A stretch of 44,773 nt of DNA from Escherichia phage vB_EcoS_UTEC10. A program made the translations under genes and the position numbers. This document shows, one piece after another, positions 1 through 44,773 of this stretch (the first letter of the stretch is position 1; each line of letters begins with the position of its first letter). The DNA is taken from the sequence record PP291582.1; one strand, given 5' to 3'. The notes beneath the pieces were generated by a model. That model did no database searches and was not told the origin of the DNA. It saw nothing but the letters and a program-made list of their open reading frames with translations.

Positions 1-5
1 TGTGG

Positions 6-155
6 CTATTTTCGGCTTACCACCCATTGCAGTAATTGATTTATGCAATCTGCTTTCGAAAACCCGTTAAAGGACTTTGAGTAAACACCGTACATCACAG
101 TCAAAAACACCGTTCCGCGGTATTCCTCAAATAAAACATCATCAAACTCAATCAT
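6..155 (-). CDS. hypothetical small protein (49 aa)
   Basis: Manually translated ORF below the track cutoff (MIEFDDVLFEEYRG...); ATG overlaps the stop of the upstream gene in an ATGA motif at 152-155; GAGGAGAG RBS upstream. Confidence 0.35.
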   Translation of the reverse strand: MIEFDDVLFEEYRGTVFLTVMYGVYSKSFNGFSKADCINQLLQWVVSRK

Positions 156-388
156 TCCCCACTCTCCTCTTTAGCAATACGTTGCTCAGTTTTAGTGATG
201 CCCCTGCGCGTGAATAACACCGGGCTTGTCTTAACGTGCGTCATAAGACGGTTGTTATAAATTACGTGGCGCTCGCAGTCAACGTCTTTGCTGTACTTCG
301 CAATCGTCATTTCGTTGATGCCGGTTTGTCGGCATGTCTCCGCCATCGTGCCGTATTCTTTTATCAGGTTCGGAATGCTGGTAATCAT
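152..388 (-). CDS. small helix-turn-helix DNA-binding protein
   Basis: 78 aa track ORF; segment EYGTMAETCRQTGINEMTIAKYSKD resembles an HTH; tightly coupled to flanking small genes. Confidence 0.5.
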   Translation of the reverse strand: MITSIPNLIKEYGTMAETCRQTGINEMTIAKYSKDVDCERHVIYNNRLMTHVKTSPVLFTRRGITKTEQRIAKEESGE

Positions 389-582
389 TCTGCAGCAATC
401 TCCACTATGGATATAATTGCAACCTTCGAGTTGGGTGGCATACGCGAGGCCACATCTGATTCAATCGATCGAATATCCTTTACTGTAAGTTTTTCACCTT
501 TTTCTGGTGACGCCGTACAGTTGCCGAAGCCAGTTCCTGCGACGCTTGTCCAGGCATAACTGATAAAGAAACGTTTCATCAT
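385..582 (-). CDS. hypothetical small protein with N-terminal hydrophobic signal-like segment
   Basis: Track ORF 385..603 has a GTG at 603; internal ATG at 582 (MMKRFFISYAWTSVAGTGFGNC...) overlaps the stop of the upstream ORF (ATGA at 579-582). Confidence 0.4.
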   Translation of the reverse strand: MMKRFFISYAWTSVAGTGFGNCTASPEKGEKLTVKDIRSIESDVASRMPPNSKVAIISIVEIAAE

Positions 583-746
583 AAGAAATTCCTCGTTGTC
601 CACATCGCATTCGGATATTTGTTATCGCGGTCCTGCACTACGGCAATCATGTTACCCCGTTGCACCAGGCAGAAGTGCCGTTGCTGCTCGCCGTTGTAGC
701 GACGCCAGATTGCTTCTTCGATTGCTGCGTTGATGTCGCTGAACAT
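579..746 (-). CDS. hypothetical small protein (55 aa)
   Basis: Manually translated (MFSDINAAIEEAIWRRYNGEQQRHF...); stop overlaps the next start (ATGA); not in track because under 60 aa. Confidence 0.35.
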   Translation of the reverse strand: MFSDINAAIEEAIWRRYNGEQQRHFCLVQRGNMIAVVQDRDNKYPNAMWTTRNFL

Positions 747-833
747 TAGTATCTACCCCACAGAAAACCGACCAATAGCCCAATGAAGTAACTAAGACCA
801 ACCAGACTTATAACAACCTCAAGACTCATGCTC

Positions 834-1022
834 TCACCCCACTATCTCATCGCCAAGCCACGCCGTTTCTCGTATATCGTCTACTACACACGCAGCGTGC
901 TCACGGCTAATTGCAAAAATGTAGAAGCTGAACTTCTTCCCGTCGGCGTCGATATGGTTAACCGAGTAGGGTTTCCACAAGACGCCATCTATAACTACTG
1001 GCTCAGGCGCTTTCATACCCAT
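834..1022 (-). CDS. hypothetical protein
   Basis: Track ORF 834..1025; first ATG at 1022 (MGMKAPEPVV...); overlaps the end of the upstream gene. Confidence 0.45.
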   Translation of the reverse strand: MGMKAPEPVVIDGVLWKPYSVNHIDADGKKFSFYIFAISREHAACVVDDIRETAWLGDEIVG

Positions 1023-1200
1023 CACCGGAGGCTTTGTTAAGGTTGAAGCGGTTAATCAGTTCACGACGTGTCTCGTAAAGCGACTCTACCATTTGTTCAG
1101 CTACAGCGATTTTAGTATTCAGGACGTGCATCACGTGGCTGATGTCTACGCCGCCGTTAACAGCCTCTACCATCATCTTTTCGTATTCGCGGTCAGTCAT
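1003..1200 (-). CDS. hypothetical protein
   Basis: Track ORF 1003..1215; internal ATG at 1200 (MTDREYEKMMVE...) overlaps the stop of the upstream small ORF in GGAGAGAAGAAATGA. Confidence 0.45.
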   Translation of the reverse strand: MTDREYEKMMVEAVNGGVDISHVMHVLNTKIAVAEQMVESLYETRRELINRFNLNKASGDGYESA

Positions 1201-1352
1201 TTCTTCTCTCCCCACATGCGATTGAGATACTTGTTCTTGTCCGGCCCAGGGAAACTGTTACGTTTCATCAGTTCCTCGCGTGTAGGGAACGGGGTGTGAC
1301 TAACTTTGCGGCCTACTCGTAATGGTTGGCTTACTTGACCTTGTTCGCTCAT
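1197..1352 (-). CDS. hypothetical small protein (51 aa)
   Basis: Manually translated (MSEQGQVSQPLRVGRK...MWGEKK); start and stop both sit in copies of the 15-mer GGAGAGAAGAAATGA. Confidence 0.4.
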   Translation of the reverse strand: MSEQGQVSQPLRVGRKVSHTPFPTREELMKRNSFPGPDKNKYLNRMWGEKK

Positions 1353-1498
1353 TTCTTCTCTCCTGCGTAAGCTGCTTTCAGTGTTTGCATCGCAGCGAAC
1401 CAGAACGCGTCAGCGGGGATACTGCTACTAAGGTTACTAACGGCGATACGTGCCATCAGTTGTGCGTCTTTGAAGGCTTCGATATCTGTGATTTTCAT
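1349..1498 (-). CDS. hypothetical small protein (49 aa)
   Basis: Manually translated (MKITDIEAFKDAQLMARIAV...AAYAGEKK); first gene after the minus-strand promoter at 1532-1560; GGAG RBS upstream. Confidence 0.4.
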   Translation of the reverse strand: MKITDIEAFKDAQLMARIAVSNLSSSIPADAFWFAAMQTLKAAYAGEKK

Positions 1499-1531
1499 CT
1501 TCTCTACTCCGTTCTCGTTGTCGATGGAGTA

Positions 1532-1560
1532 AATATAATAGGGTCGTAGGTAATAGTCAA
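1532..1560 (-). promoter_or_regulatory. sigma70-like promoter (TTGACT-N17-TATATT) for the leftward small-gene operon
   Basis: Minus-strand reading gives TTGACT, a 17-nt spacer and TATATT; shares the TATAATAGGG core of the repeated promoter element. Confidence 0.4.
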
Positions 1561-1591
1561 CTAGTCATTGCAGAAAATAGATAAAAAAAAA

Positions 1592-1614
1592 TCCCGGCTG
1601 GGTCAGGGCCGGGA
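1592..1614 (-). terminator. Rho-independent terminator (minus strand)
   Basis: GC-rich hairpin CCCGGC/GCCGGG at 1593-1613 followed on the minus strand by a 9-nt T run (A run 1583-1591 on plus strand). Confidence 0.55.
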
Positions 1615-1697
1615 TAAAACTGGAGAGTAGAGGGATGGAACAGGAGGTGATTTAAGTATCGTCGGATTAGTCTCAGGTGTCAATTGGTAAAATAAAA

Positions 1698-1716
1698 CCC
1701 GGATTCGCGGTCCGGG
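1698..1716 (-). terminator. hairpin terminator downstream of endolysin
   Basis: CCCGGA-N7-TCCGGG hairpin flanked by a T-rich run on the minus strand. Confidence 0.4.
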
Positions 1717-1846
1717 TTTCGGTCATAAGCCCCTGAACCCTACGCAGTCTCCACCGCTTGGGCTGCTGCTTCAGGTTTACCAGGGCTTAGTGTGCAAGCA
1801 CAAACAGCGTGGAAGTAAGTTTACTAAACGCCTTCGTATTCGTCCA

Positions 1847-2347
1847 TCATTTAACAGCCCTCCCAATAGCCTCAGCCTCTTGCCACGGTTTACCGTCGAA
1901 CAGTGCAAGCCGTCCGGCGGTACGGCGGCGCAGGCCGAGTAACGGTTTACCGTTCTGGTTGATGAACAGCGCCAGCTTAGCCTGCAGCGTCGCAATATCT
2001 CCCCGCCGTAGCGCCTTACCTGTGCCTGTAGTAGCGGCAATCACACCTGCTCCGGCGTTATACACCAGGTCACACACCGCGTCAAACTGAGCCTGTGTCA
2101 GTGAATGGTGTGCTGCTGCGTCAACCGCAGCTACGGCCTTAGCCATATCGCGATTCAGTAACAGGAGGCCTTGTCCGGGGGTGATGGTCTTACCAGGTGT
2201 TACGTCAGGCCCGTAGTGACCATAGCCAATAGTAAGGTACTTCTCGTTCGGCGTAGCACGATACGCAGTTCCGCGGAATCCCTCGAACGCGGCAGTGAAA
2301 TGCAACCCATTATCTGAAATATTTCGAGACACGCTTATGTCCTCCAT
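1847..2347 (-). CDS. endolysin, T4-type lysozyme fold (GH24-like)
   Basis: FEGFRGTAYRATPNEKYLTIGYGH matches the catalytic Glu-Asp-Thr region of T4-type lysozymes; start uncertain (ATG 2347 or TTG 2383). Confidence 0.8.
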   Translation of the reverse strand: MEDISVSRNISDNGLHFTAAFEGFRGTAYRATPNEKYLTIGYGHYGPDVTPGKTITPGQGLLLLNRDMAKAVAAVDAAAHHSLTQAQFDAVCDLVYNAGAGVIAATTGTGKALRRGDIATLQAKLALFINQNGKPLLGLRRRTAGRLALFDGKPWQEAEAIGRAVK

Positions 2348-2582
2348 ACGACAGCCACGCCTGACGAATCTGACGCAGCGCAACTAATGTGATTAATGTC
2401 TCCGGCAACGTCGGGGACATGCTGCCCTGTAACAGGTGGATGCATCCGGCGACGCAGACGATAGCGGTCAGGATATAGAGCACCCGACCAAACAGCCCGT
2501 CGTCCACGCTGGGGTGGTACACATTAAACAGCGATGTGCCCCCGATTGCCAGCATACCGCCGAACCAGAATAGTTCATTCAT
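2310..2582 (-). CDS. two-TM membrane protein, holin/antiholin-like
   Basis: Internal ATG at 2582 with GAGGAGG RBS; 90 aa with two hydrophobic helices; sits between holin and endolysin. Confidence 0.45.
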   Translation of the reverse strand: MNELFWFGGMLAIGGTSLFNVYHPSVDDGLFGRVLYILTAIVCVAGCIHLLQGSMSPTLPETLITLVALRQIRQAWLSYGGHKRVSKYFR

Positions 2583-2883
2583 CTGTGCCTCCTCGACGTG
2601 CGATGTATTCTCCGGCGACGATACCAGAGAGACGGGAATAGATAGGCATCCAGAGAATGGCGATAATGAAGCCCAACCCGGCGATTTCACGGTCGCCCGT
2701 GATTCCAAACCATTGAGCTGCGAGAGGCGCGCCAAATACTGCGCAAGTGAAGCCGGTTGCAATAAAGCAGAAGCCGTCGATAGGGCCGGAAATAGCGGAC
2801 TTATGTTGTCGTAGTCCTATTACCCCTCCGGCTAGCGCGGCAGCGAGAAGCCACCCCGTCACTGTTTCAGTAAATTTATCCAA
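2575..2883 (-). CDS. holin (three predicted TM helices)
   Basis: 102 aa, three hydrophobic segments, charged C-terminus; TTG start with GGAGGA RBS; immediately upstream of the lysis genes. Confidence 0.55.
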   Translation of the reverse strand: MDKFTETVTGWLLAAALAGGVIGLRQHKSAISGPIDGFCFIATGFTCAVFGAPLAAQWFGITGDREIAGLGFIIAILWMPIYSRLSGIVAGEYIARRGGTDE

Positions 2884-2942
2884 GATGAATCCTCCAGGTG
2901 CGTATTAAGTATGCAGTAACTGGAGGATACCACGGGTAGGAA

Positions 2943-3383
2943 TTATCCTAATAGTTGTTTGGTAATAATCTTGCCGCCGGTGTTAACGTCGAACTTCGAT
3001 GCAACGGCTACGCCGCCATGCGCCGAATACCCACATTCCATAGCCGCTAATGCATATGGCGAGCCGGACCCAACGGCGGCAAAGCTGTCCGCAACCGTAA
3101 TAACCGAACTTAGTGCACAATCCCATGATTTATAGAACGCGACTTTGTACACCTTTTCTGTGTCTTTCACGAACACCAGGGCTTCGAAATCGAAGTCATA
3201 ATGTCTTGCCTGAAGGATATAAGGGTTGTCTATAAGCATAGTGCCAACTCCGGCATCACCCGCCACACCGATAATATAAGTATCATTCTCGTATATCTTT
3301 GTGTCAGTGTTGTAGCAGTTACTTCCGCACACAACGCGGGTATCACAGGCCATGGTCTTTCCATCGAATGCAATAGTAGTCAT
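2943..3383 (-). CDS. HslV/proteasome beta-subunit-like Ntn-hydrolase peptidase
   Basis: N-terminal MTTIAF (Thr nucleophile after Met), YIIGVAGDAGVGT and GSGSPYA motifs parallel HslV TTIVSV / VIAGFAGGTADA / GSGGPYA. Confidence 0.55.
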   Translation of the reverse strand: MTTIAFDGKTMACDTRVVCGSNCYNTDTKIYENDTYIIGVAGDAGVGTMLIDNPYILQARHYDFDFEALVFVKDTEKVYKVAFYKSWDCALSSVITVADSFAAVGSGSPYALAAMECGYSAHGGVAVASKFDVNTGGKIITKQLLG

Positions 3384-3673
3384 TTATGTCTCCAGATGTA
3401 TTGTCGTCTCTGCGGTTTCGTTGGAATATCATCGTACCCCCGCGATTTCCAGTAATTAAATAGCCGATTAGCGATAGCGGCGCGTTCCTGTGTTTTAAAC
3501 TCACCGAGATTCACGGCCTTCCCGTTCTGGAATCCGCAGGCGCGGACAGCTTTGCGTCTGGCCTGAATCTCTGGGTACAGCGCGTTACGGCGGCGCTTGT
3601 ATATCTGTATTTTAGCTCTCGGCGACAGCGGCGCGAGGCCGCTTCGTTTCAGGATGTCAGTTGCAAGAGACAT
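3380..3673 (-). CDS. hypothetical basic protein
   Basis: 97 aa track ORF, ATG start, ATGA overlap with the downstream gene. Confidence 0.5.
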   Translation of the reverse strand: MSLATDILKRSGLAPLSPRAKIQIYKRRRNALYPEIQARRKAVRACGFQNGKAVNLGEFKTQERAAIANRLFNYWKSRGYDDIPTKPQRRQYIWRHK

Positions 3674-3901
3674 TTATTGCCTCTCTATTTTAAAATGATA
3701 CATAATTCCGGATAACGCACCGATAGCCGTGTTGACATTGAAGTCTTTAATGTCGCAGAGGTTTCTAAGATACCGAACAGCATCAGCGAGTTCCGCGAAG
3801 TCTTCGTAACGTACCCAATCACCTTCGTCACTCTTAACCAGGTCGTTATACGGGTCGTATGGGTATTCACTAACATCTTTAAGCTCGTATCTCTGTACCA
3901 T
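3674..3901 (-). CDS. hypothetical protein, paralog A of a tandem pair
   Basis: Internal ATG at 3901 (MVQRYELKD...); shares VQRYE...LVKSDEGDW.YED with the upstream gene. Confidence 0.45.
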   Translation of the reverse strand: MVQRYELKDVSEYPYDPYNDLVKSDEGDWVRYEDFAELADAVRYLRNLCDIKDFNVNTAIGALSGIMYHFKIERQ

Positions 3902-4188
3902 CACTCCACCCCTTCCACATGTGTAACAGACCCGCAGTTCGCGCACTCGACGTAATCCGGGAACTGGTCTTTGTATTTCTGTAACTCGGCGTTTACTTCT
4001 GCCAGTCTTGACACAAGCCCCTCTATTTCCATATCCGTAGTGGTTATGTAGTCCTGGAAACTGTCGTCCAGTTCCTTGTAATCTTCGTAACTTATCCAGT
4101 CGCCTTCGTCACTCTTAACCAGCTCATGATACGGGTGGCACGAGTTAACACACACAGCTCTAAACTCATATCTCTGTACCACAATCAC
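3901..4188 (-). CDS. hypothetical protein, paralog B of a tandem pair
   Basis: 95 aa; N-terminal 40 aa paralogous to 3674..3901; C-terminus has a CxxC pair; GTG start overlapping the upstream stop. Confidence 0.45.
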   Translation of the reverse strand: MIVVQRYEFRAVCVNSCHPYHELVKSDEGDWISYEDYKELDDSFQDYITTTDMEIEGLVSRLAEVNAELQKYKDQFPDYVECANCGSVTHVEGVE

Positions 4189-4388
4189 TTCTCCTGTTTA
4201 CCAAGTCGCTTAGGTGAGCAGATAGCGCGTACCTCTGAATCGTTGGGCTTGTCGCCCTGAAACAGGAAGTGCGCGTTCTCTGCGGCGCGTGCCGCTGACT
4301 GGCACGCCTCCATCGAATAAAACGTTTCTGCTGCCGCTAGTTGCATCTGGCCTGCGGACAGTACCCAGATAAATAAGATGCTGGTCAT
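4185..4388 (-). CDS. small secreted protein (signal peptide predicted)
   Basis: Internal ATG at 4388 gives MTSILFIWVLSAGQMQLAAAETF..., a typical signal peptide with AxA site; ATGA overlap with the upstream gene. Confidence 0.45.
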   Translation of the reverse strand: MTSILFIWVLSAGQMQLAAAETFYSMEACQSAARAAENAHFLFQGDKPNDSEVRAICSPKRLGKQEK

Positions 4389-4882
4389 TTCTTTAACCCG
4401 CATTTAAGGCACATACAAGGAAACCCGACTCCGTAAAATTGCCATTCGTGCTCGCATTCCTGAGTATAGTTTTTCGGTTTATATTCCTCGTCATCCCACT
4501 CACGTTTACCACATTTAGAACAAAGCTCGCTACCAGGAACGTTGTTCGGATTGCCTTCACTGAGAAACAACCCAGGCATAATAATCCAAGAGTGCTCACA
4601 TTCCTGAGTATCTTCCTTACGGCAACCTGATTGCTCGGGTCCGTGTTCACCTACTACGTAGCTCACCCCTTTCGGCAGCGGGCCGCCGCGTTTTGTGACG
4701 CGGTTGAAATCCTCGTTCATCAGCTTTATTGTTTCCTGTAGCTCATCCACCAGCGCCGACGCGTCACGTAACTGATTCTTAAGTGACTGCACCTCATGCG
4801 CCAGGTCTTCGCACTGGTTGCTGTTTACCTGCTGCCGTAGTTGGTCAATCAGGTACTCGAATACTTCGTTTTTACTGTTCAT
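4385..4882 (-). CDS. coiled-coil / zinc-ribbon protein
   Basis: 165 aa; N-terminal heptad-like region, C-terminal Cys-rich region with repeated QECEH.W and CxxC motifs. Confidence 0.5.
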   Translation of the reverse strand: MNSKNEVFEYLIDQLRQQVNSNQCEDLAHEVQSLKNQLRDASALVDELQETIKLMNEDFNRVTKRGGPLPKGVSYVVGEHGPEQSGCRKEDTQECEHSWIIMPGLFLSEGNPNNVPGSELCSKCGKREWDDEEYKPKNYTQECEHEWQFYGVGFPCMCLKCGLKK

Positions 4883-5039
4883 TTTTCTGTTGCTCCCGGT
4901 CTCTTTTTAACATTTCATTGGCTTCCGCCAGTGCCTCTTTCCAGGTATCGAACTGGCGCCCATTGCACACCCACGGAGCACCTTTATAATTTCCTCTACG
5001 TCTTAAGTACCCGTATGATACCGCTTCTTTAAACGTCAT
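4872..5039 (-). CDS. hypothetical small protein
   Basis: Track ORF 4872..5054 (GTG); ATG at 5039 with GGAGAGA RBS; first gene downstream of the promoter at 5071-5099. Confidence 0.4.
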   Translation of the reverse strand: MTFKEAVSYGYLRRRGNYKGAPWVCNGRQFDTWKEALAEANEMLKRDREQQKNEQ

Positions 5040-5070
5040 CTTCCATCTCTCCACTCGTCGGTGTAAATGA

Positions 5071-5099
5071 ATAGTAGCCTATTCTATCTTAGTGTGCAA
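5071..5099 (-). promoter_or_regulatory. promoter TTGCAC-N17-TACTAT with embedded AATAG-N4-CTATT inverted repeat
   Basis: Minus-strand reading of 5071-5099; inverted repeat at 5070-5083 lies in the spacer. Confidence 0.5.
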
Positions 5100-5106
5100 G
5101 TAAATT

Positions 5107-5280
5107 TTATTGGTGTGTTATAGAGTCGATGAACGCCAGTAACTCGCGCTCCGCTTCTGCTTCTCTTTCTTCAAGCAACCAGGTAGCGGATTCCTCTGTT
5201 GCCGTTGCTATATCGGTTTTCACATCAATCATCGTGTCTATTAACGCGATTAATCGTTCGGCCTGTTCTTTAGTAATCAT
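5107..5280 (-). CDS. hypothetical small acidic protein (57 aa)
   Basis: Manually translated (MITKEQAERLIALIDTMIDVKTD...); AGGAGA RBS 7 nt upstream; opposite-strand track ORF 5129..5341 is low-complexity. Confidence 0.4.
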   Translation of the reverse strand: MITKEQAERLIALIDTMIDVKTDIATATEESATWLLEEREAEAERELLAFIDSITHQ

Positions 5281-5415
5281 TGTTGCATCTCCTGCAATAA
5301 TCGCTTCTATTGTTGCGTTCGGTGAAAGTGTCGCTTTTTGACGACACTAATCTAAAGTTGTACGCTGCTGTGTAGCAGCGTAAGTCACTCAGTCAAATAG
5401 TAACCTATTGACCTG

Positions 5416-5616
5416 TTACACCAGTTTCGGCGGTTTAGGCAATTTCCTCCAGTGCGTTATATCCTCGTTGTCTATGACAGAGTTGAATTCATCCCAACTA
5501 TCCCACTCATCCGAATCATCATCGAACCATTTAATCTCAACCTCTCCCCCATCAGTCACAAGTACATGAGAGAAAGGAGCGGGCATCTGCTCACTGCACT
5601 TAATCCACTTACCCAT
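5416..5616 (-). CDS. DUF551-like phage protein
   Basis: MGKWIKCSEQMP...THWRKLPKPP pattern typical of small DUF551 phage proteins. Confidence 0.45.
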   Translation of the reverse strand: MGKWIKCSEQMPAPFSHVLVTDGGEVEIKWFDDDSDEWDSWDEFNSVIDNEDITHWRKLPKPPKLV

Positions 5617-5766
5617 ATCTCACCTCGTATTCATCACAGCTTGCACACCAGCTTTCCACGCCCGCCACGCTAGACGCGTCTTAATGTTCAGGTACTCTTT
5701 CTTTGAACCTTTGTTAACCGGCAGACCCTCGACGACAGCCCACCGTTCGAATGCTTCTCTCACAAC

Positions 5767-6033
5767 TCACCCCATCTTCTCTTTAACGTGCACCCAAAAC
5801 TCACCACAGTACCAGCACCACATAAGATTAGGCGTCTCGCGCACCCAACCGTAATCCTTGCGGGCACGAATCGGGATAATACCCTTAGTGAAATAATAAC
5901 CTGTTCGCAGAAACTCAGGGTCGCGAGTCGCAGTGCGCCACATGTTATAAAACTGCTCCAGCCCGGAACCCCGGCGCATGACCCGTATTTTATGGTTATA
6001 TTCCGCTACTGTTTTCAGTTCAGTGTTATTCAT
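5767..6033 (-). CDS. hypothetical protein
   Basis: 88 aa track ORF; ATG start; ATGA overlap with the upstream gene stop. Confidence 0.5.
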   Translation of the reverse strand: MNNTELKTVAEYNHKIRVMRRGSGLEQFYNMWRTATRDPEFLRTGYYFTKGIIPIRARKDYGWVRETPNLMWCWYCGEFWVHVKEKMG

Positions 6034-6284
6034 TTACGGCAACCTCCCTCAGAGTCGTCGGCACGGGCATCATGATTCGATGCCGTTGTGAATGATGCGG
6101 AAGCAACATCGAAGAAACTAACGGTTAAAGTCTCGCCCACAGCGTCCTCTAAATCCCATTCATCACCGTCTTCATCTAAAACGTATCGACGGCCGTCGTA
6201 ATATACTCCCGACGAATACTTGTTACCTTTTACAAACCAATGCTGCACATCTGGACCAGATTCAATACAAATTAATTCTCCCAT
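6030..6284 (-). CDS. hypothetical protein
   Basis: Track ORF 6030..6287 (GTG); ATG at 6284. Confidence 0.45.
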   Translation of the reverse strand: MGELICIESGPDVQHWFVKGNKYSSGVYYDGRRYVLDEDGDEWDLEDAVGETLTVSFFDVASASFTTASNHDARADDSEGGCRK

Positions 6285-6469
6285 CACTTCGCCCCTTTGA
6301 ATTTAAAATTGTTGCCGATGAGTGTTAAATCACATTTACGGAGCAGTCCCTTACCAAACCCAGCTACGCTATTAACCTCAACAAAACCGAACCACATTAG
6401 CTTCGACTCTATTACAGTGAATAAATCGCCGCTAAATTTATCCCTAACCAACTGACCTTTCTTAAACAT
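6284..6469 (-). CDS. hypothetical protein
   Basis: Track ORF 6284..6478 (GTG); ATG at 6469 with AAGGGGTGAGG RBS. Confidence 0.45.
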   Translation of the reverse strand: MFKKGQLVRDKFSGDLFTVIESKLMWFGFVEVNSVAGFGKGLLRKCDLTLIGNNFKFKGAK

Positions 6470-6487
6470 AACCCTCACCCCTTTGTC

Positions 6488-6706
6488 TTATTTAAAGTAG
6501 ATAGCGAATTTCTTGTAACCAGCAGGCTCGTTACGAAGCCCTTTACCGTTGGCGAAACGTTGTACGTTGTTAAAATCATTTTCATCCATTCCGTCGGTGT
6601 CGAACGTAAAGAAGCTGCGTTTGTTCCCGATAATTACGCGCTCTGAAATATCGATGCCGTAAACTTCTTTGATTGCGGAAACCACGCTTGCGGTCGCTTT
6701 GTTCAT
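6488..6706 (-). CDS. hypothetical protein, first gene of a leftward early operon
   Basis: 72 aa track ORF; ATG with AAGGAAT RBS; directly downstream of the promoter at 6741-6769. Confidence 0.5.
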   Translation of the reverse strand: MNKATASVVSAIKEVYGIDISERVIIGNKRSFFTFDTDGMDENDFNNVQRFANGKGLRNEPAGYKKFAIYFK

Positions 6707-6740
6707 TTCTGAATTCCTTATGTCTCGTTTCGATAAGTGA

Positions 6741-6769
6741 ATAGTATCCTATTATGTTGGGGTGTGCAA
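6741..6769 (-). promoter_or_regulatory. promoter TTGCAC-N17-TACTAT with embedded AATAG-N4-CTATT inverted repeat
   Basis: Same architecture as the 5071-5099 promoter; inverted repeat at 6740-6753. Confidence 0.5.
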
Positions 6770-7142
6770 GAGAATAGTTACGTTGCCGTTGTGATTCTTC
6801 AGGTAGGGTTGTGCCTTTATTCTTATTACTTGGTAACTAAAGGGCAGGCCCTAAGCCTGCCCAATAATCGTTACATTTTTACGGTTGCGAATCTACGGCA
6901 CTTTAAGAAAATCAGATACTTAAGATATATTCCGCCGATGGGAATAGAGCTTGCCCAGGGCAACCGGAGATACTTAGGAAGGAAAGTTACGATAATTCGA
7001 ATGTTCAGTAAACTGCCGCCTAACACTTCGCGTTGGGCGCTCGTTTTCGGCGGGTTTTACAAGGTGAACAGGAATCAAAGTAACTAAGATATAGAAGCAC
7101 CTTAAACGAAGATTTTCTTAATGTCAATAGGTGCGATTATGT

Positions 7143-7171
7143 TTGATTTCCCATTATTCGCAATGTATACT
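7143..7171 (+). promoter_or_regulatory. sigma70-like promoter TTGATT-N17-TATACT for the rightward operon
   Basis: Near-consensus hexamers with 17-nt spacer in the 460-bp divergent intergenic region; lacks the AATAG/CTATT repeat. Confidence 0.5.
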
Positions 7172-7203
7172 TGGTTTCGTTAACTGATAATGGGGGTTTG
7201 AGA

Positions 7204-7374
7204 ATGACACAGAATGAAGTAGCCGAGCGTATTGGGGTTACCCGTCGCACGCTGAATAACTGGTTAAAGAGTGGGAAGTTCCCGGATTGTTGTATCCGTA
7301 TTATGGGCCGCCGGCAGCCGGGTACTTTCGACCCGGAGAAAGTGGAAGCGTGGATTAAGGAGAATGTAAAATGA
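7204..7374 (+). CDS. AlpA/Xis-like HTH transcriptional regulator
   Basis: Internal ATG of track ORF 7171..7374; MTQNEVAERIGVTRRTLNNWLKSGKFP resembles AlpA-family HTH proteins. Confidence 0.5.
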   Translation: MTQNEVAERIGVTRRTLNNWLKSGKFPDCCIRIMGRRQPGTFDPEKVEAWIKENVK

Positions 7375-7604
7375 CCGAGTTCCAGTCCCGCGTATTTACG
7401 GCAGTCGTTTCATTAACCTGTAAAAAAGGGTCGTGCAGCGTTATGGACTTGCGCCGTAGTTATTTTAGGTACTATAGTTCCGCCATTATTGAAGGGTCGT
7501 TGAAGGTACTGGTTAAATCTGGTGTCGTGAAAAATGTTGGCGGGAAATATAGTGCTGTTGCCGAAGTTCGCGGAATGACCGCTACTTTAGAAGACCTGGA
7601 ATAA
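7371..7604 (+). CDS. hypothetical protein with C-terminal LEDLE tail
   Basis: 77 aa; ATGA overlap with the upstream gene; C-terminus ...ATLEDLE. Confidence 0.45.
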   Translation: MTEFQSRVFTAVVSLTCKKGSCSVMDLRRSYFRYYSSAIIEGSLKVLVKSGVVKNVGGKYSAVAEVRGMTATLEDLE

Positions 7605-7662
7605 AAGAAAGCCCCGACGCGGTGAACGCCGAGGCTAAATTACTTGCTGAAGGAAATATAAC

Positions 7663-9903
7663 ATGTCCGATGTAATTTTATCCTACTCGTGGTCTCGTCG
7701 CAACGCGCGGGCGGAGAAAAAGGATATAAACGTCAGAACCACACACACGGCAACGCTGGGCGACCTGAAAGATTTAATCCAGCCGCTTGATGCTGTCCGT
7801 GACGGAATTAACCCGAAGACCGCACCCGGTTATATCACCGCCGCGTGCGACTCCACACACAGCACCGTAAAAGACCCGGAAACAGGCGACTTTAAGCAGG
7901 CGCGTAAAGGCTTCTTCTATCGCTGTGATGCGTCTGTAAGCAAATCGTCGCTGGCGTATCTTGACTTCGACAGTGCAACGCCGGAAGAGTATCAGGAAGC
8001 GGTGCGCCTGGTTAAGCGCAGCCGCCAGGCGATGTGTCTCTACACCACGGCATCACATACCGACGAGTCGCCGCGCTTTCGCGTCGTCATGCCGCTGGCC
8101 CGCCCGGTTGAAGGTGGCGACATCATCCGTGTTCGCCATGGATTACTGGAGCACTTCTTCAAAGGCATGGGCGCGGACCGCAGCGGGTTCACTCTGTCGC
8201 AGCCGATGTACCTGCCGCCAGTTGGCGCTACTGTTATCTGGTCGCGCCGCAACGACCTGATTGACCCTGATGAGTTACTGGAAGGCGTCCCAGCCGTTGA
8301 CATCAGCAGCGCATCTGACTACCAGATACCGGAAGAACTGCGCACTGCGTTTACTGATGCGTTTGAGGCACTGGCGTTCGAGTACGGTGGCATCATGACG
8401 CCGCGCGGACTAAAAATGCCAGCTACACCGGAACACGCAGAGAACTACAGCGACCCGACGCCGCGCTCGGACGACTTCCTGCTGTGCTTCCCACGCGAGG
8501 GGTATGAAGCGCCGAACGTAACCATGATTCACGACACCGACATCACGGCAACCGAAGGCATGTCACCGAAAGAGGTGTGGAAATATGCGTGCGATGCGAC
8601 CGGGCTGCCGTTCAGTGAGGTCGCTGAGGCCATCGGTTGGGGTGCGCGTGAATCAGTTTCATGCAGTCTCGACGACCTGGAAGACGATGAGGACTCAGAG
8701 GAGGACGAGTTACCGGAGCCGGTAAAGGCTGATTTCGTCGTAGAAGGGTACATGCCGTCGGATTGCATATGGGATATTGTTGGGGAATCCGGTACGTATA
8801 AATCATTCTATACGCTGGGGATGATGTACCTCAGCGCCGCCGGATACCGGTTTGCAGGGGCGGATACCCAGCGTTGCCACCATTTCTATATTGACGGTGA
8901 GGGCGGCGCGGCCACACGCACACGTATCGATGCGCTCGCGGCTAAATACGGCGAGGAAGGTAAAGATTATGTACATGTTATCGACATGGGTGAAGTCGGA
9001 AAACTTAAAAGCCTGATTAAGTTAATGCGCGAAACTGCTGGCGACGAGCCAATCGGTATGGTCGCGTTCGACACCCTTAACCAGACGCTGGCCCTGACGA
9101 TTGATAAGTTCGACGAGAACAGTTCATCAACGGCAATCGGCATGGGTAAAGTTATCGCTATCCTGAAAGAAGTGCGTGATGCGACTAAAGCCGCAGTGGG
9201 CGTTGTGCACCATACGCCGAAGGGCGGAAAGAAAGCCCGTGGTAGTGGAGCATTGTATGCGGGTGTCGACGTGGAGCTGACAATCGAACGCGCGACCGAC
9301 CGTCAGATAAATGTATACCACTCTAAATTTAAGCACGGGCCCCAACAGAAGACGGTTGGTATGGTGCTGGAGTCTGTACAGTTCCGTGAAGCTCCGCCGC
9401 CGAAAGAGTACCGTGCGGTTGAGTTTCTTGGTAGTACAGAGGAATACGGCACAATCGTTAACCTGGACCTGCCTGAGCCTCACAAGGCGCTTGTGCTGAT
9501 GCCGTGGGGCTTCGAGCCGTTCAAAACTGACGAGGAGAAAGAGCGGGAAGAAGGGCTGACAAAGGAAGGTAAAGAAAACGTAAAGAATGCTGTAAAACGC
9601 GGGAAGGATGAAGGGCGTAAGGAGTCAATACTCGCCGCGCTGGAAGACCTGCAACAGTCCGACGACACCGGACGGGGTTTCACCCAACGGCAGATAGTAG
9701 CGAACTCCGGCGACCACGCCATCACAAACCACCATCTCGAGAAGATGTTGAAAGACGGTGAGTTGATGCTAGGGTGTGATGCCAACGGTGAAGTTATACC
9801 AGGAACATACCGGATACCTGAAAAGATGGGCGACAGATTAAGACCGAAGACAATATACGAACCGAATGAAATGCTTACAGTGACCGAGGAAGATTTGGAA
9901 TAG
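7663..9903 (+). CDS. bifunctional DNA primase / RecA-fold (DnaB/T7 gp4-like) helicase
   Basis: 746 aa; N-terminal primase-like region (RFRVVMPLARP), central acidic linker, C-terminal Walker-A-like GESGTYKS and HHTPKGG...RGSGAL motifs as in gp4-type helicases; ends EEDLE. Confidence 0.75.
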   Translation: MSDVILSYSWSRRNARAEKKDINVRTTHTATLGDLKDLIQPLDAVRDGINPKTAPGYITAACDSTHSTVKDPETGDFKQARKGFFYRCDASVSKSSLAYLDFDSATPEEYQEAVRLVKRSRQAMCLYTTASHTDESPRFRVVMPLARPVEGGDIIRVRHGLLEHFFKGMGADRSGFTLSQPMYLPPVGATVIWSRRNDLIDPDELLEGVPAVDISSASDYQIPEELRTAFTDAFEALAFEYGGIMTPRGLKMPATPEHAENYSDPTPRSDDFLLCFPREGYEAPNVTMIHDTDITATEGMSPKEVWKYACDATGLPFSEVAEAIGWGARESVSCSLDDLEDDEDSEEDELPEPVKADFVVEGYMPSDCIWDIVGESGTYKSFYTLGMMYLSAAGYRFAGADTQRCHHFYIDGEGGAATRTRIDALAAKYGEEGKDYVHVIDMGEVGKLKSLIKLMRETAGDEPIGMVAFDTLNQTLALTIDKFDENSSSTAIGMGKVIAILKEVRDATKAAVGVVHHTPKGGKKARGSGALYAGVDVELTIERATDRQINVYHSKFKHGPQQKTVGMVLESVQFREAPPPKEYRAVEFLGSTEEYGTIVNLDLPEPHKALVLMPWGFEPFKTDEEKEREEGLTKEGKENVKNAVKRGKDEGRKESILAALEDLQQSDDTGRGFTQRQIVANSGDHAITNHHLEKMLKDGELMLGCDANGEVIPGTYRIPEKMGDRLRPKTIYEPNEMLTVTEEDLE

Positions 9904-9912
9904 GTAAAAAGA

Positions 9913-9931
9913 AAGGGGCGTTAAGCCCCTT
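9913..9931. terminator. hairpin overlapping the stop codon of the XRE gene
   Basis: AAGGGGC-GTTAA-GCCCCTT stem-loop; T-rich flank on the minus strand. Confidence 0.4.
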
Positions 9932-10136
9932 CACCGAACGCCAGCCACTTAGCGTCTACTTCCAGCACTTCCGCCAGTTTAAACAGCGTCGACGGGCGGA
10001 CGTCCTGAGTCACCCCGAGTGCCAGCTGGTTAATTGCGCCCTGGGAAACGCCAGCCAGAACAGCCAGACGGCGCTGGGAGATACCTAATTCTTTACGGCG
10101 TTGCTCTACACGGATGCCTAGTTCAGATGGTTGCAT
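9921..10136 (-). CDS. XRE-family (Cro/CI-type) HTH transcriptional regulator
   Basis: 71 aa; LGISQRRLAVLAGVSQGAINQLALG is a canonical HTH_3 motif; lone minus-strand gene in the plus-strand replication block; AAGGAG RBS. Confidence 0.8.
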   Translation of the reverse strand: MQPSELGIRVEQRRKELGISQRRLAVLAGVSQGAINQLALGVTQDVRPSTLFKLAEVLEVDAKWLAFGEGA

Positions 10137-10166
10137 ATCAATTACTCCTTAGTCAGTTGATATGTG

Positions 10167-10180
10167 AATAGTACCATATT
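10167..10180 (-). promoter_or_regulatory. operator-like half-palindrome overlapping an extended -10 (TGG-TACTAT) for the XRE gene
   Basis: GAATAG-TACC-ATATT imperfect copy of the AATAG-N4-CTATT repeat; TGGTACTAT on the minus strand about 25 nt upstream of the XRE start. Confidence 0.4.
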
Positions 10181-10200
10181 AATTATTTTAGAAAAGCCCA

Positions 10201-10230
10201 TTGACATAATGAATAGTTCGCTATTATAGT
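10201..10230 (+). promoter_or_regulatory. strong sigma70-like promoter TTGACA-N18-TATAGT with embedded AATAG-N4-CTATT repeat
   Basis: Consensus -35; inverted repeat at 10212-10225 in the spacer; drives the acidic-protein gene. Confidence 0.6.
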
Positions 10231-10261
10231 TAACCCATACCAAACGAGAGGAGAGAAACAA

Positions 10262-10762
10262 ATGTTAGACCAATTTTTAAAATTACTGGAACGTTTCGTA
10301 GTCGCGCATGAACTGATTGCCGCAAACAGTGTGAAACGACCGGTGCCGCCGACTGAGCGTGTGGGCGAAATGCTTGTAGACGTGTCAGTTACGGGAGAGG
10401 TACTTGAAGTCGACCCGGGCACCGGCGTCGGGAAAGAAATCCCGGTCGAAGGCGAAGACGTCGTCGACACTAAACCGGCAGAAGAAGAGAAGCCGAAACG
10501 CAAGCCGCGTAAAGCTAAAGTAGATGAACCGACGCCAGAGCCGGAAGAAGAAGTCGATTACCAGTCTCTTCGTGACCAGATTCAGGCTATCGACGATGCG
10601 ATTAACGAAGGTCCTAGCGATGCTGCGTGCGATGATTCCGATGAACTGCTGGAAGAGTTCACCGGTAAGAAAATGAAGATTGCCGCGATTAAAGACGAAG
10701 ACCTGGCGGAATACCTGGAGCGCCTGACAGCAATCAAGAACAAGTATTTCGAAGAAGAATAA
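10262..10762 (+). CDS. highly acidic protein
   Basis: 166 aa rich in Asp/Glu with a short basic patch (KPKRKPRKAK); strong RBS GAGAGGAGAG; flanked by promoter and terminator. Confidence 0.55.
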   Translation: MLDQFLKLLERFVVAHELIAANSVKRPVPPTERVGEMLVDVSVTGEVLEVDPGTGVGKEIPVEGEDVVDTKPAEEEKPKRKPRKAKVDEPTPEPEEEVDYQSLRDQIQAIDDAINEGPSDAACDDSDELLEEFTGKKMKIAAIKDEDLAEYLERLTAIKNKYFEEE

Positions 10763-10769
10763 ATATACC

Positions 10770-10788
10770 GCGGCCTTCGGGCCGCTTT
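10770..10788 (+). terminator. Rho-independent terminator/attenuator
   Basis: GCGGCC-TTCG-GGCCGC hairpin followed by TTT. Confidence 0.5.
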
Positions 10789-10805
10789 AACTGAGGGTCG
10801 GAAAT

Positions 10806-11078
10806 ATGATTTACCAACTCTACCGCGCCGTTGACAGACGGGACAACACGGAGGCGCTATGGTTATTGCGTGCACCGTCCGGCGCGCACCAGATGGAAGA
10901 GATGGCGTACTTAGGAAAAGTACCGCGACCTAAAGATATAGGCCGCCACGTGTCGCAGATTAAGCGCACGACTTTCGCCAAACCTGACTTTTATGTCTTC
11001 GAGTCAATGTATGGGTGGGCTATGCATTGTCATCACCAAACGCGACATTTAATTGACCAGTGGGAGAACAGGGTATGA
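10806..11078 (+). CDS. hypothetical protein
   Basis: 90 aa; GAGGGT RBS; stop overlaps the start of the exonuclease gene (ATGA at 11075). Confidence 0.5.
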   Translation: MIYQLYRAVDRRDNTEALWLLRAPSGAHQMEEMAYLGKVPRPKDIGRHVSQIKRTTFAKPDFYVFESMYGWAMHCHHQTRHLIDQWENRV

Positions 11079-12316
11079 TTTTAAAGGAACGCGGCGGCAA
11101 CAACGATGTGCACGCCTTACTATCACCGTCGGGTGCTAAGAAGTGGCTAACCTGCGCGGCGTCACTGGCCTGTGAAAAAGATATTCCTAACACGTCAGGT
11201 AAGGCCGCAGTGTTAGGCACAGCTATGCACACTATAGCTGAGGTCCATCTAAACCAGTACATCAAAGGCACTGCGTTACCGTTAGAGCGCGAAGTTGGCG
11301 CTTACGTGCTGGATGAGGGTAAAGGACAGATTAAGGCGTTAATCAGCCCGATGAAAGGCGCGGTACTGATTACGGCTGACATGATTGAACAGGTTCGCAA
11401 GTACACCGACTACTGCAAAGCGATTATCGATGTAGCGACTTACGCCAAGCTGGAAATGCGCGTCAATCTTACTGAGGTGTTGCACCCAGGCTACGAAGGC
11501 GTCGAGACGTTCGGAACGGCCGACCTTGTTGCCGTGCAGGAACTGGCCAACACCGACGAGCACATGCTTATTATCGGCGACCTGAAAACTGGACGACATC
11601 GTGTCGAAGCGAAAGAAAACAAGCAGCTTATGCTTTACGCTCTCGGTGTTTATCGCCGACTCAAGAGACGTTATAACATCACCGTTGTTCGTCTGGTCAT
11701 CTTTCAGCCGTATGCTGGAGGTGCGTCGGAGTGGGACATCTCGGTTGAAGGCCTTGAACTGTTCGCTAAGTTTGCGCAGAAACGCGCACTGTTGGCTCTC
11801 GATGCGTATTCCCGTGGCAAGAAGAATCTGAAAGCGTCGGACTTCAGGCCGTCGGTAGACGGTTGTCAGTGGTGCCGGTTCTCTGAACAGTGCGCCGCGC
11901 GTACAAAAACCGTTAACGCGGTACTGGCGGAAGAACTGGAAGACGACTTTGCGCTGGAACTGACACCAGAGCAACTCGTAACTGAGTATGAGAAATTGCC
12001 GCTGTTGCGCCAGCATATCGACAAGGTTGAAAAAGCTATGGCTGCTGCGTTGCATTCCGGTAAAAAAGTTCCTGGGTACAAACTGGTAGAAGGTCGCCCG
12101 GGTAATCGTGCGTGGAAAGACGCAGAGAAAGTAGCAGAACTCTACGGCGACAAGCTGACTAAAGAAGTGCTCATGACGCCAACCGAAGCTGTTAAAGTCA
12201 TACCGGAAGAAGAGCTGAAAAACTTCATTACCCGTAAGCCCGGTGCACCATGTGTCGCAACGGCAGACGACAAACGCCCTGAGTGGAATCAGGTTAGTGA
12301 AGAAGATTTGGAATAA
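11075..12316 (+). CDS. PD-(D/E)XK exonuclease, Cas4/RecB-like (DUF2800-type)
   Basis: Internal ATG of track ORF 11060..12316; LLSPSGAKKWLTC N-terminus, IIGDLKTG...EAKENKQLMLYAL nuclease motifs, C-terminal CQWCRFSEQC cysteine cluster; ends EEDLE. Confidence 0.7.
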   Translation: MILKERGGNNDVHALLSPSGAKKWLTCAASLACEKDIPNTSGKAAVLGTAMHTIAEVHLNQYIKGTALPLEREVGAYVLDEGKGQIKALISPMKGAVLITADMIEQVRKYTDYCKAIIDVATYAKLEMRVNLTEVLHPGYEGVETFGTADLVAVQELANTDEHMLIIGDLKTGRHRVEAKENKQLMLYALGVYRRLKRRYNITVVRLVIFQPYAGGASEWDISVEGLELFAKFAQKRALLALDAYSRGKKNLKASDFRPSVDGCQWCRFSEQCAARTKTVNAVLAEELEDDFALELTPEQLVTEYEKLPLLRQHIDKVEKAMAAALHSGKKVPGYKLVEGRPGNRAWKDAEKVAELYGDKLTKEVLMTPTEAVKVIPEEELKNFITRKPGAPCVATADDKRPEWNQVSEEDLE

Positions 12317-12320
12317 AGTG

Positions 12321-12349
12321 TTGACACCTGAATAGTTAGCTATTATAGT
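12321..12349 (+). promoter_or_regulatory. sigma70-like promoter TTGACA-N17-TATAGT with embedded AATAG-N4-CTATT repeat
   Basis: Consensus -35; inverted repeat at 12331-12344. Confidence 0.6.
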
Positions 12350-12402
12350 TCTAATCACTGGCCGGGCAGCTCCCGGAGTAAACTGAAAAGCGAGAAATCA
12401 CG

Positions 12403-13029
12403 ATGGGTATTAAACTGAATCTGCGTAAAGTAAACACTGCTTGGGTTAACGTATTCGAACGCGAAAAAGACCGTGAAAACGATGATGGCTCCATCACTAA
12501 AGGCCAGTACAGCGCGACTATCATCTTGCCGTCTGACCATGCTCAAATTGATGCGCTCTACGACACAGTTTACGCTGTAGTTGAAGAAGCGTTAGGTGCA
12601 GCCGCTGCCGAGAAGTGGATGAAGTCCAACTACGGCGAAGGTAAGCACATGGATAAATGCGCGATTAAAGACATTGCCGAGCGCGACAATCCGTTTGAAG
12701 ACTTCCCGGAAGGCTTCTACTTCAAGGCGAAGGCACAGAAACAGCCACTGATTGTAACCTCTAAAAAAGGTGAGACTCAGGTAGAGCAGGACTTCAACGT
12801 AGATGGTGAACAGATTGAAGGCGAACAGGTTTACAGCGGATGCGTCGCTAACGTAAGCGTCGAAATCTGGTTCAGCCAGAAATACAAAGTTCTCGGTGTT
12901 AACCTGCTGGCAATTAAATACGTCGGCGAAGGTAAAGCGTTCGGTGGTTCTAAAGTCGCAGCAAGTGTCAATGACCTGGAAGACGACGAAGAAGATGAAG
13001 CACCTCGCCGCGAACGTCGTCGCCGCTAA
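12403..13029 (+). CDS. ssDNA-binding-like protein (DUF2815-type) with acidic/basic C-terminal tail
   Basis: 208 aa; follows the DUF2800 nuclease as in the conserved nuclease / SSB-like / polymerase phage module; C-terminus DLEDDEEDEAPRRERRRR. Confidence 0.55.
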   Translation: MGIKLNLRKVNTAWVNVFEREKDRENDDGSITKGQYSATIILPSDHAQIDALYDTVYAVVEEALGAAAAEKWMKSNYGEGKHMDKCAIKDIAERDNPFEDFPEGFYFKAKAQKQPLIVTSKKGETQVEQDFNVDGEQIEGEQVYSGCVANVSVEIWFSQKYKVLGVNLLAIKYVGEGKAFGGSKVAASVNDLEDDEEDEAPRRERRRR

Positions 13030-13048
13030 CATCTGAATCAATTTAACT

Positions 13049-13072
13049 AAGGCCCTTCATTGGGCCTTTTTA
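13049..13072 (+). terminator. Rho-independent terminator
   Basis: AAGGCCC-TTCATT-GGGCCTT hairpin followed by TTTT. Confidence 0.55.
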
Positions 13073-13085
13073 CTAAGGGTCGAAA

Positions 13086-13244
13086 ATGATGTTTTTCTGT
13101 AAACACGTTTATCGCTATATGAAACCGCTTCCTTGGTACGCGGATGAGTACCGGGCCGGGTACAGGCATGTGTGTATTTGCCGTGATTGTATGAAAATAA
13201 GACTCAGCGAAACGAAGGCACTGGATTTAAGGAAAAAGAAATGA
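13086..13244 (+). CDS. small Cys-rich protein (52 aa) coupled to the DNA polymerase gene
   Basis: Manually translated (MMFFCKHVYRYMKPLPWYADEYRAGYRHVCICRDCMK...); AAGGGT RBS; stop overlaps the polymerase ATG (ATGA at 13241). Confidence 0.35.
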   Translation: MMFFCKHVYRYMKPLPWYADEYRAGYRHVCICRDCMKIRLSETKALDLRKKK

Positions 13245-15412
13245 GCTACTTATACCTGGACTTTGAAACCTACAGCGACATCGATTTGAAGAAAGTCGGT
13301 TCCTACGCTTACGCCGAACACCCGTCAACCGAAGTGCTTATCTGCACATATGCTTTTGACGATGAGCCTGTAAGGGTATGGGATTGCACCGACGGCAGCG
13401 ACATGCCGGGCGATTTGCACCGCGCCTTGCGCCGCCTGGTGAAACCGAACAGTCGCATTAAGATGGTGTGGCACAACGGCTCAATGTTCGACCGTCTCAT
13501 CATGAAGCACTGCTGGGACTTTGATATTCCGGTAAGCAACACCATTGATACGATGATTTGGGCGTTTCGTCACGCGCTGCCGGGGTCACTCGATGCGTTG
13601 TGTGAAGTGCTTGGCGTATCTGCGGACAACGCAAAAGACAAACGCGGCAAGGCGCTCATACAACGTTTCTCTAAACCGACGCCGAAGAACTACAAAATCC
13701 GCCGCTACACCGCTGAAACGCACCCTGATGAGTGGGCGCTGTTCATCAAGTACGCCGTGAGTGACATCACTGCGATGCGTGAAGTCTTCCATAAGCTGCC
13801 GCGGTGGGGTAACTCCGAGTTCGAAGACCGTGTACTGGAGCTGGACCAGCTAATTAATGACCGCGGGTTTAAGGTTGACGTAGCGCTGGCGGAAGCTGCG
13901 ATTGAGGCTGTGGAGAAACACAAAGCGCAGTTACAGGAAGAAGCCCAACGTAAATACGGCGGCTCGCTGACTGGTAAGGATTTTCTGCCGATTCTGCGTG
14001 AACTGGCACCCGCGCACCGCATCCACAATGCGCAGAAGTCGACGCTGAATGACCTGCTGGCAGACGATGACTTACCTGACGACGCACGTACGATTATTGA
14101 AATGCGCCTTGGTGCGGCGTCCACTGCGTCAACGAAATATAACCCGCTGCTGTTGGGCCGCTCGTCGGACGACCGCCGTCGTGGTTGCATCCAGTATGGC
14201 GGGGCAAAGCGTACGCTACGGTTCGCCGGTAAAGGCTTTCAGCCGCAGAACCTGGCGCGCGGGTACTATCACGATGATGAACTGGATAAAGGCATTTCAG
14301 CGTTACTTAAGGGTCGTGCGCACCGCCGATTTGACGTAGCCAAGCTAACGGCATCAACGGTGCGTAGCTGCATTATCCCGGAAGCCGGGCATAAGTTTGT
14401 TGTCGCTGATTACTCGAACGTTGAAGGTCGCGGTCTTGCGTGGCTGGCGGGTGAAGACGATTTAATCGAAGTATTTGTAAACGGGGTTGATGTGTACAAG
14501 AAACTAGCATCAACGGTGTTCAACGTCGCGTATGAGGCCGTAACAAAGGACCAAAGACAAATCGCTAAAGCAATGGTTCTGGGCCTCGGCTACGCGGGGG
14601 GCGTAGGTGCTTTTGTCACGTTTGCTAAAAACTTAGGTCTTGATTTGAACGATATGACCAGCACTTTAGACGGGTCATTCCCTGACCACATCTGGGCCGC
14701 TACCGCACGCGGATATGAGTGGGCACGCATTCAGGAGGCCAAGAGACCGCCGCGGCCTGGTGAAAAGGATGACAGACCGTCGTATATTCTTGATAAGAAA
14801 GTGTGGCGTACCTGCGACGCTTTAAAGCGCATGTACCGAGAAGCTAATCCCGCAATAGTCCAATTCTGGCGGGATATTGAAGACGCGGCTATGGCAGCTA
14901 TCCGCAATCCGGGTAAAGAGTTCACCGCGGGGCCGCGAGGCGTTAAGTTTTCGCGTAACGTAGAGACAGATAACAACGGCAACAAAGTCGCCGGTTGGTG
15001 GTTGCGCATGACGTTGCCGTCGGGTCGTGTTATGTCCTACCCTGGCGTCGGATTAAGTGTGTCGAAAGAGACAGATGAAGACGGAAAGGTGTCTACTAAC
15101 GTGCGCATCAAGTATCAGGGTGAAAATCAGTTAACCCGTCAGTGGGGATTCCAGTACACATATTCCGGTAAACTCGTGGAAAACTGCACTCAGGCGCTGT
15201 GCCGTGATTTGCTGGCTAATGCACTGCTGAACGTAGAGGCAAACGGCTACCCGATTGTGCTTCATGTCCACGATGAGATTATCTGCGAGACACCAGATTT
15301 ACCAGAATACAATGTCGCAGAACTGGAACGATTGATGTGCGAATTACCGGAATGGGCCGAGGGGTTCCCTCTTGTAGCAGAAGGTGCGGAGATGAAGCGT
15401 TATGCTAAGTAA
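13241..15412 (+). CDS. family A DNA polymerase with N-terminal 3'-5' exonuclease domain
   Basis: Internal ATG of track ORF 13187..15412; LYLDFETYSD is an Exo I motif; C-terminal region has PolA-like motifs including HVHDEII. Confidence 0.85.
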   Translation: MSYLYLDFETYSDIDLKKVGSYAYAEHPSTEVLICTYAFDDEPVRVWDCTDGSDMPGDLHRALRRLVKPNSRIKMVWHNGSMFDRLIMKHCWDFDIPVSNTIDTMIWAFRHALPGSLDALCEVLGVSADNAKDKRGKALIQRFSKPTPKNYKIRRYTAETHPDEWALFIKYAVSDITAMREVFHKLPRWGNSEFEDRVLELDQLINDRGFKVDVALAEAAIEAVEKHKAQLQEEAQRKYGGSLTGKDFLPILRELAPAHRIHNAQKSTLNDLLADDDLPDDARTIIEMRLGAASTASTKYNPLLLGRSSDDRRRGCIQYGGAKRTLRFAGKGFQPQNLARGYYHDDELDKGISALLKGRAHRRFDVAKLTASTVRSCIIPEAGHKFVVADYSNVEGRGLAWLAGEDDLIEVFVNGVDVYKKLASTVFNVAYEAVTKDQRQIAKAMVLGLGYAGGVGAFVTFAKNLGLDLNDMTSTLDGSFPDHIWAATARGYEWARIQEAKRPPRPGEKDDRPSYILDKKVWRTCDALKRMYREANPAIVQFWRDIEDAAMAAIRNPGKEFTAGPRGVKFSRNVETDNNGNKVAGWWLRMTLPSGRVMSYPGVGLSVSKETDEDGKVSTNVRIKYQGENQLTRQWGFQYTYSGKLVENCTQALCRDLLANALLNVEANGYPIVLHVHDEIICETPDLPEYNVAELERLMCELPEWAEGFPLVAEGAEMKRYAK

Positions 15413-15533
15413 ACTGATTATCGCAGTACTGGCGGGATTTGCTGTCGGTGTCTACTGTCACGAGGGCCAATACGGCATGATGGTTGCCATATTGGGCATG
15501 TTCATCGCAATTTATATGTGGGTGCTGGAATGA
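15402..15533 (+). CDS. small two-TM membrane protein (43 aa)
   Basis: Manually translated (MLSKLIIAVLAGFAVGVYCHEGQYGMMVAILGMFIAIYMWVLE); overlaps the polymerase 3' end in another frame. Confidence 0.3.
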   Translation: MLSKLIIAVLAGFAVGVYCHEGQYGMMVAILGMFIAIYMWVLE

Positions 15534-15619
15534 AAATTTACTGGTTCTATGAAGAAGACTGCCGAATCTGTCCGCGCTGCGGAGTTGAGCATACGAAACG
15601 TGAGGGGTGCGTATTATGA
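15530..15619 (+). CDS. micro-protein with CxxC...CxxC-like zinc-ribbon pattern (29 aa)
   Basis: Manually translated (MKIYWFYEEDCRICPRCGVEHTKREGCVL); ATGA overlaps at both ends. Confidence 0.25.
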   Translation: MKIYWFYEEDCRICPRCGVEHTKREGCVL

Positions 15620-15810
15620 GTAACAAACCATTTAGTAAGAAACTAGCGGCGTTGGTGGATATGCCAGAATGGGAATTTATCATGGTAATGGGTTATGGGT
15701 TCTTCAGTGACGTTTGCGCCGGGTGTACGCACAAAGGCGTTTACTATTCGGAACACGACATCTATCAAGCGTACTTCCTGCGTAATCCAGATGCGGAGCC
15801 TTTGCTGTGA
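15616..15810 (+). CDS. hypothetical protein
   Basis: Internal ATG of track ORF 15607..15810 (MSNKPFSKK...). Confidence 0.45.
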   Translation: MSNKPFSKKLAALVDMPEWEFIMVMGYGFFSDVCAGCTHKGVYYSEHDIYQAYFLRNPDAEPLL

Positions 15811-16109
15811 CACCGGAAGGAAAAATACAGAAATACGCAAAAGAGCAATTCGAGGCCATTGGTGGCCTCGTTCGTAAACTTTCCTATGAGGGGCGCTCCG
15901 GCGCTCCCGACCTTCTGGTAATTCTCCCCGGCGGCATCGTCTGGTTCGTCGAGGTGAAGAAAGATGAAAACACGAAGCCAGACCCACACCAGCTACGGGA
16001 ACATGAGCGTATGCGTAAACGTGGTGCAAATGTTTTTGTCGTTGGTTCGTTTAAACAGGTTGACGACCTAATAGCGAACTATTATAGTAGTCATACACCA
16101 ACAATATAA
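15807..16109 (+). CDS. VRR-NUC domain nuclease
   Basis: GAPDLLVILPGGIVWFVEVKKD matches the VRR-NUC PD-(D/E)XK motif; GTG start overlapping the upstream stop. Confidence 0.65.
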   Translation: MTPEGKIQKYAKEQFEAIGGLVRKLSYEGRSGAPDLLVILPGGIVWFVEVKKDENTKPDPHQLREHERMRKRGANVFVVGSFKQVDDLIANYYSSHTPTI

Positions 16110-16120
16110 GGAATTGAGAA

Positions 16121-16312
16121 ATGAAACACGAATACGACCGCAAACCAGCACGCGACATCGTACCCGGCGACATGATTTTCAACGTTAAAACACGTCGTCC
16201 TGTTGCCGTAGATACGGTGTTCGTCGAGTCGAACGGTAAACTGGTTATCGAAGATGTAACTGGTAACGTCACGGCGTTCGGGCGTAAAGAGTTAGTTCTG
16301 GTGGCGAAATGA
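16121..16312 (+). CDS. hypothetical protein
   Basis: 63 aa track ORF with AAGGAATTGAG RBS. Confidence 0.5.
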   Translation: MKHEYDRKPARDIVPGDMIFNVKTRRPVAVDTVFVESNGKLVIEDVTGNVTAFGRKELVLVAK

Positions 16313-16992
16313 TTATCTGGTCATTGTTCGACGGTTCGGGCCTCATGGCCCAACCGTGGGCGGAAGCGGGCCATACTTGCTATTGTTTCAACTACGACGG
16401 CGCGGACCACGGAAACTATGCGCGATTGGGCGCAAAAGTTGAACACGAGAACATCCACTATATAAACGCGTGGATTGATAATAAGTTTGACTTCGAGGTT
16501 GCGCCAGATATTATTTTTGCGTTCCCTCCGTGTACAGATTTAGCCGTTAGCGGCGCGGCTCATTTCGAAACGAAGCGGAAGAAGAACCCAACTTTTCAGG
16601 TAGAGGCCGTGGTTACATGCAAAGTGGCTGCGCGTCTGGCTAAAAAGTACAACGTACCTTATATGATTGAGAACCCTGTTAGCGTTCTTTCGTCTTTATG
16701 GCGTAAGCCTGACTACTCGTTCAATCCATACGAATACGGCGGCTATTTACCCGAAGACGACACGCACCCAATGTTCCCTGAATACATAAAACCGCGGGAC
16801 GCGTACCCTAAGAAGACATGTATTTGGGCGGGTAACGGTTTTGTGATGCCCGTTAAATCATGTGTCGCCGTGGTTGGCGGTTACTCTGACCAACACAATA
16901 AATTAGGCGGTAAATCGGTGAGGACAAAAACAATCCGCAGCCTTACCCCGCGGGGTTTCGCAAAAGCAGTTTATGAGGCCAATCATGTCTAA
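16309..16992 (+). CDS. minimal DNA cytosine-C5 methyltransferase-like protein
   Basis: LFDGSG (motif I-like), FPPCTDLAVSG (PC catalytic motif IV-like), MIENP (motif VI-like); only 227 aa, so any target-recognition domain would be minimal. Confidence 0.45.
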   Translation: MIIWSLFDGSGLMAQPWAEAGHTCYCFNYDGADHGNYARLGAKVEHENIHYINAWIDNKFDFEVAPDIIFAFPPCTDLAVSGAAHFETKRKKNPTFQVEAVVTCKVAARLAKKYNVPYMIENPVSVLSSLWRKPDYSFNPYEYGGYLPEDDTHPMFPEYIKPRDAYPKKTCIWAGNGFVMPVKSCVAVVGGYSDQHNKLGGKSVRTKTIRSLTPRGFAKAVYEANHV

Positions 16993-18409
16993 GTTTAAAA
17001 GGCGCGAGTACCAGAAACTCATGACTTCGTTCATGCTACAACACCCACGTTGCAATATCTGGTGCGGTATGGGCGGCGGCAAGACCTCGTCGACAATGTG
17101 GGTTCTTAACCGACTGTTCCGCAACGGCCAACTTAACGATGACGACCGTGTGTTAATCCTTGCGCCGTTGCGTGTTGCGTCCGGCACATGGCCGGCAGAA
17201 CAAACTAAGTGGGGGTTCCCGTGTCTGCGCGTCGTAGATGCGACCGGTTCGGAGAAGCGCCGCATCGCGGCGCTGGAGTCCGATGCTAACGTGGTGTGCA
17301 CCAACTACGAAGTAATCGAGTGGCTTATTGACTACTACGGCAAAGACGACTGGCCTTTTACGGTTATCGTTGCCGATGAGAGCACGAAGTTGAAATCATT
17401 CCGCAGCCGTTCCGGTGGCAGCAAGAGAGCGAAGGCGCTTAGTAAAGTGGCGTTCGGTAAGGTTAAGCGTTTTATCAACCTTACGGGCACACCATCACCA
17501 AACGGACTCAAAGATTTGTGGGGCCAGAACTGGTTTATCGACGCTGGCGAGCGCCTGGGGTCTTCATACACGGCATTCACCGACCGCTGGTTTAACTCGG
17601 TACAGAAAGGCAAATCGGCTATGGCGCGCGAGTATCACGCCCGCCCGGGCGCGGACAATGAAATTCACCAGAAGATGAAGGACATTAGTCTCACGATTGA
17701 CGCCGCAGAGTGGTTCGGATGCGAAGCGCCGATTATTGTACCGGTTGAAATTGACCTGCCGAAGAAAGCGCGTCAGGCGTACATAGATATGGAGGAGAAG
17801 TTATTCGCGGAACTGGAGAGCGGAGAAGTTGAAGCGGCTAACGCGGCGGCGAAGACGTCTAAGTGTTTGCAGATTGCATCCGGTGCCGTATATGTGTCAG
17901 GCCCAGACGGCGAAGCAACCAAAGACTGGGAGAAAGTGCACGACACGAAACTTGATGCGCTGGAGTCCATTGTGGAGGAGTTGCAAGGCGCGCCGTTGCT
18001 TGTGGCCTATCAGTTCAAGCACGAACTGGAGCGCATCATTAAGCGGTTCCCGCAGGCGCAGGCGTTTGCAAAAGGCGCTAAGGGTAATAAGCAGATGGAA
18101 GCATGGAACCGTGGCGAAATCGAAATCTTATGCGTCCACCCCGCTTCAGCCGGGCATGGTTTGAATTTACAGGACGGCGGGCATCATCTGGCGTTTATTT
18201 CGCAAGGCTGGAACCTTGAGCACTATTTGCAGGTTGTCGAGCGCATAGGCCCAGTACGCCAGAAGCAGGCAGGCCACGAACGCCCGGTGTTCCTGTATCA
18301 CATAGTTGCTAAAGACACTCTTGATGAAGTTGTTGCCGCGCGTACAGACGAGAAAAGGTCTGTACAGGACGAACTGCTTAATTATATGAAGAGAAGGAGT
18401 AAGAAATGA
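16985..18409 (+). CDS. SNF2-family DNA helicase
   Basis: Internal ATG of track ORF 16973..18409; motif I GMGGGKT, motif II VIVADESTKLK, motif III NLTGTPSPNGLKDLW. Confidence 0.75.
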   Translation: MSKFKRREYQKLMTSFMLQHPRCNIWCGMGGGKTSSTMWVLNRLFRNGQLNDDDRVLILAPLRVASGTWPAEQTKWGFPCLRVVDATGSEKRRIAALESDANVVCTNYEVIEWLIDYYGKDDWPFTVIVADESTKLKSFRSRSGGSKRAKALSKVAFGKVKRFINLTGTPSPNGLKDLWGQNWFIDAGERLGSSYTAFTDRWFNSVQKGKSAMAREYHARPGADNEIHQKMKDISLTIDAAEWFGCEAPIIVPVEIDLPKKARQAYIDMEEKLFAELESGEVEAANAAAKTSKCLQIASGAVYVSGPDGEATKDWEKVHDTKLDALESIVEELQGAPLLVAYQFKHELERIIKRFPQAQAFAKGAKGNKQMEAWNRGEIEILCVHPASAGHGLNLQDGGHHLAFISQGWNLEHYLQVVERIGPVRQKQAGHERPVFLYHIVAKDTLDEVVAARTDEKRSVQDELLNYMKRRSKK

Positions 18410-18921
18410 TGGATTGCGAGGAGTTACTACTTAAGGCGCATCTGCTGGCGCGTGGGTTTGACGCCGACCGTCTCCGGGTAGTCTTAGCCCATGGCGTTGC
18501 CACATTCTACTTGTGGGGTTTTGACGGTAGGCTACGCGGATACCAGCATTACAAGCCACATGCTGAAAAGAACTGCAAGAATCCAAAGGATGCGCGGTAT
18601 TTTACCAGAACAACAAGACCGTGTTTATGGGGGCTTGAGTACTTGCCGCGTAGCGGGACCGTATTTGTTACCGAAAGCATATTTAAAGCTGTTGCTTTGA
18701 TGAATTGCGGGTTTAATGCAGTTAGCGCATTGGGGTCGAACATACCAGCTGACTTACGGCAGCAAATGTCACTTTTGCCGTATGAATGGGTGTGCGCCGG
18801 TGACAATGATAGAGCGGGCTTAAAGTTCAGCAAAACATTCACCAGAGGATTTGTATCTAACGACCTCGATGAACTTTGTGAAGAAGAAATAACGTATCTT
18901 GCGAGGAAATTTACCAGATGA
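18406..18921 (+). CDS. Toprim-domain protein
   Basis: VFVTESIFKA ... VCAGDNDRAG gives the conserved Glu and DxD of a Toprim fold; ATGA overlap with the helicase gene. Confidence 0.5.
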   Translation: MMDCEELLLKAHLLARGFDADRLRVVLAHGVATFYLWGFDGRLRGYQHYKPHAEKNCKNPKDARYFTRTTRPCLWGLEYLPRSGTVFVTESIFKAVALMNCGFNAVSALGSNIPADLRQQMSLLPYEWVCAGDNDRAGLKFSKTFTRGFVSNDLDELCEEEITYLARKFTR

Positions 18922-19055
18922 ACATCATAGCCCCGATTCCCGCATTGCAAAAACGTATCAAGGAACTCGAAGAAGAGGTTCTACGACTACGGCAGCAAAG
19001 AGACGCCGCTAATGCGCAACTGGCGTTTGTACTGGAGAAGTTATCAGAAGAGTAG
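18918..19055 (+). CDS. small coiled-coil protein (45 aa)
   Basis: Manually translated (MNIIAPIPALQKRIKELEEEVLRLRQQRDAANAQLAFVLEKLSEE); ATGA overlap with the Toprim gene. Confidence 0.3.
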   Translation: MNIIAPIPALQKRIKELEEEVLRLRQQRDAANAQLAFVLEKLSEE

Positions 19056-19059
19056 AGAA

Positions 19060-19086
19060 AAGGCCCCGTTTGGGGCCTTAGTTTTA
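19060..19086. terminator. bidirectional Rho-independent terminator (AAGGCCCC-GTTT-GGGGCCTT)
   Basis: 8-bp GC stem with T-rich flanks on both strands between the convergent replication and tail operons; overlaps the tailspike stop codon. Confidence 0.65.
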
Positions 19087-20919
19087 AGCTTTTAATCCAT
19101 ATATAATAACTTCAACAGATATAGACGACCATGAAGTGTTGCCTTTTGCAGACGATGCACACAAAGAAAAACTAGCTGCTGTTTTATCCGTAACACTGAA
19201 AACCGGGCAGATGGTTTGCAACTGACTGAATGTGCCTTCGAGCGTAGCTGCAACAGTGTAATTGGTGTTCATATTAAAAGGGAGTGTTACAACTGCCGCA
19301 CCAGCGTCTCCCGAAGTCCTAGATACGGATATAGACCTTCTAATTACAAACTGCCCATTTCGCAACCCAGATAAAGTGAGATCTGTCCATCCGTCAACGA
19401 TATCAGATTCCGTAAATCCAATACCAACTTGGTCGTTGCTAGTAATAAATCGCGTGCCATCATACGTCCTTTTTAAAACTCTTGAATTACTCCCTAAGTA
19501 AAACTCTTTAGACATGGCGCTACGACATGTGACGTTTGTTAAATCAAAATAATTATGGTCAGCAGCATCCAAAATTAATGTATCTACATTTACTGTTCTA
19601 ATATTTTTCAGCACAACTTGTGAATATGATGTATTCGAAGCCATGCTAAGTAATGCAGCTGGCGCGGCGGATAAAGAAGGATCGTTGAACGCGTTATGGT
19701 CTTCTATGCTTAGCGAAACCAAGCCGTCCACGTAGAATACTGAATCTGCACCTGATTGCTCTGAGCCGCACCCTTTCATACTGAACGTAGCTAAATCGGT
19801 TCCTGCAGGGCCGCCTTTAAAGTAATAACCCCAGCGCGTGGTCTTATCACATGCGCAATTTACTATCGACGAATACCCACCGCCTAAATAATACCCTCGC
19901 TCCATCTGGTCCGCATAGCATTCACTGATATTAGTACTCGTCCCAGTCTTCTTGAAAAAACCAGTATCTACAATACTGCGCGCGACACATCGCTCTATCC
20001 GGCATATCCATGATCCAATGTCGTACCATCCAAATGTGAACCCAGTAAAAAAGCAGTCATGGATATAGCTATTCTCGGTTTGCCCAACATAAATAGCATA
20101 TTCAGCACCAACTGGTGATTCGAAACGCAATCCACTAATGCGGCAATACTTACTCTGGTTAGTGTCATTCAGAACTACCATCGCTGCGTTAACGTTAAAA
20201 TCATCGCCAAAGGCATCAGGCGCAGTAATTCCAGTTTTTTCCAGAGAATCCATAATGATTACAGCAGCACCTCCGTGCCCTTCAATCTCATAGTTATAAA
20301 AACCTTGATTGCGATATAGCAATGGCTTGGTGATTCGATAGCGCCGGGATGGAATGACTAGCTTTCTATTGTTAATCTGGCAATAATCCATTGCGGCCTG
20401 TATTGCAACTGAGTCATCTGCAACGCCGTCACCAACAGCGCCAAACATAGCGGGCGTTACCACATCTACCCCTTGCGACACAGTACCACCTTGCGGAAGT
20501 CCGATCATATCGGCACCTTGTGCAGACCCTAACTCCGTACGCAAATCCGGGTCTGTCTGCGGTTTCCAGTTAGCGTTCCCTACCGGGTTAAACGATGCAG
20601 GGACAACAACCGGAAGCGTACCCGCGTATGAGTACCAAGTACGGCTAACCGGGTCGTACACCACTTTGTCGCGGTCGTTAGCCGTGAGAGTGCCGCCGGT
20701 TGAAAAATCCCACGACACGGGAGAAAAGCCAGCGTCACGCAACACGGCCGGGAGGGTCTTCTGTGCCTGACCCGTAACAGCATTGGTCGCGTAATCAATA
20801 TCCGCGCCCCCAGCAACCCCGCCGGATTTACCTGTGATAACCTCGGCTTCGAAAATCTGGTGTTTTTTGGCGATCTGTAAATCCGCCAGGCTTAAAACGT
20901 CACCGCATCCGCTTGACAT
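19084..20919 (-). CDS. tailspike / receptor-binding protein with pectate-lyase-like beta-helix domain
   Basis: 611 aa; VVTPAMFGAVGDGVADDSVAIQAAMDYC is the signature start of pectate-lyase-3-type beta-helix depolymerase domains; last gene of the tail module; AAGAGGA RBS. Confidence 0.7.
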   Translation of the reverse strand: MSSGCGDVLSLADLQIAKKHQIFEAEVITGKSGGVAGGADIDYATNAVTGQAQKTLPAVLRDAGFSPVSWDFSTGGTLTANDRDKVVYDPVSRTWYSYAGTLPVVVPASFNPVGNANWKPQTDPDLRTELGSAQGADMIGLPQGGTVSQGVDVVTPAMFGAVGDGVADDSVAIQAAMDYCQINNRKLVIPSRRYRITKPLLYRNQGFYNYEIEGHGGAAVIIMDSLEKTGITAPDAFGDDFNVNAAMVVLNDTNQSKYCRISGLRFESPVGAEYAIYVGQTENSYIHDCFFTGFTFGWYDIGSWICRIERCVARSIVDTGFFKKTGTSTNISECYADQMERGYYLGGGYSSIVNCACDKTTRWGYYFKGGPAGTDLATFSMKGCGSEQSGADSVFYVDGLVSLSIEDHNAFNDPSLSAAPAALLSMASNTSYSQVVLKNIRTVNVDTLILDAADHNYFDLTNVTCRSAMSKEFYLGSNSRVLKRTYDGTRFITSNDQVGIGFTESDIVDGWTDLTLSGLRNGQFVIRRSISVSRTSGDAGAAVVTLPFNMNTNYTVAATLEGTFSQLQTICPVFSVTDKTAASFSLCASSAKGNTSWSSISVEVIIYGLKA

Positions 20920-20931
20920 ATAGAGTCCTCT

Positions 20932-23490
20932 TTAATTAAAACCATTGCTGAATCCGTCGGAGAAACCGCTGCCGTATGGCGCGACGCCGTCGTATTTATA
21001 GAATCCGTCGTCATAGTTGTAGCCCGTAATCTTGACCGTGCGGTCGTCGCCCGGGTCGATTGAAGAAACAACTATCTTCTGAGCATTATGCCTTGCTTCG
21101 TTGCCGAATGAAAACTCAGTTTTTAGTGCGCTATTCCCCGTGTAGATCGCCTCCTCCGGCGCGGAGAGCATAATCACTTCGCGGTCGTGGCTTCCTTTGA
21201 TAACAGAAATACTCTGCACGGAGCCATCGCGCTTCTTGAGGATGATGGAGTGGTCGTCACCGGGAGTAAACGTAATAGGCTGAGACAGCGTCAACGTAAG
21301 CCCATTAACGGCAACAACATAGCCGTCCTGTGGCGCGATACGTGAACCTTTAACCACGCTGATTACACCGCCGGGTGTGGCGAGCGCGCCTTCTTCAGTG
21401 GCTTCGAACTCTACGACAACTTTACTTAACGCGTTGCGCTGGTATCGACGCCACGCCAGCCAATATGCCTGTTGGTAGTTGCGTACACCCTTCGATTCGT
21501 ATTCCTCGGTGTTTGCGCCGAGTTCTTCCGGGATATAAATCGTTTCCTGTACGTTTGTATCCGGGTCAATGTACGAGAACGAAAGGCTATCGTATGTCGT
21601 GGAATCATTGAACGTGCGCGTCCATTTCTCCGTACCGGTCGTTTTACTGCGGTGGGTGAACACCATTTCAGGCCCCGCAACCGGACGGTCGAATCGCAGC
21701 ATAATATCCGCGCCTTTACGGTACGCGGTGCAGAACACGGCTTCCGCTATGGTCTGGACGATGTCCTGCATCGTGGTGTCGTAGTCGTCGAATGTGTAGC
21801 AGAATTGCCCGGCCAATTCGCTACCAAAATAGGACTCAATTTCTTCCTGCACAGCAAGTAACTTGTCCATGTTTGCCGTCGTCAGTTCCAGATTGCCCAC
21901 TGCAGGGTCGCGCGCCAGTCGAATTAGTGACTGCACAGCCTGGGTATTTGGCGACATTACTGTATCGAACACCCCATTGCCTAAGTATTTGTAGCACATC
22001 TCGGTCGCAATCATGCGCAGTTCCGGGTTGTCTATGCTGGCGGCACGTGGCGTCTGTTTACGGGCGCAATGTACGGTAGTTCTGTTGCCGTAGTGTGGGG
22101 TGGTGTCGAGTGATTGCCCATAAAGGTTGATGAAGGTTATCTCGTCGCTTACCGTTCCGTCGTAGTCCTTATCAAAATTCGTTATACGGCGCATACGGGC
22201 GCGGAAACGCGATGCGGTAGGCAACTGCCCATAAATGGTCGTACCGACGTAATCCGTGCTATTACCGGTAATCGTAGCCTGTACCGTGTAGATATCGCTC
22301 AACGGGTTGCGTTGAGAATCAATCATCTGGTACTGGAGTTCTACGGTTACGCTGGTGCGGTTATAGCCGCCGTCGTATTTGTAGAGACCGTTTTGCCCTG
22401 CAACGTTAACGAGCACCCGGTCAACTTCTCCCCGCACCATGTAGTACCAGTCTGAAAGCGAGGGTTCATAAGTGTCTTTAGGCCCGATAAACGTGATTGA
22501 TTGCTCGGTCAGGTTGTAGGTGGTGCTTCCGAGGTTAGGCCATTGGTTAGTACCGCCTGTAGCTATTCTCACCTCAAAATCGTCCACGTAAAGAACTTCA
22601 AACTCCCCGTCTAAAACGGCAACGTCCTTAACCCAAAATTCAGTTAAGACCGCGATGTCTCCGACGTTAAGAAACTCGGTGAAGGCGGAATCCCCAGAGC
22701 TATCATATATGTAGCCTATTTTAGTTGACGAGTCATAACGAACTTTCCCGTCGGCGCTCGGGTTAGCCCCAATGTCGTTTGGAGCTTTCAGTACAATACC
22801 GTCAACGTCGTCGTTGGAGTATGTCACATAGAGTTTCTGGTCAATGACGTCGCCGATTTGTAGTTGCGGAGATGTGGTGTTGTTCGGCGACGTATACGGC
22901 GCATACACGGCAACAGAGGAACCTGTGATGTCGCTTATCAGGGTGTCACCTTCCGTGACGCCATCAGCCTCAATATACAGATGCCCGCGCCCTGCGTCGT
23001 AGTATGAATACTCCAGCAAAGCACCGGTGGAGTTGAACGCCTTATACGTCTGCATCAGGTCGTTAGGGATTGTCTGTACAGTCCCGCAGATGTCATAAGA
23101 GCGCTCGTAAGGGCGTGGTTTGTTGGAGCGGTCTGTGAGGCTGTTATTTGGTGATGTTGTCTGGTTGTTAGTCGCCGTGTAGTTGGCGTTGGTGGCTGTG
23201 TTAAGGCCGAACAACTTGGCAATTGGCTTAAGGATAAAACCAAATACCTTACTAACGGCACCAAGCGCCCCGCTACCCGCTCCCTCAATAATGTGGTACA
23301 CGGCGTCCTCGTCTTTAAGCGCATCGAAGTCGTCCGTTACGTCTGTATCATCACCAATTTCGCCGAGGTAGACGCGCACAGGCACGCCGTCAGGAATACG
23401 GTTAACGACAAACTCCATCGGCGTCCCGACGTGTTTTGTACGGTCGAAAGCGCCATCAGCGTTTCGCGTGTAGTGCAGGATTATCGCCAA
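20932..23490 (-). CDS. central tail fibre / tail tip protein (lambda J-like, short form)
   Basis: 852 aa; SRFRARMRRITNFDKD resembles the conserved NIRMRRMT region of J-type tail tip proteins; follows the K-like gene. Confidence 0.65.
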   Translation of the reverse strand: MAIILHYTRNADGAFDRTKHVGTPMEFVVNRIPDGVPVRVYLGEIGDDTDVTDDFDALKDEDAVYHIIEGAGSGALGAVSKVFGFILKPIAKLFGLNTATNANYTATNNQTTSPNNSLTDRSNKPRPYERSYDICGTVQTIPNDLMQTYKAFNSTGALLEYSYYDAGRGHLYIEADGVTEGDTLISDITGSSVAVYAPYTSPNNTTSPQLQIGDVIDQKLYVTYSNDDVDGIVLKAPNDIGANPSADGKVRYDSSTKIGYIYDSSGDSAFTEFLNVGDIAVLTEFWVKDVAVLDGEFEVLYVDDFEVRIATGGTNQWPNLGSTTYNLTEQSITFIGPKDTYEPSLSDWYYMVRGEVDRVLVNVAGQNGLYKYDGGYNRTSVTVELQYQMIDSQRNPLSDIYTVQATITGNSTDYVGTTIYGQLPTASRFRARMRRITNFDKDYDGTVSDEITFINLYGQSLDTTPHYGNRTTVHCARKQTPRAASIDNPELRMIATEMCYKYLGNGVFDTVMSPNTQAVQSLIRLARDPAVGNLELTTANMDKLLAVQEEIESYFGSELAGQFCYTFDDYDTTMQDIVQTIAEAVFCTAYRKGADIMLRFDRPVAGPEMVFTHRSKTTGTEKWTRTFNDSTTYDSLSFSYIDPDTNVQETIYIPEELGANTEEYESKGVRNYQQAYWLAWRRYQRNALSKVVVEFEATEEGALATPGGVISVVKGSRIAPQDGYVVAVNGLTLTLSQPITFTPGDDHSIILKKRDGSVQSISVIKGSHDREVIMLSAPEEAIYTGNSALKTEFSFGNEARHNAQKIVVSSIDPGDDRTVKITGYNYDDGFYKYDGVAPYGSGFSDGFSNGFN

Positions 23491-23846
23491 AATTCAATCT
23501 CCGTGTACGTGTCTCTGAGGTCCGCCAGCCTGTCAAGCCGCACCTGACGTGAAGCAAGCTCGCAATGACTCACCATCCCGTCGAAGTAAACCCCCGCATG
23601 CCACACGATACGACCGCCGCGTCGATACCCCATAAGCACCGCGCAGAAGTTTTCAGGCTTATCAATCTTCGTAAGCCCCTTCGTGTCACGGTGGCCTTCG
23701 TCAAACGCTTCGTTAATTGCCGTTGGGCTTGTAACGTCGAACGCCGGTGTTTCTAACCCGGCATCCGCGCGGACAATGCGCACGTGATGCCAGCAATTGC
23801 GTTTGCGAAAGTCGTAAGGTATGCCCGTGTAGTCGTTAATATTCAT
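23481..23846 (-). CDS. tail assembly protein (lambda K-like, NlpC/P60-type Cys-His motif)
   Basis: 121 aa; NCWHHV ... HAGVY pattern; position between the minor tail gene and the J-like gene. Confidence 0.45.
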   Translation of the reverse strand: MNINDYTGIPYDFRKRNCWHHVRIVRADAGLETPAFDVTSPTAINEAFDEGHRDTKGLTKIDKPENFCAVLMGYRRGGRIVWHAGVYFDGMVSHCELASRQVRLDRLADLRDTYTEIEFWR

Positions 23847-24358
23847 GTGGTCAACAGGCCGCGTAATAACGGTATCTCTTTAGGTGTCATCAGTATACCA
23901 GTGCTTCGTTGGTTCAGCATAGGTGTACCGACATCCGCAGAGAACTCACCCTTCTCTTGGTTTATAGCCTGCAACTCATACACGACAGGGCCGTCAGCTG
24001 GATAAGACAGGTCTGTGCTGACGTAACGGCGAAAAATAAACTTCGGCAACTCGGTGTTACTCATCGGGATTTTATCCATCTCATCATCCAGTTGATTGAG
24101 AATATCCGGTAAAGTAAACGTCGTCGTCTGGTCCATATCACTGTTGTTAGCGGCCCCCGACGCTTCCATCGGTGTTGGCTCGAACGTGATAGTTTCGCCG
24201 GTCTCCAGTGTTGCCGTGAGTTCCTGCAGCCCGCGCACAAGATAATACGTCTTCGACAGCAACGGGTGGCTTATTTGCAACGTGACGTAGTCCATCTCGC
24301 CGTCGGGGTTTGAGGCCAGCTTACGGCGATAGGCTGCTTCTACTGATTCCTGACTCAT
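23843..24358 (-). CDS. minor tail protein
   Basis: 171 aa; assigned by synteny in the tape-measure to J block. Confidence 0.45.
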   Translation of the reverse strand: MSQESVEAAYRRKLASNPDGEMDYVTLQISHPLLSKTYYLVRGLQELTATLETGETITFEPTPMEASGAANNSDMDQTTTFTLPDILNQLDDEMDKIPMSNTELPKFIFRRYVSTDLSYPADGPVVYELQAINQEKGEFSADVGTPMLNQRSTGILMTPKEIPLLRGLLTT

Positions 24359-24361
24359 AAG

Positions 24362-25750
24362 TTAACCGTCCACATTAAAATCAATACGGGTGATATATTT
24401 ACTACCCCACGCAGAATCAGCCTGCGGGATGATGGCGTAATCGTCAACAGCCGTAACGTTTACCACAGAGCCGTCGGAATAGGTAATGTCGATGCTTGTC
24501 GCGCCGTTCATTACTACTTTTGCTGATGCCGTTGTTCTATCTCCTGCAATAGCTGATGTCTGTATGTAACTGGTAGTATTTGCCGATTTCTCTAACTGCG
24601 CGCCCCATACATAAATGCCATTTCCCCCCGTACCCGCGAATATTGAGGATGTGCCGGATGCGAGCTGCACCCGGATAACAGAGTTTCTAGTTGCGCCCGC
24701 CTGGAAGACCATTGTTACCCGATATGTGTCCTCGGAAACCATAACGGCATTTTTTGATACAAAATTAACTCCTGAGTTCGCGACAAATGCGCCAGTAGCA
24801 GGGTTGAATGTTGCGGTCGCTATGGTGCCCGTTGCCACCCTCAGATAAAGGTTTAGTGGGTTGCTAGTGGCTTTTACAAATATTGAATATGAATACAGCT
24901 CATCTTGCTGCACTCCTATCGTCCTGTCGTTGGCGTAATGCTCAGAATTTGAAGTTGTCGCAGTGATTTCTGCCATAGTTATATCACCACGGGGCGATAC
25001 TTCAGCATTATTCCGCACAAATGTTTGGGGTCCAGTTCCCCATGTTTCCGAATTTATGTACAAATTGCGCGAGGCATCTTCTGGCGGCACCCGCCCAACA
25101 GCTTTACCATCAATAAACGTAAGGGGCCATTCATTGGTGGCGGACGGCACAAGATTGCCGTTGCGGTTGATGTAGTAAACCTGTGGCCCGTCATACACAA
25201 TGCGGCTATCCAGGGCGGACGCCAGAAGGTTAATCGGCGGGTATCCTGCAGGCCCTTCATTGCTCCAGATGCGCGGGAACGTCGTCTCATAGTTAGCGTA
25301 TATTTTCAGGAAACTACCCAGGCAGTCACCATAGCAGCCGTACAAATCTGGCAGATTGTTAATCAGGCACTGGTTCTCAAGGTCCTGGAACGGTGATTTC
25401 TCGGCGGTTGCCGTGAAAGTAATCGTCCAGTTAATGCCGTCTTCGGTGGATTCCGCGATGGTTGACGTGATGGTTACCTGATAATCCTCAATACCCATGC
25501 CGAAGTCGTGCGCCATCCAGAAACTTGACGCACCGCCGTCTACTTTTTCGAGGAACGACAGAAACGCCTGCCGCCCCAGCGCCGATGTAATCAGGGTTAC
25601 GCTTATCGGGAACACGTCGTAATATGTGTCGCGCCCCTGACGCACCCCGCCGCCCGCTAAATCGACACTCCAGACGTTGTTACGTCGGGTCATTGAGTAG
25701 CCTTTCGATACCACCGGCTTAAGGCTACGTGGGAAATATAAGTCGCTCAT
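24362..25750 (-). CDS. distal tail / minor tail protein with C-terminal beta-sandwich-like domain
   Basis: 462 aa immediately downstream of the tape measure gene; C-terminal GIYVWGAQLE-type motif. Confidence 0.5.
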   Translation of the reverse strand: MSDLYFPRSLKPVVSKGYSMTRRNNVWSVDLAGGGVRQGRDTYYDVFPISVTLITSALGRQAFLSFLEKVDGGASSFWMAHDFGMGIEDYQVTITSTIAESTEDGINWTITFTATAEKSPFQDLENQCLINNLPDLYGCYGDCLGSFLKIYANYETTFPRIWSNEGPAGYPPINLLASALDSRIVYDGPQVYYINRNGNLVPSATNEWPLTFIDGKAVGRVPPEDASRNLYINSETWGTGPQTFVRNNAEVSPRGDITMAEITATTSNSEHYANDRTIGVQQDELYSYSIFVKATSNPLNLYLRVATGTIATATFNPATGAFVANSGVNFVSKNAVMVSEDTYRVTMVFQAGATRNSVIRVQLASGTSSIFAGTGGNGIYVWGAQLEKSANTTSYIQTSAIAGDRTTASAKVVMNGATSIDITYSDGSVVNVTAVDDYAIIPQADSAWGSKYITRIDFNVDG

Positions 25751-28092
25751 TATTTAAACCCCGGCGCGTTTCTTGTGGCCTTGCGGGCCTTGCTAATCTT
25801 ACTGTTGCTGTTCTGCAAAGATGCAGCAACTTGCTCTTCTATGATGATACGCAGACGGCCTTCATCATCCTGCTCGGTGGATACGTTGCCAATCTGACTC
25901 GATGTATTATTTACAATGGTAACATTAGATGGGCCGGAAGAAGACCCGTTTTGCCCCATAATTTCTTTCATCTGCTGCGCGGTGCGCACACGCGATGCGC
26001 CAGCGGGCATGATAACTTCGGGTTTACCGCGTTCAGCGATGGTGGAAGCCTGCCCTGCGGATAACTGTCCGCCCTGTTCACGCGCGGACCGGATAGCGGA
26101 AACCTGCGCCATACCCGCCCCAACGGCAGCGGCAGCGGCTACGGGGGCCAGGAACGGGCCAACTACAGGGATAGCGGCCGTTGACTTATAAGCCTCAATA
26201 GCTGCTGTGTACGTGGCTATGGTGGCCTGTACGATAGCGAATGCCTTATACGCACCAGAGGCCTCGCCCAACGCAGACCCGATGTTTGACGCCATGTTAC
26301 CGAAGGCGGTTGCCGTTGCGTCGGCACGCTTGGTGGCGTATTGCTCGTTGATGGCGTTAAGCGCGGCCTGATACTGCTTCTCACTAATAAGCCCTTGCTC
26401 ACGGTACTTATCTGCGACCGCCAGTTTCTGCTGCTCCTGGATGTCGAGAAGATCAAGCTCAGTAGCGTTCTGGCCAATAATCTGAGCCATGAAGTCGTCG
26501 CCTTTCTGCTTTTTCTCCTGCCGTTCTTTCTCGCGCTTATCCAATTCTTGCTGCCGTGCGGTATCCGCCTCCAGCATAATCTGAGTTTTGGCGTTCTCGT
26601 ATTGTTGGTCGCTAAGAAGCCTATTGCCATAGAACTCCTGTAGCTTGGTTAGCTGCTGTTCCTGGTTGGCTTCTATTTTCTGGAATACGTCATCATTGAG
26701 ATGAATCGACTGGTAGTAGAAATCCTCAGCAGCTTTCTTCTGGCGCTCGAACGCATCCGCGGCTTTCTTAGCGGCTTTTGCACCAGCGCTATCATCTTCG
26801 GATCCGCCACCAGTACCCGTTACCTTAAATTTACTAAGCCCTTCTTCCTTAGCAGCCTCTTTGTCGATGTCATACGCCGCGCGTTTAAGCGCGACGATAT
26901 TTTGCTGAGCCTCCACCTGTTCACGGAAACTTTTACGGGTCAGGTCAGCAACATCGCGCTGAGTATCCAGTGCCATCCCCAGCTGGAAGTTGATATTTTT
27001 TGCTACGTCTACAGATTCACCTGGTGTGAAGGCCGCTTTCACTAGTCGCCCAGCGTCCTGTGCCCCTTTAACCATATCCTCAAAGAAGCGCTCCATAGCG
27101 GTGAATTCTTCTGCGATGAAATCGAGAGCATCGGCGGCGGATTCCGCTATGGTTGTCGCCGTTTGTTCGCCGCTGTCAGTGATACTTTTACTGCTAAAAT
27201 CCCAAAGTTCATTCAGTCCGTTTATCGCATCGCCTACGAAGCCGAACGCGGCGTCAAACGACGTCTCTATGGCGCTGCCTACTTCTGACGCGATGTCGCC
27301 CCACATACGCATCTCAGCAGCAAGCTCCCCAGATGCAACCTGTGCATTAAGCTCCTGGATTAAGTCATCTATGTATCTGATAGGTTCGGCTAGGGCGCCA
27401 ACATCAAGACTGGTGGCCAGTGTCATTTTTAACTGCGACCATGAGTCGCTGGCACTGGCTATAGCGCCGTTGAGTGTGTTGGCCTGGTCCGCCATAGCAC
27501 CCGCAAAGTTTACGTTACCAATGTTAAGAAGGTACTGCTCGATATCAGCAGCGCTCTTCTTAACTACCGTAGTGGTGCCCTGGAATGTAAATTCAACATC
27601 GTTTTTGTTCTGCTTGGCCTTGATGCCGAACTCTTTAAGGCGCTCAAATTCAAATGTACTGGCGTCCGCAACGGCCTCAATCATCTGATTCAGGTCTTTA
27701 CCCATAGCGGCGGCGGTGTTGCCGTAGGAGCGCAACGCTTCTTCTGATGGGGTGAGGCCGAGCGCCACAAGTTTACGGAAACCCTCTACTGCCTGCTCGA
27801 GCCCGTAAGGAGTGTCGCGCGCGAAGTCTTGCAGGATGCTTAATGCCTGTCTTGCGCCCTGTGTGCTCCCGGTTAACGTTTTCAGGCTGGCGGACATCTT
27901 GTCCAGTTGCCGTTGGGAGTCCACCAGTTCCTGCGCGGCCTTGTAAGCGGTAGCGGCGACAATTGAAGCAAGGCCCGCTACGGCGGTCCCCGCTACTTTT
28001 GCCGACTTGGAGAGATTATCAAGACGGTCCGATGTAGCTTTCGCGCCTTGCTCTGATACTTTTACAACTAAACTAGCTACATCAGCCATCAT
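25750..28092 (-). CDS. tail tape measure protein
   Basis: 780 aa, long helical/coiled-coil protein rich in Ala/Gln/Glu; location downstream of the chaperone pair. Confidence 0.8.
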   Translation of the reverse strand: MMADVASLVVKVSEQGAKATSDRLDNLSKSAKVAGTAVAGLASIVAATAYKAAQELVDSQRQLDKMSASLKTLTGSTQGARQALSILQDFARDTPYGLEQAVEGFRKLVALGLTPSEEALRSYGNTAAAMGKDLNQMIEAVADASTFEFERLKEFGIKAKQNKNDVEFTFQGTTTVVKKSAADIEQYLLNIGNVNFAGAMADQANTLNGAIASASDSWSQLKMTLATSLDVGALAEPIRYIDDLIQELNAQVASGELAAEMRMWGDIASEVGSAIETSFDAAFGFVGDAINGLNELWDFSSKSITDSGEQTATTIAESAADALDFIAEEFTAMERFFEDMVKGAQDAGRLVKAAFTPGESVDVAKNINFQLGMALDTQRDVADLTRKSFREQVEAQQNIVALKRAAYDIDKEAAKEEGLSKFKVTGTGGGSEDDSAGAKAAKKAADAFERQKKAAEDFYYQSIHLNDDVFQKIEANQEQQLTKLQEFYGNRLLSDQQYENAKTQIMLEADTARQQELDKREKERQEKKQKGDDFMAQIIGQNATELDLLDIQEQQKLAVADKYREQGLISEKQYQAALNAINEQYATKRADATATAFGNMASNIGSALGEASGAYKAFAIVQATIATYTAAIEAYKSTAAIPVVGPFLAPVAAAAAVGAGMAQVSAIRSAREQGGQLSAGQASTIAERGKPEVIMPAGASRVRTAQQMKEIMGQNGSSSGPSNVTIVNNTSSQIGNVSTEQDDEGRLRIIIEEQVAASLQNSNSKISKARKATRNAPGFK

Positions 28093-28441
28093 TTCTACCC
28101 TCGAAAATAGCGTCTAAGCTCATGATGATGCCAGATTCAAACATGCCTATATTCTGGCCTGAAACGGTGCTGTACGCCACTAAATCCGACCATCTTAACT
28201 GTTCACGCGGGTACATCTTGATGCCATCATCGTCCACTCGGCGGGTGAATTTGATTTCCCGGTACTTCTCGAAGGTGGTTAGTAGCTCAGGGGGGCATTC
28301 TGGCCCGGTGTCCTGCGTTGCTTCCGGCGCGTCTTGCATAACCCCCATAGCAATTAGCGCGGCTTTATGCCCGTCGGAGATACTGTCAAACTCCCGCCGT
28401 TTGTGGCGAGTTATGAAGTTCCAACGGGCAAACTGGAGCAA
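28082..28441 (-). CDS. tail assembly chaperone, T-like frame (probable -1 frameshift extension of the G-like gene)
   Basis: ORF lies in the -1 frame relative to 28447..28863 and is open from 28474; GGAAAAG sits just before the G stop codon. Confidence 0.45.
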   Translation of the reverse strand: MLQFARWNFITRHKRREFDSISDGHKAALIAMGVMQDAPEATQDTGPECPPELLTTFEKYREIKFTRRVDDDGIKMYPREQLRWSDLVAYSTVSGQNIGMFESGIIMSLDAIFEGRNDG

Positions 28442-28446
28442 CGCGT

Positions 28447-28863
28447 CTACTTTTCCTGCAATTGGTGTAGCTGTTCATTGTGGAAAACAACAACGTGTTC
28501 AGCGAGGCGTTTATATTGTGAGAAAAGGGTATTCAGGTTCTCTTTATTAAATTCATCGTCGAGACTCCAACCGTTAACTAGTTCAAGTGCTAACTGGCGG
28601 TTAAGGTCCGTCGCGGCGTCTTCCATCTTAATATTGTATTCCGAGAAATCTTTCAGTTCCTCGCATTTATCACGAAGCGGTTTCAATTTACCTAATGCCG
28701 CGCGGTACGCAAGTGTAAACGCCCTCATAGCTTTAACAGCAACGTCTGCCTCCGGTGAAACAACGTTAAGCCACTCCCCTGAATCGGTGCCGTCTTTCAG
28801 TGGGATCGGCATACGGGCGCCTTTTTCCGCCTCAGCTTCGTAATAAAAATCGGAAAGTTTCAT
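28447..28863 (-). CDS. tail assembly chaperone (lambda G-like)
   Basis: 138 aa acidic protein immediately upstream of the T-frame ORF and tape measure gene. Confidence 0.5.
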   Translation of the reverse strand: MKLSDFYYEAEAEKGARMPIPLKDGTDSGEWLNVVSPEADVAVKAMRAFTLAYRAALGKLKPLRDKCEELKDFSEYNIKMEDAATDLNRQLALELVNGWSLDDEFNKENLNTLFSQYKRLAEHVVVFHNEQLHQLQEK

Positions 28864-28970
28864 TCTTTAATCCTTTGGTTAAGAGGTTACTGGTTAAGGT
28901 GAATGCGCCAGGCGGGAACCACCCGCTTTTCGTGTGCGACACTAGGCGCAAACTTATTCTAGCACACTAC

Positions 28971-28999
28971 TTGCAGGCCCCAATATAATAGGGTACTAT
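28971..28999 (+). promoter_or_regulatory. cassette promoter TTGCAG-N17-TACTAT with embedded TATAAT and AATAG-GGTA-CTATT repeat
   Basis: CCAATATAATAGGGTACTATTCA is repeated near-identically at 38644-38668 and 40816-40840. Confidence 0.55.
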
Positions 29000-29029
29000 T
29001 CACTTACACCAACAATGGAGGAATTTAAA

Positions 29030-29221
29030 ATGTCAAGTTTACCAGTTTCATTAATTCTGTTTGCACTTCTCGCCTATTTCGCGCCTTTCCTGGTTGCATA
29101 CTTCCGTAATCATAAAGCGAAGTTGGCAATATTCATGGCCAATCTGTTTCTTGGTTGGATTCTGTTGCCGTGGGTATTCATTTTAATCTGGGCTTGCAAC
29201 TCGAACGTGAAAGAGAAGTAA
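29030..29221 (+). CDS. small two-TM membrane protein, superinfection-immunity (Imm)-like
   Basis: Internal ATG with GGAGGAA RBS; 63 aa; NLFLGWILLPWVFILIWA resembles the conserved motif of small superinfection-immunity proteins. Confidence 0.5.
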   Translation: MSSLPVSLILFALLAYFAPFLVAYFRNHKAKLAIFMANLFLGWILLPWVFILIWACNSNVKEK

Positions 29222-29258
29222 GCTACTATAAGACAAATCCTAAGCACGAGGAATAAGC

Positions 29259-30389
29259 ATGGCCCGGAAGAAAATAACCGACGAACAGTTGCAGGAAGAA
29301 TTGAACGCCGGGATGAAGAATATCGATATAGCTCGTAAATACGGCATCTCCGACCGCGTTATTCGTATCCGTAAAGCGAAGCTGGCAAAGAAAGGCGTAG
29401 GCCACGGGCGCGACGTTAGTCACCTTGTACCAGACGGCTACAAGATTAAAGGAACGTCGTCGCTTGTGGACGAGTTCGGCAACACTAAGCTGCAATGGGT
29501 TAAGACCGACACCGATGCCGAACGTCAGGTCGAGTTAATGAAGGCCGTAATCGAGGGCATGAAGTCGGAGATTACCCCCGTTGCTCCTGTTAAAGCCGTT
29601 CGCACCAAACGAGACGACAAGCTACTCAACCTTTACACTGTGTCTGATTTCCATCTCGGTATGCTGGCATGGGCCGACGAGAGCGGCGATGACTGGGATA
29701 TGAAGATTGCAGAAGACCTGTTCTCTCGGTGGTTTGATGCTGCGTTTCAGAAAGCGCCAGATGCGGGAACAGGGGTTATTAACCTTCTTGGTGACTTCGC
29801 GCACTTTGATAGTCTGGATGCCGTTACGCCAGCGAGTGGTCATGTTCTTGACGCGGATACGCGCTATCAGAAACTGGTCCGCTACATGATTCGTATGGTC
29901 CGCCGTGTTGTCGATATGGCTCTGGTTAAACATAAAAATGTTCGCCTGCTTATCGTGCAAGGGAACCATGACGAATCAGGTATGATTTGGTTGGCTGAGA
30001 TGTTCAGTACGCTATACGACAACGAGCCTCGTGTGTTCGTCGATACGTCGCCGGATGTTTACAAGATGGTGCAACACGGCAAAACGACGCTGTTCTTCCA
30101 CCACGGGCATAAAGCACGCTTCGATGCTATCGAACCGGTTATGATTGCCAAGTTCCGCAAAGCGTTCGGTGAGAGCGTTTATAGCTACGCCCACGTGGGC
30201 CACCTGCACCATCAGAAGATTGTAGAAAGCCGTAACATGATTGTTGAGCAACACCGCACCTTAGCGGCTAAAGATGCTTACGCCTCTCGCGGCGGGTGGA
30301 TGTCGGGCCGTAGTGCAAACGTAATTACTTATAGCGCCGAATACGGCGAGGTCGCACGTTTAACTATTTCACCGGAGATGCTGGGATGA
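29259..30389 (+). CDS. HTH domain fused to calcineurin-like metallophosphoesterase
   Basis: N-terminus NIDIARKYGISDRVIRIRKAKL (HTH); C-terminal motifs DFHLG, GDFAHFD, GNHDE, HHGH, GHLHH match the DxH / GD / GNH[DE] / H / GHxH set. Confidence 0.7.
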   Translation: MARKKITDEQLQEELNAGMKNIDIARKYGISDRVIRIRKAKLAKKGVGHGRDVSHLVPDGYKIKGTSSLVDEFGNTKLQWVKTDTDAERQVELMKAVIEGMKSEITPVAPVKAVRTKRDDKLLNLYTVSDFHLGMLAWADESGDDWDMKIAEDLFSRWFDAAFQKAPDAGTGVINLLGDFAHFDSLDAVTPASGHVLDADTRYQKLVRYMIRMVRRVVDMALVKHKNVRLLIVQGNHDESGMIWLAEMFSTLYDNEPRVFVDTSPDVYKMVQHGKTTLFFHHGHKARFDAIEPVMIAKFRKAFGESVYSYAHVGHLHHQKIVESRNMIVEQHRTLAAKDAYASRGGWMSGRSANVITYSAEYGEVARLTISPEMLG

Positions 30390-30871
30390 AAAGTATTGTG
30401 ATTTTCGATTTAGATGGGACATTGGCTGATGGTACGCATCGTTTGCACCTGCTGCCGAAAGATAACTACAACGAAACGTGGGCGTGGAAGCCCTTTAACA
30501 TGGCGTGCAAAGATGATGAACCAATTAGAGATAACATCGAACTGTGTAACGCCCTCAATCGTCGCTACGCCGTTATTATTTTAACGGGCCGTAGTGATGA
30601 TGCAGAAAAAGAAACCAGAATGTGGTTGCAGCGCCACCGCGTCGAATTTTATCAGCTAATCATGCGCGGCAAACACGACAACAGAAAAGACATCGCAATT
30701 AAAGAAGAGGTGTTGCGTGCTATCGGGCTGGAGAGAATCTTGTGTGCATTCGATGATTCTCCGGCGGTAATTAAGCATTTCCGAGGCCTCGGCATAACCA
30801 CACACGCTGTCACTGAATACGACTGTAACGGTAACTCTACACACTTAAAATCACACGGGAGTGATAAATAA
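30386..30871 (+). CDS. HAD-family phosphatase (T4 Pnk phosphatase-domain-like)
   Basis: VIFDLDGTLADG is HAD motif I (DxDGT); later TGR and D-containing motifs; ATGA overlap with the upstream gene. Confidence 0.7.
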   Translation: MKSIVIFDLDGTLADGTHRLHLLPKDNYNETWAWKPFNMACKDDEPIRDNIELCNALNRRYAVIILTGRSDDAEKETRMWLQRHRVEFYQLIMRGKHDNRKDIAIKEEVLRAIGLERILCAFDDSPAVIKHFRGLGITTHAVTEYDCNGNSTHLKSHGSDK

Positions 30872-31425
30872 TGGCTAAGGTAATTATTCTTAATGGCCCT
30901 GCGGGTTGCGGGAAAGACACGCTTGCTAGGGAGCTGGTAGAAATGGGCTTTGCAAAAGGAACTACCAGTTTCAAGAATCCGATGTTCAATATTGCGCTGG
31001 CGGCGTTAGGCCCCGATACTTACCACGAGTTTCTCGACGGCTACGACGACCGGGCGCGGAAAGAAAAGCCGGAAGGCTTCCTTAACGGGTTGTCTCGGCG
31101 TCAGTTCATGATTGCCATTTCTGAGCAATTCATTAAACCGGTATTCGGTGACGATTATTTCGGTAAATATCTCGCTGAAAACTTGCCTGACGGCGACGAA
31201 GTTTTTGTAGTGTCCGACGGTGGATTCGCCAGTGAAGTGGTCCCTATCGTCGCCGCAGGGCATGACGTAAGAATTGTTCGCTTACACAGAGACGGCTATA
31301 CGTTCATCGGCGATAGCCGGGAGTATCTGTATGATGTTAGTGGCGTAAAAGATTACGACATCTACATCATACCGGGTGACGTTAAATCCAACGTCATAGA
31401 CATTGCTCTAAAATTAGGTTTGTAA
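30871..31425 (+). CDS. P-loop kinase (T4 gp1 dNMP-kinase-like, or polynucleotide-kinase-like)
   Basis: Walker A GPAGCGKDT near the N-terminus; overall layout resembles T4 gp1 (SGKDT Walker A, RLHRDG region). Confidence 0.65.
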   Translation: MAKVIILNGPAGCGKDTLARELVEMGFAKGTTSFKNPMFNIALAALGPDTYHEFLDGYDDRARKEKPEGFLNGLSRRQFMIAISEQFIKPVFGDDYFGKYLAENLPDGDEVFVVSDGGFASEVVPIVAAGHDVRIVRLHRDGYTFIGDSREYLYDVSGVKDYDIYIIPGDVKSNVIDIALKLGL

Positions 31426-31429
31426 GAAA

Positions 31430-31455
31430 AAGGCCCCGAAAGGGGCCTTAGTTTT
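31430..31455. terminator. bidirectional Rho-independent terminator (AAGGCCCC-GAAA-GGGGCCTT)
   Basis: Same stem and AGTTTTA flank as the 19060-19086 terminator; overlaps the major tail gene stop. Confidence 0.65.
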
Positions 31456-32620
31456 ATGCGTAGGTGATACGCTGGATAACAATAGACGACTGGTACTGGT
31501 TGCCAGTAGCCTGGCCCTCAATGGACTGAGTGATTGACTCAGGCCCGCCAATCTCTGGCGTAACCGCCGTAAGTTCCGCACGTTTCAGGCTGAAAGACAT
31601 AGCCCCGTTTACCCCCGCCAGAATAGAGTTAATCTCTACCTGCTGTTCGTTGATAAACTTCTGAATCATCGCCATGTCGTACAGCTTACCGGAGATGGAG
31701 AAGGTGTTAGCCGCGCGGCTACGCTCCACAAACGCTACGTTAGTGTTGCCGAGTTCGAACTGCGCCGACGCGCTGTTATCGTTGGTGATGGTCAGGCTAT
31801 CACAACGCAACGGCGTAGAACCGTCGAACACAGAAACGTCAACCGAGGAGAACGGCTCATCACCAAAAGTAACAGATGAGAAGTTGGAACCGGTCGGCGG
31901 CGTAGTGAGAATCTCCTGACTGCGACCGATGAATGGGAAGCTGCCAGTTACCATCGCGTTAACAGCCTGTTCGATGGTAAAACCAGAAACTTCCACGCCT
32001 TTGGTTAACGTGTACGCGTCAGTACCGCCGCACTGGCCTTTGTACCAGGTAAGGATAGAGAACGTCTTACACGTGTTACCGGTTTCCAGCGTGTCGCCGG
32101 TTTTAGCCTTACTAGTTTTTGTCTCGGTGGTCAGGGTGTGTTGGATGCCCGCACCAGTAACAACCGTAGCCGTTACTGCAGTAACAATAAATGGTTTTGC
32201 GTTATCGCCTGTTAAATCGGTAAATGCAATCAGGTCGCCTACCCCAACTCCGTCAGTGATAAAACTGCCGGTAGCGCGTGTGAACGTCTTGCCCGCCGGT
32301 GCGACCGTAATCGACAGACTGGACAGGGAAACACCGGATTGCCACGTAGAGCCTAAAGCACCAGCCAGCCAGTCATCCTGGCTTTTCGAGCTAAGCTCGA
32401 TCGCGTATTCGCCGCTAACCTGTTTGTTACCGGTGCGGATGGATGTAGTTTCACGGCTGCCGTCCAGTTCGTTGGAGGTCAGCGTGTCGCGGGTAATAGC
32501 AGGAACACCGCCTGTGTTGCGCAACGGCGACCATACCGGGTTAGCTGGTGTTACGCCCGGGGTGACTTCCGCCACATAGAATTGCGCGGTATTCGCGCCC
32601 TTAAAAGGAGTTGTAGCCAT
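31454..32620 (-). CDS. major tail (tube) protein
   Basis: About 388 aa Thr/Ser/Gly-rich protein downstream of the tail terminator gene; ATG at 32620 with AAGAGG RBS. Confidence 0.65.
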   Translation of the reverse strand: MATTPFKGANTAQFYVAEVTPGVTPANPVWSPLRNTGGVPAITRDTLTSNELDGSRETTSIRTGNKQVSGEYAIELSSKSQDDWLAGALGSTWQSGVSLSSLSITVAPAGKTFTRATGSFITDGVGVGDLIAFTDLTGDNAKPFIVTAVTATVVTGAGIQHTLTTETKTSKAKTGDTLETGNTCKTFSILTWYKGQCGGTDAYTLTKGVEVSGFTIEQAVNAMVTGSFPFIGRSQEILTTPPTGSNFSSVTFGDEPFSSVDVSVFDGSTPLRCDSLTITNDNSASAQFELGNTNVAFVERSRAANTFSISGKLYDMAMIQKFINEQQVEINSILAGVNGAMSFSLKRAELTAVTPEIGGPESITQSIEGQATGNQYQSSIVIQRITYA

Positions 32621-32622
32621 AT

Positions 32623-33036
32623 TCACAGCCTCTTGGTGAATGCAATAAAGTTAATTGACAATGGTCGTTTGGCCCATCCGTTTTCTACAATCAGCGGCCC
32701 CAGGCTAACCGATTGAACCTCGGCGCAGATGTCGTTACGTGAAAATGACTTACCTGCTTTAAACGCCGTGTTAAGTAAGTCTGCCATTTTATTGATTGGC
32801 GCGCTACCTTTCACCGATGCGTAGTTAATGTCTACCTGATAAACACCGGCGCGTTGTTCCGTGAAGAACAAATCAGCCTGCTCGGTATCCGCAAGTAGCA
32901 TGTAACTTGCCAGATACGGCGTATCGGTTGACGTCGGCGCGTCAATATTTTCAAGCGCAACCTTGATGCCGTTGGTGGTTCCGAAGGCTACCAGCGGCAC
33001 ATCGAACGCTTTGGTTAAGTCTTCAAAGTAGCCCAT
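32623..33036 (-). CDS. tail terminator / tail completion protein
   Basis: 137 aa; synteny immediately upstream of the major tail gene. Confidence 0.45.
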   Translation of the reverse strand: MGYFEDLTKAFDVPLVAFGTTNGIKVALENIDAPTSTDTPYLASYMLLADTEQADLFFTEQRAGVYQVDINYASVKGSAPINKMADLLNTAFKAGKSFSRNDICAEVQSVSLGPLIVENGWAKRPLSINFIAFTKRL

Positions 33037-33431
33037 TATTTCACCTTGTTGGCTTCTTCGTTAATGAGTTGCTGGAAGCGAGACACATTAGTCCTGACAA
33101 CCCCGGCTGGCGCCTGTTGCGACCAACCGTACTCCAGCCGTTGCGCATACGGCAGGTTATTAGTAAGTGTGAACTCGCGCCAGTCGGCGGCTTTCAGTAC
33201 GAAACTTGTAGCGTTTCCGGTTGCAGTGTTTCCTGATTTATCCGTAGCATCTGTAATCCCGGAAGCAGGAGTACCACCAGACGCCATCCAGTTCATACGA
33301 AAGCGGCCAGTGTCTACCGGACTCGCCTTTATGATAGCGGAAAACAGCTTGATAGACACCTGACGCATCACCTTCTCAGGGTTCTTCTTCGCCTTTTCCA
33401 CGAACTTAGAGACGTCAAGCGCGAAACTCAT
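33036..33431 (-). CDS. head-tail joining / neck protein
   Basis: 131 aa; PYAQRLEYGW motif; synteny. Confidence 0.45.
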   Translation of the reverse strand: MSFALDVSKFVEKAKKNPEKVMRQVSIKLFSAIIKASPVDTGRFRMNWMASGGTPASGITDATDKSGNTATGNATSFVLKAADWREFTLTNNLPYAQRLEYGWSQQAPAGVVRTNVSRFQQLINEEANKVK

Positions 33432-33787
33432 TTTCTCACCTGAATAAAGTAGGCCACGACATCATCGTTAACCATCTTCTTCTCAATAGCTACGACAGAC
33501 CATTGCTCGCCGCCGAATTGCACCTTGTCTTCCATCTTCGGGACGACACCGCAATCCGCTTTAACAATCATGTCGCCAGCCTGAATCGTCGTACCGTTTA
33601 CCAGTCCAGCGTTTACCGGAACCGGAACAGCTTTCAACAGCAACACTTCATCGTCAGACCAGACGTACTCACCGAGAACTTCATCCCATACTTTCGAGCC
33701 AGCGCGAATCAGAGATACCGTGCTGCCGAATTTGGTTAGCAGGCGTGTACCCACGCCCTGCATACGTTTGCTGAAAGCGGTGCTCAT
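33428..33787 (-). CDS. head-tail connector protein
   Basis: Internal ATG at 33787 with GGGGAG RBS (MSTAFSKRMQG...). Confidence 0.4.
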   Translation of the reverse strand: MSTAFSKRMQGVGTRLLTKFGSTVSLIRAGSKVWDEVLGEYVWSDDEVLLLKAVPVPVNAGLVNGTTIQAGDMIVKADCGVVPKMEDKVQFGGEQWSVVAIEKKMVNDDVVAYFIQVRK

Positions 33788-33915
33788 GTTGACTCCCCGC
33801 AAACCGCTAAAAATATAATTAGAGCTGTTGTTGATACCAGCGCAAACACTGATACCAAAAATTCGTACTTCCACAAAAAATCAGAGTTAATCCACATATT
33901 AATTATTTTACGCAT
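33784..33915 (-). CDS. small single-TM membrane protein (43 aa)
   Basis: MRKIINMWINSDFLWKYEFLVSVFALVSTTALIIFLAVCGEST; ATG overlaps the upstream stop and its stop overlaps the downstream ATG. Confidence 0.25.
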   Translation of the reverse strand: MRKIINMWINSDFLWKYEFLVSVFALVSTTALIIFLAVCGEST

Positions 33916-34529
33916 TACGCAGCCTCCAGTCTCGAAATAACCAGTAGCGCAGATGGTGCTGTGCCCCATGCAGTTACCGTAGCCGCTTGCGGGTATACGC
34001 CGCCGAAGTTACTCCCGGCGCTATCCCGCATAATCTGAACGGCAAACGTCTGGCCTGCGGTCGGGTTAATAACGACGCGAGACTCAATCGGGATTGTGGT
34101 ATCGGCGCTAACTAGTTTTGTAGCGGCGGGTGAGCCGTACTGAGCACCGTTCAGAAGAATGCGCGATAGCAAGATAGATGTACCGCTGGCCCCAGTGCGC
34201 CCAGCCTGTAACTTGATGCGAACGGCGTAGTTACCTGCGGTGTTGAACGTAACCAGCCCCGCGGCATTAATCATTACAGGGTCGGATGCGCTACCCTGTG
34301 CAGCTCCAAAAGTTAACTGCAACGCCGTGTTCGTTGCGGTGGGCACTTGTATCACGGTCGACGCTGCGCGGAGAACTTCAACCTCTTTAACACCGGGAGT
34401 GGCGTAAATAGGTGAGTCCGCCATCTGCGTCATTACCTCGCGTAGCTTCGCGGGTGTGATGGCACCGTTGGTGTTATCGGGGAGATTCGCGCCGATGAGG
34501 GTGAACATCTCTGATTTAGTCTTCGCCAT
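33915..34529 (-). CDS. virion structural protein
   Basis: 204 aa Ala/Thr/Gly-rich protein in the connector region. Confidence 0.45.
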   Translation of the reverse strand: MAKTKSEMFTLIGANLPDNTNGAITPAKLREVMTQMADSPIYATPGVKEVEVLRAASTVIQVPTATNTALQLTFGAAQGSASDPVMINAAGLVTFNTAGNYAVRIKLQAGRTGASGTSILLSRILLNGAQYGSPAATKLVSADTTIPIESRVVINPTAGQTFAVQIMRDSAGSNFGGVYPQAATVTAWGTAPSALLVISRLEAA

Positions 34530-34531
34530 TT

Positions 34532-35044
34532 TTAACCCCGGTACACATTAAATGAGAAGCCATTGTTAAGACCACCACACAGTAACGGGCGTAAGGCGTC
34601 GTCCGCAGCGGTAATCGCGGTTGTAGCGCCGCTGCTGCCGTTGTTGAAGTATGTCACTGTTACTGCGCCCTCAACACGCTCAGTCTGCACGGAACGCCCG
34701 TCAGAGTTGGCCCGCACTTCCGTGCCCGCGCCATATGTGGCGGAGGCGATTACCTGCGCAAGAATTACCTGTTTCGGGATAACATTATCCGCTACCGGGA
34801 ATCCGTTTAACATAACACCGGTACGAGGGTATGCCAGAGACTGTTCAGCGGATACACGACGACCGCACATCTGCGGTTCTGCAAGCCCGACATAAGTAGC
34901 GCCGTTGCGCAGGGCAACTTCAGCTGCGGTATCGTCTTCCGGTAGCTCAAGGCCATAATTAGCCGCTAACGCTCGGGCGTCAGCCAGACTAATGTAACTG
35001 TCAGCATTAGGGACGATTTCACCCGTTTCCACGATTAGCGGCAT
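34532..35044 (-). CDS. head-tail adaptor / head completion protein
   Basis: 170 aa; synteny downstream of capsid-associated genes. Confidence 0.45.
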   Translation of the reverse strand: MPLIVETGEIVPNADSYISLADARALAANYGLELPEDDTAAEVALRNGATYVGLAEPQMCGRRVSAEQSLAYPRTGVMLNGFPVADNVIPKQVILAQVIASATYGAGTEVRANSDGRSVQTERVEGAVTVTYFNNGSSGATTAITAADDALRPLLCGGLNNGFSFNVYRG

Positions 35045-35047
35045 AAA

Positions 35048-35227
35048 TTATTCCTCTGATTTACGGCGACGACGCTTAGCACCACCGCCGTTGTTGTGCG
35101 CTTCTTCGTTGTCCGGTTGAGACGCAACCAGTTCATCCGCTTCTACAACACCGCGAACTGGCATCACCTGGCCGTTAACAACGTCAACGTGTGTGTACTT
35201 TTCGCGGATTACGTAATTATCTGCCAT
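35048..35227 (-). CDS. small protein with basic C-terminal tail (59 aa)
   Basis: Manually translated (MADNYVIREKYTHVDVVNGQVMPVRG...GGGAKRRRRKSEE); AAGGAAAGG RBS. Confidence 0.4.
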   Translation of the reverse strand: MADNYVIREKYTHVDVVNGQVMPVRGVVEADELVASQPDNEEAHNNGGGAKRRRRKSEE

Positions 35228-35263
35228 GACCTTTCCTTATTACGGCCCCGAAGGGCCGTTGTA

Positions 35264-35614
35264 TTAAGACACAGTTGCTACGGTGCTGCTGGAGATAATA
35301 TTACCATATGCATCGTGAACAACCACTTTATACGTACCAGAATCGGCGGTAGTGGTTGACGCTTTAGCATAGGAAGCAGCGTTTGCCCCGGCGATAGCGT
35401 TGTTGTTCTTGTACCACTGGTAGGAATATGGCTCCAGGCCACCAGTTACTGCGACGGTCAGGGTCATAGTCTGCCCTGCCGTAACTGCGGTGGTAGCCGC
35501 GGGCGCGGTAGAAAAAGATGCTGGTGAGATATTTGCCATGTCGATTTCTACTTGACCATCGGCCGGGGAGTCGTCTGAGACACCAGTAATGCGGCGTTTA
35601 ATTACATCAACCAT
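35264..35614 (-). CDS. Ig-like domain protein (probable capsid decoration)
   Basis: YSYQWYKNNNAIAGANAASY...DSGTYKVVVHD is a classic Ig-like pattern. Confidence 0.5.
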   Translation of the reverse strand: MVDVIKRRITGVSDDSPADGQVEIDMANISPASFSTAPAATTAVTAGQTMTLTVAVTGGLEPYSYQWYKNNNAIAGANAASYAKASTTTADSGTYKVVVHDAYGNIISSSTVATVS

Positions 35615-35626
35615 TTTTAAGCTCCT

Positions 35627-35926
35627 TTAGCTTACAGTTCCTGCGTTTTTAAGCGCAGTCAACAGATTTGCTACGGTAGTACGCAGCGCGGTAACATCGG
35701 TTCGCAGTTTGTTGTACTCGGCTACAAGCGCGTCGAACTCGGCTTTAGTCGGTTCGGCAGCGGACTGCGCCCCGGCTGCGGCGGTAATGGCCGCGGGTGC
35801 AGCTACGGTAGCTGACTTTTTAACCCCACCAACTACGCTGGTAGTAGCAGGCGTGACTGGGATATCAAAGTCGCCGAAATCGACATTCTGAAGGCTGCGC
35901 GGCAAGCCTTTTCCGGTCTTGGCCAT
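35627..35926 (-). CDS. Ala-rich structural protein (possible head decoration)
   Basis: 99 aa directly downstream of the major capsid gene. Confidence 0.45.
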   Translation of the reverse strand: MAKTGKGLPRSLQNVDFGDFDIPVTPATTSVVGGVKKSATVAAPAAITAAAGAQSAAEPTKAEFDALVAEYNKLRTDVTALRTTVANLLTALKNAGTVS

Positions 35927-35985
35927 AATTTACCTCTTAGTAAATGAAAAGAGGGACCGAAGTCCCTCTCGATTATATCTTAACC

Positions 35986-37035
35986 TTAAGCCCCTACACC
36001 AGTTACCAGGAAGGCAATCGGTACGTGCTTACGCTCAACCACACGATTCCAGTTGGAGGCGTTAGCCAGGTCCTGCCAGGAAGCGGAGCGTGCAACAGTC
36101 TCGGTGCCATTCCCAGTGATTACTGCGCTGGTGAAGCTGTAGCCAAACGGATGCAGCAGCCAGGTCTTACGGGTCCACAGGGTTTCAACGCCGCCACCGT
36201 TACCGCGGGACGCTTCGCGCTCGTATTCCAGCGGGTTAGACGGATTGCCTTCACCGTAACCGATAGCGCCGTTGCCGAAGATGATGGAGATGAACTTGCG
36301 GCTCGGGCCAGTTCCGACCACGGTCATGCTGTCATCAACAATCACACGGTAGCCCTGGTAGGTGGCGAACAAGGTGTCGTTGTCGGCGTCTCTGATGAAG
36401 TCGATAAGTTGCTGCTTACGCGCCTGCGCATAAACGAAGCTGTGCATCGCGATAGCGCCCAGCACTTCACCGCCGTTGCCCATCAGCGCATCGCCCATAG
36501 TCTGGGTAGCGTCGATGAATGCGCCAGCGTCGAAGCCCAGAGAAGCAGACACGTCGATAACCATATCGTTCTGCGTATGGTATTCATCGGTAGCGGCTAC
36601 GTTGTCGTTGTACAGACCGAGCGCGGTAGCAATCAGACGGCGTTGCGCCTGGCGCTGCCAGAAGTTATCCAGGCGAGAAGCTACGGATTGCAGCGGGTTC
36701 TGGCTGGTAAGTTCTACAGTCAGGTCCGCCTGACCGAAACCCTCGTTCAGGTACGCCACGCGCGCCATCATCTCGCCGGTCTGCACGTTACGCGGGGTGG
36801 CGATGTCCTGGTATACGTCGTTCGAGTAGTTAGGCTCGATAGAAGTATCAATCGCTTTCCAGAAAGGAATATTAGCGACGTTGGACGGGCCGCGGGCAAT
36901 CTCGGCAGCGTATGGGGTCGGGGTCAGAATACCAGACTGGAAGAATGCGGTTTTTTCTACCGGGTCCTCGGTCATATAAGACGCCAGGACCGGGATGTTG
37001 CCAGTTACGATATCGCCGATAGTGGTAATTGCCAT
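35986..37035 (-). CDS. major capsid protein
   Basis: 349 aa immediately downstream of the scaffold gene. Confidence 0.75.
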   Translation of the reverse strand: MAITTIGDIVTGNIPVLASYMTEDPVEKTAFFQSGILTPTPYAAEIARGPSNVANIPFWKAIDTSIEPNYSNDVYQDIATPRNVQTGEMMARVAYLNEGFGQADLTVELTSQNPLQSVASRLDNFWQRQAQRRLIATALGLYNDNVAATDEYHTQNDMVIDVSASLGFDAGAFIDATQTMGDALMGNGGEVLGAIAMHSFVYAQARKQQLIDFIRDADNDTLFATYQGYRVIVDDSMTVVGTGPSRKFISIIFGNGAIGYGEGNPSNPLEYEREASRGNGGGVETLWTRKTWLLHPFGYSFTSAVITGNGTETVARSASWQDLANASNWNRVVERKHVPIAFLVTGVGA

Positions 37036-37037
37036 TA

Positions 37038-37739
37038 TTATTTCCTCAGGGCTTTAAGTTGCCGTTCAAATTCGGCAGGGTTCGATTTATACAGGGCTAA
37101 ACGCTCTGCTTCACTCATGTCTTTAAACGCTGGTGCGGCCCCGCCGCCTTTGCTACCGGAAGCCCCGCCGCCGGAAGCTGCATTTGCTTTAATCAAATGC
37201 GAAAACGCTTTGTGTTCACGCAGGTATTTGCGGAACTGTTCCGGGTCAGTCGTGATTACATTGCCGTCTGCACCAACAAACTTAGTAACCACATCATCGC
37301 CTTCGAACTCAGTCTTAACGAACGGTGCAAGAATGTCTACCGCTTCCGGGGTGATGAAATCACCTGCGAAAGAGCCTAACACCGCTTTACGTTCGCTGCC
37401 GAGGATGCGCTCTGCCATTTTGGAGATGCGACCATCTTTCTCGGCTAACACCGGGTCATACTGGCTACGAATCGTCTTTTCAAACTCGTCCATCTTACCG
37501 GCGGCCTTTAACGCCTCCTGGTGTGCGCGCTGCCGTTCTTCTTCAGCCTCTTTTGCTTTGCGAGCGGCTTCTTTCTTCTCCGCCAGCAATGCTTCCTGAT
37601 TGGCCTTAAGCCCGGCAACTTCTTTCTCAATCAGCGCCTGAACTTCTTCGGCTGTGAACATTTTCGGCGCGTCACCGCCACCGGCTTTATCTTCTGCTCC
37701 AGCTTCTTCCTGGAACGGATAACGTAAAAAACGATTCAT
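37038..37739 (-). CDS. scaffolding protein
   Basis: Internal ATG (MNRFLRYPFQEE...); highly charged helical protein rich in Ala/Glu/Lys immediately upstream of the capsid gene; track start 37793 is TTG. Confidence 0.65.
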   Translation of the reverse strand: MNRFLRYPFQEEAGAEDKAGGGDAPKMFTAEEVQALIEKEVAGLKANQEALLAEKKEAARKAKEAEEERQRAHQEALKAAGKMDEFEKTIRSQYDPVLAEKDGRISKMAERILGSERKAVLGSFAGDFITPEAVDILAPFVKTEFEGDDVVTKFVGADGNVITTDPEQFRKYLREHKAFSHLIKANAASGGGASGSKGGGAAPAFKDMSEAERLALYKSNPAEFERQLKALRK

Positions 37740-37821
37740 AGTCAGTATGTCCCCTGGACGTTGGAATCCGGGCCCCCCGGATTTACATGTCAAGAATAAA
37801 TTATTCCAACATGCAAGGCAA

Positions 37822-38085
37822 CTATTCCAGAATATTCCTCACGTAGTCCTGCAACATGAACACTTTCAGACGCAGTTGCCGCACGCATTCGGCGTTCTGA
37901 ACGTCAATAGCTAAGTCCTGGTCAGCATCGCTACTTGGCGTGGCCAGTTTGCACGGTGGCTGCATCATCGTCGTATCCGGAGATGGAATTGGCGTTGGCG
38001 ACGGCGCGGGACTTGAGCAGGACGCGAGCATCGTCAAAAGTGCACACGCTGCGACCAGGCGTTTTAATGTACTTAACGACTTCAC
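37822..38085 (-). CDS. o-spanin (Rz1-like outer-membrane lipoprotein)
   Basis: LLTMLASC lipobox followed by a Pro-rich sequence; starts inside the i-spanin gene in another frame and extends past it. Confidence 0.55.
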   Translation of the reverse strand: MKSLSTLKRLVAACALLTMLASCSSPAPSPTPIPSPDTTMMQPPCKLATPSSDADQDLAIDVQNAECVRQLRLKVFMLQDYVRNILE

Positions 38086-38317
38086 GGGTAATTACCTCTG
38101 ATTTCGTCTTGCCTTCGTTGTCAGCGGCGGCTGCCTTTGATTCATCCTGCTGCTGCCGTTGTGTTTTCTTCGCTAACTCAGCCTGTGCTTTCTGCTGTTG
38201 CTGCGAAACGAGATTAGCGCGGCCTTCGTCCCAACCAGCGCGGTACTGGTAGATGCCGTGTGCGTATAACAGGATGATGAAACATGCTCCCGCTACGACA
38301 GTTGCTTTAAGATTCAT
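37931..38317 (-). CDS. i-spanin (Rz-like)
   Basis: N-terminal TM helix (ATVVAGACFIILLYAHGIY) followed by a Gln/Ala/Lys-rich coiled-coil region. Confidence 0.55.
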   Translation of the reverse strand: MNLKATVVAGACFIILLYAHGIYQYRAGWDEGRANLVSQQQQKAQAELAKKTQRQQQDESKAAAADNEGKTKSEVITREVVKYIKTPGRSVCTFDDARVLLKSRAVANANSISGYDDDAATVQTGHAK

Positions 38318-38636
38318 GTTTCTCCTTTCTCGATAAGTAAAGCCCCGCCATAAAGCGGGGCGCTAGTCCTTATCATTTAAACATAGAAACGGCGTAATCT
38401 CAGTAAACCCGGTACTTTTTACACAAGCAATAGAGTATGGCCCTTCCGAACGCGTCAGCGTAACTACACTCGGACTTAACGTCCGGCTCCGTTACCTGCC
38501 CGCGCCGCGGTCGCTTGTTCATACTTCACAAGCTCAGGTGGAGCTTATCATATTTTCAGTGAAAAGTCAACTATTCGAATAGTTTATTCCAACATTTACA
38601 ATTGAGCGGAATAACTGGAATACGTAAACAAATAGT

Positions 38637-38665
38637 TTGCGGACACCAATATAATAGGGTACTAT
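38637..38665 (+). promoter_or_regulatory. cassette promoter TTGCGG-N17-TACTAT with embedded AATAG-GGTA-CTATT repeat
   Basis: Near-identical to the promoters at 28971 and 40809. Confidence 0.55.
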
Positions 38666-38691
38666 TCATTACAACGAAACGAGGAGGGTGT

Positions 38692-39231
38692 ATGCTCACT
38701 AAACGTTCAGAAGCCATAGCCGCTGGTGATGATTATTACTTCACGGGAAAACCGTGTAAACGTGGGCATGTTGCGAAAAGGCATGTCCGCACCGGGTGCT
38801 ATGAGTGCGCTAAAGAGATACAAAAATCGTACCGAGAACGCAACGTTGTTTCTTGGGCGGCGAAAAACGCAAAATGGAGGCAAGAAAATAGAGACCGAAT
38901 AGCCGAAATTGACGCAGAGTACCGTAAGAAAAACAAAACCGCCAGGAAAGCCCAAAGGCTAAAGTATAAAACGGCAAAAAGAGCCAGGAGTATAAACATC
39001 AGGAATGATGAATTTGACCTATTAGTATTCGAAGAAGCGCAGGAGCTATGTCAACTACGAGCGGGCGAAACAGGTTTCGTATGGCATATCGACCACATGC
39101 TGCCGCTGCGTGCTAAAACTGTCTCGGGGCTGCATGTCGCAGAAAACATACAAGTTATCCCCGCGGTTCTGAATCTCTTAAAAGGTAATAAATTAATTTT
39201 CACCGAGAGAGGCTCTTGGTTGTCTTCCTGA
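38692..39231 (+). CDS. HNH endonuclease (free-standing)
   Basis: Internal ATG with GAGGAGGG RBS; GDDYYFTGKPCKRGH zinc-binding N-terminus and HIDHMLPLRAK...N HNH motif. Confidence 0.75.
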   Translation: MLTKRSEAIAAGDDYYFTGKPCKRGHVAKRHVRTGCYECAKEIQKSYRERNVVSWAAKNAKWRQENRDRIAEIDAEYRKKNKTARKAQRLKYKTAKRARSINIRNDEFDLLVFEEAQELCQLRAGETGFVWHIDHMLPLRAKTVSGLHVAENIQVIPAVLNLLKGNKLIFTERGSWLSS

Positions 39232-39236
39232 AATTG

Positions 39237-39259
39237 AGGCCCCTTAATGGGGCCTTTTA
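39237..39259 (+). terminator. Rho-independent terminator (AGGCCCC-TTAAT-GGGGCCT)
   Basis: GC stem followed by TTTTAT. Confidence 0.55.
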
Positions 39260-39721
39260 TCATTCTGGCTTAGTAACCTTCGCCGCTTTACTCACAGCCT
39301 CTACTCCATCAGCATCGGTAACTTTAACGAAGTATTCACCGACAGCATTAACTGTCAGAGACAAAGCCTCTTCCGGGGCGTTTACCACTTCCTTACCGTC
39401 TTTGTACCAGGTCAGCGCATACGGCGCTTTGCCCGCCTTAACTTCAACAGTAAGAGTCGCGCTGCCGTCTACCAATTCGGTGTCTTTCGGTTGTACAGAG
39501 AAATACACATCACCAGCGTCCGCCAGATACGGAATCTCGTAAAGCATACCAGCCGCCGGAAGCGCAATACCGGTTTTATCTGCAAACGGCATATCGTCTA
39601 CAGGTGTACCCAGTACACTTTCGTCCTCAATAAATACCACGTTCTCGCCAGAGCCAGACACGCGGGTGTACTGGACAACACGACGCGACGGTACATCAGT
39701 TACTTTGAAAAAGCCCATCAT
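39260..39721 (-). CDS. Ig-like (BIG2-type) domain virion protein
   Basis: C-terminal YALTWYKDGKEV...GEYFVKVTDADG Ig-like pattern; downstream of head morphogenesis gene. Confidence 0.5.
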   Translation of the reverse strand: MMGFFKVTDVPSRRVVQYTRVSGSGENVVFIEDESVLGTPVDDMPFADKTGIALPAAGMLYEIPYLADAGDVYFSVQPKDTELVDGSATLTVEVKAGKAPYALTWYKDGKEVVNAPEEALSLTVNAVGEYFVKVTDADGVEAVSKAAKVTKPE

Positions 39722-40764
39722 TATTCCCCTTTCAGATAATCAGCAACACGTTTATCGAGTTCCGCCATCTGCTTAAGCGTGAGCGGATTCCCGAAACCAT
39801 CTACAGATATTACGCGAAACTCCTCTGGTGAGATACCGCTGTTACGGAAAATCTTGCCTCGCACCGGCCCGAGCGCCTGGTCCTGGAACCATGCCGGTTG
39901 CTGTTTCAGGAACTCATAATAGGTGGTGTCAGCGCTTACCTGAGTACCGCCGTTCGCACCCTTAGCCGCGCGTTTTGCACCTTTATCCAGGAAGTCGAAT
40001 TCTGAACTGATTACCGGGGCCGTGCACGACCGACAATTCGGATGGGCAGGGGGCATCGGCCCCTTACCTATTTCCCACGTCATTCCGTCCCTGGCTCTGC
40101 AAATCGTGCTGGTACGGCTGTCCAGCGTCGACACCCACTCGTACTTCTCAATGATGTCGTCGTTCTGGCGGTATGTCTCGTTGCGGGCTTCGTTGGACAC
40201 GTGAGCCAGCGCGGTACGGATTACTGTAGCCGCGTTGCGTTCAGAGATGTCAGCCAGTCCCCCAGCGCCTACGACATTCTTAACAATCTGCCGTGTTGTT
40301 TGGCCCTGAACAAAGCCCATCTTAACGCCGGTTACCAGGCGCGACACTTCTGTTTCACCCCAGCCGTCCATCAGCTTAGTGAAGTCAACAGGCTTGTCGT
40401 TCAACGCCAGAGGTTGAAACTCGGCAGCAGCCCACACTTGCTCGGCAGTAGGCGTAACAAATTCCGCATTAACGTTGGCGGTCAGAGTCTTTACGTTCCA
40501 TTCGGCCTCATACGCCGCCAGCTCCTTAAGGTCTTCTGTCAGCTTTGTTTGCCAGTCGCCTGTAAACCCCGTTAGCGCTTCTTCGAGGTCGCGTAACAAT
40601 TTATTCAGACGGGCAGTGCTTCGCCCGTCGTCACCGAACAACAGCACCTGCCGTTTGATTTCGTCCCGCATTTCCTGAAGAAACGGTGCAAGGTCTTTCA
40701 CTTCGCCGGATGCAGTGCGTTGCAGCCATATCTGGTGGCTGATTAAGGATGTAAGTAAGCTCAT
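39721..40764 (-). CDS. head morphogenesis protein (SPP1 gp7 / Mu F-like)
   Basis: Internal ATG with AGGAGGG RBS; ICRARDG...PPAHPNCRSC motif characteristic of gp7/F-family minor head proteins. Confidence 0.75.
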   Translation of the reverse strand: MSLLTSLISHQIWLQRTASGEVKDLAPFLQEMRDEIKRQVLLFGDDGRSTARLNKLLRDLEEALTGFTGDWQTKLTEDLKELAAYEAEWNVKTLTANVNAEFVTPTAEQVWAAAEFQPLALNDKPVDFTKLMDGWGETEVSRLVTGVKMGFVQGQTTRQIVKNVVGAGGLADISERNAATVIRTALAHVSNEARNETYRQNDDIIEKYEWVSTLDSRTSTICRARDGMTWEIGKGPMPPAHPNCRSCTAPVISSEFDFLDKGAKRAAKGANGGTQVSADTTYYEFLKQQPAWFQDQALGPVRGKIFRNSGISPEEFRVISVDGFGNPLTLKQMAELDKRVADYLKGE

Positions 40765-40808
40765 AATCCCTCCTGTAGTACCGACAGTGTAACGCATAAA
40801 AATAATAT

Positions 40809-40837
40809 TTGCAGACACCAATATAATAGGGTACTAT
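40809..40837 (+). promoter_or_regulatory. cassette promoter TTGCAG-N17-TACTAT with embedded AATAG-GGTA-CTATT repeat
   Basis: Third copy of CACCAATATAATAGGGTACTATTCA. Confidence 0.55.
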
Positions 40838-40864
40838 TCAGTTAACTTAAGCAGGAGATGAAAA

Positions 40865-41026
40865 ATGGTTACTTTGATTACCTGGGAACACGAAAATAGT
40901 CAACCTGAAACGCGTGAATTCGAAACTGTGGCGGCTTGCTACCGCCTGGCGTCAGCCGGATTCTATAAATCACAGATTGTAAATGAGTTTGGAGTGGTGG
41001 ATTATGAGTTTACGAAACAATCTTAA
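40865..41026 (+). CDS. hypothetical small protein (53 aa)
   Basis: Manually translated (MVTLITWEHENSQPETREFETVAACYRLASAGFYK...); AGGAGA RBS 8 nt upstream. Confidence 0.4.
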   Translation: MVTLITWEHENSQPETREFETVAACYRLASAGFYKSQIVNEFGVVDYEFTKQS

Positions 41027-41348
41027 GAATCACTTGAAGGTCTACGGACCCAAGGGGTTGCATTCATGGAACGGCGGGTATGACGTAAACGATGACCTGC
41101 CAATACGTAAAATAGCGCGCGCGGCGAGACGCAATGTAGAGCCTGGCGACGTGCTAGTTATACGAGATAATAATGTCATTGTTGAAGTTGAGAAAGTTCT
41201 TGGTGTGTTTCTCATAGTAATACCTGTTGATGTTGTTTTGCGTGACGCAAGGCCTTACCGAGAAGCTGGGAGCGGTAAAACTGGTAAATACACATACGGC
41301 AGGATTAAGATACATAAAACACATCTTGATAAATTTAAGGCCCCGTGA
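41004..41348 (+). CDS. hypothetical protein
   Basis: Internal ATG of track ORF 40983..41348 (MSLRNNLKNHL...); stop codon lies in the terminator loop. Confidence 0.45.
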   Translation: MSLRNNLKNHLKVYGPKGLHSWNGGYDVNDDLPIRKIARAARRNVEPGDVLVIRDNNVIVEVEKVLGVFLIVIPVDVVLRDARPYREAGSGKTGKYTYGRIKIHKTHLDKFKAP

Positions 41349-41356
41349 GGGGCCTT
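41337..41356 (+). terminator. Rho-independent terminator (AAGGCCCC-GTGA-GGGGCCTT)
   Basis: Same stem as the terminators at 19060 and 31430. Confidence 0.6.
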
Positions 41357-41358
41357 TC

Positions 41359-42846
41359 TTATTGCTGCGGATTCTGTTGGTCTTGCGGGTTAGCCGACTG
41401 CGGAATCTCCCCCGCCACCTGAGTAACCGCGCCCATCGGCAACGGTGCATCCTCGATAGCGTTCTGAATATCCTCATCCGTCCAGTCAGTTACCCCAGCT
41501 TTACGCAATGCCGCGTAGTAAGCGGTAGCTGGTAGCAGGCCTGCGTTAATATCCGCCATCCACTGAGCACGGTCCTGAGCGGTCATCGGTTGCAGGAAGA
41601 ACTCCATGTTCAGTTTGAACTCAACCTCTGTGTCCTCACGCAACCCTAGCATCGCAGCCACCCAGCGCAACGCATCGGTGTACGCCATGCTTACGTTACG
41701 TGCGATTGTCGCCATAACGGATGTATCCGCTCCACGTTGCAGGCGGGCCGATTCCGCGGTGATTTGCTGCGTCGGGGTGATAAGCTGCGCGCCAATCTGG
41801 ATTGCCTGATTCTCTTTATCCAGCATGTTCTGTTTGGCGAGGTTGTTCTCTCCCGCCTGAACCAGAAACGCATTGCCGCCGTAGCCAATGTTATGGCCTG
41901 AGCGCGACCCCATGCGCACGCCGTGAGGGTTGGCTTCTTTCCATTGCTCCATGCTCATGTTTTCACCAGGGGCGATGAACAGAGTTGGCTGGCCTACAAC
42001 AAAGCTGGACTCCTCATTGTCCGCGCTGTTGCGGAAATGCCCGATATTAAGTTCAGCCAACGGCAACAAAGGGGCATCGTCGATGGTTGCGTCGTTGTTG
42101 CTCGCTCCAATGAACGTGAAGGGGATTTTGCCGCGTAACTGTTCGCCAAGTTCCGGGAAGATTTCGATTACTTCACCCTGTGCACCACCTTCTGCATCGA
42201 AGCGATAGATTCGCTGGCGGTAGTGACCGTCAATAAGGTCAAGGACGCGGTATTGCTCACCGAACTTTGTCTCAAATTCCGCGCCGGGTTCTGAGTATTC
42301 CCATACTTCTCGCAACACAACCATTGTCACACGGTTAACTGAACCTACGCGAGTCAGTCGCCAGTTGATGATGTTCTCTGCGGTATAGAATGCGATGACC
42401 GGGTTTAATAAGCCCGCATTCTGTTCTGCCGCCGTCGCCGCGGCTGTCTCCGGGGCGTCCACCAGCAACCCGCCACGGCCTACTGAGTCAATCTCCATCA
42501 GCGTATCCTGCGCGTGCTGCCACAGCCCGACACCAGAACCGTCGGCGTTACGTAATAGGTACTCAAGCTCAGGCGGGATAATCTGCTCGGGGTCTTTGCG
42601 CATCACGGACCCGACCATCCCCGCCAGCGTTCTCTTGGTGAAGTTGTAGCAGATAGCGCCGTTCTCGTATTCTTCCTGGCGCTGTGCTGCATATTTAGGG
42701 TCCGGCTCGTTCTTCCCGACGTTGCGCAGATAGCGAATAAGGTCGCCTTCCAGCGCGTGGCGTACCTTCTGCCATTTATCGAAGTGATGCAGCCATTCCC
42801 GGTGTTTTGTCTTAACACCCTGATTCTGACCGTTCATAGTTAACAT
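41359..42846 (-). CDS. portal protein
   Basis: 495 aa immediately downstream of TerL; AAGAGGA RBS. Confidence 0.7.
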   Translation of the reverse strand: MLTMNGQNQGVKTKHREWLHHFDKWQKVRHALEGDLIRYLRNVGKNEPDPKYAAQRQEEYENGAICYNFTKRTLAGMVGSVMRKDPEQIIPPELEYLLRNADGSGVGLWQHAQDTLMEIDSVGRGGLLVDAPETAAATAAEQNAGLLNPVIAFYTAENIINWRLTRVGSVNRVTMVVLREVWEYSEPGAEFETKFGEQYRVLDLIDGHYRQRIYRFDAEGGAQGEVIEIFPELGEQLRGKIPFTFIGASNNDATIDDAPLLPLAELNIGHFRNSADNEESSFVVGQPTLFIAPGENMSMEQWKEANPHGVRMGSRSGHNIGYGGNAFLVQAGENNLAKQNMLDKENQAIQIGAQLITPTQQITAESARLQRGADTSVMATIARNVSMAYTDALRWVAAMLGLREDTEVEFKLNMEFFLQPMTAQDRAQWMADINAGLLPATAYYAALRKAGVTDWTDEDIQNAIEDAPLPMGAVTQVAGEIPQSANPQDQQNPQQ

Positions 42847-42858
42847 TGAATAATCCTC

Positions 42859-44109
42859 TTAAAGTGCGAAAGTCACCGGGATGTTGATTACGGGTTTAAC
42901 CACCGGCATCTCGTAAACTACAGGATAGCCGAGAGCATCTGCCATATGGTCAATGATGCCGTCTTTAGCGGGCTCTCCGTTATCGTCGTATGCCTGCTGC
43001 TCCAGCGTCTTCGCTATCTCAGGGCATAAGTGGTCGTTAACCCACAGCTTACCTTTTTCCAGCGCGGTATTCACCGCTAAAACACGGTCTTTAACCGGGG
43101 GGTTGGCTGATTTAGCGCGAACATCAAAACCGGCCTGCTGGAGTAACGCGATATCTGAGATTGATGCTGAGTTGGTCTTGCGGTTCTTACCGCTGGCGTC
43201 GGGGTAAACGACAATGCGGTGGCCTTGCGACTTCCACTTCTCGGTAATTACGCGCACAGTATCTGGCGTATCGAACAAGCCTTTCAGTTCAGCCACCGCG
43301 TGCCATCCGTCTTTACGCTGCACATACACTGCGCTTGCGTTCTTCGTAACGTTGAAGTCCTGCCCGATGTACAGTGTGTCGCCGGGTTGAATTGTCTCTT
43401 TGCTGCGGTGCTTATGGCGGTCGTATGCGTAATACACGCTGCCGGACGTCAGGTTTACGAACTCACCATTCAGATACGCGTTAATCAGTTGCGCCGGGTA
43501 AGTCTCTGTCAGCGAGCTAATGTAATCCGGGGGAAGGAATCGCGCATTCTCGTGAGTTGATGCCTGCACCATTGAGTAACTCGGTGTGGGGTTCTCTTTG
43601 AACTTGGCGTAGACGAACTTGAACCCTTCCGGCGTCGTGGTGACGGAGATGTGGTTGGTTACACCAGGAATAACAAGTCGCATACGGGCTACGATTTTAT
43701 TCCACGCCAGCTCCGCTTTTTCCCGGCTCAATACGTCCAACTCATCCACGACCGCAGCGGCGATCTTGAAACCGACTATCGAGCCGGGGTTATCCATTGA
43801 ACGGCAGATAACGGTCCCGAGCACAGTCTTACCGCGAGTTACAACGACTTCTTTGTCGCCGGATTTAACCAGCACATCAAGGCCAAGCAGGTTAGCCGCT
43901 TCCTCGAATGTCGGGTAGAAGATGTCACGTATGGCCGGGTATGTCGGGCCGAAGTAGCCCAGGCGCGTACCGGGGTGCTTGAGCATAAACGTAAGCAGGT
44001 CGAGACATCCGACGAATGTCTTGCCGCTACCGAAGCCGCCGACATAGGCTTTGTACTTGTTATCGCAATTCAGGAACAGTGCCTGTGGCGCGGATAGCTG
44101 AATACTCAT
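42859..44109 (-). CDS. terL: terminase large subunit
   Basis: Walker A GGFGSGKT and Walker B-like AAAVVDELD; C-terminal nuclease-like region; ATGA overlap with the TerS gene. Confidence 0.85.
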   Translation of the reverse strand: MSIQLSAPQALFLNCDNKYKAYVGGFGSGKTFVGCLDLLTFMLKHPGTRLGYFGPTYPAIRDIFYPTFEEAANLLGLDVLVKSGDKEVVVTRGKTVLGTVICRSMDNPGSIVGFKIAAAVVDELDVLSREKAELAWNKIVARMRLVIPGVTNHISVTTTPEGFKFVYAKFKENPTPSYSMVQASTHENARFLPPDYISSLTETYPAQLINAYLNGEFVNLTSGSVYYAYDRHKHRSKETIQPGDTLYIGQDFNVTKNASAVYVQRKDGWHAVAELKGLFDTPDTVRVITEKWKSQGHRIVVYPDASGKNRKTNSASISDIALLQQAGFDVRAKSANPPVKDRVLAVNTALEKGKLWVNDHLCPEIAKTLEQQAYDDNGEPAKDGIIDHMADALGYPVVYEMPVVKPVINIPVTFAL

Positions 44110-44651
44110 TCCTCTACCTCGCCCATATTCGTTGTTACGATTTTACCTACAGGCTCCGCGACACTGAAAATAATCTCAGTCGGTGCTGTTTCTTCGGTGG
44201 ATTCAACCGGTTTCTCTTTGCCGAGACCCAGTTTAGCGGCGGCAAACGTAGCAGAAATACCGGCGGCCCCTGTCTCGGTGAAGTATGCCTCTTCCAACGC
44301 CTGCGCGGTTTCATATGCTTCTGCAAATGCGGGAATCTCGCGCAACCACAGCTTAATAATCGGGATAGTGACGCCGATGTGCAAGGCAAAACGGGCCAAT
44401 GACGGTGGTTTATCCTGAATCAGCGGGCGTTCGTCACCCTTTGACGTAGGCACTAGTTCCCACGACGTGCGGTCGAAGAAACGAATCAATTCGTCGCAAT
44501 AGTCCGGGTCCCACAACGCGGCGGAATTACGGGATGATTGATAAAGGCTCTGTTTACCGCGCGGTCGTTTACGACGACGGTTTGCGCTAACAGCTTCTTC
44601 ATGTGCCGCTTGCACCACCTCTGGCGATGGCTGCTTAAGTTTCAGCTTCAT
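44106..44651 (-). CDS. terS: terminase small subunit
   Basis: Position upstream of TerL; internal ATG 44651 with AAGGGGA RBS (track ORF extends to 44690). Confidence 0.55.
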   Translation of the reverse strand: MKLKLKQPSPEVVQAAHEEAVSANRRRKRPRGKQSLYQSSRNSAALWDPDYCDELIRFFDRTSWELVPTSKGDERPLIQDKPPSLARFALHIGVTIPIIKLWLREIPAFAEAYETAQALEEAYFTETGAAGISATFAAAKLGLGKEKPVESTEETAPTEIIFSVAEPVGKIVTTNMGEVEE

Positions 44652-44749
44652 AGAATCCCCTTGCATATGCGTCTGACCATCAGAGCGCACCAGACGCGCC
44701 CTACGCGTCTAAAGGGATTATATAAGGGGATTGGGCGGGATGTACAGAA

Positions 44750-44769
44750 AAGCCCTCCGTAGAGGGCTT
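44750..44769 (-). terminator. hairpin terminator at the right end of the window
   Basis: AAGCCCTC-CGTA-GAGGGCTT followed by TTTTCT on the minus strand; would end the leftward early operon if the genome is circular/permuted. Confidence 0.4.
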
Positions 44770-44773
44770 GTGG

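What the first reader, a model, noticed from the sequence alone, without database searches (positions are those of the whole stretch)
44652..44773. Right-end control region: palindrome, TATAAT and terminator hairpin upstream of terS; window likely a circularly permuted complete genome
Upstream of terS lie a 7-bp-stem palindrome AGACGCG-CCCTA-CGCGTCT (44689-44707), a TATATAAT box (44720-44727) and a terminator hairpin (44750-44769). The leftmost minus-strand gene ends at position 6, so in a circular map the right-end hairpin would terminate the leftward early operon just before the packaging genes. The palindrome could be part of a pac/cos-proximal recognition region.
Basis: inference. Interest (0 to 1): 0.35.

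Follow-up and report, generated by a model that had tools for sequence, protein, structure and literature searches.

The report
Terminator, promoter and folded terS leader
The last 122 bases of this complete Kagunavirus phage genome hold an ordinary terminator and promoter, but the "palindrome" is the first of two RNA hairpins in a leader before the packaging genes that several phage genera share and no RNA-family library lists.

Summary
The three features exist, but two coordinates are 3 nt off. The palindrome is at 44692-44710. TATATAAT is on the minus strand, 44724..44717. The hairpin at 44750-44769 is as stated.

The window is a complete Kagunavirus (Guernseyvirinae) genome. Its end and start join exactly as in phages CR01 and GZMU_E2010, with no gap or terminal repeat. 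Relatives are reported to package by headful (pac).

Read on the terS strand, the region holds four elements:
- An intrinsic terminator that ends the upstream small-gene operon.
- A sigma-70 promoter, TGTACA-18-TATAAT.
- Two adjacent hairpins starting at the predicted +1: HP1 (the palindrome) and HP2.
- A free ribosome-binding site and the terS ATG.

The module recurs in Kagunavirus, Jerseyvirus, St162-like phages, Dhillonvirus and Eiauvirus, although TerS identity falls to about 25%. Stems covary: 9 of 19 pairs show double changes. G-U pairs outnumber A-C 47 to 4, which points to sense-strand RNA rather than a DNA site. Each genome searched has one copy, and Rfam has no match.

The terminator reading and the circular map are supported. 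The pac reading is not. The hairpins' function is inferred: mRNA stabilisation, or possibly regulation.

The parts
6..152 (-). Last gene (48 aa) of the upstream minus-strand operon. Its stop codon TAG is at 8..6, 9 nt before the terminator stem across the circular junction.
   Evidence: Translation. Matches phrog_16162, unknown function. Junction continuity shown.
44743..44769 (-). Intrinsic terminator. Stem-loop AAGCCCUC-UACG-GAGGGCUU at 44769..44750, then a U-rich tail; the run UUUUCUGU begins with the last two U of the 3' arm (44751..44744). The tail runs into the -35 hexamer.
   Evidence: Inverted repeat I5. Fold -15.2 kcal/mol, z = -3.75, 0 of 200 shuffles. Pair 16-23 changes U-A to G-C in Jerseyvirus and the loop varies freely. 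Sequences 5' of it are mosaic among relatives.
44741..44746 (-). -35 hexamer TGTACA of the terS (late) promoter.
   Evidence: Promoter scan scored 10 of 12 with an 18-nt spacer. Invariant in 37 Kagunavirus/Jerseyvirus sequences. Other lineages carry TTGCCT or TTGCCA at 17 nt, or an extended -10 TGtTATAAT.
44717..44722 (-). -10 hexamer TATAAT (TACAAT in Jerseyvirus).
   Evidence: Column identity is 0.974 against 0.848 for the spacer, whose length stays constant while its sequence diverges. A TAYAAT lies 74-82 nt before the terS ATG in all 72 loci examined.
44710..44710 (-). Predicted transcription start: an A, 7 nt after the -10 hexamer. Inferred, not mapped.
   Evidence: Inference from -10 spacing. 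In all nine representative lineages inspected by eye (sequences), HP1 begins within 0-2 nt of this position.
44691..44711 (-). HP1, the 5'-terminal RNA hairpin UAGACGCGU-AGG-GCGCGUCUG.
   Evidence: MFE fold. RNAalifold gives the same hairpin. Of 9 pairs, 5 show double changes and 97.3% of cells are paired. The AGG loop is conserved.
44667..44690 (-). HP2, the second RNA hairpin GUGCG-C-UCUGA-UGG-UCAGA-CGCAU. The apical GA-YGG-UC is conserved across genera.
   Evidence: The inner stem reads UCUGA/UCAGA in Kagunavirus, UAUGA/UCAUA in Jerseyvirus, GCCGA/UCGGC in Dhillonvirus, UGGA/UCCA in eiAU and GUGUGA/UCACAC in L088. Covariance model hit at 44665-44712, 79.6 bits, the only copy in the window.
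44656..44662 (-). Shine-Dalgarno sequence AAGGGGA of terS, unpaired in the transcript that starts at the promoter.
   Evidence: Jerseyvirus has AGAGAGGA at the same place.
44106..44651 (-). terS (181 aa), starting at ATG 44651. Some GenBank records annotate an in-frame GTG at 44690 as the start (194 aa), but this is probably not used.
   Evidence: Matches phrog_3064 terminase from residue 1. The 13 upstream codons change non-synonymously and in compensatory pairs. The frame is closed by a stop codon in Dhillonvirus and shifted in eiAU.
42859..44109 (-). terL (416 aa), with Terminase_6N and 6C domains.

Best explanation
The right end of the window, joined to its left end, is a conserved operon boundary of a circularly permuted, headful-packaged Kagunavirus genome. 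It reads on the minus strand as follows.

(1) A Rho-independent terminator (44769..44750 plus a U-tract) ends transcription of the upstream operon of lysis genes and small genes.
(2) A host sigma-70 promoter follows immediately and overlaps the U-tract: -35 TGTACA at 44746..44741, an 18-nt spacer, and -10 TATAAT at 44722..44717. It starts the long terS-terL-portal-head-tail operon at about A44710.
The Shine-Dalgarno sequence (44662..44656) and the AUG (44651) stay free.

The palindrome is therefore an RNA element, not a DNA recognition site.

Most likely function (inferred): a stem-loop at the very 5' end protects the late mRNA from 5'-end-dependent decay by RppH and RNase E. The sequence-conserved loops (AGG in HP1, GA-YGG-UC in HP2) suggest that a host or phage factor also recognises the leader.

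What is shown: the anatomy, the conservation pattern, the covariation and the strand asymmetry. What is inferred: that termination occurs, that the promoter is active, the exact start site, and what the hairpins do.
For: - Identity of the phage: the right end is 97% identical to Escherichia phage CR01, and there are hundreds of Kagunavirus and Jerseyvirus hits.
- Circle closure.
- Terminator: fold z = -3.75. The stem shows a compensatory U-A to G-C change, and a G-U in L051 that is valid only on this strand, while the loop varies. At least eight unrelated gene ends abut it in relatives, while everything 3' of it is conserved.
- Promoter: 10 of 12 match. The hexamers are conserved while the 18-nt spacer diverges at constant length. 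Five further lineages have independent solutions at the same place: TTGCCT-17-TATAAT, TTGCCA-17-TATAAT, and an extended -10 TGtTATAAT in Dhillonvirus and a Vibrio phage.
- Leader structure: two hairpins in the MFE fold and in RNAalifold on two alignments.
- Covariation: on 22 sequences from six lineages, 97.2% of cells are paired and 9 of 19 pairs have changes on both sides. None of 500 shuffles reach this, and slid controls give 22-57% paired.
- Strand asymmetry: 47 G-U cells against 4 A-C cells.
- Copy number and position: one copy in the window (79.6 bits; next hit E > 3), found at the same position in all lineages.
- Position relative to +1: HP1 begins 0-2 nt from the predicted start in the nine representative lineages inspected (sequences).
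- Constraint: HP1 and HP2 are as conserved as codon positions 1-2.
- 5'-terminal stem-loops stabilise E. coli mRNAs. This is established knowledge (ompA 5' UTR; Emory, Bouvet and Belasco 1992), recalled rather than tested here.
Against: - No transcript data exist for any of these phages; the literature search found none. The start site, termination and promoter activity are therefore predictions.
- The -35 hexamer is weak (4 of 6) and the spacer is 18 nt.
- The scan's own terminator rule did not call the hairpin.
- Much of the covariation signal comes from a few deep splits, and alignment A6 was fitted to the model, so the counts lean towards the structure.
- Simple stabiliser hairpins do not usually keep their loop sequences across genera. 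This hints at a more specific function that I cannot name.
- The sequence just after the -10 hexamer is complementary to the Shine-Dalgarno region in 4 of 9 lineages. The promoter-start model does not explain this.
Confidence: 0.65

Rival explanations
1. One reading: the palindrome and its surroundings are part of the pac site, the DNA that TerS recognises to start headful packaging.
For: - It lies next to terS, where pac sites of headful phages usually are (established knowledge).
- It is single-copy in the genome.
- It is conserved in phages with homologous TerS and TerL.
- The group packages by headful/pac (PMC6776780, PMC10783031).
- The TerS profile weakly resembles Sf6 gp1 (E 0.04).
Against: - Stems change sequence but keep pairing. 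G-U outnumbers A-C 47 to 4, so pairing holds on one strand only.
- In Jerseyvirus the DNA palindrome decays to 5 of 7 Watson-Crick positions.
- The whole conservation pattern is already accounted for by promoter plus RNA structure.
- PhageTerm found no defined termini in fBC-Eco01 (PMC9825357), and no submolar pac fragment was seen for K47 (PMC10783031).
Confidence: 0.1
2. The two hairpins are a cis-acting, factor-independent antiterminator RNA in the manner of HK022 put. It would ride on RNA polymerase and carry it through the internal terminators of the roughly 25-kb late operon.
For: - Two directly adjacent stem-loops sit at the very start of the long late operon, with conserved loops and a conserved bulge.
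- Several strong minus-strand terminator-like hairpins lie inside the operon, at 38361..38342, 35970..35949 and 31449..31430.
- None of the roughly 17 ORFs scanned at the two ends of the window matched a known antiterminator family. The rest of the genome was not annotated.
Against: - The covariance model finds nothing in HK022 24000-40751 (best E 1.5). That interval should include putL and putR, but the sites are not annotated in the record and I did not locate them.
- The hairpins are shorter than put (about 45 nt against about 65-70 nt, from memory).
- Internal promoters or partial read-through would serve equally well.
- There is no experimental support.
Confidence: 0.1
3. The leader is a translational operator or switch. 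Either a protein (TerS itself or another late protein) binds the conserved loops to tune terS-terL translation, or read-through transcripts from upstream are silenced because the segment after the -10 hexamer (AAUCCCU) pairs with the Shine-Dalgarno sequence (GGGGAUU).
For: - Loop sequences AGG and GA-YGG-UC are conserved across genera.
- RNAalifold proposes the long-range helix with one C-G to U-A double change.
- The duplex is stronger than shuffles in Kagunavirus (1/500), Jerseyvirus (2/500), Dhillonvirus (8/500) and L088 (7/500).
Against: - The complementarity is absent or weak in L079, eiAU, L086, St162 and AH01.
- Eight sequences break the covarying pair.
- The anti-SD segment lies upstream of the predicted start and downstream of a strong terminator, so few transcripts would contain it.
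- No binding protein is identified.
Confidence: 0.12
4. The palindrome is a DNA operator for a dimeric repressor sitting on +1 of the late promoter, which would delay late gene expression.
For: A perfect 7-5-7 inverted repeat lies at +1 to +19 of the predicted promoter in Kagunavirus.
Against: - The DNA symmetry is lost in Jerseyvirus and in St162-like phages, where only wobble pairs remain.
- Arm sequences differ completely in Dhillonvirus and eiAU while the pairing persists.
- Strand asymmetry of 47 G-U against 4 A-C.
Confidence: 0.03
5. The HP2 region is coding: terS starts at the in-frame GTG or ATG 39 nt upstream (window 44690), giving a 194-aa TerS as annotated in several GenBank records.
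For: - An in-frame (G/A)TG with no stop codon before the ATG is present in the Kagunavirus, Jerseyvirus and St162 sequences examined.
- Several records annotate terS this way or begin at that codon.
Against: - 6 of the 13 codons differ non-synonymously between Kagunavirus and Jerseyvirus, and two of those changes are a compensatory stem pair.
- In Dhillonvirus the frame ends in TAA, and in eiAU it is out of frame.
- A strong Shine-Dalgarno sequence precedes the downstream ATG.
- The phrog_3064 profile begins at that ATG.
Confidence: 0.03

Closest known systems
Rho-independent terminator followed directly by a sigma-70 promoter at an operon boundary (an ordinary phage or bacterial intergenic region)
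   Same: A GC-rich stem-loop plus U-tract after a stop codon, followed by -35/-10 hexamers with 17-18 nt spacing. The elements are conserved while the spacer is free to vary.
   Different: Nothing essential differs. The U-tract overlaps the -35 hexamer, and the boundary coincides with a recombination (mosaic) junction among relatives.
5'-terminal stabilising stem-loops of E. coli mRNAs (ompA 5' UTR type)
   Same: The hairpin begins 0-2 nt from the predicted 5' end of a long mRNA, and the ribosome-binding site downstream is unstructured.
   Different: Here there are two hairpins with sequence-conserved loops maintained across at least five phage genera. No half-life data exist.
HK022 put antiterminator RNAs (putL, putR)
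   Same: Two adjacent stem-loops in the nascent RNA near the start of a long phage operon that contains internal terminators.
   Different: No similarity was detected by the covariance model. The element is shorter, present once per genome rather than twice, and has no functional evidence.
pac sites of headful phages (SPP1 pacL-pacC-pacR, P22 pac in gene 3, P1 pac)
   Same: A single-copy conserved element at or next to terS in a headful-packaging phage.
   Different: The evolutionary pattern is that of a one-strand RNA structure (covariation, G-U wobbles) rather than a conserved double-stranded recognition sequence. No end-mapping data place a cut here.

Membership tests
Intrinsic (Rho-independent) terminator | GC-rich stem-loop immediately followed by a U-tract on the transcribed strand | tested here: met
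   On the minus strand: AAGCCCUC-UACG-GAGGGCUU, with the U-rich run UUUUCUGU beginning in the last two U of the 3' arm. Fold -15.2 kcal/mol, z = -3.75. The + strand tail is TTGTGGTG, so it works in one direction only.
Intrinsic (Rho-independent) terminator | Lies just downstream of a gene end on the same strand, and the stem is kept by compensatory change | tested here: met
   The stop codon at 8..6 is 9 nt before the stem across the junction. U-A changes to G-C in Jerseyvirus and to G-U in L051, while the loop varies.
Intrinsic (Rho-independent) terminator | RNA 3' ends are generated at the U-tract | not testable with these tools
   Needs Term-seq or in vitro transcription.
Sigma-70 promoter | -35 and -10 hexamers with 16-18 nt spacing | tested here: met
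   TGTACA-18-TATAAT scores 10 of 12. A single-sequence match is at chance level (1 found, 0.8 expected).
Sigma-70 promoter | Hexamers conserved, spacer length constant, spacer sequence free | tested here: met
   Column identities: -35 1.00, -10 0.974, spacer 0.848. Other lineages carry equivalent promoters at the same place.
Sigma-70 promoter | Mapped transcription start | not testable with these tools
   No transcriptome was found for Kagunavirus, Jerseyvirus or Dhillonvirus.
pac site (headful packaging initiation) | Virion DNA ends or the first cut of the packaging series map to the site | not testable with these tools
   No reads are available. The literature gives only the packaging mode, not a position (PMC6776780, PMC10783031, PMC9825357).
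pac site (headful packaging initiation) | Conserved as a double-stranded DNA recognition sequence | tested here: not met
   Stem sequences are replaced with pairing retained. G-U 47 against A-C 4.
cos site or direct terminal repeats | Defined ends, or a repeat at both ends of the genome record | tested here: not met
   The longest suffix that equals a prefix is 5 nt, and relatives carry it as an internal tandem. Relatives are reported as headful.
HK022 put antiterminator RNA | Sequence and structure similarity to putL or putR | tested here: not met
   Model R2 over HK022 24000-40751 gave a best E of 1.5. This tests one direction only, and put is not annotated in the record.
HK022 put antiterminator RNA | Promotes terminator read-through in cis | not testable with these tools
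   Needs transcription assays.
Any Rfam 15 family | Match to a curated covariance model | tested here: not met
   No hit at E <= 1 over the CR01 junction region (L001 3700-4200), both strands.
5'-terminal stabilising stem-loop | The hairpin starts within a few nt of the mRNA 5' end | tested here: inconclusive
   Met if the start is 7 +/- 1 nt after the -10 hexamer, in all nine representative lineages inspected (sequences). The start itself is predicted, not mapped.
Conserved structured RNA (cis-regulatory leader) | Covariation supporting the helices, on the sense strand, at a conserved genomic position | tested here: met
   Single copy upstream of terS in all lineages.

The most novel reading that the evidence does not exclude
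The HP1-HP2 leader would be a new class of cis-acting RNA shared by Guernseyvirinae, Dhillonvirus and Eiauvirus that controls the whole late operon. It could be a put-like antiterminator that lets host RNA polymerase read through the internal terminators of the 25-kb packaging, head and tail operon. Alternatively it could be the binding site of a still unknown late regulator. Either way it would act as the timing and level switch for late genes in these virulent siphophages, for which I found no late regulator among the ORFs scanned or in the literature searched.
Probability: 0.15. Interest if true: 0.7.

Novelty: new variant of a known kind. Interest (0 to 1): 0.4.

Why it matters
The terminator, the promoter and the circular closure are routine. 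They mainly tell annotators three things:
- This genome record is complete.
- It was opened by convention in front of terS.
- terS starts at ATG 44651, not at the GTG at 44690.

The less routine result concerns the 'palindrome'. It belongs to a two-hairpin mRNA leader that is kept, with compensatory changes, in several genera whose TerS proteins are only about 25% identical. It is absent from Rfam.

This makes it a concrete and cheap target for working out how late genes are controlled in Kagunavirus, Jerseyvirus and Dhillonvirus. These phages are widely isolated for therapy and are used as synthetic-biology chassis. It is also a caution for anyone re-engineering the terS upstream region.

Tried and rejected
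- Rfam scan of the junction region: no match.
- Covariance-model search for extra copies in the window: none. This rules out a repeated promoter-leader or several put-like sites.
- Model against the HK022 early and late regions: nothing.
- IMG/VR pattern scan for the motif in other contexts: 36 of 39 unfamiliar contigs were chance pattern matches, and the other 3 are St162-like.
- Distant TerS relatives in a Vibrio phage and a Klebsiella phage lack the leader.
- The third copy of CAGACGC (44669-44675) is not an alternative partner of the palindrome arm, so there is no attenuator-like switch. It is the 3' strand of HP2, as covariation shows.
- Coding of the HP2 region as an N-terminal TerS extension: rejected.
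- DNA operator reading: rejected on strand asymmetry.
- CsrA-type sites: the loops carry AGG or UGG rather than GGA (inspection only).
- Record start positions in GenBank as a clue to pac: they reflect conventions, either the annotated long terS start at -39 or 'opened in front of terS'.
- TerL against PDB sequences: no hit.
- Literature search for transcript maps of these genera: none found.

Full report
**What the window is.** The right-end kilobase is 97% identical to Escherichia phage CR01. It matches more than 160 Kagunavirus and Jerseyvirus (Guernseyvirinae) records. The genes at the right end run leftward:
- terS 44651..44106 (phrog_3064);
- terL 44109..42859 (Terminase_6N/6C);
- portal 42846..41359.

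The finding therefore has to be read on the minus strand.

**Checking the observation.** The palindrome AGACGCG-CCCTA-CGCGTCT is real and unique, but it lies at 44692-44710, 3 nt to the right of the stated place. 'TATATAAT' is not on the + strand at 44720-44727, which reads ATATAAGG. It is on the minus strand at 44724..44717. The hairpin at 44750-44769 is exactly as stated. The leftmost minus-strand gene ends with TAG at 8..6.

Taken alone, the promoter match and the leader fold are not above chance. The promoter scan found 1 site against 0.8 expected, and the leader fold has z = -1.7. The terminator fold is above chance: z = -3.75, with 0 of 200 shuffles folding as well.

**Circular map.** Window end plus start reads GAGGGCTTGTGG|TGTGGCTATTTTCGG. 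The same string is internal and contiguous in CR01 and in GZMU_E2010. Window 1-24523 is colinear with CR01 39719->14283, directly next to the right-end match that stops at CR01 39720. The only terminal overlap is the 5-nt TGTGG, which relatives carry as a genuine tandem. The record is therefore a complete genome opened 122 nt upstream of terS.

Published work on relatives reports headful/pac packaging from PhageTerm:
- Shashou (PMC6776780).
- Snoke (PMC6776784).
- Jerseyvirus K47, described as P1-like headful with a circular-type restriction pattern (PMC10783031).
- fBC-Eco01, where no termini were found (PMC9825357).

**Comparative anatomy.** I aligned the 200 nt upstream of terS from 40 distinct IMG/VR relatives. 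Upstream of the hairpin the sequences fall into at least eight unrelated classes, so this is a mosaic junction. From the hairpin to the ATG they align without trouble.

Within that stretch the conservation is patterned (mean pairwise column identity):

| Element | Identity |
|---|---|
| U-tract plus -35 | 1.00 |
| -10 | 0.974 |
| HP1 | 0.965 |
| HP2 | 0.956 |
| Promoter spacer | 0.848 |
| Discriminator | 0.853 |
| terS codon position 3 | 0.771 |
| terS codon positions 1-2 | about 0.97 |

**Terminator.** On the minus strand the region reads AAGCCCUC-UACG-GAGGGCUU. The U-rich run UUUUCUGU begins with the last two U of the 3' arm, and the stem begins 9 nt after the stop codon across the junction. 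Jerseyvirus has GCCCGC...GCGGGC, a U-A to G-C double change. One sequence has G-U there, and the loop varies freely. The + strand has no T-tract.

That operon contains two holin genes (2883-2310) and an endolysin (2383-1847), then about nine small genes, including a NinH-like one. Promoter-like sites at 1683..1655 and 1560..1532 could drive the small genes separately. Whether the operon is 'early' is not shown.

**Promoter.** TGTACA-18-TATAAT scores 10 of 12. In Jerseyvirus the -10 hexamer is TACAAT, and the spacer sequence is almost wholly different but still 18 nt long. Other lineages have equivalent promoters in the same place:
- St162-like phages, TTGCCT-17-TATAAT.
- Contigs L086 and L088, TTGCCA-17-TATAAT.
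- Dhillonvirus, an extended -10 TGtTATAAT directly abutting the terminator U-tract. A Vibrio phage has the same layout.

A TAYAAT lies 74-82 nt before the terS ATG in all 72 loci examined. This is the signature of a real promoter. Its activity and start site are inferred.

**The palindrome is an RNA hairpin.** The RNA from the predicted start (A44710, 7 nt after the -10 hexamer) folds into two adjacent hairpins:
- HP1, UAGACGCGU-AGG-GCGCGUCUG (44711..44691).
- HP2, GUGCG-C-UCUGA-UGG-UCAGA-CGCAU (44690..44667).

The AAGGGGA Shine-Dalgarno sequence and the AUG remain unpaired. The third CAGACGC copy (44669-44675) is simply the 3' strand of HP2.

The same two hairpins sit in the same place in several groups:
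- Jerseyvirus.
- St162-like and GRNsp27 phages.
- Pantoea phage AH01.
- Dhillonvirus.
- Edwardsiella phage eiAU-183.
- Two unclassified contigs.

Their TerS proteins are only 24-27% identical to the window's. The stems are rewritten but stay paired:

| Lineage | HP1 arms | HP2 inner stem |
|---|---|---|
| Kagunavirus | AGACGCG / CGCGUCU | UCUGA / UCAGA |
| Jerseyvirus | AGACGCU / GGUGUCU | UAUGA / UCAUA |
| Dhillonvirus | AGAUGGC / GCCGUCU | GCCGA / UCGGC |
| L079 | AGGUGGU / GCCACCU | same as Dhillonvirus |
| eiAU | GGCGGGCC / GGUCCGCC | UGGA / UCCA |
| L088 | CGCGC / GCGCG (5 bp) | GUGUGA / UCACAC |

The loops stay the same: AGG in HP1 and GA-YGG-UC at the apex of HP2.

A covariance model built from 11 Kagunavirus and Jerseyvirus sequences finds one copy in the window (44665-44712, 79.6 bits) and nothing else below E = 3. 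It also detects the other lineages at the expected position.

On the resulting 22-sequence alignment:
- 97.2% of cells pair.
- 9 of 19 pairs carry changes on both sides.
- No shuffle out of 500 reaches the observed values.
- Slid registers give only 22-57% pairing.
- RNAalifold returns the same structure.

That alignment was fitted to the model, and the changes derive from a handful of deep splits, so the numbers are generous. The hand-read sequences tell the same story.

G-U pairs number 47 against 4 A-C. The pairing therefore works on the terS-sense strand only. This argues for RNA and against a double-stranded operator, a cruciform or an antisense element. Rfam 15 has no match.

**What it does.** The anatomy is well supported. 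The function is inferred.

A hairpin starting 0-2 nt from the 5' end is the classic arrangement that protects E. coli mRNAs from 5'-end-dependent decay. This is established knowledge and was not tested here. I take it as the most likely role for HP1.

The conserved loops and the second hairpin suggest something more specific. I considered four options.

(a) pac site. This is disfavoured by the RNA-type evolution but not excluded, because no end-mapping position exists for this group.

(b) put-like antiterminator. The late operon does contain strong internal terminator-like hairpins at 38361..38342, 35970..35949 and 31449..31430. However, the model finds nothing in the HK022 regions searched, and there is no functional evidence.

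(c) Translational operator or switch. The segment just after the -10 hexamer (AAUCCCU) is complementary to the Shine-Dalgarno sequence (GGGGAUU). RNAalifold proposes that helix with one double change. The duplex beats shuffles in 4 of 9 lineages but not in the others. It could exist only in transcripts that read through the terminator.

(d) N-terminal TerS extension from the in-frame GTG at 44690. This is rejected. The codons change non-synonymously and in compensatory pairs, and the frame is closed or shifted in Dhillonvirus and eiAU. That alternative start does explain why Jersey, SETP3 and others begin their records 39 nt upstream of the ATG, and why some records annotate a 194-aa TerS.

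**Range.** An IMG/VR pattern scan returned 103 stretches, of which 80 were returned as loci. Of 39 contigs not already known to me, only 3 carry the motif by the model, and they score like the St162-like leaders. Distant TerS homologues in a Vibrio phage and a Klebsiella phage lack it. The element seems confined to the Guernseyvirinae, Dhillonvirus and Eiauvirus cluster.

The operon boundary itself is ordinary. The two-hairpin terS leader is a conserved structured RNA that appears undescribed: it has no match in Rfam 15, and I did not search the literature for the motif itself. Its function is unknown, and the finding is of moderate interest.

Noticed in passing
window 44652-44690 (minus strand): An in-frame GTG at 44690 (ATG in many relatives) lies 39 nt upstream of the terS ATG. 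Several GenBank records annotate the long 194-aa form or start their sequence at that codon (Jersey, SETP3-like). Substitution patterns indicate that it is leader RNA, not coding sequence.
   Followed up: yes
window 44713-44724 versus 44654-44663 (minus strand): The -10 and discriminator segment (AUAAUCCCU) is complementary to the Shine-Dalgarno region (AGGGGAUU), -10.8 kcal/mol. This is significant against shuffles in Kagunavirus, Jerseyvirus, Dhillonvirus and L088, but not in five other lineages. It could silence terS on transcripts that read through the terminator. Unexplained.
   Followed up: partly
window 38342-38361, 35949-35970, 31430-31449 (minus strand); hairpin 41337-41356: Strong terminator-like hairpins lie inside the long late operon. 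One follows the presumed major capsid gene, and the one at 31430-31449 is bidirectional. Late transcription must either read through them or restart.
   Followed up: no
junction 44770-44773 and 1-160, and the equivalent position in L003-L052: The terminator marks a mosaic boundary. At least eight unrelated gene ends abut it in relatives, while the 120 nt downstream are nearly invariant.
   Followed up: partly
window 1532-1683 (minus strand): Two good sigma-70-like sites (TTGACA-17-GATACT and TTGACT-17-TATATT) lie just downstream of the endolysin gene. They may drive the small-gene cluster that the right-end terminator closes.
   Followed up: no
window 10201-10230 and 12321-12349 (+ strand): These are the two best promoter matches in the genome (TTGACA-17/18-TATAGT, 11 of 12), inside the replication-gene block.
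   Followed up: no
window 29259-31425 (+ strand): Three + strand ORFs (376, 161 and 184 aa) are embedded in the minus-strand structural block and bounded by the bidirectional hairpin at 31430-31449. This looks like an inserted, oppositely transcribed cassette. Not annotated here.
   Followed up: no
L092/L091 (Vibrio phage 1.013.O, MG592398.1 record end and start): A distant TerS relative has the same 'terminator directly followed by extended -10 TGtTATAAT' layout before terS, but a short leader with no hairpins.
   Followed up: partly
window 1-44773: No record in the 50,697-genome phage collection is identical. The best match is CR01, at 94-97% identity over about 87% of the left 25 kb. The window is therefore a distinct Kagunavirus isolate or assembly.
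   Followed up: partly
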